Shown here one piece after another: positions 1 to 43,387 of a DNA stretch of 43,387 nucleotides. The translations under genes and the position numbers were made by a program. The stretch comes from Deltaproteobacteria bacterium (lineage in GTDB: Bacteria; Myxococcota_A; UBA9160; UBA4427). Every line of letters begins with the position of its first letter. Position 1 is the first letter of the stretch. Location of the stretch: assembly GCA_031390075.1 (NCBI GenBank), contig JANMTD010000621.1, positions 1 to 43,387 of the forward strand, in the 5' to 3' direction. A model generated the notes under the pieces. It did no database searches. It was given only the letters and a program-made list of their open reading frames with translations, and was not told where the DNA came from.

Positions 1-116
1 CGGCGCGTCATGTGGCGCCGGGTGGCGTCAGCCTTGGTCGTCAGGTCCCCGCTGAAGCGCAGCAGCAGGACCTGGCCTTCGCCCGGACGGGTGGAGCTCT
101 GGGTTCGATTGGGCAT
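1..116 (-). CDS. 5' end of a THUMP/ThiI-like (tRNA sulfurtransferase-like) gene; partial, runs off the left edge
   Basis: A minus-strand ATG at 116 opens MPNRTQSSTRPGEGQVLLLRFSGDLTTKADATRRHMTR with GC3-rich codons. 'LLRFSGDLTTK' resembles the N-terminal strand of ThiI/THUMP proteins. Only 38 codons are visible. Confidence 0.3.
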   Translation of the reverse strand, partial: MPNRTQSSTRPGEGQVLLLRFSGDLTTKADATRRHMTR

Positions 117-127
117 CATAGGTGGTG

Positions 128-625
128 ATGAAGCGCCTCGGACTCTACCGCGTCTTGATGGGCACACTCGGGATTGCCTTCTCGGTCTTCGGTCTCGGGT
201 TCGTGGCGGCGTTCTTTCTCTACCAGAGGCCGAACTCGCTGCCCCTGATTCCAACGGGGCCGATCGGACATTATTTCGTCGCGTTCACGGGCTGCGCGCT
301 GCTCGGCTGGGGGAGCGCGATGATCGGGGCCGCGCGGGAGCCCGACTCGTCCACGTCGCGGACCGTCGGGACGGCGACGGCCTTCGTGCTGGTCCTGATG
401 GCGCTCGTGCGGATGGTCGCCTGGGCGATCGGCGACTACGCGAGCTGGCTCGGCGACATCCCGCGCCAGGAGGCGACGGCGCTGATCGCTGTCGCACTGG
501 CCCTCGTCTGGCTCCGGCCGACGGTGGCCGACACGATGACGGGGGGCGCAACGATTCGACGCAGGCGCGCGAGCGACCGCGCGCTGGCGGCGCCCGATGC
601 CCCGGCGAGTGAGCCCGGTCGATGA
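128..625 (+). CDS. Hypothetical integral membrane protein (about 4 TM segments)
   Basis: The ORF has hydrophobic segments (GTLGIAFSVFGLGFVAAFFL, YFVAFTGCALLGWG, ATAFVLVLMALV, ALIAVALALVWL). ATG at 128; GTG at 122/125 or ATG at 158 are alternative starts. The stop overlaps the next start as ATGA. Confidence 0.6.
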   Translation: MKRLGLYRVLMGTLGIAFSVFGLGFVAAFFLYQRPNSLPLIPTGPIGHYFVAFTGCALLGWGSAMIGAAREPDSSTSRTVGTATAFVLVLMALVRMVAWAIGDYASWLGDIPRQEATALIAVALALVWLRPTVADTMTGGATIRRRRASDRALAAPDAPASEPGR

Positions 626-1221
626 TCCTGCGCACGCTCGCCAGCCTCGTCCTGCTCGCGCTGCTCGGGCTGAATTTTCTACTGCCGAGCCAACCCCTGA
701 CCGCCCGGGGACCGGAGAACCGGGTTCGCAGCGACATCGAGACGTCGCTCGCGATCGGGAGCCCGCTGCCGCCCTTCGAGCTGAGGGACCTCGACGGGCG
801 GATTCACACCCGCGAGGACCTCCTCGGCCACCGCGTGCTGCTCACCTTCGAGCGCAGCGTCGACTGGTGCCCCTTCACGAAGTCGCGGCTCGTGGAGCTG
901 CGAGACGCGTTCAGGGCGACCCCGGACCTCGAAATCGTGTGGGTCATGTCCGACACCCAGATCAACGAGCGGACCCGTCTCTTCATCAACGAGCTGGGCC
1001 TGGCCGACCGGATCCTCTTCCTGGCCGATCCAAAGAGCAGCCTGATCCGCCAGCTCGGGATCCTAAATGCCGAGGCCGAGAGCATCGAGGTCGGTGTGCC
1101 GCATCCGACCACCCTCTTGCTCGACCGGACGGGCAAGATCCGATTCGTCGACATCCGGGAGAACTTTCACTTCTGGCTCGATCCCCGGGCCCTCGTCGAA
1201 GCGTTGGCGAGCCTCGACTAG
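622..1221 (+). CDS. Thioredoxin-fold redoxin / AhpC-TSA family protein with signal or anchor sequence and a single-Cys CPFT motif
   Basis: It has an N-terminal hydrophobic leader (LASLVLLALLGLNFLL). 'PFELRDLDGR...GHRVLLTFERSVDWCPFTKSRL' matches the redoxin pattern with the resolving Cys replaced by Thr. ATGA overlap with the upstream gene. Confidence 0.7.
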   Translation: MILRTLASLVLLALLGLNFLLPSQPLTARGPENRVRSDIETSLAIGSPLPPFELRDLDGRIHTREDLLGHRVLLTFERSVDWCPFTKSRLVELRDAFRATPDLEIVWVMSDTQINERTRLFINELGLADRILFLADPKSSLIRQLGILNAEAESIEVGVPHPTTLLLDRTGKIRFVDIRENFHFWLDPRALVEALASLD

Positions 1222-1558
1222 GACCGCCTACTTCCGACACAACCCTTCGATTCTCTTGGGTTCACCCGTTGCGGGAGACTCGATGAGCCCCCATCATCCG
1301 CCTCGGCTCGGGGTCGCCATCCGATATGCGCGGCGATTCCGCGGTCCACACGAGGTCCGGGCGGGCCGGACCGAGAAATGATCGCCCACACCGTGAAGCA
1401 GACCGTGAAGCATCATGAGTGGGGCGCAGGGTGAACGGCGCATAGCGCGCACACTCGATTTTTTGTTAGTCAACTTCTTAGTGAAGTAAAAGCGCGATGA
1501 GACGACCGGCCGTGCAGGGATGCGGAGCGGAGCTCGTCATGGAGGCAACGACCGGGTC

Positions 1559-2080
1559 ATGATGCGACGACTTTCCTCTTCGATTGAACTGCGACTGGTA
1601 ATCCTGGCGAGCGTGCTCGCCCTGGCAGCGGGCTGCGCCAAGAAGCCCGACGCCGACGCGACCGCGGGCGGCGCCGGCACCGGCAGCGAGTTCGACGATG
1701 CTGGAGCGGGTGCAGGCGACGGCACGAACGACGGCTACGACCCGAACGCGGGCTCGAGCATCGCGCCGATCTACTTCGACCTCGACCAGTCCGACATCAA
1801 GCCTCAGTTCGAGTCGATCCTCGAGGCGGCGTCCGCGTCGCTCAAGAGCTCGGGCGGCTCCGCCGTGATCGAGGGGCATTGCGACGAGCGCGGCTCCGAC
1901 GAGTACAACGTGGCGCTCGGCGAGCGCCGCGCGGTCTCGGTCCGCCGCTACCTCTACAACCTGGGTGTCCCGGTCTCCCAGCTCTCGGTCGTGTCCTACG
2001 GCGAGGCTCGGCCCGCGGTGTCCGGGACGGGCGAGACCGCCTGGCAGCTGAACCGCCGAGCGGAGATCAAGCTCCAATAA
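1559..2080 (+). CDS. pal: Peptidoglycan-associated lipoprotein Pal (OmpA-family C-terminal domain)
   Basis: Lipobox LAAGC is present. The OmpA-like block is 'IYFDLDQSDIKP...IEGHCDERGSDEYNVALGERRAVSVRRYL...GEARP...NRRAEI'. GGAGG lies 13 nt upstream of ATG 1559; the track ORF starts earlier, at 1520. Confidence 0.9.
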   Translation: MMRRLSSSIELRLVILASVLALAAGCAKKPDADATAGGAGTGSEFDDAGAGAGDGTNDGYDPNAGSSIAPIYFDLDQSDIKPQFESILEAASASLKSSGGSAVIEGHCDERGSDEYNVALGERRAVSVRRYLYNLGVPVSQLSVVSYGEARPAVSGTGETAWQLNRRAEIKLQ

Positions 2081-2114
2081 GGCTAAGAGAAGGCTAAGAG
2101 AAGGCTAAGAGAAG
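2079..2114. repeat. 11-nt tandem repeat aaggctaagag x3.3, directly after the pal stop codon
   Basis: Read directly: taAGGCTAAGAGAAGGCTAAGAGAAGGCTAAGAGAAGtctcc. Confidence 0.95.
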
Positions 2115-2132
2115 TCTCCAGGTTCGATCATG

Positions 2133-2176
2133 AAAGCCGGTGAACACCAGCGTGTGTTCACCGGCTTTTGTATTTT
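2133..2176 (+). terminator. Rho-independent terminator of pal
   Basis: aaagccggtgaacac (2133-2147), loop cagcgt, gtgttcaccggcttt (2154-2168). This gives a perfect 12-15 bp stem followed by ttttgtatttt. Confidence 0.85.
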
Positions 2177-2221
2177 GCACCCCTGATCTCGTCCGACCTC
2201 TCGTAAGATCGGAGGCTCCCC

Positions 2222-3889
2222 ATGCCCCTCCACGGTGGAAAGCTCGCGGCCAAGGCCCTGAAGAACGCCGGCGTCGAAGTGATCTTCACGCTCTCCGGCG
2301 GCCACATCATGCCGCTCTACGACGGCTGCATCGACGAGGGGATCAAGATCGTCGACGTGCGCCATGAGCAGGCCGCCGTCCATGCCGCCGACGCCTGGGC
2401 GCGCTGCAATCCCGGCAAGATCGGCGTCGCCGCGATCACCGCCGGTCCCGGCGTGACCGACGGCGTCACGGGCATCGCGAACGCCTGGCGCGCCAACTCG
2501 CCGATCCTCGTGATCGGCGGCCAGGGCCCCTTCGAGAATCTCCGCCGCGGCTCGCTCCAGGAGATGGATCATCTCGGCGTCGTCCGCCCGATCACGAAAT
2601 ACTGCGACGCGATCTACCAGACCAAGCGCATCCCCGAGTACATCGAGCTCGCGATCCGCCACGCGGTGTCGGGTATTCCGGGTCCCGCATTCCTCGAGAT
2701 CCCGATGGACATCTTCATGGGGAGCGTCGACGAGGAGGTCGTGATCCCGCGCATCCGGACCGAGCCCCCGCGCCTCTCGCCCGACCAGGACGAGGTCCGA
2801 AACGCGATCGAGCTGCTGCGCAAGGCGCAGCGCCCGATGCTGATGGCGGGGACCAGCGTGAAGTGGTCGAAGGCCGCGGCCGACATGAATCGCTTCATCG
2901 GCGAGACCCACATCCCGACCTACACGAACGGCATGGGCCGCGGCTCGGTGCCCTTCGACTCGCCCGAGTTCCTGAACCGCTCGCGGCGCGATGCGCTGAA
3001 GAAGCTCGACCTCATCATCCTGGCCGGGACGCTGCTCGATTTCCGCATGCGCTTCGGCCAGACGATCCCGGCGTCGGCGAAGATCATCCAGCTCGAGATG
3101 GACGCGACCCTGATCGGGCAGAACCGCCAGACCGACGTGCCGCTGATCGGGAACCTCGCCTGCAGCTTCCGGGCGCTGTCGGAGGAGATGAAGAGCCAGA
3201 GCGTGCGCCTCGATTTCTCGAGCTGGCGCGACGAGCTGCGCGCGGTCGAGAACGCGGAAGAAAAAAAGGTCGAGGCGAGCCTGAACAGCAACGAGGTGCC
3301 GATCGATCCCCAGCGGATGTGCCGGGAGGTGCGCGACTGGCTCGACACGCTCGGGGATCCGATCGTGATCGGGGACGGCGGCGACATCGTCGCGACCGCG
3401 GCGAAGATCATTCCCGTGAAGAACGAAGGCGCCTGGATGGATCCGGGGCCGCTCGGGACCCTCGGTGTTGGCATGCCCTTCGCGCTGGCGGCGAAGCTCG
3501 CGCATCCGAAACGCCCCGTCGTCATCATCTACGGAGACGGATCGTTCGGCTTCAACGGCATGGAGTACGACACGGCCGTCCGCTTCGGGCTTCCGATCAT
3601 CGGCATCGTCGGCAACGACGGCGCCTGGGGCCAGATGATGCGGCCGCAGGGCGTCATCTACGGCTGGGATCGGCTCGAGGCGGTGCTCCTCAATCGGACC
3701 CGCTACGACAAGGTCGTCGAGGCCCTCGGCGGACACGGCGAGTATGTGACCCGGCCCGAGGAGCTGCGGCCGGCGCTCGAACGCGCCTATGCCGCCGGTC
3801 AGGCCGCGGGCCAGGCCTCGGGCAAGCCCGCGCTGATCAACGTCGAGATCCGCCAGGATCGCGAGTACAGCGGCGGCATCTACGTCTGA
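2222..3889 (+). CDS. Thiamine-diphosphate-dependent enzyme, oxalyl-CoA decarboxylase / 2-hydroxyacyl-CoA lyase / acetolactate-synthase superfamily
   Basis: N-terminal Pyr domain 'VIFTLSGGHIMPLYD...VRHEQAAVHAADAWAR...ITAGPGVTDGVTGIANA'. C-terminal TPP-binding motif 'GDGSFGFNGMEYDTAVRFGLPIIGIVGNDGAWG'. Confidence 0.85.
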   Translation: MPLHGGKLAAKALKNAGVEVIFTLSGGHIMPLYDGCIDEGIKIVDVRHEQAAVHAADAWARCNPGKIGVAAITAGPGVTDGVTGIANAWRANSPILVIGGQGPFENLRRGSLQEMDHLGVVRPITKYCDAIYQTKRIPEYIELAIRHAVSGIPGPAFLEIPMDIFMGSVDEEVVIPRIRTEPPRLSPDQDEVRNAIELLRKAQRPMLMAGTSVKWSKAAADMNRFIGETHIPTYTNGMGRGSVPFDSPEFLNRSRRDALKKLDLIILAGTLLDFRMRFGQTIPASAKIIQLEMDATLIGQNRQTDVPLIGNLACSFRALSEEMKSQSVRLDFSSWRDELRAVENAEEKKVEASLNSNEVPIDPQRMCREVRDWLDTLGDPIVIGDGGDIVATAAKIIPVKNEGAWMDPGPLGTLGVGMPFALAAKLAHPKRPVVIIYGDGSFGFNGMEYDTAVRFGLPIIGIVGNDGAWGQMMRPQGVIYGWDRLEAVLLNRTRYDKVVEALGGHGEYVTRPEELRPALERAYAAGQAAGQASGKPALINVEIRQDREYSGGIYV

Positions 3890-3897
3890 GGATCCGA

Positions 3898-6882
3898 TTG
3901 TCGCTTTCGCTCGAGCGTCGCGATCCGGTGTCGCTGGGATGGGATCGCGAGAGCCATGCGGCCCTCGAGTCCTGGCGCGCAGCCGTCGGACCCCTCGCGC
4001 TGGTCGAGATCCGCGCGAGCGGGCGACCCGACCGCTTCTCGGCGGCGATCCACGAGATCGCCCTCGTGCTGCTCGACCCCGGCGAAGTCGAGCTCGCCAC
4101 GGCCTCGCTCCAGCTCGATCGCGCCGTCCCAACGGCGGCGGTCGCCCGCGAGCTGCGAAGCGCCCTGCGCGGGCGCACGCTCGTCGTCCACGATGCCGAG
4201 CGGGTCCGTGCCTTCCTCGCCCGCGCCGTCGATCCGGCGCTCGCTGCGGGCTCGCTCCTCGACCTCCAGGAGCTCTTCTCCCTGTGCCACCCAGACGCCC
4301 CCGACCTCGAGCTCGGGACCCTCTGCCGCCGGCTGCTCGCCCGCGACGCGGGCCAGGGCGCGCTCGAGCGCGCCGTCGACCTCGGATGTCTCCTGTCGGC
4401 GGTGGCGATCGGCGCGCGGGCGGGCGGGGCGCGTTACGGCGAGGCCCTGCGCATCCTCGCCGAGCGGCTGCCGAGCTCGCCCTGGCGCGCGCTCCTCGAT
4501 CCGGACGCCCCCGCGGCGGCGGTCGCCTCCGGCCCGAGCTTCGAGTTCGCCGCGTTCGCACGGCAGGCCTTCGCACAGCAGCGCGCGAGCACGCCGCATG
4601 CGACCGACCATCCACCCGAAGCGGGCGGGCGGCGCGAGAGCGACGGGGAGGAGCCGCGCTACCTCGCGATCGGTGCGACGGCGGAAGAGCCCGTGCCCTT
4701 CGAGCTCGATGCGATCACGGCGGCCCTCGCCGATGCCGAACGCGGCGAGCGCCATTTCCCCGGCTACCGCGTCCGCAAGGAGCAGATCGAGCTCGCGCGC
4801 CAGTTCGTGCACGTGCTGCAGGACGGGGGTGTCGCGAAGCTCGAGGGCGGAACCGGGGTCGGGAAATCCCTGGCGTACCTCGCGGCGGTGATCCCGTTCG
4901 TGATGGAAAGGGCGATCGCCGGGGAGCGGGAGCCCGTCGTTCTCTCGACCCGGACCAAGCTCCTGCAGGACCAGCTGCTCCACAAAGACATCGCCGCCGC
5001 CGCGCGTTTTCTCGGCCATCCCGGTCTGCGGGCGCTCTCGATCAAGGGCCGCGCGAACTACGTCTGCGAGCGCAGGCTCGCGGCGGTGCTCGCGGACGCA
5101 GGCGACCCGGTGCTGAGCAACGATTGGCAGCGGGATTTCGCGCTGCTCGAGGCGTGTGCGCGGATCCGGCCGGCGGGGGAGGTCGGGACGGTGCCCGCAG
5201 CCCTCCACCGGCTGCGACCGCGGCTGCGGGAGCTATTGCGCGGGAGCGTCGCGGTGCGGGCGGATCAGTGCTCGCGCGAGCAGTGCGGCCACGAGAAGCG
5301 CTGCCCCTTCGGCCGCCATCGGCGCTCCCTCGCGAAGGCCCACCTCGTCGTCGCGAACCACGACCTGCTGCTGCGCTGGCCGCCCGACTACCCGGCCTTT
5401 TCCCACGTCGTCGCCGACGAAGGTCACGAGCTCGGCGGTGTCGCGGAGGAGGTCTACTCGATCCGCATCCGCCCCGAGGAGATCGAGGAGCGCCTCGAAG
5501 TCCTGTACGGCTCCCCCGCCCGCCGCGGCCAGCGCCGTTATGCGACCCGGGGCCTCGTCGCCGGCTCGCCGACGAAGAGCGGGGACGCCACCCTCGAGCG
5601 CAACCGCCACGACCTGCGCCTCGAGCTCTCGGGCCTCGGCAGCCAGATGGCCAGCCACGCCGACGGCTACGGCGGCGCCGAGCTCCCGAGCGAGGCCGGG
5701 CGCGAGCGCCCCGCCGCCGCGCGCCTCGCACAGAGCGCCGCCGAACGCCTCGAGGCCCTCGCGAATCAGGCGCTCCGCGAGGGCCCGGAGCGCCGCTTCG
5801 AGACCGGTGAGTCCTCGGATGGACGCGCCGTCGAAGGCCTTCGCAACCACGGAGCCGAGGAAGAGGCGCTGCGCGGGATCGCGGGCCACGCCGAGGCGCT
5901 GCTCGCCGCCGCCCACGGTCTGCGCATGGCCTTCGCCGTCGACAACGACGCCTACGTCGGCGCGTTCGAGGGGCTCGAGAATCCCTACGACCGCTGGAGC
6001 CTCGTGCTCCGGCCCGTCGATCCGGGCCCCGCGTTTCGCGAGGAATTTCTCGGGCGGGTCCAGAGTCTCTCGGTGGTGTCGGCGACGCTCTTCGTCGGCG
6101 GCGACGACCACGCGGCGCTCGCCGAGATCGGTCTCTCCGACGCCGACGCGCCCAGCCATTTTAGCTACAGCGTGCCCTCGCCTTTTCCCTATGCGCGCGC
6201 GATGCGCGTCGTCGCGCTCGACGAGGGCGCATCCCTCGTCGAGGACACCGCGATGGCCCTCGCGACCCTCGCCCGCAGTCTCCACGGCCGGACTCTCGGC
6301 CTCTTCACGAGCCTCTCCCGCATGCGCGAGGTCGCCGAGCGCCTCGAGGTGCTGCTCGAGGGCGAGGGCCTCGAGGTGCTGGTGCCGCTGCGCTCGAGCG
6401 ACGATCCGGGGGGATTGGTCGAGCGTTTTCGAAAGCTCCGCGGTGCCGCCGTCATGCTCGGCTCGCGGCGCTACTGGCAGGGCATCGACGTGCGCGGCGA
6501 CGACCTCCAGGCGGTCGTGATCGAGAAGCTGCCCTTCGACGTCCCGACCGAGCTGCGGCGCCGGCGGGATCTCCGTCTGCGCGCCGCCGGCGAGGATCCC
6601 TTCGTGCGCGCATCGCTCGGGCGCATGCTGTTGCACTTGAAGCAGATGGCGGGCCGCCTGATCCGGTCCGAGACCGACCGCGGGCTGGTCGTGATCGTGG
6701 ATGCGCGGCCGGGCCGCGGCTATTTCAAGCGATTGGCGGACGCGTTCCCCGACGGTGTCGCGATCGAGCGGGCAGGGCTCGCGGACCTGCCGCGGATCAG
6801 CTTCGAGCTCGGCCTGGGACCCGGTGGCTCAGGCGAGTTGAAAACGACACATGCGACCATCGACGGCATTGACGGCCCCTGA
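3898..6882 (+). CDS. dinG: DinG/Rad3-family ATP-dependent DNA helicase with an N-terminal DnaQ-like (apparently degenerate) exonuclease domain
   Basis: Walker A 'EGGTGVGKSLAYL' and a DEGH box 'VVADEGHEL'. Four-Cys Fe-S signature (YVCERR...QCSREQCGHEKRCPF). C-terminal 'YWQGIDVRGDDLQAVVIEKLPFDVP'. The start is taken as in-frame TTG 3898 (GTG 3928 is the alternative); the track ORF from 2863 overlaps the previous gene. Confidence 0.85.
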   Translation: MSLSLERRDPVSLGWDRESHAALESWRAAVGPLALVEIRASGRPDRFSAAIHEIALVLLDPGEVELATASLQLDRAVPTAAVARELRSALRGRTLVVHDAERVRAFLARAVDPALAAGSLLDLQELFSLCHPDAPDLELGTLCRRLLARDAGQGALERAVDLGCLLSAVAIGARAGGARYGEALRILAERLPSSPWRALLDPDAPAAAVASGPSFEFAAFARQAFAQQRASTPHATDHPPEAGGRRESDGEEPRYLAIGATAEEPVPFELDAITAALADAERGERHFPGYRVRKEQIELARQFVHVLQDGGVAKLEGGTGVGKSLAYLAAVIPFVMERAIAGEREPVVLSTRTKLLQDQLLHKDIAAAARFLGHPGLRALSIKGRANYVCERRLAAVLADAGDPVLSNDWQRDFALLEACARIRPAGEVGTVPAALHRLRPRLRELLRGSVAVRADQCSREQCGHEKRCPFGRHRRSLAKAHLVVANHDLLLRWPPDYPAFSHVVADEGHELGGVAEEVYSIRIRPEEIEERLEVLYGSPARRGQRRYATRGLVAGSPTKSGDATLERNRHDLRLELSGLGSQMASHADGYGGAELPSEAGRERPAAARLAQSAAERLEALANQALREGPERRFETGESSDGRAVEGLRNHGAEEEALRGIAGHAEALLAAAHGLRMAFAVDNDAYVGAFEGLENPYDRWSLVLRPVDPGPAFREEFLGRVQSLSVVSATLFVGGDDHAALAEIGLSDADAPSHFSYSVPSPFPYARAMRVVALDEGASLVEDTAMALATLARSLHGRTLGLFTSLSRMREVAERLEVLLEGEGLEVLVPLRSSDDPGGLVERFRKLRGAAVMLGSRRYWQGIDVRGDDLQAVVIEKLPFDVPTELRRRRDLRLRAAGEDPFVRASLGRMLLHLKQMAGRLIRSETDRGLVVIVDARPGRGYFKRLADAFPDGVAIERAGLADLPRISFELGLGPGGSGELKTTHATIDGIDGP

Positions 6883-7207
6883 CCTTTGGTCATCATCGCT
6901 TTCCATCAAAGAGGCATCGGATTTCACTGGAAGTATTTGCGAGAGATTTGCAAGACGGAGCCGGATCCACCGCTATTTTTCCGCAATCACCGCCCGCTCT
7001 TCGCCCGTTCATCCGCCTGATCATTCGGCGCTGCGCGGGACGCCCGTCGCAGTGGGCCGAATGCTTTTCGGGTTCGACTCCCCCCACTGGCTGAGTCTCG
7101 CCGTCGAGCGGACGGGCTTCCGGCTGCGGGGGTCGAGCGGCGGGTCCTTGAACGGCCGGGGAACGGGCGGGGAATGGACGGGGAATGAGAAGGGGAATGA
7201 ATTGGGC

Positions 7208-8164
7208 GTGAAAGAGATCAAGGCGAGCTTCGAGAGCAATGAGTGGGTGCTGATCCTCGGCGGGTCGAGCGGCTTCGGCCTCGCGACCGCGAAACGCTTC
7301 GCCCGGGGCGGCGTCAACGTGCTGATCGTCCACCGCGATCGCCGCGGCGCCATGGCCGCCATCGAGCCGCATTTCGAAGAGATCAAGAAGCTGGGACACG
7401 GCTTCCACACCTGGAACGCCGACGCGATCGAGGCCGCGAGCCGGACCGAGACCCTCGGCGAGATCGTGAAGGCGATCGGTCCGGAGGGCCGCATCAAGGT
7501 CCTCCTGCATTCGATCGCCTTCGGCAACCTGAAGCTGATCGCCCCCGAGAAGGTCGAGAGGCGCACCGCCGGCCCGAATCTCGCGCAACGCCTCGGCGTC
7601 GATGTGGCGAAGCTGACGGAGATCGCCGACGAGCTCTTCGAGGCCGGTGAAGACGGGCTCCATCCGCTGACCTCGGCGCCGACCTTCCCCGACAAGTCGT
7701 ATCTCGACGAAGAGGATTTCAGCCGCACGATCCTGGCGATGGGGACGAGCTTGCTCGGCTGGACCCAGGAGATCTTCACGCGGGAGATCTTCGCGAACGA
7801 CGCGCGCATCTTCGGTCTGACCAGTGAAGGCAACGAGGTCGCCTGGAAGGGCTATGCCGCCGTCTCGGCGGCGAAGGTCTCCCTCGAGGCGCTCTCGCGC
7901 TCGATCGCGCTGGAGTTCGGGCCCTATGGCATCCGCTGCAACGTGATCCAGGCCGGTGTCACGAACACGCCGGCGCTCCGGGCGATCCCGGGCAGCGACC
8001 AGCTGAAGAGCCAGGCGCGGCTCCGCAATCCGGGCGGGCGGCTCACGACCCCCGAGGACGTCGCGGGCGTGATCTTCCTGCTGTCGCAGCCCGAGGCCTC
8101 CTGGGTCAACGGCGAAACGATCCGCGTCGACGGCGGCGAACATATTTCCGGCTCGACGAAGTAG
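7208..8164 (+). CDS. FabI/FabL-type enoyl-ACP reductase-like SDR carrying an insertion of about 50 aa
   Basis: Rossmann motif 'ILGGSSGFGLATAKRF'. 'YAAVSAAK' is a Y-x6-K spacing, typical of enoyl reductases rather than the classical YxxxK. C-terminal 'VNGETIRVDGG'. GTG 7208 is preceded by aagggga. The track ORF start at 6851 overlaps dinG and has poor coding character up to 7207. Confidence 0.7.
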   Translation: MKEIKASFESNEWVLILGGSSGFGLATAKRFARGGVNVLIVHRDRRGAMAAIEPHFEEIKKLGHGFHTWNADAIEAASRTETLGEIVKAIGPEGRIKVLLHSIAFGNLKLIAPEKVERRTAGPNLAQRLGVDVAKLTEIADELFEAGEDGLHPLTSAPTFPDKSYLDEEDFSRTILAMGTSLLGWTQEIFTREIFANDARIFGLTSEGNEVAWKGYAAVSAAKVSLEALSRSIALEFGPYGIRCNVIQAGVTNTPALRAIPGSDQLKSQARLRNPGGRLTTPEDVAGVIFLLSQPEASWVNGETIRVDGGEHISGSTK

Positions 8165-8210
8165 TCGACCCTGGTAGTCGCAGGCGCGAGGACATTGACG
8201 TGAGGACGAC

Positions 8211-9212
8211 GTGGCGTTGAACCTGCTTGGGATCGGTCATTTCCATCCCGAGAACGAGATCACGAATCAGTTCCTCGAAGACCTCGACATTGGCACCAAT
8301 GACGAGTGGATCATGGAACGGACCGGGATCCGCTCGCGCCGCACGGCGCTGTCCCTCGATTACATCCGCACGACCCGCAACAGCGATCCCCGCGGCGCGA
8401 TCGAGGCCGCCGAGATCTCGAACGCCGAGATGGGCGCGCGGGCTGCCCGCATGGCGCTCGCCCGCGCCGGGATCGACGTCTCCGACATCGGGCTCCTGAT
8501 CGGCGGTGGCTGCGCGCCCAACACGGTGTCCCCGGCGGAGGCCTGCAACATCGGGGCGGCACTGGGCCTGCAGATGACGGGCTGCCTCGACATCAACTCG
8601 GCCTGTTCCTCCTTCATCGCCGGTGTCTACATGCTCTCGCTGATGGATCCGGCGAAGCTGCCCGACCACGTGCTGCTCGTGACGGCGGAGCCGATGACGG
8701 GGACCGTCGATTACAACGACCGTTCGGCGGCGGTGTTGTGGGGGGATGGCGCGCTGGCGGCCGTGTTCTCGCCGCGGCGGCAGGGCCGGGCGCAGCTGAT
8801 CGGCCAGCGCTTCGTCACCGATCCGGCGGGCCACGACAAGGTCGTCGTTCCGCGCCTGGGCCATTTCCATCAGGAAGGTCGCACGGTCCAGACCTTCGCG
8901 ATCCGCAAGACCTCCGATCTCCTGATCGAGACCCGCGACGTGTACGAGCAAGAGGGCCGCGCGTTCCATTTCATCGGCCACCAGGCGAACCGCCGCATGC
9001 TCGAGTCGGTCTGCAAGCGCTGCGATGTCCCCGAGGATCGCCACCACTCGAACTGCGAGTTCTTCGGCAACACGGCCGGGGCGAGCTCAGGCAGCGTCAT
9101 CTCCCAGCTCTGGGACAAGTGGACGCCCAAAGACGACATTTGCGTCGTCGGCGTCGGCTCGGGCCTCTCCTGGGGCAGCTATCTCATGCGCTTCGGCGAG
9201 ACGGACTCCTGA
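8211..9212 (+). CDS. fabH: 3-oxoacyl-ACP synthase III (FabH-like KAS III)
   Basis: 'DEWIMERTGIRSRR' is present. The Cys-His-Asn triad contexts are 'INSACSSF', 'GHQANRRM' and 'FGNTAGAS', plus 'GSGLSWG'. GTG start. Confidence 0.85.
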   Translation: MALNLLGIGHFHPENEITNQFLEDLDIGTNDEWIMERTGIRSRRTALSLDYIRTTRNSDPRGAIEAAEISNAEMGARAARMALARAGIDVSDIGLLIGGGCAPNTVSPAEACNIGAALGLQMTGCLDINSACSSFIAGVYMLSLMDPAKLPDHVLLVTAEPMTGTVDYNDRSAAVLWGDGALAAVFSPRRQGRAQLIGQRFVTDPAGHDKVVVPRLGHFHQEGRTVQTFAIRKTSDLLIETRDVYEQEGRAFHFIGHQANRRMLESVCKRCDVPEDRHHSNCEFFGNTAGASSGSVISQLWDKWTPKDDICVVGVGSGLSWGSYLMRFGETDS

Positions 9213-9255
9213 TCAGGCATAAGAAGGTTTCAGCCGTAAGAAGGTGAAGCGATCG

Positions 9256-9849
9256 ATGTTGACCCATGCCGAGTTCACGAGCCGCGCTGCGTTCGACCAG
9301 CAGGACCTGCTCGCCTTCGCCTACGGCCGTCTGATCAAGGACGCGCCGGAGGGATTCAAGGCGCGGCTGCCCGTGCCACCCATGTTGATGGTCGACCGGA
9401 TCGACCTCATCAGCGGCGAGAAGAGCCGCGGCAAGATCAGCGCCGCCCGCGACGTGCGCGTCGACGACTGGTTCTTCCATTGTCATTTCATCAGCGACCC
9501 GGTCCAGCCCGGCTGCCTCGGCCTCGACGGCGTCTGGCAGCTGCTCGGCTTCTACTGCAACTGGCGGGGCGGCGTCGGCGCCGGACGCGCGCTCGGGTGT
9601 GGCGAGGTCGAGTTCTTCGGCCAGATCCGGCCCCACGACAAGGTCATGCGCTACGAGGTCGACATCAAGCGCTACACCGAGCTCAAGAGCGCCGGCGCCT
9701 CGATGGTGATCGGCGACGCCCGCGTGCTGATCGACGACCAGGAGATCTACACCGTGAAGGGCGCCCGCGTCGGCCTCTTCCGCGACATCGACTACCCGGA
9801 CTATCCCTACGAATCTCCGAACTCCCGCGGCGGGAGGATGGAGCGATGA
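9256..9849 (+). CDS. fabA: 3-hydroxyacyl-ACP dehydratase / trans-2-decenoyl-ACP isomerase (FabA family)
   Basis: 'WFFHCHFISDPVQPGCLGLDGVWQLLGFY...GRALGCGEVEFFGQIRP' lines up closely with the E. coli FabA active-site block '[31 protein letters not shown]...GRALGVGEVKFTGQV'. ATG 9256 has the SD taagaaggtg; GTG 9244 is the alternative start. Confidence 0.85.
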   Translation: MLTHAEFTSRAAFDQQDLLAFAYGRLIKDAPEGFKARLPVPPMLMVDRIDLISGEKSRGKISAARDVRVDDWFFHCHFISDPVQPGCLGLDGVWQLLGFYCNWRGGVGAGRALGCGEVEFFGQIRPHDKVMRYEVDIKRYTELKSAGASMVIGDARVLIDDQEIYTVKGARVGLFRDIDYPDYPYESPNSRGGRMER

Positions 9850-10595
9850 GCGAGGCGAGCGACAAGCCGGTCGCCCTCGTGACGGGCGGCGGGACCGGGA
9901 TCGGCGCGGCCTGCTGCCGGCGCCTCGCGACCGAGGGATTCCGCGTCGGCATTCATTACCGCTCGAGCGAGGAGAAGGCGAAGAAGCTGGCGGACGAGCT
10001 GTCCTCGACGCCCGGCGGCGCGTTCCTCGTCAAGGCGGACCTGATGGATGCGGCGAGCCTCGACGGGCTCGTGGCAGAGCTGAAGGACGCGGCGGGGCGG
10101 GTCGACGTGCTCGTCAACAACGCGGGCTACAACGTGAACGCGCCGATGCTCGCCATGAACCTCGAGCAGTACGACGCCGTCGCCAGCGTGGCGCGCGGGA
10201 CCTGGTACCTGACGAAGCTCGTGCTGCGCCGCTTCATGCTCAGGCAGGGTACGGGTCGCATCATCAACATCTCGAGCGTCGTCGGCCACACCGGCAACGC
10301 CGGCCAGATCCCGTACACGATGGTGAAGGCGGGCCTCGACGCCTTCACGAAATCCCTCGCCCTGGAGCTCACGGGCCGCGAGATCCTCGTCAACGCCGTC
10401 GCTCCCGGCTTCATCGACACCGAGATGACCGACGAGCTCCCGGCCGAGATCAAGCAGGCCATTCTCGCCAAGATCCCGCTCTCCCGGATGGGGTCTGCCT
10501 CCGAGGTCGCCGACGTCGTGGCGTTCCTCGCGACCCGCGGCAGCTATATCCAGGGCAGTGTCCTCCACGTGAACGGAGGCATGTACGGTGGGTGA
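9846..10595 (+). CDS. fabG: 3-oxoacyl-ACP reductase (FabG)
   Basis: Motifs 'VTGGGTGIG', 'NNAG', 'ISSVVG', 'YTMVKAG' (YxxxK) and 'VNAVAPGFIDTEM'. The start overlaps the fabA stop as ATGA. Confidence 0.9.
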   Translation: MSEASDKPVALVTGGGTGIGAACCRRLATEGFRVGIHYRSSEEKAKKLADELSSTPGGAFLVKADLMDAASLDGLVAELKDAAGRVDVLVNNAGYNVNAPMLAMNLEQYDAVASVARGTWYLTKLVLRRFMLRQGTGRIINISSVVGHTGNAGQIPYTMVKAGLDAFTKSLALELTGREILVNAVAPGFIDTEMTDELPAEIKQAILAKIPLSRMGSASEVADVVAFLATRGSYIQGSVLHVNGGMYGG

Positions 10596-11046
10596 GACGC
10601 TCTCGATGCAGGAGGTGCTCGCGGCGGTGCCGCAACAGGCGCCCTTCCGCTTCATCGACGAGATCGTCGAGCTCGACCGCGAGCACATCGTCGCGCGCTA
10701 CACGTTCCCCCCCGACTCGGATTTCTACCGCGGCCACTTCCCGGGCAATCCGATCACCCCGGGCGTGATCCTGGTCGAGACCGCCGCCCAGGCGGCCGTC
10801 GTGGCCTTCGGCATCTACCTCTATACCCTCGAGACCTCGCGCGCCGAGCTCGAGAAGATCCTGACCATCTTCACGGACTGCGCCGTCGACTTTTGTGGAA
10901 GCGTCCGTCCCGGGGACCGCGTCACGACGACGGGGCGTGTCAAATTCTTCCGGAGAAAGAAGCTCCGGGCGTCCTTCGAGATGAAGCTCGACGACGGAAC
11001 GCTCGTCTGTTCCGGCGAGCTCTCGGGCATGGGAGTACCGCGATGA
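10588..11046 (+). CDS. fabZ: 3-hydroxyacyl-ACP dehydratase (FabZ family hot-dog)
   Basis: 'PFRFIDEIVEL...FYRGHFPGNPITPGVILVETAAQ' is the FabZ His/Glu motif. GTG 10588 has GGAGG 8 nt upstream and overlaps the fabG end; ATG 10606 is the alternative start. Confidence 0.85.
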   Translation: MGETLSMQEVLAAVPQQAPFRFIDEIVELDREHIVARYTFPPDSDFYRGHFPGNPITPGVILVETAAQAAVVAFGIYLYTLETSRAELEKILTIFTDCAVDFCGSVRPGDRVTTTGRVKFFRRKKLRASFEMKLDDGTLVCSGELSGMGVPR

Positions 11047-12353
11047 GCGGATCGAACGCACAAAATGCACAGAGCGCACGCAGACGGGTCGTCATCACGG
11101 GCCTCGGCGTCATCGCGCCGAATGGAAACGGCGTCGCCGAATTCGAGTTGGCGCTGCGCAAGGGTCGCTCGGGTCTCAAGACCCAGCAGTCGATGATCGA
11201 CGCGCAGTTCGGCTGTACCGTCGCCGGCACACCGACCGGTGTCGACGAGCTCTGCAAGGCGACCTTCAGCGAGGAGGAGCTCCTCGCGATGAACATGAAT
11301 CACCGTTATGCGAGCCTCGCCGCCCTCGAGGCCTGGCAGGACGCCGGCCTCGAGCGCCCGTCCCGCGACTCGGACATCGTCCATTGGGACACGGGCGCGA
11401 TCCTCGGCACCGGCATCGGCGGCATGGACACGATCGCCGAGAAGGTCGTTCCGTTCACCAACGCCGGGAAGGTCCGCCGCATGGGCTCGACCTCGGTCGA
11501 GCAGGTGATGGCCAGCGGGATCTCGGCCCGCATCTCGGGGCAGCTCGCCCTCGGCAATCAGGTGACGACGAACTCGAGCGCCTGCAGCACGGGGAGCGAA
11601 GCCCTGGTGATGGGCATGGAGCGGATCCGCGCCGGGCTCGCGACGCGCATGCTCTGCGGCGGCGCCGAGGCGGCGAGCCATTTCATCTGGGCGGGATTCG
11701 ACGCGATGCGCGTGCTCAATCGCGGCTCGAATGACGAGCCGGAGAAGGCGTCGCGACCGCTCTCGGCTTCAGCGGGTGGGTTCATCCCGGGGGCGGGTGC
11801 GGGCGTCGTGCTGCTCGAGAGCCTCGAGAGCGCGCTGGCTCGGGGTGCGCGGATTCATGCGGAGCTCGTCGGGGGCATGGTCAATTGCGGGGGCCACCGC
11901 ATGGGCGGCAGCATGACGTCGCCGAACCCCACGAGTGTCCAGCGCTGCATCACGGGCGCCCTGGCCGATGCGGGCGTGCAGCCCGAGCAGGTCGACGCCA
12001 TCAACGGCCACCTGACGGCGACCGGCGCCGACCCGAAGGAAGTCGACTCGTGGGCGAAGGCGCTCCACCGCAAGCCGGGCACGCTTCCGCCCATCACGGC
12101 CACGAAGAGCATGATCGGCCACGCCCTGGGTGCGGCGGGCGGGATCGAAGCGGTCGCCTCGGTGCTGATGGTCTCGCGCGGCTTCGTCCACCCCTCGATC
12201 AATTGCGAAGACGTGCATCCGGAGATCCAGATGCACGCGGCGTCGATCCCCCACGAGCTGCGCGAGCTCCCGGACCTCGACGTGCTGGTCAAGGCCGGCT
12301 TCGGCTTCGGGGACGTCAATGCCTGTCTGGTTTTCCGGCGCTATCGGGCGTAG
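11043..12353 (+). CDS. Beta-ketoacyl-ACP synthase I/II (FabB/FabF-like elongating KS)
   Basis: 'RRVVITGLGVIAPNG' is present. The Cys-His-His triad contexts are 'NSSACSTGSEAL', 'INGHLTATGAD' and 'KSMIGHALGAAG'. ATGA overlap with fabZ. Confidence 0.9.
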   Translation: MSGSNAQNAQSARRRVVITGLGVIAPNGNGVAEFELALRKGRSGLKTQQSMIDAQFGCTVAGTPTGVDELCKATFSEEELLAMNMNHRYASLAALEAWQDAGLERPSRDSDIVHWDTGAILGTGIGGMDTIAEKVVPFTNAGKVRRMGSTSVEQVMASGISARISGQLALGNQVTTNSSACSTGSEALVMGMERIRAGLATRMLCGGAEAASHFIWAGFDAMRVLNRGSNDEPEKASRPLSASAGGFIPGAGAGVVLLESLESALARGARIHAELVGGMVNCGGHRMGGSMTSPNPTSVQRCITGALADAGVQPEQVDAINGHLTATGADPKEVDSWAKALHRKPGTLPPITATKSMIGHALGAAGGIEAVASVLMVSRGFVHPSINCEDVHPEIQMHAASIPHELRELPDLDVLVKAGFGFGDVNACLVFRRYRA

Positions 12354-12432
12354 CCTCGGGGGGAACACGCTGACTTCTCCTGACTTCGGAGAGGTTGGCC
12401 GGGGACCGAATCACAGGAGAGGAGCAGAGCGG

Positions 12433-12678
12433 ATGGACCGAGCGGAAGTGATGGATCGCGTCGTGAAGATTCTTACGCCCTGGGTGAAGGACGAAGCGGC
12501 GTTGGCGAAGGTTTCGATGGAGACGAACATCCTCGAGGATCTCAAGGTCAACTCGGCGCGGCTCGTGGACGTCGTGATCGCCTTCGAGGACGACTTCGAC
12601 ATCGAGATCGCGGACGAGGACGTCGACCAGGTCAATACCGTGGGTGACGCGGTGAATCTGATCTCGGGCAAGCTCTAG
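12433..12678 (+). CDS. Acyl carrier protein (dedicated, atypical NSA attachment motif)
   Basis: The 81-aa acidic protein is MDRAEVMDRVVKILTPWV...LEDLKVNSARLVDVVIAFEDDFDIEI. The Ser sits at the position of the DSL phosphopantetheine site. An aggaga SD lies upstream of ATG 12433. Confidence 0.8.
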   Translation: MDRAEVMDRVVKILTPWVKDEAALAKVSMETNILEDLKVNSARLVDVVIAFEDDFDIEIADEDVDQVNTVGDAVNLISGKL

Positions 12679-12753
12679 GCCGGCGAGATCGAACCGAGCG
12701 TCGAACATCCCACTCATTCAACTTACTTCGACGGAGTTCGACGGAGCACTCCA

Positions 12754-13566
12754 GTGGAGCAGGACGTCGTGAGCGGTGGGGAGCTGCAGCCGGACCGAGA
12801 GACCGTGATCCGAAATGCGCTGCGCGCGGATCCCGGGATGGTGCGCCGGCACGCGCGTCAGCGACTCGTCAGCCTGGTGGCGGGCCCGATCTGGGTCGGG
12901 GTCTCCGTGCTCGTGATGCGCTTCTATTTCCGGTACCGGATCTCCGACGTGAAGCGCATCCGGGCGAGCTATCGCCGGATCCGCGCCGAGTCGAAGGCGC
13001 CGCTGCTCCTCTGCGCGAACCATCTTACGATGGTCGACTCGTTCCTGATCGCCTGGGCACTGGGCTCGGGCTCCTACTGGCTCTTCCATCCGGACGAGCT
13101 GCCCTGGAACACGCCCGAGCAGAAGAATTGGGGGCGCACGCGCCTTCAGCGCATTCTCCTCTTCGTCGCGAAATGCATTCCGATCACCCGCGGCGGCGCG
13201 CGGGAGGAAGTGGGCGATGTGCTCGAGCGGGTGAAGTACCTGGTGGCCCGGGGCGAGACCGTCTGTCTCTTTCCCGAGGCGGGCCGCAGCCGCTCGGGCC
13301 GCGTCGAGGAGAACGCCGCTGCCTGGGGTGTCGGCCGGGTCGTCGGGGCGGTGCCCGGTTGTCGCGTGCTCTGCATCTATCTGCGGGGCCGGGCGCAGCT
13401 GACCTGGGGAAATTGGCCCGCGAAGGGCGACACGCTCGACGTGTCGATCGCCGCCATCGAGCCCAAGAGCGATTCGCGCGGCGTGCGGCGCTCGCGGGAC
13501 CTCGCGCAGCAGATCGTGCGCCAGCTGATGCGGATGGAAGAGGAATATTTCGATGCTCGGAAATGA
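12754..13566 (+). CDS. PlsC/LPLAT-family lysophospholipid (1-acylglycerol-3-phosphate-type) acyltransferase
   Basis: HX4D motif 'CANHLTMVDS' and motif III 'FPEAGRSRSG'. An N-terminal hydrophobic segment (LVAGPIWVGVSVLVM) is present. The start is uncertain (GTG 12754 or ATG 12838). Confidence 0.75.
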   Translation: MEQDVVSGGELQPDRETVIRNALRADPGMVRRHARQRLVSLVAGPIWVGVSVLVMRFYFRYRISDVKRIRASYRRIRAESKAPLLLCANHLTMVDSFLIAWALGSGSYWLFHPDELPWNTPEQKNWGRTRLQRILLFVAKCIPITRGGAREEVGDVLERVKYLVARGETVCLFPEAGRSRSGRVEENAAAWGVGRVVGAVPGCRVLCIYLRGRAQLTWGNWPAKGDTLDVSIAAIEPKSDSRGVRRSRDLAQQIVRQLMRMEEEYFDARK

Positions 13567-14368
13567 CGTCGTCGATCTCGAGGACGTCGATGCCCGGCCC
13601 GAGACTTTTCACCAACGCTTCGAGCGGCGGGTTTTCGCCGACGCGGAGCGCCGGGCGATCGCCGAGGCCGAAGATCCGCAGGCCTGCCGCTGGGCCCACT
13701 GGGGCGCGAAGGAAGCCGCCTACAAGCTGGCGCGGCAGCGCGACCCGGGCTTCGTCTTTTCCCCGATCAAGCTCGTCGCCCATTTCGAGCCGCGCGCCTC
13801 GCGGCAGAAGCGGGGCGCCGCAGACGGACAGCTCGAACGCCGGGGTCGGCTCACACTCGCCGCAGGCCCGCAGGAGGCCGCGATGACGGTCGAGCTCCGG
13901 AGCTTCGAGACCGGGCAATTCGTGCACGTCGTGGCACTGCCGGCGGGCTCCGATTGGGGGGCCGTCGCGATGGCGGTCGACGGGCTCGGGCTCGGCGAGG
14001 GCGCGCAGGACCCGGGGCTCGCGGTGCGGCGGCTCGCGCTGCGCGCGATCGCCCGCGAGCTCGGTGTCGATTCCGCGCGCCTCTCGATCGGCCGGCGGGG
14101 TCGCATTCCGACGGTCGAGCTCGACGGACAGACGACGAAGCTCTCGCTCTCGCTCTCGCACCACGGGCGTTTCGTCGCCTTCGCCTTCAGACTGGGCTTC
14201 GTCCTCTCGCCGCGCGGACGCGGGGTGGGCGGTGTGCGGGGCGAGGCGGCCGGGCTCGGCGCTGGCCCGGAACATGAAGAGCGGGATCACGAAGAGGAAG
14301 TCACGCAATCGGCCGGGACGGTGGGGTACCCGGTCGCTTGGGCGGACACAGAATGGATGGCGGGATGA
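13553..14368 (+). CDS. 4'-phosphopantetheinyl transferase (AcpS-like core with a long C-terminal extension)
   Basis: 'GNDVVDLEDV' is the AcpS-type Mg-binding start. 'HWGAKEAAYK' matches the PPTase W/FxxKEA motif, and 'LSLSHHGRFVAFAF' is present. It overlaps the upstream gene by 14 nt and the downstream start as ATGA. Confidence 0.7.
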   Translation: MLGNDVVDLEDVDARPETFHQRFERRVFADAERRAIAEAEDPQACRWAHWGAKEAAYKLARQRDPGFVFSPIKLVAHFEPRASRQKRGAADGQLERRGRLTLAAGPQEAAMTVELRSFETGQFVHVVALPAGSDWGAVAMAVDGLGLGEGAQDPGLAVRRLALRAIARELGVDSARLSIGRRGRIPTVELDGQTTKLSLSLSHHGRFVAFAFRLGFVLSPRGRGVGGVRGEAAGLGAGPEHEERDHEEEVTQSAGTVGYPVAWADTEWMAG

Positions 14369-17300
14369 CGAACGTGAGCGAGACGAAGAAACCGGCGGAG
14401 ACTCGGCGCATCGAGCGGCTCGCGATCGTGAATCGCGGAGAGGCAGCCGTGCGCTGTCTGCGGACCGCCAAGAGCCTGCGCGAGCGGGAGGGCGGTGGTC
14501 TCGAGGTGATCGCCCTGTTCACGGCGCCCGACCGCAACACACCCTTCGTTCGCCAGGCCGACCGCGCCTTCCTCATGCCCTCGCCGCGGGGCGCCGTCGC
14601 AAGCTACCTCGACCACGACGGCGTGATCGCCGCCCTGAAGGAAGCACGCGCCGACGCGGTCTGGCCCGGCTGGGGCTTCGTGGCGGAAGATCCGGTCTTC
14701 GTCGATCGCCTGGATGCCGAGGGCATTCTCTTCCTCGGGCCGAGCGCCGACGCGATGCGCGCCCTCGGCGACAAGATCCAGTCGAAGCTCTTCGCCGAGA
14801 AGGCCGGTGTTCCCGTCTCGCCCTGGAGCGGAGGCGCGCTCGCCGACGAGAAGGAAGCGCTCGAGCACGCGCAGCAGATCGGTTTCCCCGTCGTCCTCAA
14901 GGCGACGGCGGGCGGCGGCGGCCGCGGCATCCGGATCGTCGAGCAGCCCGAAGGCCTGGCCGAGGCGTTCCGCTCCGCCACCGCCGAGGCGACCGCGGCC
15001 TTCGGCAACGGCACCCTCTTCGTCGAAGCCATGATCCAGGGAGGCCGACACATCGAAGTGCAGGTCGCCGCCGACAAACACGGCCACGCCCGCGCCTTCG
15101 GTTGCCGCGACTGCTCGGTCCAGCGCCGCCACCAGAAGGTCGTCGAGGAGGCGCCGCCGCCGGGCCTCTCCGATGCCGTGCTCGAGCGCCTCGAAAACGC
15201 GGCGACGAACCTCGTCCGCCACGTCGGCTACTGCGGCGTCGGCACGGTCGAGTTCCTCCTGAGGGGCGAGGACTTCTACTTCCTTGAGGTGAACCCGCGC
15301 CTGCAGGTCGAGCACGGCCTGACCGAGCTGATCGCCGGCATCGACCTCGTCGAGATCCAGATCCGCATCGCCCGCGGCGAGTCGATCGAGGGCATCGAGC
15401 GCAAGCGCCGGGGCGTCGCCCTCGAGGCGCGGGTCTGTGCCGAGGATCCGGACGAGGGCTTCCTGCCTTCGCCGGGCCGCATCGCGCTCTTCGAGCCCGC
15501 GCTCGGTCCCCATACCCGCGTCGATTCCGGGGTCACGACCGGGACCGTCATCTCGTCGGATTTCGATTCACTGATCGCGAAGGTCATCACGGTCGGCGAA
15601 GACCGGCAGGAATCGATCGCACGGCTCGCCTGCGCACTGCGCGACTTCGAGCTCGTCGTCGAGGGCGGGGCCACCAACAAGGGCTATCTGCTCGACATCC
15701 TCGCGGCCCCCGATTTCCAGGCCGGCGGCGTCGATACACGCTGGCTCGACCGCTTCAGCGCCGAGCGGACGAGTCTCGCCGAATCCCTGCCCGAGCTCGC
15801 GCGCGACGCGCTCGTCGGTGCCGCGATCCTCTCCTACCAGCGGACGCGGGCGACGCTCCGCACGGGCGTGTTCGGGGGCCAGGGAATCGGCGTTCGCCTG
15901 CCCGCCTCCGAGGGTCAGCAGATCGATCTCTCGTTCGGCGGCGAGAGCTACCGGCTCAAGGTCTACGCGATCGGCTCCTGGCGCTACCGCGTCCACCTCG
16001 ACGGCGTCGCCGTCGGCGCCATGATGCGCGAAGAGGGCACGCATGCCGCGCGCCTCGTGATCGACGATCGCGTCCGCCGCATCCACTACGACATCAACGA
16101 CCGCGGTCTGCGCCTCGAGGTCGACGGCCACCCACTGCGTTTCAGCTCCCAGACGGCGGGCCAGGTGCGTGCCGGCTCCCCGGCCGTCGTCGTGACGCTG
16201 CATGTCGAGCTCGGCGCGACGGTGTCGGCGGGTCAGTCGCTGGGCCTGCTCGAAGCGATGAAGATGGAGATCGGCTTCCAGGCGCCGGTCGCCGGCACGG
16301 TGAAGGAGATCCTGGTCCACAAGGGTCAGCAGGTCGCGGCGGGCGACGTGATCCTCGTGATCGAGGAGGCGGCGGACGATGTGGGGACTCCCCGCGACCG
16401 CGTTCGGATCGGCCTGCCGGTCCAGGCCGATCCGCTGGCCTCGCTCTTCCGCGAGAAGGCGGAGCGCCCGCTCGGTATTCCCGATCTCCTCGCAGCCGAC
16501 AACGCGAATCTCGCCGAGCGGCGCGTCGCGATCGACGCGGCCCGCGAGGAGATCCGGCGCGTGCTGCTCGGCTACGACGTGAATCCCGACCGCTCGGACT
16601 CGCTGGCCGCATTCCTCGAGGCGTCGATTCCGGAGACGATCTCCGACGGCTTCCGGCGGGAGCTCTCCGAGATCCGCCACGAGCTGACGACCTTCGCCGA
16701 CGTCGAGGTGCTCACGATCCGGGCGCCGTCCGCTTCGATCTCGGGACAATCGGGGCCGTCGAACAGCGCGCGACTGCGCATGTACGTTCGGCGCGTCGAG
16801 GCCGAAGGCTCGGGCATCGACGACGACTACCTCGGTCTCGTCAAGGCGGCGCTGGCCCATTACGGCGTGCCCGACCTTCAGCCTTCCGACGCGCTGCGGC
16901 GCGCGCTGCTGCGACTGCTGACCTGTGAGGCCGGTCGTTCGGCGCGCCTCGTCCTCGTGCTCGGCATCCTGCGCCGCATCACGGCGCTGGCGCAGCTCGA
17001 CATCTTCATGGGCGACGACGAGCGCCTCGAGCGCGCGCTCCACCGTATCGCGCGCATGCGGCCGCAGGTGACGGACGCCGTCGCCGATGCGGCCCTCGAG
17101 GCGTCCTACGTCATCTTCCAGCAGCCCGGCATCGAAGAGCGAGCGCGTCGATCGTCCGGCTCGGTCGAGCGCTGGCTCGCCCAGGCGGAAGTCGATCTCG
17201 TGGCACCGCCGACCGGCGTGCTGCTCGAAGTCGCCTCGTCGCCGCGGCTCGTCTTCGAGCGCGTCGGGCGTTGGATCGGCGGCGAGGATTCGAATCGCCG

Positions 17301-19992
17301 CGTGATCGCCCTGGCCGCCCACGTCCAGCGCCGTTATGCGCCGATCATTCCCGAGGCCTACCGCGCCGTGCGCGTCGACGGCGAGCCGATCCACTGCGTC
17401 GAGTACAAGGATCGGGGCGTCGTCCTCGCCGCGACGGGCAGTCCGGCGGAGGCGGCCGTCTGGATGGACCGCCTCATGCGCGGCGCCGAGTCCCTGCGCG
17501 AGCGGGATCCGTCGACTCCGATCGTGGCGCTCGAATACCTGATTCCGTCCGGGACGGGCGTCGACTGGGATGTGCTCTTGTCGCAGATCGAGGACGCCTA
17601 TCGCGAGCGCGAATTCGATTGGCGGATCACGTTCGGCTCGCTCACGCCCGACGGCGAGGGCGACATCTACCGCACGCTCGTGCGGCGAAACGGCCGCCTC
17701 GAGCAGGCGATCGAGCACTACGACCTCCATCCCGAGACCGCCAAGCGCATCGCACTCGACCGTTATGTCGCGTTCGACCTCGAGCGGCTGCAGTCGGAGG
17801 AGGGCATCTACGCCTTTCATGGGCGCGCGAAGAACGCGCCCGGGGACGAGCGGATCTTCGTGCTCGCCGACGCCCGCGACCGCTCGCCCGAGCCCGGCCG
17901 CGAGCTGTACCACCACCTCGCGACCTTCGAGCGCGTCTTCAACCGCGCCGCGCGAAGGCTCCGCACGATCCTCCAGATCCATGATCCACGCCGAAGGCTG
18001 CAGTGGAATCGGATCGCGATCTTCGTCGCGCCCTCGATCTTCATCGAGCCCGAGGTCGCGAACGACATCGCGCGGCGGCTCGCGCCGGCGACCCGGCATC
18101 TCGGCCTGGAGAAGGTCGTGGTCCGACTCAACCGGCTCGACCGGGCACAGCCCGACGGTCCCGCTTCGCCCTACGAGCTCGTCATCAGCGACACGGGCGA
18201 GCAGCTCGAGCTCGTCTGGCGTGAGCCGCATGACGAGGCGCTCCTGCCCGCGCAGGAGTACGAGCGCAAGGTCGTCTCCGCGCGCCATCGCCGGCTCATC
18301 TATCCGTACGAGATCGTGAAGATGCTGACCTCCGACTCCCCCGATTCGCCAGAGGCGTCGGGGGGCGAGGGCTCCTTCGAGGAGTTCGATCTCGATCCGA
18401 AGAGCCCGCGCCCGGTCGCGCAGAGCGTCGCGGACCGGCCCTACGGCCAGAACAGGGCGGCGGTGGTCTTCGGTCTGATCCGGACGCCGACCGAGAAGGT
18501 GCCGGAGGGGATGCTGCGCGTCCTCGTGCTCTCGGATCCGACGATGGGAATGGGCGCGCTGTCGGCGCCGGAATGCGATCGGCTGGTCGCGGCCTTCGAT
18601 CTGGCGGAGTCGCTCGGCGTTCCGCTCGAGTGGGTTCCCGTCTCGTCGGGCGCCAAGATCGCGATGGACAGCGGGACCGAGAACCTCGACGCGACGGCCC
18701 GCGTCGTGCGCCGGATCGTGACCTTCACGCAGGCCGGTGGCATCGTGAACATCATCGTCCAGGGCGTCAACGTCGGCGCCCAGAGTTACTTCGACGCGCT
18801 CGCGACGATGCTGATGCACACGAAGGGCGTCCTCATCATGACGCAGACCGCGTCGATGGTGTTGACGGGACGCGCGGCCCTCGAGGCCTCGGGCGCGGTG
18901 TCGGCGGAGGACGAGATCGCGATCGGCGGCTTCGAGCGGATCATGGGTCCGAACGGCGAGGCGCAGTACTACGCGCGCAGCCTGGTCGACGCCTATCGCA
19001 TCCTCTACGAGCACTACCGCTTCAGCTACGTCGTCCCGGGCGAGAGCGGCCCGCGGCTGCTCGCGACCCGCGACGAGCGCCATCGCTCGATCGCGACGAG
19101 CCCCCTCGCTCCCGGCGACGCGGATGGCCTCACGACGGTCGGCGAGCTCTTCGACGACGAGACGAATCCCGGTCGCAAGCGGCCGTTCGCGATGCGGGCG
19201 GTGATGCGGGCCCTCGTCGACATCGACGGCGGCTTCCTCGAGCGCTGGAACGCCTGGGTCGGGGGCGAGACGGCGATCGTGTGGGACGCCCATATTGGGG
19301 GCCTGCCAATCACGTTGATCGGGATCGAGAGCCGCAACGTGCCGCGGGACGGCTTCCATCCGGCGGATGGTCCCGAGGCCTGGAACGGTGGCACGCTGTT
19401 TCCGCAGTCGTCGAAGAAGGTCGCGCGGGCGATCAACGCGGCGTCGGGGAACCGGCCGGTCGTCGTGCTCGCGAATCTCTCGGGCTTCGACGGGTCGCCG
19501 GAATCGCTGCGCAAGATCCAGCTCGAGAACGGCGCGGAGATCGCGCGCGCGGTCGTGAACTTCCGCGGGCCCGTCTACTTCGCGGTCGTCTCGCGGTATC
19601 ACGGCGGCGCCTACGTCGTGTTTTCGCAGGAGCTGAACGACGAGCTGAAGGCGGTGGCGCTGACGGGCTCGTACGCGTCGGTGATCGGCGGAGGTCCGGC
19701 GGCGGCGGTCGTGTTCAGCCGCGAGGTGGCGGCGCAGGCCCTCGACGATCCGCGTGTGAAGGACCGGTCCGATCTCGTCCGGCGCCATCCGACCGAGGAG
19801 AACCGCGCCGCCCTCGATGCGGTCCTGCGGGAGGTCACGCTCGAGAAGCAGGCCTCGCTCGCGGCGGAGTTCGATGCGATCCACAACGTCGAGCGCGCGC
19901 GCCAGGTCGGCTCCCTGTCGGAGATCCTCGAGCCCGCGAATCTGCGTGCGGCGCTGATCGAGTCGCTCGAGCTCTCTCGCCGCGGCTTGTGA
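14365..19992 (+). CDS. Single-chain multidomain biotin-dependent acyl-CoA carboxylase (BC - BCCP - central region of about 600 aa - CT)
   Basis: Biotin carboxylase/ATP-grasp motifs 'GFPVVLKATAGGGGRGIRIV' and 'EVNPRLQVEHGLTE'. Biotinyl motif 'LLEAMKMEI', with the Lys codon at 16261-16263. Carboxyltransferase region from about 18.4 kb ('VLSDPTMGMGALS...VSSGAKIAMDSG...LTGRAALE'; 'ANLSGFDGSPESLR'). One uninterrupted ORF. ATG 14365 is assumed as the start; ATG 14353 and TTG 14338 are alternatives. Confidence 0.85.
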   Translation: MTNVSETKKPAETRRIERLAIVNRGEAAVRCLRTAKSLREREGGGLEVIALFTAPDRNTPFVRQADRAFLMPSPRGAVASYLDHDGVIAALKEARADAVWPGWGFVAEDPVFVDRLDAEGILFLGPSADAMRALGDKIQSKLFAEKAGVPVSPWSGGALADEKEALEHAQQIGFPVVLKATAGGGGRGIRIVEQPEGLAEAFRSATAEATAAFGNGTLFVEAMIQGGRHIEVQVAADKHGHARAFGCRDCSVQRRHQKVVEEAPPPGLSDAVLERLENAATNLVRHVGYCGVGTVEFLLRGEDFYFLEVNPRLQVEHGLTELIAGIDLVEIQIRIARGESIEGIERKRRGVALEARVCAEDPDEGFLPSPGRIALFEPALGPHTRVDSGVTTGTVISSDFDSLIAKVITVGEDRQESIARLACALRDFELVVEGGATNKGYLLDILAAPDFQAGGVDTRWLDRFSAERTSLAESLPELARDALVGAAILSYQRTRATLRTGVFGGQGIGVRLPASEGQQIDLSFGGESYRLKVYAIGSWRYRVHLDGVAVGAMMREEGTHAARLVIDDRVRRIHYDINDRGLRLEVDGHPLRFSSQTAGQVRAGSPAVVVTLHVELGATVSAGQSLGLLEAMKMEIGFQAPVAGTVKEILVHKGQQVAAGDVILVIEEAADDVGTPRDRVRIGLPVQADPLASLFREKAERPLGIPDLLAADNANLAERRVAIDAAREEIRRVLLGYDVNPDRSDSLAAFLEASIPETISDGFRRELSEIRHELTTFADVEVLTIRAPSASISGQSGPSNSARLRMYVRRVEAEGSGIDDDYLGLVKAALAHYGVPDLQPSDALRRALLRLLTCEAGRSARLVLVLGILRRITALAQLDIFMGDDERLERALHRIARMRPQVTDAVADAALEASYVIFQQPGIEERARRSSGSVERWLAQAEVDLVAPPTGVLLEVASSPRLVFERVGRWIGGEDSNRRVIALAAHVQRRYAPIIPEAYRAVRVDGEPIHCVEYKDRGVVLAATGSPAEAAVWMDRLMRGAESLRERDPSTPIVALEYLIPSGTGVDWDVLLSQIEDAYREREFDWRITFGSLTPDGEGDIYRTLVRRNGRLEQAIEHYDLHPETAKRIALDRYVAFDLERLQSEEGIYAFHGRAKNAPGDERIFVLADARDRSPEPGRELYHHLATFERVFNRAARRLRTILQIHDPRRRLQWNRIAIFVAPSIFIEPEVANDIARRLAPATRHLGLEKVVVRLNRLDRAQPDGPASPYELVISDTGEQLELVWREPHDEALLPAQEYERKVVSARHRRLIYPYEIVKMLTSDSPDSPEASGGEGSFEEFDLDPKSPRPVAQSVADRPYGQNRAAVVFGLIRTPTEKVPEGMLRVLVLSDPTMGMGALSAPECDRLVAAFDLAESLGVPLEWVPVSSGAKIAMDSGTENLDATARVVRRIVTFTQAGGIVNIIVQGVNVGAQSYFDALATMLMHTKGVLIMTQTASMVLTGRAALEASGAVSAEDEIAIGGFERIMGPNGEAQYYARSLVDAYRILYEHYRFSYVVPGESGPRLLATRDERHRSIATSPLAPGDADGLTTVGELFDDETNPGRKRPFAMRAVMRALVDIDGGFLERWNAWVGGETAIVWDAHIGGLPITLIGIESRNVPRDGFHPADGPEAWNGGTLFPQSSKKVARAINAASGNRPVVVLANLSGFDGSPESLRKIQLENGAEIARAVVNFRGPVYFAVVSRYHGGAYVVFSQELNDELKAVALTGSYASVIGGGPAAAVVFSREVAAQALDDPRVKDRSDLVRRHPTEENRAALDAVLREVTLEKQASLAAEFDAIHNVERARQVGSLSEILEPANLRAALIESLELSRRGL

Positions 19993-20005
19993 GCCGGGCG
20001 GGGGA

Positions 20006-20962
20006 ATGGCTCTCGGGGACGAGCGGGCGTCGCGCGGGGACGGGCTCGTCAGCGGACTGCTCGCCGGGCTGACCTGGCTCTGCGAGCACATATCGATCGA
20101 GCGGTCGCTTGCCTTCGCCGCGGCGTTCGGCCGGCTCTGGGTCCGCGTCGGCGCTCCGCGCACGCGCCGGGTCGACGCGGCCCTCGCACGCGCGCTGCCC
20201 GAGCTCGCTGCGGGCGAACGCGCGCGCGTGACGCGCGAGGTCTTCGTCCATCTCGCGCAGGGGCTGGTCGAGCTCCTGCTGCTGCGCGGCGGCCGGCGTG
20301 CGGAGCTGCTCGCGCGGGTCGAGATCTCGGGCCTCGAGCAGATCGCCGAGGCATCGCGGGCGACGCCCTCGGGCGGGGTCCTCGTCGTGACGGCCCACCT
20401 CGGCAATTGGGAGCTCGCCTGCGCCAAGGTCGCGGCCCTCGGCTTTCCCGTCTCGGTCGTCTACCGCGGGCTACGCCATTCCGCCCTCGACCGCGCGCTC
20501 GTCAAACTTCGGGGTCGGGCGGGCAGCGAGCCTGGCGGAGTCCCGGTCGAGCAGATCAAGCTCGGGCGCGCGGGGCTGCCGGTCGTGCGCGCCCTCGAGG
20601 CGGGGCGCAACGTGCTCGTCTTGCTCGACCAGAACGCGGGGCGCGAAGAGGGCGTATTCGTCCAGTTCTTCGGGCAGGCGGCGTGTACGCGTTCCGGGCC
20701 GGTGGCCCTCGCGGCGCTTCGGGGCCATCCGGTCGTGCCGGCCTTCATCCACCGCGAGGCGGGCGGCCTGCGGCACCGCATCGAGATCCAGCCGGCCCTC
20801 GCCCTCGAACCGGGCGCCGCGGAGGATGAGGAGATCCTGCGCCGGAACGTCGAACGGGTGACCGGCGCGATCGAGGCGGCGATCCGGGCGTGGCCCGGCC
20901 AGTGGACCTGGACCCATCGGCGCTGGCGAACCCGGCCGCCGGGAGCCGGCGGGGCCGGGTGA
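20006..20962 (+). CDS. LpxL/HtrB-family (lipid A biosynthesis lauroyl/myristoyl-type) acyltransferase
   Basis: 'VVTAHLGNWELA' is the HX4E catalytic motif of the family. 'LLDQN' and the C-terminal 'PGQWTWTHRRWRT' are also present. Confidence 0.8.
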   Translation: MALGDERASRGDGLVSGLLAGLTWLCEHISIERSLAFAAAFGRLWVRVGAPRTRRVDAALARALPELAAGERARVTREVFVHLAQGLVELLLLRGGRRAELLARVEISGLEQIAEASRATPSGGVLVVTAHLGNWELACAKVAALGFPVSVVYRGLRHSALDRALVKLRGRAGSEPGGVPVEQIKLGRAGLPVVRALEAGRNVLVLLDQNAGREEGVFVQFFGQAACTRSGPVALAALRGHPVVPAFIHREAGGLRHRIEIQPALALEPGAAEDEEILRRNVERVTGAIEAAIRAWPGQWTWTHRRWRTRPPGAGGAG

Positions 20963-21061
20963 GGCCCCGATCGGGCGGATTGCGAGGGCCCGAGCGCGTG
21001 TGTGATGATCCCCCACTCACCCGCCGCCCGAAGGCCTGGATTCAGGGTCGAGGAACACCTC

Positions 21062-22315
21062 ATGTCCCCCACCGATTCGCCCGCGGCTCCCGTGCCTGCG
21101 TTGGCCGCCCCGTCCCGGGCGGAGGCGGAGCGCTGGGTCGCCGATGTCGTGAGTGGAGGCGAGTTTGCGCCGGATCGGGCCGAGGCCCTCGGCGCCTCGC
21201 TCCGCAACGCGGGGATCCGCGACGTGCTCGCGGCGGGCGCGACGGAGATCAAACGAAAACAGACGGGCCAGCGCGTCACGGTCTCCCGCAACATCTTCAT
21301 CCCGCTGACCAATCTCTGCCGCAACCGCTGCTCCTACTGCACCTTCGCGAAGCTGCCGGATTCCCCCGAAGCCCATACCTACAGCCTCGACGAGGTCGAG
21401 GAGGTCGTGCGCGGCGGCGTCGCGACGGGCTGCATCGAGGTCTTGATGTGTCTCGGCGACAAGCCCGAGGTGGCCTACGGGAGCTACCGCGAGCAGCTCG
21501 CCGAGCGCGGCTTCTCGAGCACGTCGGAGCTGCTCTTCGAGGCGTGCCGCCGGGCCGTCGCCCTCGGCATGCTGCCGCATACCAACGCCGGCATCCTGAC
21601 GCGCGAGGAGCTGCAGCGGCTGCGGCCTGTCAATGCGTCGATGGGGCTGATGCTCGAGACGACGAGCCGACGGCTGCGCGAAAAGGGTGGACCCCATTTC
21701 CACGCCCCCGACAAGGAGCCCTCCGTCCGCATCCGCATGCACGAGATCGCGGGCGAGCTCAAGATCCCCTTCACGAGCGGCATGCTGCTCGGCATCGGCG
21801 AGAACGACGCCGAACGTGTCGACACGCTCCGCACGATCGCCGATCTCGCGCGCCGCTTCGGCCACATCCAGGAAGCGATCATCCAACCCTTCCACCCCAA
21901 GCCGGGGACGAAGATGCGCGCGGCCTCGTCTCTCGACGACGACATCGTGGTCGGTTGGGTGGCGCTCGCGCGGCTGATCCTGCCGCCCGCGGTCCACGTC
22001 CAGGCCCCGCCGAACCTCGGCTCGAACATGCTGCCGCGACTGCTCGCGGCGGGGGTCGACGATTGGGGCGGTGTATCGCCCGTGACCGTCGACTTCATCA
22101 ATCCCGAGGCGCCGTGGCCGGCGCTCCACCAGCTGCGCAAGGAGACGGAGGCCGCAGGCTTCGAGCTCCGGGAGCGCGGACCCGTCTATCCCGAGTGGAT
22201 TCTCGAGAAGCCCGATTTCTTCGACCCGCAGGTGCGGGCTCTGCTGCCCAGCTACGCCAACGACGAGGGCTATGCGCAGCGGAAAAACGACCAGTCCAAC
22301 GAGGAGGCCGCCTGA
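21062..22315 (+). CDS. cofG: FO (7,8-didemethyl-8-hydroxy-5-deazariboflavin) synthase subunit 1, radical SAM CofG
   Basis: Radical-SAM motif 'CRNRCSYC', with 'VLMCLGDKPE', 'LPHTNAG', 'IQPFHPKPGT' and 'DDWGGVSPVT'. ATG 21062 has a gagga SD. Confidence 0.8.
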   Translation: MSPTDSPAAPVPALAAPSRAEAERWVADVVSGGEFAPDRAEALGASLRNAGIRDVLAAGATEIKRKQTGQRVTVSRNIFIPLTNLCRNRCSYCTFAKLPDSPEAHTYSLDEVEEVVRGGVATGCIEVLMCLGDKPEVAYGSYREQLAERGFSSTSELLFEACRRAVALGMLPHTNAGILTREELQRLRPVNASMGLMLETTSRRLREKGGPHFHAPDKEPSVRIRMHEIAGELKIPFTSGMLLGIGENDAERVDTLRTIADLARRFGHIQEAIIQPFHPKPGTKMRAASSLDDDIVVGWVALARLILPPAVHVQAPPNLGSNMLPRLLAAGVDDWGGVSPVTVDFINPEAPWPALHQLRKETEAAGFELRERGPVYPEWILEKPDFFDPQVRALLPSYANDEGYAQRKNDQSNEEAA

Positions 22316-22316
22316 C

Positions 22317-23564
22317 ATGCTCGACCAACTGACATCTGCCGTATCCCCCGATGTGCGCGGCCTGCTCGAGAAGGCCCTGGAAAAGCGAGAGCTGACGCCG
22401 CAGGACGCCGAACGGCTGTTGACGGTCCACGGCCTCGATTTTCACGCCCTGATCGCCGCGGCCGACTTCGCCCGGCGCGAGGATTGCGGGGACGACGTCA
22501 GCTACGTCGTCTGTCGCAACATCAACTTCACGAACGTCTGTTATGTGGGCTGCTCCTTCTGCGGCTTCGCCCGCCACAAGGACGACCATGCGGAAGCCTT
22601 CGATCGAACCCACGCCGAGATCCTCGCGAAATGCGAGGACGCCGTGCAGCGCGGCGCGACCGAGGTCTGCATCCAGGGCGGCATCCATCCCAACAAGGAC
22701 CACACCCACTACCGCGACATCCTGCGCGCAGTCAAATCCGCCTACCCCGCTCTCCACATCCACGCCTACTCGCCCGAGGAAATCGACTTCGGACACAAAA
22801 AGAGCGGGATGAAGCTGGCCGACTACCTGCGCTGGCTGGTCGACGCGGGCCTCGGCACGATGCCCGGCACCGCCGCCGAGATCCTCGACGACGAGGTCCG
22901 CGACATCCTCTCGCCGAAGAAGCTGCGAACCGCGCGCTGGATCGAGATCATCACTGCCGCCCACCAGATCGGCCTGCGCTCGACCTCGACGCTGATGTAC
23001 GGCCACATCGAAGCGCCCCGCCACATCGCCGCCCACCTCGACATCCTGCGGGAGATCCAGAAGCGGACCGGCGGCTTCACCGAGTTCGTCCCCCTCGGCT
23101 TCATCCACGAGCGCAACCTCCTCTACAACCTGCTCGGCTCGCGGCCCGGCCCGTCGATGGAAGAGGATCTGCGCATCATCGCCGTGTCGCGGCTCTTCCT
23201 GCGGCCCTGGATCAAGAACGTCCAGGTCTCGTGGGTCAAGATGGGCCACAAGCTCGGCCAGATGGCTCTGTCTGCTGGCGCAAATGACTTCGGTGGCACG
23301 TTGATGGAGGAGTCGATCAGCCGCGAGTCCGGCGCGGACCACGGCGAGAACACCCCCGCCGAGGAGTTCCGCCGCCTGATCCGCGAGCTCGGCCGCGTTC
23401 CGGTCGAGCGAACGACGCTCTACGGGGTCGTCCAGCGCTTCGAGGATCCCGCTCTCGACCCGCCGTCCCGCGAGCCGCAGAAGACGGTCGATCTCTCGGG
23501 TCCCTCGCGCTGGCGCAAGGCACTCGAGACATCGGCGCCCGCCGCACCCGCCGCGTCTCTCTAG
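22317..23564 (+). CDS. cofH: FO synthase subunit 2, radical SAM CofH
   Basis: 'NINFTNVCYVGCSFCGF' contains the CxxxCxxC motif. 'EVCIQGGIHP', 'MPGTAAEIL', 'STLMYGHIE' and 'GANDFGGTLMEE' are present. The start lies 1 nt after the cofG stop. Confidence 0.8.
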   Translation: MLDQLTSAVSPDVRGLLEKALEKRELTPQDAERLLTVHGLDFHALIAAADFARREDCGDDVSYVVCRNINFTNVCYVGCSFCGFARHKDDHAEAFDRTHAEILAKCEDAVQRGATEVCIQGGIHPNKDHTHYRDILRAVKSAYPALHIHAYSPEEIDFGHKKSGMKLADYLRWLVDAGLGTMPGTAAEILDDEVRDILSPKKLRTARWIEIITAAHQIGLRSTSTLMYGHIEAPRHIAAHLDILREIQKRTGGFTEFVPLGFIHERNLLYNLLGSRPGPSMEEDLRIIAVSRLFLRPWIKNVQVSWVKMGHKLGQMALSAGANDFGGTLMEESISRESGADHGENTPAEEFRRLIRELGRVPVERTTLYGVVQRFEDPALDPPSREPQKTVDLSGPSRWRKALETSAPAAPAASL

Positions 23565-25450
23565 CCAGGAGAAGCCTGGGCCTCCGGCACCGTCGGCTGC
23601 CGGTTCGCAAGCGACTGGTCGACGCGCTCCGAAAGGGCCTCGACCTGGTATCGCAGCGGCGCGCTCTCGAGCACGAGTCGCTCGACCCGGACGATCGCAT
23701 TGCGCACGGAGGGGTGATCCCGGCCGAGGCTGCGGCCGATCTCCGCGAAGGATGCGTCGGTGTAGCGGTGGGCCAGGTACATCGCGAGCTGCCGAGGCAC
23801 GAGGACGTCGCGGCGGCGCGAGCGCGCGGCGAGGGCCTCGGGTCGTTTTCCGAAGAAGGCCGCCACGATCCGAACGATCTCGCTCGTCGCGACCCGGCGC
23901 GGGGCGAACGGCGAGGCCGTTCCGGTCTTGCGCGCGATGGCCTCGCGGGTGAGCTCCAGGTCGATCGTCCGGCCGAGCAGCGACGCGGTCGTCACGACCT
24001 GGATCAGCACGCTCTCGACATCGCGCACGCTTCCCCCCGTCGACTCGACGAGTTCATCGAGACAGTCGGCCGGGAGGTGGACGCCCCCCGCCGCCGCCTT
24101 CGCGCGCAGGATGTGTCGGCGCACGATCGCGTCGGGCCGCTCGAGCTCCGCGACGAAGCCCCGGGTCAGCTGGGTCCGCATCCGCTCGGAGAGGCCCGTG
24201 AGGTCCCGCGGTGCCCGGTCGCCCGTCAGCAGGACTCGGCCGCCGACATCCAACACGTGCTGCACGGTGTGGAAGAGCTCGAGCTGGGTCTTCATGCGGC
24301 CTTCGAAGAACTGGACGTCTTCGACGATCAGGAGTCCGATCGGCCCGCGATAGCGCTTCTGGAAATCTTCGGAGCGTCCGTTCCGCATCGCGGACACGAA
24401 CTCGCTCGTGAACTGCTCGGCGGTCGTGTAGACGACGCCGGGGCGGCCGGAGAAAGTCGAGCGCGATCCCGTCGCGGACGAGCCGCCAGCGCCGCGGCTG
24501 GTCGGTGAGGCAGTGCGGCTTGCCGCTGAGGCATCGCGGCTGGTTGGCGAAGCGCCGACCTGGCGTCGCGCCTCGATGGCGGCGGCGCGCGCGAGATGGG
24601 TCTTCCCCATGCCCGAGTCGCCGCCCAGATAGAGCTGGTTCAGGCTGTCCTGCCGCCGTCGCGCGAGGGCGAGCGCGGCCTCCCGGGCGAGCGCATTGCA
24701 CGGACCCACGATGAAGCTCTCGAAGCTGAACGGCAGCTCGCCCTGTGCCGGCTCCCCGTCGAGCCCGAAGCGGGGCGCCGCCTCGACGCGTAGGACGTCG
24801 CTTCTCTCGTGGCGTGTTTCGTTGCCTCTCTCTTTACGACGCTCGTCACGAAGCGGCGTTCTGCGCGGCGGCTCGCTCCGGTTGGTCTTCCCGGGCACTT
24901 CGTACAGGCCCGAGGGTCCTGCTCCCGCTGCGGGCTCGGTGGATCGGGCGTTCGATGCCATCGATTCGACCGCGACCCGCTCGCGCGAGACGTTGCGCTC
25001 GCCGCCGTGGACCGCGACCGCTTGTGTGCTCATCTCTGAGCGCCGCAGCGCGCCGAGTGCGCCGCTCGCGACCGCGACAGGCTCCGCGCGTCGAATCGGA
25101 AGCCGCAGCTCGATCGCGTGCCCCGCGATCGCCGAGAAATCCTTCATGTCGACGATCGCAATCGGCGGCGCCAGCGGGGAATCACCGCGCTCGGGCCTGG
25201 CCTCCAGATCCGGCCGCGCCTCCAGAAGAGCGGAGCTCGCATCCCAGGCCCGACCCCAGCAGCGCTGGATCAGGGTGCTGAAGTGGGTTCGGATTCGCTC
25301 GCGGTGGAAAGAGGTCGGACATCCGAGCACGACGCGCTCGTCCGAGAGCTTCACCGCGATCGGAGCGATCCACGCTTCGAACGCGAAATCGGGAATTTCA
25401 TCCTGAAGGAGACGCAACGCATCTCCCCAGACCTTGGGCGCAGAGGTCAT
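23561..25450 (-). CDS. dnaA: Chromosomal replication initiator DnaA (629 aa; long domain II and a low-complexity insertion in the AAA+ domain)
   Basis: Domain I 'VWGDALRLLQDEIPDFAFEAWIAPI'. Walker A 'GGDSGMGKTH' and Walker B 'LLIVEDVQFF'. Domain IV 'VPRQLAMYLAHRYTDASFAEIGRSLGRDHPSVRNA'. Confidence 0.9.
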   Translation of the reverse strand: MTSAPKVWGDALRLLQDEIPDFAFEAWIAPIAVKLSDERVVLGCPTSFHRERIRTHFSTLIQRCWGRAWDASSALLEARPDLEARPERGDSPLAPPIAIVDMKDFSAIAGHAIELRLPIRRAEPVAVASGALGALRRSEMSTQAVAVHGGERNVSRERVAVESMASNARSTEPAAGAGPSGLYEVPGKTNRSEPPRRTPLRDERRKERGNETRHERSDVLRVEAAPRFGLDGEPAQGELPFSFESFIVGPCNALAREAALALARRRQDSLNQLYLGGDSGMGKTHLARAAAIEARRQVGASPTSRDASAASRTASPTSRGAGGSSATGSRSTFSGRPGVVYTTAEQFTSEFVSAMRNGRSEDFQKRYRGPIGLLIVEDVQFFEGRMKTQLELFHTVQHVLDVGGRVLLTGDRAPRDLTGLSERMRTQLTRGFVAELERPDAIVRRHILRAKAAAGGVHLPADCLDELVESTGGSVRDVESVLIQVVTTASLLGRTIDLELTREAIARKTGTASPFAPRRVATSEIVRIVAAFFGKRPEALAARSRRRDVLVPRQLAMYLAHRYTDASFAEIGRSLGRDHPSVRNAIVRVERLVLESAPLRYQVEALSERVDQSLANRQPTVPEAQASPG

Positions 25451-25485
25451 TCAGGGTCCAGAAGCTCGGAGGTTTTTTGGCTCTT

Positions 25486-25520
25486 GATCGGGTCAGGCGA
25501 TCGGGTCAGGCTGATCGGGG
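25486..25520. repeat. 13-nt tandem repeat gatcgggtcaggc x2 plus a partial third copy (three GATC sites), 36-70 nt upstream of the dnaA start
   Basis: Read directly: GATCGGGTCAGGCGATCGGGTCAGGCtGATCGGGG. Confidence 0.9.
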
Positions 25521-26053
25521 CCGACCGAGCTCCAGTCCATCTCCGGTCCCGACGGAGCCAGGTCTCCCCGGCTCCGCTTGCCCCTTCGCCTCGATCGCAC
25601 CCGCTCGCCCCTTTGACCCGGACCGCCGAAGCGTTGCGGGCGTAGCTTCCGGACCCCACGGTACGGAAGCTCAGAGCGGATACGGGCTGATTTTGGGGGG
25701 CTCCACGGGATTCTCAACGGACTTTCGTTCGAATCGGCTGGAACGCGTCGCAGTAAACCACGCGGCTCCGGGATTGGCAATCAAATCCGAGCAGGATCGT
25801 GACGAACCGGTGACACAATTCCGAAACAGCTGCATTCGGCCTCCATACGCCGAAATACGCTGGTTTACGAATCGAAATCCGAAGCGAATCAAGTGGCTTC
25901 GGCGGATTCACGAAGGCTTTTTCGATCTCATCCCGCGCGTCTTCGAACCGTCGTTCTCAAAAATCAGATCTCGATCATGCCAACTGTTTTGCACGATTCC
26001 TCGAGAATCCTCGATTTATCGATGGATTAATTTTTGTGCGGCCCGCGGTCGAC

Positions 26054-26731
26054 TCAGTTGGGGAGGCGCTGGGTTCCCGTCTCGCCGGCACCGGACTCTG
26101 CCAGCTTGAAGCGCAGCAGGTCGCTGGTGACCTCGAAGCGTTGCAGCAGCGAATCCGATTCGAGGATCTGCTGGCGCTCGATCGCGCGAAATGGAATCGA
26201 CTGTGCGATCGCGTTCACGAGTTGAACCGGCTCGAGGCGCTCGAAGCTCGCGACTGCGCGTTCGGGATCGTCGATGGCGCCGGCCAGCCCGCGTACGAAG
26301 CGGGTCAGCAGGTCGAGCAGCTCGACGCGTCGGCGCGCGAGCTGCTCGTGCGCTTCCGGGGAGCTGGGCAACTGATCCTCGAGAATCCCGACACGAGCGC
26401 AGCGGTAGAGGCGCTCTTCCGTGCGCGGGACCTCGGAGAGAATCCGGAAGCGTGCCTCGCCGACGAGCAGGACATGGAATGTGCCGTCCTGCCTTTCCTG
26501 GACATGCGCGATCCGGCCAACGCAGCCGACGAGGAAGATCGGGGGATCGCCGGCCATCGCGTCGACGCTGTCCGGGCGGACGGTGACCATGCCGATCTGC
26601 TGCGAGCCCGCGAGGGCGTCGCGGGTCATCTGGCGATAGCGCGGCTCGAAGATGAAGAGCGGGACCGAGCTGTCCGGCAGCAGGACGACGTCCGAAAGCG
26701 GAAACAAGGGCAGCGCGTCGATCACACTCAT
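26054..26731 (-). CDS. LON N-terminal (substrate-binding) domain protein
   Basis: 'LPLFPLSDVVLLPDSSVPLFIFEPRYRQM' is the signature start of stand-alone Lon N-domain proteins. Length is 225 aa. Confidence 0.8.
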   Translation of the reverse strand: MSVIDALPLFPLSDVVLLPDSSVPLFIFEPRYRQMTRDALAGSQQIGMVTVRPDSVDAMAGDPPIFLVGCVGRIAHVQERQDGTFHVLLVGEARFRILSEVPRTEERLYRCARVGILEDQLPSSPEAHEQLARRRVELLDLLTRFVRGLAGAIDDPERAVASFERLEPVQLVNAIAQSIPFRAIERQQILESDSLLQRFEVTSDLLRFKLAESGAGETGTQRLPN

Positions 26732-26761
26732 GGCCAGGGAGCTTAGCCCCGCCGCGAACCG

Positions 26762-27337
26762 TTGACGGGAAGAGCCCGGATCCCGACACTAGCGCCGGGG
26801 GCCAGGTTGGATCAGGCGACGAAACGAGCGCTGCTCGCGCGTCTCGAGCGGGACGCGCTCCATCTCTGTTCACGATTCGGACTGCGCTACCGGGTCCTCG
26901 AAGCCGAGCGGGCCAACGTCAAGCGCCGCTACGGCGTCTGCTTTTCCGACGGGACGATCCGGATCCGACTCCGCCATGCGGCGACCGCGCGCCCGCTCAA
27001 GTACTCGAGCCTCGTCAACACCCTGTGCCACGAGCTCGCCCACCTGCGGCATTTCAATCACGGCCCGCAGTTCCAGGCATTCTACGCCCGCATTTTAGAA
27101 TGCGCGCGGCGCGACGGGATCTATCGACCGCGGGCGGTGCTGGGACGAGATCCTCTATCAGCGCCCGGATCAGCGCCCGGATCAGCGCCGATTCACGCGG
27201 CAGCCCGGGCGCCCGTCCGGAGCGCGGGGCGCGGTGTCCCGGACGTGCGAATTGCGATTGCGCCGGCGAAAGGCGCCCAGCTCGAGCTCTTTGGATCGAT
27301 GGCTGCGTTCGGCTCGAGCGCGGGCAGTTCCCGTTGA
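26762..27337 (+). CDS. YgjP/DUF45-type (M48-like) zinc metallopeptidase-fold protein
   Basis: 'YGVCFSDGTIRIRL...LVNTLCHELAHLRHFNHGPQFQAFY' carries HExxH followed by NH..F. TTG start at 26762 (TTG 26807 is the alternative). The C-terminal tail is low-complexity (SAPGSAPGSAP). Confidence 0.7.
   Translation: MTGRARIPTLAPGARLDQATKRALLARLERDALHLCSRFGLRYRVLEAERANVKRRYGVCFSDGTIRIRLRHAATARPLKYSSLVNTLCHELAHLRHFNHGPQFQAFYARILECARRDGIYRPRAVLGRDPLSAPGSAPGSAPIHAAARAPVRSAGRGVPDVRIAIAPAKGAQLELFGSMAAFGSSAGSSR
27157..27189 (+). repeat. In-frame 12-nt tandem repeat atcagcgcccgg x2.75 inside the DUF45 gene (encodes SAPG repeats)
   Basis: Read directly: ATCAGCGCCCGGATCAGCGCCCGGATCAGCGCC. Confidence 0.9.
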
Positions 27338-27388
27338 GAGTGCCCGTTTGCGCTTGGGGCCCACTTGAAAGGAGCCGTTCGTCGGAGA

Positions 27389-27607
27389 TCAGCTCGGGTG
27401 GGGAGCCGAGCGGAGCTCGTCCACCTCTTCGAGGTTGTTGGGACCCTCGATGACCTTGCAGCGGATGTCGTCGACCGCGATGGACTTGTCGAGGATCTGC
27501 GTGATCAAGCTGTCCACGCTGAGCTCGTCGAGTTCGGCGAGCGCATCCTCGAGGTCGCCCTCCGAGATGGAGAATTCGAGTGCGAGCTTGATCTTGATGT
27601 TGTCCAT
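27389..27607 (-). CDS. Small, very acidic hypothetical protein (72 aa)
   Basis: MDNIKIKLALEFSISEGDLEDALAELDELSVDSLITQILDKSIAVDDIRCKVIEGPNNLEEVDELRSAPHPS. Third-codon positions are almost all G/C (ATC, AAG, CTC, GAC), as in the real genes here. I recognise no family. Confidence 0.55.
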   Translation of the reverse strand: MDNIKIKLALEFSISEGDLEDALAELDELSVDSLITQILDKSIAVDDIRCKVIEGPNNLEEVDELRSAPHPS

Positions 27608-27764
27608 CGTTCACTTTCCCCGTTCACCGGACTGCGCCGGCATGCCCTGGCCACCCTGCTGGTCGCAGATGTTGGCCGCAAATGCTGACCCGTAGACGCT
27701 CCGCCGGAATGCTGATTCGCCGTGGGTCTCGGTGCCGCCCGGCATTTCGCTCGGGGGACACCAC

Positions 27765-27822
27765 TGATCCAGATTTATCCAGATTCGGTTTCGATCCGCT
27801 TTCAATCCACGCACAATCCACG
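27765..27822. promoter_or_regulatory. Array of ATCCA-core, DnaA-box-like repeats (tgatccaga, ttatccaga, caatccacg x2)
   Basis: Read directly: cTGATCCAGAtTTATCCAGAttcggtttcgatccgctttCAATCCACGcaCAATCCACGcacg. ttatccaga is one mismatch from TTATCCACA. The function is not established. Confidence 0.35.
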
Positions 27823-28047
27823 CACGCAATTCGCGCGCTGCGCGTTGCACGCCTCATGCCCGATGCGCTGATCGGCCGGTTCGCCTGTTTCGAACCGGCT
27901 GCCGCTGCCGCCCCGAGATCGGGCTCCGAGCGGCCTGATATCACGCAAGTGCCTGAATTTAAAGAGAAATTTTCACCGGGTGCCTAAGATACACCAAGCG
28001 CTGGCGGGCGGCTATGGATTTTTATCGCAATTTCGCACGCTTACGGT

Positions 28048-28538
28048 CTAGTGACCGCGAGGAAGCGCGCGCTCGCGATCGCGGGTTTCCAGCCACGCTA
28101 CCCAGGCGACGAGACCGATGCTGGCGACGTGGATCAGCATGAAAAGACCGAGCGAGAGGCCGTGAAGCAGCCCGAAGCGCGACTGGGTATCGGCGGTGTT
28201 GGCAGCACCGAGGGCGCTCGGACGGAGCGCCGCGATCTCCGGTGAGAGCACGAGCTCGCTCGCGACGGCCGCGAGGGCGAGCAGCACGGGCAGGCCCACC
28301 ACGAGACCTCGCCGGCCGAGGCCCGCCAGCGCAGCCGCGGCGATCAGGGCCGCTCCCGCGCCCCCGAGGTGCAGGATATGGAGCAGCGCGCCCGCCAGGT
28401 CCCCGGCCACATTGCCGGGTAGCACCTTGAAGGCGATCCGCGAGACGACGAACGCGAAGAAGCCCCATGCGCCGACCCAGCTCCCGAGGGAGAGCCAAAG
28501 CGCGGTGCGCAGCGCCGTGTCGCGGGCGAGTCCCTGGC

Positions 28539-28542
<4 letters not shown>
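28048..28542 (-). CDS. DUF4149-like integral membrane protein, translationally overlapped with thiC
   Basis: The hydrophobic protein is LSQGLARDTALRTALWLSLGSWVGAWGFFAFVV...LLHILHLGGAGAALIAAA...GLFMLIHVASIGLVAWVAWL. An in-frame TTG at 28542 overlaps the thiC TGA (TTGA). The upstream part of the track ORF (to 29658) is antisense or off-frame to thiC. Confidence 0.6.
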
Positions 28543-30371
<1,829 letters not shown>

Positions 30372-30377
30372 CAGGGT

Positions 30378-30502
30378 CGGGCCTTCCCTACGCACGTCCG
30401 CTCGCGGGCCTGCGCGAGGCAGGCGGCGAGAGACGAGATCAGGTTCAAAGGGTCTGTTCTCAGGCCGCGCCCACACTGAGCGCGGCCACCCCCAGGCAAT
30501 CA
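30378..30502 (-). promoter_or_regulatory. TPP (THI-box) riboswitch in the thiC leader
   Basis: The minus strand reads ...cctgggggtggccgcgctcagtgtgggcgcggCCTGAGAacagACCCtttgaACCTGATCtcgtc...gtgcGTAGGGAAggcc. This carries the conserved CUGAGA, ACCUGAUC and GCGUAGGGAA elements and ends a few nt before the thiC ATG. Confidence 0.85.
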
Positions 30503-30560
30503 GGTCGTCGAGGAGTAGGACGGCAGGAGAGACCGGAGCGTATCACGCTCGCGGGCGGTC

Positions 30561-31271
30561 TCAATTCTCGCTGGGGTGCAGCGGCGAGGTGGAGAGCGCC
30601 GCCTGGGAGAGCGCCGCTTCGGGCGGCTGCTGCATCGGCGCGGTCTCGACGATCTCGTCGCCCTCGACGCGCACGCGGCTGCGCAGGCCGCCCCCGGCCT
30701 GGGCCGGGTAGTAGCTCGTCGCGATCGCATCCTCGCGCCCGCCCAGGAACCGGGTCCTCGACTCGACGCTGCCGTCGGGGAAACGCGTCTCGACCGGCCC
30801 GTCGAGCTGCCCCTCTCGAAAATGTGCCGAGAGCCAGGGGGATCCATTCGCGTGGAAGATCTCGAGGGGCCCCGCCCATTGCCCGCCGGCGAGCTCGCCC
30901 CGGAGCCAGAGGCTGCCGTCCTCGTCGAAGACTTCGACGAGGCCTTCGATGTGCGAGTCGACATAACGTGCGAGGGCGCGGGTCGCGCCGTCGGGATAGA
31001 GCTCCCAATAGGCACCCGCCCGCAGCGAATTCCCGTCCGCATCGTACGTTTCGCACCAGAACGCACGCACGCCCCGCGACGCCTCGCGCGCGAAGATCGC
31101 CGGATCCGGCGCGCCCGTGGCGAGCGTCGCGCCGACGACACACGGGTTCGCTTCGTCCTCTTGCGCCGCCGGGCCGGCCGCGTCGGCGGATCCCACGCGG
31201 ATCAGCGCGAGCATGGTGAAGAGTGCCATCCAGGCCAGCTCGAGTCGTCGTGAGGAATGATTGCGAATCAC
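30561..31271 (-). CDS. Secreted MORN-repeat-variant (YwqK-like) protein
   Basis: Signal peptide RRLELAWMALFTMLALIRVGSADA. Repeats follow of the type 'WELYPDGATRALARYVDSHIEGLVEVFDEDGSLWLRGELAGGQWAGPLEIFHANGSPWLSAHFREGQLDGPVETRFPDGS'. GTG 31271 or ATG 31229 is the start; the remaining upstream ORF is Arg/Gly/Pro-rich junk. Confidence 0.65.
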   Translation of the reverse strand: MIRNHSSRRLELAWMALFTMLALIRVGSADAAGPAAQEDEANPCVVGATLATGAPDPAIFAREASRGVRAFWCETYDADGNSLRAGAYWELYPDGATRALARYVDSHIEGLVEVFDEDGSLWLRGELAGGQWAGPLEIFHANGSPWLSAHFREGQLDGPVETRFPDGSVESRTRFLGGREDAIATSYYPAQAGGGLRSRVRVEGDEIVETAPMQQPPEAALSQAALSTSPLHPSEN

Positions 31272-31342
31272 CGCGCCTGCAGCGGCCGACCGCGACCGAC
31301 TCTTGATGGTCCACTCGCCTGCCCGCGCTACCGTGCGGCCCG

Positions 31343-32023
31343 ATGTCGCCCTTCCTGCACGTCCCGAAGCCGCCGACGAGCCCCACGCAGCCTCTCGAGC
31401 GGCAGGTCCGCGCCCAGGCGTCGGGGTTGGCCGGCCTGCTCGTGCTCTGCGCGGTCCTCGGCTGTGACCGGAACATCGAGCCGTATCAGCCCGGCGAGGA
31501 GCCCCGGGATCCCGATCTCGCACGGATCTTTCCCGGCCCGCCAGCGGGCGGGATGGGCGCCGGCGGCGGGGAGGGCGGGGCCGCAGGCGCCGTCGCGAAC
31601 CGCGCGGCCTTTCCGCCGAGCCGGACCGAGGGCGCGGGGACGCCGCCCGCCGCCAGTGAGGCGACGGCCTCGGCCGGGGCTGCGCCGATCTCCGGACGGA
31701 TCGTGCTCGCGCCCGAGCTCGAGGGCGAGCGGCCTGCGGGCGCCATCCTGTTCGTGATCGCCCGGTCGGAGGGGGCGGTCGGAGGGCCTCCGCTGGCGGT
31801 GCTGCGGATTCCCGACCCCGAGTTTCCCGTCGAGTTCGAGATCGGACCGGGCGACGTCATGATTCCGAGCATGCGCTTCGAGGGCCCGATCTCGCTGAGC
31901 GCGCGCCTCGACACGGACGGCAACGCGATGACCCGGGCCGCGACCGATCTGTCGAGTGCCGCCGCGCCGCCCGCCCAGCCGGGGACGAAGGCGGTCGAGC
32001 TCGTCCTCGCGCAAAAAGGCTAG
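31343..32023 (+). CDS. Hypothetical lipoprotein
   Basis: Lipobox 'LLVLCAVLGCD'. A Gly/Ala/Pro-rich linker is followed by a folded C-terminal domain (ISGRIVLAPELEGERPAGAILFVIARS...). Confidence 0.6.
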   Translation: MSPFLHVPKPPTSPTQPLERQVRAQASGLAGLLVLCAVLGCDRNIEPYQPGEEPRDPDLARIFPGPPAGGMGAGGGEGGAAGAVANRAAFPPSRTEGAGTPPAASEATASAGAAPISGRIVLAPELEGERPAGAILFVIARSEGAVGGPPLAVLRIPDPEFPVEFEIGPGDVMIPSMRFEGPISLSARLDTDGNAMTRAATDLSSAAAPPAQPGTKAVELVLAQKG

Positions 32024-32035
32024 GCGGAGCCCGCG

Positions 32036-32596
32036 ATGAACGGATCCCCTCCGCGGCCGTGGCGCGTGCTCCGGGAGGAGCATCTCCAGCACTGCCGGGT
32101 GTTCGACGTCCACGTCGCGACGATGGAGTCGCCGCACACCGGTGCCGCGCATCCGTTCTACCGCATCGAGTCGCCGTCCTGGGTCAACGTCGTGGCGCTG
32201 ACGCCGGACGACGAGCTCGTCATGGTGCGCCAGTTCCGCCAGGGCTCGCGGGTCGTGACCCTCGAGATTCCGGGGGGCATCGTCGATCCCGGCGAATCGC
32301 CCGAAGAGGCCGCCGCCCGCGAGCTGATCGAGGAGACGGGTTACCGCGCCGGCCGCCTCGCGAGCCTGGGATCGATCAATCCCAATCCCGCCCTCTTCGG
32401 CAATCGCTGTCACATGCAGGTCGCCCTCGACTGCGTCGCCGCCACGGCGATCCAGAACAGCGCGACCGAGGAGACGCAGGTCGAGCTGGTCGCGCTCGCG
32501 CGGCTCCCCGAGCTGCTGCGCGGCGGTGCGATCGACCACGCGCTCGTCGTGGCGGCGCTCTACGCCTTCGATCTCTGGCGCTCGCGGGGCGCCTGA
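32036..32596 (+). CDS. NUDIX hydrolase (ADP-ribose pyrophosphatase-like)
   Basis: Nudix box 'GGIVDPGESPEEAAARELIEETGY'. Confidence 0.85.
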   Translation: MNGSPPRPWRVLREEHLQHCRVFDVHVATMESPHTGAAHPFYRIESPSWVNVVALTPDDELVMVRQFRQGSRVVTLEIPGGIVDPGESPEEAAARELIEETGYRAGRLASLGSINPNPALFGNRCHMQVALDCVAATAIQNSATEETQVELVALARLPELLRGGAIDHALVVAALYAFDLWRSRGA

Positions 32597-32973
32597 AGAT
32601 CCATCTGGTCGAGCACGATCTCCACCAGCCGATGATCGTCGCCGAGCGGCGTCGAGAGCTCGATCTCGATCCCGGGATGGCGCTCGCGCATCCGGTCGGC
32701 GAGCTGCGGCAGCGACTCCCGGACGTGGAATCCGGTGCCCAGAAAATGCAGATGGACGAGGATCGCGTGGGCGCCGCGCGAGACGAGCAGATCCACGCCC
32801 GCTTCGAAATCCGGAAGCGCGAGCTCCATGTGGGCGTGCTCGACGAGCCAGTCCGGACGCGCCTCGGCGATCCGCCGCGCGAAGGCCTCGAGGCGTTCGT
32901 TCGCCTCGGCGTTCCGGCTGCCGTGATCGACGATCAGGAGTCCACGCATCCGGCTGCTCATCTGCGACATCAT
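32560..32973 (-). CDS. Small CbiX(S)/SirB-type sirohydrochlorin chelatase
   Basis: 'LLIVDHGSRNAEANE' and 'HLHFLGTGFHV' are present in a 137-aa single-domain form. The 3' end overlaps the NUDIX gene 3' end by 37 nt. Confidence 0.7.
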   Translation of the reverse strand: MMSQMSSRMRGLLIVDHGSRNAEANERLEAFARRIAEARPDWLVEHAHMELALPDFEAGVDLLVSRGAHAILVHLHFLGTGFHVRESLPQLADRMRERHPGIEIELSTPLGDDHRLVEIVLDQMDLQAPRERQRSKA

Positions 32974-32983
32974 TCCCCGCCTT

Positions 32984-33292
32984 CTACCAATAGCTGGCGC
33001 GAACGGTCAGATCGCCTTCGGGCCGTACGCGGCACGCGAGTCGCTGACCGGGGTCAATGCGGTTGCGCTCCTTGATGCGGCGCTCGCGCTCCGATTCCGG
33101 CGCGAGCCCTTCGGCGCCCTCCACGATCTCGAGGCCGCAGCGGGCGCACGCGCCCTCCGAGCCGCAGGCGCTCGCGATCGGGAGCCCCACCGCCTCGGTT
33201 GCATCGAGCAGCGTCATCTCGCCGGCGGCGATCTCGATGCTGCGTCCGGAGGGCAGGAACCGGATCACACAGCGGGTTCGGGCTTCGCTCAT
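32984..33292 (-). CDS. 2Fe-2S ferredoxin
   Basis: 'SACGSEGACARCG...RLACRV' gives the Cys pattern in a 102-aa protein. ATG at 33292. It lies 10 nt upstream of the CbiX(S) gene. Confidence 0.75.
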   Translation of the reverse strand: MSEARTRCVIRFLPSGRSIEIAAGEMTLLDATEAVGLPIASACGSEGACARCGLEIVEGAEGLAPESERERRIKERNRIDPGQRLACRVRPEGDLTVRASYW

Positions 33293-33447
33293 CGGGCGAT
33301 TGTAGAGGTCCAGGCCACCGGGCAGAAGCGCGCTGGTCCGAGCTTCCTCTGGGGGCCGCGAAATCGCACGCGAGCTGCCGGGCATACCGCCGCGCGCACG
33401 CCCCCGCACTGCTTTTTCGATTCGAGGGCTGGGTTAAGGTATCGGCC

Positions 33448-34173
33448 ATGTCCACGGCGGCGCTCCTCGTCATCGGCAACGAAATCCTTTCGGGCAAGGT
33501 CCGGGACACGAATTCCACCTTCCTCGCCGTCGAGCTCCGCAAGCTCGGTGTCGATCTCGAGCGCATCGTCACGATCCCCGACGTGGTCGACACGATCGCC
33601 CGTGAGACCCGGATTCTGTCCGCCGCCTACGACTACGTCTTCACCTCCGGCGGGATCGGGCCGACCCACGACGACCTCACGATGGACGGCATCGCGCTCG
33701 CCTTCGAGCGCAAGGTCGTCCTCAACCAGTCGATGATCGATCGCATGGAGCGTTATTCGAACAAGCCCGTCAACGACGCCATGCGCAAGATGGCGATGAT
33801 CCCCGACGGCTCGGAGGTGCTCGACGTCGGCGGACTCTGGTTCCCCGTCGTCGTCGTCGAGAACGTCCACATCTTCCCCGGCATTCCGGAGCTGTTCGAG
33901 AAGAAGTTCCATTCGATCCGCGACCGCTTCACCGGCGTCCCCTTCCACCTCACGAAGTTCTTCGTCCGCGAGAACGAGTCCGAGATCGCCGACATCCTGA
34001 ATGCGCTGCTGCGGGAGTTTCCCGAGCTGATGCTCGGCTCGTACCCCAAGATCAACGAGGCGAGCTACCGCGTGCTCCTGACCCTCGAGTCCCGGGACGA
34101 GAACTATCTCGCGCGGGCCGTCGAGACCCTCGCGCGCGAGCTCCCGGAAGACGCGATCCATCGCATCGAGTGA
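33448..34173 (+). CDS. CinA-N-like / MoCF-binding (molybdopterin-binding) domain protein
   Basis: 'ALLVIGNEILSGKVRDTNS' and 'VFTSGGIGPTHDDLT' are present. Confidence 0.8.
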   Translation: MSTAALLVIGNEILSGKVRDTNSTFLAVELRKLGVDLERIVTIPDVVDTIARETRILSAAYDYVFTSGGIGPTHDDLTMDGIALAFERKVVLNQSMIDRMERYSNKPVNDAMRKMAMIPDGSEVLDVGGLWFPVVVVENVHIFPGIPELFEKKFHSIRDRFTGVPFHLTKFFVRENESEIADILNALLREFPELMLGSYPKINEASYRVLLTLESRDENYLARAVETLARELPEDAIHRIE

Positions 34174-34191
34174 CCCGGGAGTGAATCGAGA

Positions 34192-34623
34192 GTGACGCAA
34201 GCGACCCTCCTGCGCCTGCTCGCCTTCGTCCATCCCGCCTGGATGCTGGCGAGCGTCGCCCTCGCGATCGCGACGGCTCGGCTCGGGCTCGAGATCCGCA
34301 AGCGGCGCGCGAGCGGACGGGTCGTCGGCCCGGAGCTGCGCCGGCGACATCTCCGGCTCGGCAAGTTGGCGATCGCGCTGGTGCTCGTCGGCTTCGTGCT
34401 CGGCTCGGCCTCGATGGTCTGGCTGCGGGAGCGCGCCGCGTTCGACAGCTTTCACGGCATCCTGGGCATCATCGTGAGCGGGCTCTTTGCCTGGACCGGG
34501 CTCTCCGGCCGAGCGCTTGCACGCGGGGATCAGGCGGCGCGCGGCGTCCATCGCCTGGTGGCGGCGGCGAGCATCGGCGCGGCCCTGCTCTCGGCGGTCG
34601 CGGGGTTCGTGCTGCTGCCTTGA
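34192..34623 (+). CDS. DUF4079-like membrane protein (4 TM segments)
   Basis: Hydrophobic segments with conserved His residues are present (FVHPAWMLASVALAIA; FHGILGIIVSGLFAWTG). GTG start. Confidence 0.55.
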   Translation: MTQATLLRLLAFVHPAWMLASVALAIATARLGLEIRKRRASGRVVGPELRRRHLRLGKLAIALVLVGFVLGSASMVWLRERAAFDSFHGILGIIVSGLFAWTGLSGRALARGDQAARGVHRLVAAASIGAALLSAVAGFVLLP

Positions 34624-34645
34624 CGCGGGGGCGGGGGCGAGGCAC

Positions 34646-35746
34646 CTAACGTCGCGGGTCGGGGAGCACGTCGACGGTGCGCTGGCGAAGCCAGTGGTCC
34701 GCGAGGGTGAGGCAGACCATCGCCTCGACCATCGGGACGGCGCGCGGGAGCACGCACGGATCATGGCGGCCGCCGGCCTCGAGGACGACGGCCTCGCCCG
34801 CGCGATTGACCGTGTTCTGCGCGACGCGCACCGTCGCCGTCGGCTTGAAGGCGACCCGCAGCAGGATCGACTCCCCGTTGCTGATGCCGCCCTGGATCCC
34901 GCCGGAGCGATTGGTCGTCGTGCGCGTGCGGCCCGTGGGGTCGGTCGTGAAGGGGTCGTTGTGCTCGCTGCCGGTCAGCGCCGTGCCGGCGAAGCCCGAG
35001 CCGATCTCGAAGCCCTTTGCCGCCGGGAGCGAGATCAGCGCCTTCGCGAGATCGGCCTCGAGCTTGTCGAAGACGGGCTCGCCGAGGCCTGCCGGGACAT
35101 GGCGGGCGACACACTCGACGACACCCCCGACCGAATCCCCGCGCCGCCGGACCTCGTCGATCAGCGCGTACATCCGCCCGGCGGCCTCCGCGTCGGGGCA
35201 GCGCACGTCGTTCGCCTCGATCTCCGCGAGCCGCACGCTCTCGGGATCGACCTTCGAATCGATCGCCTGGACCCGGCTGACCCAGGCGAGGACCTCGATC
35301 CCGGCCACCGTTCGCAACAGTTTCCTCGCGATCGCCCCCGCCGCGACGCGGCCGATCGTCTCCCGCGCGCTCGCGCGGCCCCCGCCCTGCCAATTGCGGA
35401 TCCCGTACTTCGCCTCGGTCGTGAAGTCCGCATGCGAGGGCCGGAAGAGGTCGCGCATGTCTTCGTAGGCGCTCGGGCGCGCGTCCTGGTTTCGGACGAG
35501 CAGCGCGATGGGACTGCCGATCGTCGTGCCTTCGAAGACGCCGGAGAGGATCTCGACCTTGTCCGCTTCCTGGCGCGGCGTCGTCAGCACGCTCTGCCCG
35601 GGACGCCGGCGGTCGAGGTCCGCCTGGATCTCGGCCACGTCGATCGCCAGCCGCGGCGGACAGCCCTCGACCACGACGCCGACGCCGCCGCCGTGGGACT
35701 CGCCGAAGGTCGCGATGCGGAAGGCCTGGCCGAAAACGCTGCCCAT
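34646..35746 (-). CDS. aroC: Chorismate synthase
   Basis: '[15 protein letters not shown]', 'RRPGQS', 'RPSHAD', '[10 protein letters not shown]', 'GGISNGE' and 'GRHDPCV' are present. ATG at 35746; the upstream part of the track ORF is spurious. Confidence 0.95.
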
Positions 35747-36000
35747 GGGTCGAAGGAGCTCCGTGTACGGGGGTCGATGGACGGCGCGGAGGGTATCGCT
35801 TGTGGGGCGCCGGTGCCGAGCGCGGACCCGTCCTCCGGTGAAGCCCCGGGACCGATGCCGGGATTGTCCCCGGCGAAACCGGTGAATCTCGTTCCAATGA
35901 CAGTGCAACGCTGCCGCAGGACTAAAGCTCTGACGCCCCCGCGACGACATTTTTCCAGACGGGGACTCCTGGAAACATCGGGTCGAAGAGGTGAGGCGAG

Positions 36001-37497
36001 ATGCGGATCGAGCGGATCGAGGAGACCACCGAGGCGAATCGGGTCGCGGCCGCGAGCGTCGCACGGGGCCGCGCCCTCGACGGCCCGGAGGCTGCCCCGG
36101 ACTCCCGCGTCGCCCGGCTATTTTCCGCGCTGGCCCGCCTGCTCTCGTGCTCCCCCGCCGGCGCCCACGCAAAGACCCGTACCGCCGTGCTCGCCGACGC
36201 GAGCCGGCTGCTCGGCACCGCCCTCGGCGCCGATCACGTCGGGATCTATCTGTCGGGGGAGCTGGTCGAGTCCAGGCCCGATCCGTCGTCGACGCCCACC
36301 CCCGCGCCCTTCCTGCTCGCAGCCCGCTATTCGCGCCTCGGGCTCGCGGGCGACGTGGCGTTCGACGGCCTCGAGGCGATCGACCTCTCGCCCGACGACG
36401 ACGCGGGCCGTCGCCTGGTCGAAGGTCGCTCGGCGAGGGTCTTCCGCCCGCTGGCACACCGCCGCCGTCGTGTTGTCGGGCCGAGTTTCTCCGCCGCCGG
36501 CTGGTCGCGAATCCACGCGACGCTGCGTGTTCCCTGTCCCGGGCAGAACGGCCTGCTCGCCCTGATCACCCTCGACGGCCCCTTCCTCGACTCCCGCGCC
36601 TCGCGAACCCTCGTCGAGCAGGCCGAGGCCGCCGCGAGCTGGGTCGCGAGCTATCTCGAGCGCGACCGCCTCGCTCGGGAGCTCGAATCGATGCGGGCCG
36701 AGATGCGGGCGGAGAAGGCGCGCACCGAGCGCCTCGCTGCCCTCGGTCGTGTGGCGAGCTCCGCCGCCCATGACTTCAACAACGTGCTGACGGCGATCCT
36801 GGGTCATGCGGATCTGCTCGAGCTCGAGCTGCCGGCGGCTGCGGTCGCCACACGCGGGCTCGAGGACCTCGACGAGATTCGAGTGGCCGTGACGCGCGGC
36901 GCGAAGCTCGTCGAAGAGCTGCTCGCCTTCGGACGCAAGCGGCCTGCGGGCGAGCAGGAGATCGATCTCGCCCGATCGCTGGCGGGGCTCGACAGCATGC
37001 TCCGCCGTGTCGCCGGAGACGGCATCGAGGTCGAAGCGCGGATCGAGGCGGGGCTTCCGGCCGTGCGCATGGATCTCGAGCGCTTCGAGCGCCTGCTCGT
37101 GAACCTCGTCGTCAATGCGCGGCATGCGATCGAGGCTCGTCCGGGGCAGCAGGGACGGATCGAGCTCTCGCTCGATCGAGTCCGCGACGGCATCGGCGCG
37201 GCGGGCGGTGAGTCGGTTCGTCTGCGCGTGCGCGACAACGGCTGCGGCATGGACGCGATCGTCAAGCGGCGTCTCTTCGAGCCCGTTTTCACGACCCGCG
37301 GCAGCGAAGGCGGAACCGGTCTCGGCCTCGCCGACGTCGCCGATTTCGCGCGAGCGGCGGGTGCGACGATCGCGGTCCAGAGCGAGCCGGGCGCCGGCAC
37401 GACGCTCGAGCTGCGTTTCCCGACGACGCTCGACTCCGCCTGTTCCGCGCCCTCGCCCGCACCGCCGCACTCCTCGCACTCCCTGCGCGCCCTGTGA
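36001..37497 (+). CDS. Cytoplasmic sensor histidine kinase (GAF-like N-terminal domain, HisKA, HATPase_c)
   Basis: H-box '[21 protein letters not shown]', N-box 'LVVNARHA', G1 'DNGCGMD' and G2 'GTGLGLA'. There is no TM segment and no adjacent response regulator. Confidence 0.85.
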
Positions 37498-37628
37498 CGG
37501 AGGCCCGCCTGATTCCCGTCTAGCGGCGCTATCGCGTGCGTTTACAACACCTGCGATCGTCCCCTCGCGCTCGCCCGTCGCCCGATTCGATCGGTTACCC
37601 TGCCCCGAAGTCGGCGCGAGGAGGGCGG

Positions 37629-38837
37629 ATGCGCGAGTGGTTGTACGACGTGTTTCGCGAACGTCCCTGGTGGATGAGCGCCTGCATGATCTTCTGCGCG
37701 TACATGGCCTTCCTCTATGTGCCGTGGGATCTCTTCGTGAAGCCGGTGGCGAGGGACGAAGAGGTCTGGTTCGGGATCGAGCTCCGGGGCTATCTCGCGA
37801 AGCTCGGCGCGCTGGTGCACTGGTTCGTGTACGGCACCGCGATCTACGGCTTTCGCCGCCGCCGGCCGTGGATGGCGCTCTGGGCACCGGCCTACGTGGC
37901 CCAGATCGCCTTCAGCATCTACGTCTGGAAGGCGCTCGAGACCGGCGGGACGAGCGGTCTCGTCGTCGGGCTGCTCTACGCGCTGCCGATGGCGGGCCTC
38001 GCGTTCGCCTTCTGGTATTCCCGCGACTACTTCGCGCCGCGACCCCTGGGCCTGGTCACGCGCTACGGCGAGTGGGCGCTCGTGACGGGCGCCTCGTCCG
38101 GGATCGGCGCCGAGCTGTCGCGCCAGATCGCGGCCGACGGCATGAACGTCGTCCTCTCCGCCCGGCGCGGGGATCGACTGGTGCGCCTCGCCGGGGAGAT
38201 CGAGAAGGAATCGGGTGTCGCGACGCGCGTCGTCGTGGCGGATCTGTCCGAGCGCGATGGGCAGGCCGCAGTCCTCGCGGGCGTCGCCGACCTCGAGATC
38301 GGGCTACTCGTGAACAACGCGGGGGTCGGCTACCAGGGCCGCTTCGACCTGCAGGACGGCGAGCGGCTGCGGCAGCTCGTGGCGGTCAACTGCGAGGCGC
38401 CGCTCGTGCTGACGCATGCGCTCGCCCGCCGGATGTGCGCGCGCGGTCGCGGGGCGGTTCTCTTTACGGGCTCGGCGGCGGGCCACCAGCCGCTCCCGCT
38501 CCACGCGGTCTACGCGGCGACCAAGGCCTTCGACCGGATTCTCGGCGAATCGCTTTGGGGCGAGCTGCGGGCGGCCAACATCGACGTCGCGGTGCTCGAG
38601 CCCGGATCGACGCAGACCGAGTTCCAGGCGGTCGCCGGCGAGCTCGCGCATCCAGGGGATTCCGTCGAGATCGTGGCACGGACGGGGCTCGAGGCGCTCG
38701 GCCAACAGCCCTCGGTGTTGGTCGGCTGGTACAACTGGCTGCGGGCGAATCTCGCGTCGCGCCTGCTGACGCGGCCGGTCGCGATCCACGCCGCCCACAC
38801 CGTGATGGCCGCGCAGACACCCGAGGACATGCGCTAG
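37629..38837 (+). CDS. Membrane-anchored short-chain dehydrogenase/reductase (N-terminal domain of about 4 TM segments fused to a classical SDR)
   Basis: N-terminal hydrophobic helices (WWMSACMIFCAYMAFLYV; LGALVHWFVYGTAIYGF; WAPAYVAQIAFSIYVW; LVVGLLYALPMAGLAFAFW). SDR motifs 'VTGASSGIG', 'NNAG' and 'YAATKAF'. Confidence 0.8.
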   Translation: MREWLYDVFRERPWWMSACMIFCAYMAFLYVPWDLFVKPVARDEEVWFGIELRGYLAKLGALVHWFVYGTAIYGFRRRRPWMALWAPAYVAQIAFSIYVWKALETGGTSGLVVGLLYALPMAGLAFAFWYSRDYFAPRPLGLVTRYGEWALVTGASSGIGAELSRQIAADGMNVVLSARRGDRLVRLAGEIEKESGVATRVVVADLSERDGQAAVLAGVADLEIGLLVNNAGVGYQGRFDLQDGERLRQLVAVNCEAPLVLTHALARRMCARGRGAVLFTGSAAGHQPLPLHAVYAATKAFDRILGESLWGELRAANIDVAVLEPGSTQTEFQAVAGELAHPGDSVEIVARTGLEALGQQPSVLVGWYNWLRANLASRLLTRPVAIHAAHTVMAAQTPEDMR

Positions 38838-38861
38838 GCGCGCCGAAGGAGCAGTGACGGG

Positions 38862-39305
38862 ATGGCGCAGGCCTACTGGCTGATGAAATCCGAGCCCTCC
38901 AAGTACGCGTGGGACGACCTCGTGCGCGATGGCTCGACCTACTGGGATGGTGTGCGGAACTACGAGGCCCGCAACAACCTGGCGGCGATGAAGTGCGGCG
39001 ACCTCGCCCTCTACTACCACTCGAACGAGGGCAAGGAGGTCGTCGGCGTCGTCGAGGTCGTGAAGGAGGCGTATCCCGATCCGACGACCGACGACGAGCG
39101 CTGGGTCGTGGTCGAGATCGAGCCGCGAGTGGCCTTCCGAGAGGCCGTCTCGCTCGGCACGATCAAGGCGGATCCGAAGCTCTCGGAGATCCAGCTGGTG
39201 CGCCGTGGGCGGCTGTCGGTCGTCCCGCTCACGCCGGTTGAGTTCCGGTACGTCCTCGAGCTCGGCAAGACCGCGCTGCCCGCGCGCAAGTCGAAGCGGC
39301 GCTAG
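38862..39305 (+). CDS. EVE (PUA-like) domain protein
   Basis: 'YWLMKSEPSKYAWDDL...WDGVRNYEARNNL..MK.GD...YHSN' is the typical EVE-domain opening. Confidence 0.8.
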   Translation: MAQAYWLMKSEPSKYAWDDLVRDGSTYWDGVRNYEARNNLAAMKCGDLALYYHSNEGKEVVGVVEVVKEAYPDPTTDDERWVVVEIEPRVAFREAVSLGTIKADPKLSEIQLVRRGRLSVVPLTPVEFRYVLELGKTALPARKSKRR

Positions 39306-39787
39306 TCCCCGAGCGCGGCGAGCGCGTCGGCGTACTCGTTCCAGCGCAGCCCCTCGTGGGCGCGGATCCAGTGCAGCTCGATTCGCGGCTTCGCCTTCGC
39401 GAGCGAGTAGAGCTGCTTCACGAGGTCGAGATTCTTGATCGGCCCGCCCTTGCGGGTCCAGCCGCGCCGCTCCCAACCGACCGCCCATTCGTTGACCGTG
39501 TTGACGCAGAGCTGGCTGTCGGAATGGACGACCAGGTCCCGGTCGTCGGGCAAGGCTTGAAAAGCCTCGATCAGCGCCCGCAGCTCCATCCGGTTGTTGG
39601 TCGTATCGGGCTCGCGTCCATGGCCTTCGGCCTTGATCTGGCCGCGCTCGACCCAGACCCAGCCCCAGCCTCCGGGCCCCGGATTCGGCTCGCAGGAGCC
39701 GTCGGTGAAGACACCGTCCTCGGGGCCGTCGAAATGGGACTCGAGGACCTCCTCGGGCGTCAGCTGTCGCGATCCGCGCTGGGACAT
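39302..39787 (-). CDS. rnhA: Ribonuclease HI
   Basis: 'TDGSCEPNPGPGGWG', 'TNNRMEL', 'VHSDSQL', 'W..RGW' and 'HEGLRWNEYADALA' carry the DEDD/H catalytic contexts. Confidence 0.9.
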   Translation of the reverse strand: MSQRGSRQLTPEEVLESHFDGPEDGVFTDGSCEPNPGPGGWGWVWVERGQIKAEGHGREPDTTNNRMELRALIEAFQALPDDRDLVVHSDSQLCVNTVNEWAVGWERRGWTRKGGPIKNLDLVKQLYSLAKAKPRIELHWIRAHEGLRWNEYADALAALGD

Positions 39788-40881
39788 CAGGCGCTCACCC
39801 GGAAAAACACGACGTCGCCGTCCTTCACGATGTAGTCCTTGCCCTCGACCTGCATGACGCCCTTCGCCTTGGCGGCCGCTTCGCCCCCGTTCGCGAGGTA
39901 GGCGTCGAAGGGGATCACCTCGGCGCGGATGAAGTGCTTCTCGAAATCCGAGTGGATCTCGGCGGCGGCGCGCGGCGCGGGGGTGCCGCGGCGGACGGTC
40001 CAGGCGCGGATCTCCTTCGGGCCCGCGGTGAAGTAGGTGATGAGGTCGAGCAGCGCGTAGGCGGCCCGGATCAGGCGATTCAGGCCCGGCTCCTCGATGC
40101 CGAGGCTCGCCAGGAACTCGCGCTTCTCGTCGGGGGCGAGCTCCGCCAGCTCCGCCTCGATCTTTCCGCAGATGCGGACGACCTGGGCGCCCTGCTCCTC
40201 TGCGAGGGCCTCGAGGGAGGCGCTGTGGGCGTTGCCGGAGGCCAGGGAGTCCTCGTCGACGTTCGCCACGTAGAGGACGGGCTTGGCGGTCAGCAGATGG
40301 GCGTCGTGGAAGGCGGGGCGCAGCAGATCCGGAACCTCGAAGGTCCGGGCGGGCAGGCCCCGGGCGAGGTGCCCCTGGAGGGCTTCGAAGAACTCGACCT
40401 CCTGCTTCGCGGCCTTGTCCCCCGAGCGGGCGATCTTGCGGGACCGGTCGGTCCGCTTCTCGACGGACTCGAGATCGGCGAGCCCGAGCTCGATTTCGAT
40501 CGTCTCGACGTCGCGCCGCGGGTTCGGGCCGCCGTCGACGTGGACCACGTTCTCGTCGTCGAAGCAGCGGACGACGTGGAGAATGGCGTTCGTCTCGCGG
40601 ATATTCCCGAGGAACTGGTTCCCGAGCCCCTCACCTTTCGAGGCGCCCTTCACCAGGCCCGCGATGTCGACGAACTCGACCGTCGTCGCCACGACCGATT
40701 GGGAGTGGACGATGTCCTGGAGCTGGTCGAGGCGCTGGTCGGGGACGACGACGACGCCCGTATTGGGCTCGATCGTGCAGAACGGATAGTTCTCCGCCTG
40801 GATCCCCGCCGCGGTGAGTGCGTTGAAGAGGGTGCTCTTCCCGACGTTCGGGAGGCCGACGATGCCGCATGTGAGTCCCAT
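39787..40881 (-). CDS. ychF: Ribosome-binding ATPase YchF
   Basis: 'GIVGLPNVGKSTLFNALT', 'NYPFCTIEPN', 'DIAGLVKGAS.GEGLGN.FL' and a C-terminal TGS-like 'GKDYIVKDGDVVFFR' are present. Confidence 0.95.
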   Translation of the reverse strand: MGLTCGIVGLPNVGKSTLFNALTAAGIQAENYPFCTIEPNTGVVVVPDQRLDQLQDIVHSQSVVATTVEFVDIAGLVKGASKGEGLGNQFLGNIRETNAILHVVRCFDDENVVHVDGGPNPRRDVETIEIELGLADLESVEKRTDRSRKIARSGDKAAKQEVEFFEALQGHLARGLPARTFEVPDLLRPAFHDAHLLTAKPVLYVANVDEDSLASGNAHSASLEALAEEQGAQVVRICGKIEAELAELAPDEKREFLASLGIEEPGLNRLIRAAYALLDLITYFTAGPKEIRAWTVRRGTPAPRAAAEIHSDFEKHFIRAEVIPFDAYLANGGEAAAKAKGVMQVEGKDYIVKDGDVVFFRVSA

Positions 40882-41187
40882 GGGAGGCGCATGTTCCCGA
40901 ATTCCCGCGCCCCTGTCATGTCGTCCGCGGGCCTCCGTTCGGATGGTTTTGCCCGCGCTTCGGATCCGTTGGAAACCGCGTTCTGATCTAACTGGGGATT
41001 AGTTTCGGTCGACCCGAAGATTCTTCTTTTCACACGGGCGCCAAGTGTGAGACATTGCACATACGACAGACAGTCGGGGTGGGGATCAGACGGATCGAGG
41101 CACCGTCGGCTTGTTCGCCCGGATTCGAGTTTGAGATCGCGAGATCGAAGGCCACGCGAAGGCGGCATCGCTCGCCGCCAAAAAACG

Positions 41188-41251
41188 GAAGCTGGGACCG
41201 AAGCAGTTCGGAACAGAAGCAGTTCGGAACAGAAGCTGAGAGCCGAAGTAG
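41188..41251. repeat. Nested direct repeats: 16-nt aagcagttcggaacag x2 (41201-41232), flanked by 19-20-nt imperfect copies gaagctgRgaSccgaagYag
   Basis: Read directly: GAAGCTGGGACCGAAGCAGttcggaacagAAGCAGTTCGGAACAGAAGCTGAGAGCCGAAGTAG. Confidence 0.85.
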
Positions 41252-41542
41252 AAAACAGCAGGTCGAAAGTTTGAGCATGCCGGGGTCGTGAAGCGACGGC
41301 TCCGGGGATCGCAACCCACCCGAGCAATTTCGAGCCCGCCGCAGGTCGCGGAGTTTCGAGGGTGAAGAGGGGCGATCCCAGTGCGCGGTATCTGGGAAGG
41401 GCCGCTGACGACCTGTGCGTGACCGAGACGGCCGCTCGATCGAATGACATGAGTCCGGAGAGCGTTCTCACCTGATTCGGCGGGGACCGTGCATCGGAAA
41501 ACGACGCAGGGTCTCCGCCGATTTTCATTCAGGCCCTCGCAC

Positions 41543-42661
41543 TCACGGATTCGCGGCGAGGCGAGCCAGCTCGCCGTCGATCACGCGACTCAGGTCCTTG
41601 ACGTCGCGGGAGCCCTTGAGCGGGATGCCGTTCACGAAGAATGCGGGCGTGCCTGTGACCCCGGCGGCCTCTCCGGCCTTGGCGTCGTTCGTGACGTAAT
41701 CCTTGAAGGTCCGCTCCGAGATGCAGCTCGCGAGCGCCTTGCCGTCGAGTCCGAGCGCTTCGCCGATCGCGCCGAAGCTCTTCTCGTCGATCTTTCCGTT
41801 CAAGGCGAAGATCGCGTCGTGGAACTCCCAGAAGCGGCCCTGCGCATCGGCGCACATGGCGGCCTCGGCGGCCGGCCGTGCGAACGGATGGATCTGGTCG
41901 AGCGGAAAATGGCGCTGGACCAGGCGCACGTCCTTCGGATATTTAGCGAGCACCTCCGCCAGCACCTTCTCGGAGCTGATGCAGTACGGACACTGATAGT
42001 CGCTGAAGGTGATCAGCGTGATGCGCGCGTTCTCGGGCCCGCGCACGAGCTTCGTGGCCTCGATCGATTGACGCGGAGGCGCGAGCTCCATGCTCCACGA
42101 GAGCGCCGCGAGCTTCGGGTCGATGAAGGCATTCCAGGTCTCGCTCTTCCGCTCCTGGGTCAGCATCTGCTCGATCTGCGGGGCGACCTCCTCGAGGCGC
42201 GCGCCGCGCAGCCGGGCTTCGTTCTGCTTGAACCAGGTCGATACGTCCTCGACCGAAACGGCCGGTGCCGCCGCCGTCACCTCGTCGAAGAGCGCCTCGG
42301 CCGTCACGCCCTTCTTCTTCGCTTCGGCATCGACGACGTGGCGCTGCACGAGCTCGCGCACGGCCGCCTCGCGCATCTCGTACTGGCGATCCTCGGGCTG
42401 GCGCAGGAACTCCTCGAGGAATTGGTCCTTCATTCGCTCGTTGAGCTCACCCACGTTGATCTCGCGGCCATCGAGCACGAGGGCGACCTGCTCATCGCCC
42501 GGCCGGGGCTCGTCTTTCGCGCTCTCGCCGTCGCTCGCGCCGGGGTCGAGTCGACCGCACCCGAGCAGCAGCGAGACGAGAAGCGAAAAGAGCAGCGCGA
42601 GGCCGGCGAGCGGGCGTACCGGGGCCAGGGAGAGCGATCGTCGGTCGCGGGGATTTTTCAT
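41543..42661 (-). CDS. DsbA-family thiol:disulfide oxidoreductase lipoprotein with an N-terminal chaperone-like extension
   Basis: Lipobox 'LLLGCG' and active site 'FSDYQCPYCISS', plus 'GVTGTPAFFVNG'. ATG at 42661 overlaps the tgt stop as ATGA. The upstream part of the track ORF is off-frame within tgt. Confidence 0.85.
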   Translation of the reverse strand: MKNPRDRRSLSLAPVRPLAGLALLFSLLVSLLLGCGRLDPGASDGESAKDEPRPGDEQVALVLDGREINVGELNERMKDQFLEEFLRQPEDRQYEMREAAVRELVQRHVVDAEAKKKGVTAEALFDEVTAAAPAVSVEDVSTWFKQNEARLRGARLEEVAPQIEQMLTQERKSETWNAFIDPKLAALSWSMELAPPRQSIEATKLVRGPENARITLITFSDYQCPYCISSEKVLAEVLAKYPKDVRLVQRHFPLDQIHPFARPAAEAAMCADAQGRFWEFHDAIFALNGKIDEKSFGAIGEALGLDGKALASCISERTFKDYVTNDAKAGEAAGVTGTPAFFVNGIPLKGSRDVKDLSRVIDGELARLAANP

Positions 42662-43387
42662 GCCGGCAGGGTATGCGTTTCCGCGCCGTCCGTCTCCTGC
42701 TGGTAGCGGGCGAGGAACTCGCGGGTGAAGGCCGCGTAATCGCCGGCCAGGATCGCCGCGCGCGCGTCGCGGACCAGGCGCTGGTAGAAGCGGACGTTGT
42801 GGATCGAGCACAGGACTGCAGAGAGGACTTCGTTGGCGGCGAAGAGGTGATGGATGTACGCGCGGCTGAAGCCCCCGGTGCAGGTGTAACAATCGCAGGA
42901 GCTGTCGACGGGGAAGGTGTCGCGGCGGAAGCGGCGGTGGGTCAGGCGGATGCGGCCGCGAGAGGTGAAGGCGGTGGCGGAGCGGGCATAGCGGGTCGGG
43001 ATCACGCAATCGAACATGTCGATCCCGAAGCCGATGCAGGCGATCAGATCCTCGGGGAGGCCGACGCCCATCAAATAGCGGGGCTTGTGCTCGGGCAGCA
43101 GCGGCGCGGCATGGCGGGTCACCTGGCAGAGCAGCTCGTGACCCTCGCCGACCGACACGCCCCCGATCGCGTAGCCCGGGCAGTCCATCGCGACGAGCGA
43201 CGCCGCACACGCCTCGCGCAGCTCGGGGAAGGTCGAGCCCTGGACGATGCCGAAGAGCGCCTGGTCATGGCTCCGAGCGTGGGCCTTCATGCAGCGCTCC
43301 ATCCAGCGAAGCGTCCGCCGCACCCCCTGGCCCGCGAGCTCGCGGGTCGCCGGGTAGGGCGTGCCCTCGTCGAAGGCCCTGATGATG
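42658..43387 (-). CDS. tgt: tRNA-guanine transglycosylase (queuine tRNA-ribosyltransferase); N-terminus lies beyond the right edge
   Basis: 'LFGIVQG', 'GYAIGGVSVGE', 'KPRYLMGVG', 'GIDMFDCVIPTR' and the zinc site 'CDCYTC...YIHHL' are present. The reading frame stays open to the window end. Confidence 0.9.
   Translation of the reverse strand, partial: IIRAFDEGTPYPATRELAGQGVRRTLRWMERCMKAHARSHDQALFGIVQGSTFPELREACAASLVAMDCPGYAIGGVSVGEGHELLCQVTRHAAPLLPEHKPRYLMGVGLPEDLIACIGFGIDMFDCVIPTRYARSATAFTSRGRIRLTHRRFRRDTFPVDSSCDCYTCTGGFSRAYIHHLFAANEVLSAVLCSIHNVRFYQRLVRDARAAILAGDYAAFTREFLARYQQETDGAETHTLPA

Follow-up and report, generated by a model that had tools for sequence, protein, structure and literature searches.

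The window analysed here, a 43,387-nucleotide stretch of contig JANMTD010000621.1 (assembly GCA_031390075.1), contains 11 intact, co-directional open reading frames on the + strand between positions 7208 and 20962. Their coordinates, gene content, overlaps and catalytic residues bear out the original prediction of an 11-gene operon resembling a type II fatty acid synthase (FAS II). The upstream spacer and the genes are as follows.

6883..7207, + strand, 325-nt spacer from a DinG-like helicase gene to the first operon gene, likely the promoter and leader region
7208..8164, + strand, enoyl-ACP reductase, an SDR of the FabL/FabI type (Y216-x6-K223)
8211..9212, + strand, KAS III (FabH-like), the initiating condensing enzyme (C132/H257/N287 triad)
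9244..9849, + strand, FabA-type 3-hydroxyacyl-ACP dehydratase (H81, D95)
9846..10595, + strand, FabG-type 3-oxoacyl-ACP reductase (TIGR01830 score 250, cut-off 298)
10588..11046, + strand, FabZ-like dehydratase of the anammox 'amxFabZ' kind (H50/E64, Val71, Cys103)
11043..12353, + strand, elongating ketosynthase (KS; C181/H323/H360)
12433..12678, + strand, private acyl carrier protein (ACP) of 81 aa, with Ser41 within DLKVNSARLVDVV
12754..13566, + strand, PlsC/LPLAT-family acyltransferase (H90-x4-D95, FPEAG block)
13553..14368, + strand, AcpS-type 4'-phosphopantetheinyl transferase (PPTase; Pfam ACPS 6e-10)
14365..19992, + strand, single-chain eukaryote-type acyl-CoA carboxylase (ACC) of 1875 aa, with BC, BCCP and CT domains
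20006..20962, + strand, LpxL/HtrB-family late acyltransferase (H131LGNWE)

Stop and start codons overlap as ATGA at positions 9846, 11043 and 14365, the PlsC-like and PPTase genes overlap by 14 nt (13553-13566), and a 13-nt gap (19993-20005) separates the carboxylase gene from the LpxL gene, which is probably co-transcribed with the others. A further 8-nt overlap between the FabG and FabZ genes (10588-10595) was missing from the earlier list, and the start of the enoyl reductase is ambiguous by a few codons (GTG at 7208 or TTG at 7202). As had been predicted, neither FabD nor a thioesterase is encoded in the window, and the layout differs from the canonical plsX-fabHDG-acpP-fabF arrangement. 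At the spacer there is a weak sigma-70-like site (6869-6896), followed by two blocks (6938-6953 and 7071-7087) common to the window and locus L007; positions 7150-7211 carry a tandem repeat of the 11-nt unit GGGGAAYGnnn, and ARAGORN and Rfam gave no matches in 6883..7207. The surroundings of the operon, from DinG to CofGH-DnaA, are a housekeeping neighbourhood that is inherited vertically, and the two radical-SAM genes downstream are CofG and CofH, each scoring above its own equivalog cut-off.

Three of the encoded proteins depart from their canonical counterparts. The ACP shares 35% identity with E. coli AcpP and falls below every NCBIfam ACP cut-off (55 vs 70), and its helix II reads DLKVNSARLVDVV in 50/50 orthologues where canonical ACPs have DLGADSLDTVELV. 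The description of the carrier as private holds; its relatives in public data form about 1983 clusters at 90% identity. The FabZ-like dehydratase scores 70 against an NCBIfam cut-off of 113, and its best solved relatives are the amxFabZ structures 7QV0 and 8AYB. At the positions diagnostic of amxFabZ (PMC10139942), Val71 replaces the canonical tunnel Gly, which is absent from all orthologues (V, L, M or I in 48/48), and Cys103 replaces the canonical ACP-binding Lys/Arg, which is likewise absent from all orthologues (Ser or Thr in 47/48). The Scalindua amxFabZ is active on a substrate bound to amxACP and inactive on canonical ACP (PMC10139942). The KS stands at roughly the same distance from FabF as from FabB (298 against an NCBIfam cut-off of 494; for FabB, 244 against 630, and hence no FabB orthologue), and its gating loop reads GFGD instead of GFGG, invariantly across orthologues, all of which carry Asp at the conserved Gly402 hinge; GFGG acts as a hinge in KS gating (PMC7138838). 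These departures favour an interpretation in which the three proteins share a separate ACP interface.

FabG, the enoyl reductase and FabA are more generic. The enoyl reductase has B. subtilis FabL as its best solved relative, from which it differs by an insertion of about 90 aa; NCBI names an orthologue of it 'enoyl-ACP reductase FabI'. The FabA-type dehydratase, which may possibly double as an isomerase, is the sole operon protein above an NCBIfam equivalog cut-off (NF003509, 206.9 vs 124). The PlsC-like protein has one N-terminal hydrophobic segment and is presumed to be the off-loading enzyme. For the PPTase, in which orthologue alignment revealed a 70-100-aa insertion and the motifs GNDVVDL, WxAKEAAYK and LSLSHHG, a sequence search yielded no solved relative.

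The carboxylase, of about 205 kDa, has the order BC-BT-BCCP-central-CT (BC 16-466, BCCP 600-667 with biotinyl-Lys K633, about 710 aa of central region, CT 1381-1871), and its substrate is probably acetyl-CoA. The CT is nearest to that of eukaryotic ACCs, whose central domain is also a homologue of the central region, whereas the BC half is closer to PCC/MCC alpha subunits. This giant protein is no oddity: it is one of many bacterial eukaryote-type multidomain ACCs of 1750-1910 aa, a large family found in other clades without FAS genes, and has a characterised precedent in SACE_4237 of Saccharopolyspora erythraea (PMC6491548). By its published description the latter is likewise a single chain, about 200 kDa in size and arranged as BC-BCCP-central-CT, with a eukaryotic-ACC-like central region and a CT closest to that of eukaryotic ACCs (PMC6491548). 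The window protein differs in coming from Myxococcota rather than Actinobacteria, in lying within a FAS operon, in its PCC/MCC-alpha-like BC half, and in that its activity is predicted. LCC is also a single-chain bacterial biotin carboxylase, but one of about 120 kDa that forms a hexamer, with the order CT-BC-BCCP and no central domain (PMC6491548).

To describe conservation we used 63 informative species-level genomes with enough flanking DNA and scored five core genes, those for KAS III, FabZ, KS, ACP and the PlsC-like acyltransferase. The core lies directly upstream of the ACC gene in 47/63, all uncultured Myxococcota-type MAGs, a synteny that is far beyond chance, and the AcpS-like PPTase stands between PlsC and ACC wherever it could be scored and is dedicated to the cluster. 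The synteny recurs for the five-gene core with ACC, while the full set of 11 genes varies by clade. Among the 47 core-bearing loci, FabG is missing from 10, the enoyl reductase from 14 and FabA from 8, each being absent from whole clades, and FabD is present in none (0/47). The term 'self-contained' therefore suits only the window clade and a few others. The module depends on enzymes encoded outside the locus, because FabG, the reductase or FabA is missing in whole clades and FabD always. Since FabA is missing from those eight loci, the module is not defined by unsaturation, although the window operon shares with the E. coli FabA/FabB anaerobic unsaturated pathway a FabA-clade dehydratase (His, Asp) near a KS with an intact triad; the KS itself, as its FabB score indicates, sets the two apart. 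In at least four clades ACP, PPTase, KS and FabZ were lost jointly from the locus by clean deletions while ACC stayed, and some of these clades retain KAS III, PlsC, FabG or the enoyl reductase.

Based on the signatures in FabZ, ACP helix II and the KS hinge, together with the joint losses of ACP, PPTase, KS and FabZ, we favour, by a modest balance of probability, the view that the operon is a second, dedicated FAS II module, working alongside a canonical FAS II and kept apart from it by altered ACP-enzyme interfaces. Several observations count against a separate module and would suit an operon that is the sole FAS, that is, a divergent and unusually organised housekeeping FAS II spread across a Myxococcota radiation, with ACC, AcpS, PlsC and LpxL joined in a single lipid super-operon close to the origin of replication and with FabD encoded elsewhere, as FabG or the reductase would be in some clades. 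The DinG / CofGH-DnaA position is kept even between loci that share only about 60% ACC identity; purifying selection is strong (identities of 64-99% for ACP and 62-93% for KS); the cluster proteins are conserved as much as, or more than, DnaA or CofH; and the content is that of primary metabolism (ACC, AcpS-type PPTase, PlsC, LpxL), with no tailoring, export or thioesterase genes in the cluster. The SACE_4237-type ACC is an essential housekeeping enzyme in S. erythraea, the only organism studied (PMC6491548), and reduced loci keep the enoyl reductase and FabG, or KAS III and PlsC, beside ACC in the manner of scattered housekeeping genes. We nevertheless consider the sole-FAS explanation rather unlikely. 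AcpP is strongly conserved, and at only 35% identity to it, with NSA replacing DSL, a housekeeping ACP would be exceptional; the KS is far under the FabF and FabB equivalog cut-offs with its GFGG hinge broken, and FabZ shows the same substitutions as its orthogonal anammox counterpart. Furthermore, ACP and PPTase, with PlsC between them, have both gone, as have KS and FabZ, in several independent clades, a joint removal for which loss is a simpler account than repeated relocation, and Polyangiaceae-labelled MAGs that nest inside the ACC tree are without the cluster.

The dehydratase has its closest precedent in the anammox amxACP-amxFabZ-FabF2-FabF 'ladderane' cluster (Kuenenia kuste3603-3608; Scalindua Scabro02230/02231), where, too, a second set of FAS-II-like genes includes an ACP of its own and a FabZ that has a bulky aliphatic residue at the tunnel Gly and Ser/Thr at the ACP-binding Lys/Arg; the product is unproven in both. 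Orthogonality to canonical ACP was shown experimentally for the anammox pair (PMC10139942). The window ACP is nearer to ordinary ACPs (B. subtilis ACP being the best match) than to amxACP. The window host is of a different lineage with no anammox metabolism, and its cluster has no B12 radical-SAM or phytoene-dehydrogenase-like gene and one KS rather than two, but adds KAS III, FabA, FabG, the enoyl reductase, PPTase, the PlsC-like enzyme and ACC. A secondary-metabolite-like type II PKS/FAS making a specialised, non-membrane product, as clusters for aryl polyenes, ladderanes or polyunsaturated hydrocarbons do, would accord with the amxFabZ-like FabZ, with ApeI/ApeP-like Pfam hits to it in precomputed annotation, with a dedicated PPTase and no FabD as in type II PKS clusters, and with antiSMASH 'ladderane' clusters of unassigned function in Myxococcota MAGs (PMC9902471). 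This we regard as very improbable, given a full reducing cycle that includes the enoyl reductase in most loci, a single KS with no chain-length-factor partner, and vertical rather than sporadic inheritance across the lineage. Beside the FAS genes of the variant loci there is no radical-SAM, phytoene-desaturase-like, thioesterase, LolA/MMPL exporter, ammonia-lyase or glycosyltransferase gene, and the downstream radical-SAM genes are bona fide CofG and CofH.

The original prediction had also proposed delivery of the acyl chain to lipid A, by analogy with the rhizobial acpXL-fabZXL-fabF2XL-fabF1XL-adhA2XL-lpxXL cluster for the very-long-chain fatty acid of lipid A. AcpXL and LpxXL are a precedent for delivery of a private-ACP chain to lipid A, the HLGNWE motif of the window LpxL is intact, and its gene begins 13 nt after ACC. 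Both systems combine a private ACP, dedicated FabZ and KS, and an LpxL-family gene in one neighbourhood, and both depend on housekeeping FabD and reductases. However, LpxL adjoins ACC only in the window clade (16 loci, gaps of 12-131 nt); in sister clades it is separated from ACC by FolB or other genes, or is undetected nearby, and outside the window clade LpxL is paired with FolB farther downstream of ACC. Two loci (L028 and L044) retain LpxL without ACP, KS, FabZ, PlsC or PPTase. Because LpxL persists where the FAS core is gone and adjoins ACC in no clade but that of the window, a coupling of the module to lipid A is unsupported, and the comparative evidence suggests that LpxL is a neighbour and not a conserved member of the unit, most likely an ordinary lipid A late acyltransferase made adjacent by the loss of intervening genes. 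It is the PlsC-like acyltransferase that is conserved alongside the core. The acpXL analogy is also loose in its gene content, with one KS instead of two, no adh gene, no sign of a very long chain, and the extra KAS III, FabA, PPTase, PlsC-like enzyme and ACC, and we think it improbable that the adjacent LpxL is the main route by which the chain leaves the private ACP.

The fabD-acpM-kasA-kasB-accD6 operon of Mycobacterium tuberculosis is a FAS-II operon for meromycolate, and it too combines a dedicated ACP, an elongating KS and a carboxylase component beside another FAS. It differs in encoding FabD, two KS genes and only the CT subunit of the carboxylase, and in being without PPTase, KAS III, dehydratases, reductases or an acyltransferase. 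We found no published description in the literature of the gene combination reported here, which the original prediction had also failed to recognise.

By homology, the dedicated part of this second module would comprise the private ACP, the AcpS-like PPTase, KAS III, the atypical KS, the amxFabZ-type dehydratase and the PlsC-family acyltransferase, and the more generic part FabG, the FabL-like enoyl reductase, FabA and the cell's eukaryote-type single-chain ACC. KAS III and the PlsC-like enzyme appear not to be strictly tied to the private ACP, since they are retained where that ACP has been lost at the locus. We infer each step of the following mechanism from homology. The PPTase would convert apo-ACP to holo-ACP at Ser41, the carboxylase would supply malonyl-CoA, a FabD encoded elsewhere would load malonate onto the ACP, and KAS III would prime the chain. 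Elongation would then proceed through KS, FabG, FabZ or FabA, and the reductase, with FabA permitting a cis double bond, and the PlsC-like enzyme would finally transfer the finished chain from the private ACP to a lyso-glycerolipid or similar acceptor.

The eleven genes between positions 7208 and 20962 of the window, whose G+C content is about 68-70%, are all intact open reading frames on the + strand. Their Pfam and NCBIfam matches, together with their catalytic motifs, agreed with the gene calls of the original prediction, which had read them as a self-contained FAS-II-like operon delivering an acyl chain to lipid A and/or a lysophospholipid.

Genes of the operon in order, with strand, assignment by Pfam/NCBIfam, and catalytic motif
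Gene 1, + strand, SDR enoyl reductase (ER), motif Y216-x6-K223
Gene 2, + strand, KAS III, C/H/N triad
Gene 3, + strand, FabA, H81/D95
Gene 4, + strand, FabG
Gene 5, + strand, FabZ, H50/E64
Gene 6, + strand, elongating ketosynthase (KS), C181/H323/H360
Gene 7, + strand, acyl carrier protein (ACP) of 81 aa, S41
Gene 8, + strand, PlsC-family acyltransferase, H90-x4-D95
Gene 9, + strand, ACPS-family PPTase
Gene 10, + strand, carboxylase (ACC) of 1875 aa with BC, BCCP, and CT, biotinyl-Lys K633
Gene 11, + strand, LpxL-family acyltransferase, HLGNWE

Every catalytic motif inspected was intact. The predicted junctions were also correct: stop and start codons overlap as ATGA at 9846, 11043, and 14365, neighbouring genes share 14 nt at 13553-13566, and a 13-nt gap lies at 19993-20005. 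To these we add an 8-nt overlap at 10588-10595 that had not been listed. As predicted, neither FabD nor a thioesterase is present in the window. With reading frames, junctions, and motifs as described, the underlying observation is confirmed. Against the curated NCBIfam equivalog cut-offs, FabA was the only one of the scored Fab proteins to pass (score of 207, cut-off of 124), and the KS (298/494), FabZ (70/113), FabH (203/249), and FabG (250/298) were all below.

Promoter and terminator scans gave results at or below chance, and no terminator-like site stood out inside the operon when the window was scanned. Rfam returned zero matches at the gathering threshold across the window and none at E values up to 1 for positions 6700-7400, ARAGORN reported no tRNA, although GGTTCGACTCCCC resembles a T-arm, and for the spacers on either side of the ACP gene the predicted folds did not improve on those of shuffled sequence. 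Four to five copies of an 11-nt tandem repeat, GGGGAAYGnnn, are present at 7150-7211 and reach the start codon of the first gene, with the final copy also serving as a Shine-Dalgarno-like GGGGAA; the near-identical contig L001 has fewer copies, so copy number is variable among close strains. In the spacer between the DinG and ER genes, two blocks, at 6938-6953 and 7071-7087, are common to the 88%-related locus L007 and the remaining spacer is divergent. These blocks, TGCGAGAGATTTGCAA with TTGC..GCAA symmetry and the T-arm-like GGTTCGACTCCCCCCAC, had no ARAGORN or Rfam match; they could represent a promoter or operator element or else be remnants.

The C-terminus of the ACC was scanned against one genome per GTDB species, and at least 521 species-level genomes proved to carry a relative. 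The best 80 of these matches were 61-95% identical and every one was an uncultured MAG, labelled Myxococcota, Deltaproteobacteria, Polyangiaceae, or Binatia, with some evidently mislabelled Spirochaetaceae. Deposits labelled Spirochaetaceae or Spirochaetales with a Myxococcota-type locus were L009, L014, L015, L019, L022, L023, L029, L030, L041, L044, L045, L054, L075, and L083, and one MAG so labelled has 'MYXO' in its isolate name; the pattern suggests that these records are systematically mislabelled as to taxonomy. Proteins identical to those of the window are present in fragmentary MAGs, e.g. GCA_031430935.1, which belongs to the species of the window, and close relatives carry Myxococcota or Deltaproteobacteria MAG labels.

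When the window proteins were mapped onto the related loci, most of those with enough upstream DNA (n=63) had a complete core, and the PPTase lay between PlsC and the ACC at every locus where it could be scored.

Five scored core genes (KAS III, FabZ, KS, ACP, and PlsC-like) directly upstream of the ACC
All five present: 47/63 loci
Core remnant: 5/63 loci
Core wholly missing: 11/63 loci

Accessory genes at the loci with all five core genes
Core with ER, FabA, and FabG (window type): 17/47 loci
Core with FabA and FabG: 12/47 loci
Core with ER and FabA: 8/47 loci
Core with ER and FabG: 8/47 loci
Core with FabA alone: 2/47 loci

The gene cluster is thus real, well conserved, and widely distributed. 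Neither tblastn nor Pfam detected FabD, either in the window or at any of the 87 related loci, and since the accessory genes vary by clade as well, the cluster can be described as self-contained over only some of its range, and for malonyl loading nowhere. In a tree of the ACC CT domain the accessory-gene types were clade-specific, and the full cluster is probably the ancestral state. The same tree placed the joint disappearance of ACP, PPTase, KS, and FabZ from the locus, with the ACC kept, in at least four clades.

Clades with joint loss
Clade 1: L028 and L044
Clade 2: L055, the start of the 3.67-Mb chromosome CP070734.1
Clade 3: L058, L063, L087, and L081
Clade 4: Polyangiaceae-labelled

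In L058 and L087, KAS III and PlsC abut one another and the ACC, from which we conclude that two separate segments were cleanly removed. A lone FabZ-like gene lies directly upstream of the ACC in L069 (6145-6693), as does a lone KAS III in L081 (5625-6608), there preceded by an 828-aa alpha/beta-hydrolase; to judge from these minimal remnants, the cluster decayed step by step while the ACC was kept. The variable neighbours of the related loci (Met aminopeptidase, FolB, CLC channel, Lnt, a GH94 enzyme, and sulfite reductase) are unrelated housekeeping genes and were rejected as clues to the product. The GH94-family protein, a cellobiose/cyclic-glucan phosphorylase-like protein of 1868 aa about 4 kb downstream of the ACC in L025 (16451-22057, - strand), appears unrelated to the operon.

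The proposed delivery of the acyl chain to lipid A found no support in comparative genomics. LpxL lies 12-131 nt after the ACC solely in 16 loci, all from the window's own clade; in the sister clade (L006) FolB-LpxL is downstream of the ACC, and L028 and L044 have Map, FolB, and LpxL in that order, with LpxL kept though the FAS core is gone. Because it outlasts the core and adjoins the ACC in one clade only, LpxL belongs to a conserved origin-proximal neighbourhood and not to the FAS unit, and on these gene orders its adjacency to the ACC in the window is best explained if the genes once between them were lost. The idea that chains pass from the private ACP to lipid A thereby loses its main support, as does the analogy with the acpXL/lpxXL cluster, and we consider a lipid A-directed system improbable. 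The acpXL/lpxXL cluster has two tandem KS genes (fabF2XL and fabF1XL) and adh beside acpXL and fabZXL, with an LpxL-family transferase as a conserved member, whereas the window cluster has one KS, no alcohol dehydrogenase, and an LpxL that is not a conserved member; on these differences acpXL-type membership was rejected.

The proteins that always travel together are those furthest from the housekeeping families. The ACP shares 35% identity with E. coli AcpP, reaches none of the NCBIfam ACP cut-offs (best 55.7 against 70), and has a phosphopantetheine motif of NSA, not the DSL of canonical AcpP. Its recognition helix, DLKVNSARLVDVV against the canonical DLGADSLDTVELV, is invariant in 50/50 orthologues, and the private ACP family comprises 1983 clusters at 90% identity in public data. 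The best solved relatives of the FabZ are the anammox-specific amxFabZ structures 7QV0 and 8AYB, with which we compared positions 69 and 96 (Scalindua brodae numbering), position 115 being not alignable. The tunnel position, Gly in canonical enzymes and Ile69 in amxFabZ, is V, L, M, or I in 48/48 orthologues (Val71 in the window), and the ACP-binding position, canonically Lys or Arg and Ser/Thr96 in amxFabZ, is S or T in 47/48 (Cys103 in the window). In the Scalindua amxFabZ the same residue features accompany a preference for chains no longer than C8, and that enzyme is active on substrate carried by the anammox-specific amxACP, though not on substrate carried by canonical ACP (PMC10139942).

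The KS (11043-12353) is about 35% identical to FabF and to FabB alike. At residues 418-426 it reads GFGD where the conserved gating loop is GFGG, with Gly402 as a hinge residue (PMC7138838); the hinge is Asp in 50/50 orthologues and the flanking Asn396 is replaced by Ala, so that judging from these residues the GFGD ketosynthase may be a distinct KS subfamily. The PPTase has the three AcpS motifs and an insertion of 70-100 aa, is fast-evolving (30-58% identity), and had no solved relative in a sequence search. FabA, FabG, KAS III, and the FabL-like reductase are closer to canonical families than these four, and they are the genes variably present or left behind after core loss.

The ACC, a single chain with BC at residues 16-466, BCCP at 600-667 (K633 in EAMKME), and CT at 1381-1871, has the domain architecture of eukaryotic ACC and also of SACE_4237 of Saccharopolyspora erythraea, and it has the size and order of the SACE_4237 family, about 200 kDa and BC-(BT)-BCCP-central-CT. 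Its N-terminal 660 residues align end to end with the alpha subunits of PCC and MCC (BC-BT-BCCP), and among solved structures its CT matched those of yeast and human ACC best (1e-16), ahead of AccD5 (6e-10). Across the middle region of about 710 residues, PF08326 (ACC_central) matched in 14/20 family members with a best E of 3.2e-8, and the window ACC by itself had a weak match (0.015, residues 1119-1230); it is at the family level that the region is homologous to the eukaryotic ACC central domain. LCCs are about 120 kDa with the order CT-BC-BCCP and no central domain, and SACE_4237, a 'homodimeric multidomain ACC', is an essential enzyme with acetyl- and propionyl-CoA as substrates (PMC6491548). 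An LCC in the window is ruled out by size, domain order, and the central domain. A query of central plus CT regions against 1.84 billion representative proteins recovered 622 representatives at E up to 1e-30, mostly of 1750-1910 aa, so the enzyme type is common and already known in kind. The presence of eukaryote-type single-chain ACCs across Myxococcota broadens a family hitherto discussed as actinobacterial and bears on the debate over the origin of eukaryotic ACC.

We found no description of this gene combination in the literature, and the cluster appears uncharacterised; it combines a dedicated type II FAS, which has its own private ACP, with a multidomain ACC of an already known type. The canonical housekeeping FAS II layout (plsX-fabH-fabD-fabG-acpP-fabF) does not describe it, as there is no DSL AcpP and no FabD, and KS, FabZ, FabH, and FabG are all sub-equivalog. 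Aryl-polyene and flexirubin clusters have a KS and chain-length-factor pair, two ACPs, a thioesterase, and LolA/MMPL export but no enoyl reductase, whereas the window cluster has just one KS and one ACP, and does encode an enoyl reductase. The hallmark genes (chain-length factor, thioesterase, and LolA/MMPL) were absent from every variant locus and aryl-polyene membership was rejected on these defining genes; tailoring and export genes are absent, and that the cluster makes a secondary metabolite of any kind seems to us very improbable. The anammox 'ladderane' cluster resembles ours in the bulky aliphatic residue of FabZ at the 69-equivalent, shared by the window enzyme, and in the Ser/Thr at the 96-equivalent in orthologues, but it differs in its B12 radical-SAM and phytoene-dehydrogenase-like genes and two FabF homologues, which the window cluster is without, and true membership was rejected because these defining genes are missing. 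Radical-SAM and phytoene-desaturase-like genes occur in the anammox and Desulfotalea clusters (PMC2649909), and genome-mining papers report functionally unassigned antiSMASH 'ladderane' clusters in Myxococcota and other non-anammox MAGs, suggesting for them a role in fatty acid synthesis (PMC9902471, PMC11968836). Given its amxFabZ-type dehydratase, the cluster may be one source of such calls and may account for some of the puzzling ones in non-anammox genomes.

Upstream of the operon are a TPP enzyme and a DinG-like helicase, and downstream are separate cofG and cofH genes (21002-23564) followed by dnaA on the opposite strand. CofG (406 against 213) and CofH (471 against 374) scored above their NCBIfam equivalog cut-offs and are therefore FO synthase and not lipid radical-SAM enzymes; the CofGH-DnaA order is kept in many related MAGs, which implies deazaflavin (F420/FO) synthesis in the lineage. 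DnaA itself (23561-25450, - strand) is 629 aa long with its Pfam ATPase match in two stretches and a long low-complexity linker rich in Ala, Ser, Arg, and Gly between the N-terminal and AAA+ domains, and the adjacent spacer (25451-26053) has no cluster of consensus DnaA boxes (TTATCCACA, at most 1 mismatch). Elsewhere the window carries ordinary housekeeping genes (ThiC, chorismate synthase, YchF, and Tgt), and matches to the proteins at its edges led only to short contigs that likewise bear housekeeping genes. A second SDR at 37536-38837 (433 aa, with an N-terminal extension of about 175 aa without Pfam match) is by position unrelated to the operon.

The suggestion of a specialised second FAS is plausible but unproven, and we lean modestly towards reading the cluster as a second, orthogonal FAS-II module. 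Such a module, as predicted by homology from which all mechanistic steps are inferred, would comprise the private ACP with its own PPTase, KAS III, the atypical KS, the amx-type dehydratase, and a PlsC-family off-loading enzyme, joined in one operon to generic reductases, FabA, and the cell's putative eukaryote-type ACC. FabD would be borrowed from elsewhere, as would FabG or the reductase in many clades, and the rewired ACP interface would insulate the module from the canonical system. The conserved PlsC-family acyltransferase points to a glycerolipid or other lyso-lipid as acceptor, FabA would allow a cis-unsaturated chain in the window's clade, and the amx-type dehydratase hints, as speculation, at short or medium chains.

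That the cluster is instead the sole housekeeping FAS of these bacteria is rather doubtful, though an origin-proximal position with vertical inheritance, strong conservation, a gene content of primary metabolism lacking tailoring or export functions, and the housekeeping role of the one characterised ACC of the type all speak for it; against it stand the signatures of orthogonality, the repeated loss of ACP, PPTase, KS, and FabZ together, and the fact that ACP, KS, and FabZ are exceptionally divergent. E. coli AcpP, FabD, AccA, and AccD queries (tblastn) had no match in the window and 87 loci, which cover about 0.4% of each genome, too small a share to be informative. It is unlikely that a large uncultured Myxococcota radiation swapped the near-universal AcpP-based FAS II for this cluster as its only synthase, a divergent system whose ACP is of NSAR type, whose dehydratase is of amxFabZ type, and whose ketosynthase has GFGD, supplied by a eukaryote-type single-chain ACC and lying as a whole beside the replication origin; were the cluster the only FAS, it would be a rare wholesale replacement of the canonical AcpP system.

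If the cluster is a second, orthogonal FAS, it would be the second natural case, after anammox bacteria, in which rewiring of the ACP-enzyme interface separates two type II synthases in one cell, and such interfaces would be useful for engineering orthogonal FAS/PKS pathways. It would also mean that a widespread and entirely uncultured group of Myxococcota, from marine, sediment, soil, and sludge samples, maintains a dedicated acyl-chain assembly line, the product of which could be a lineage-specific membrane lipid or biomarker.
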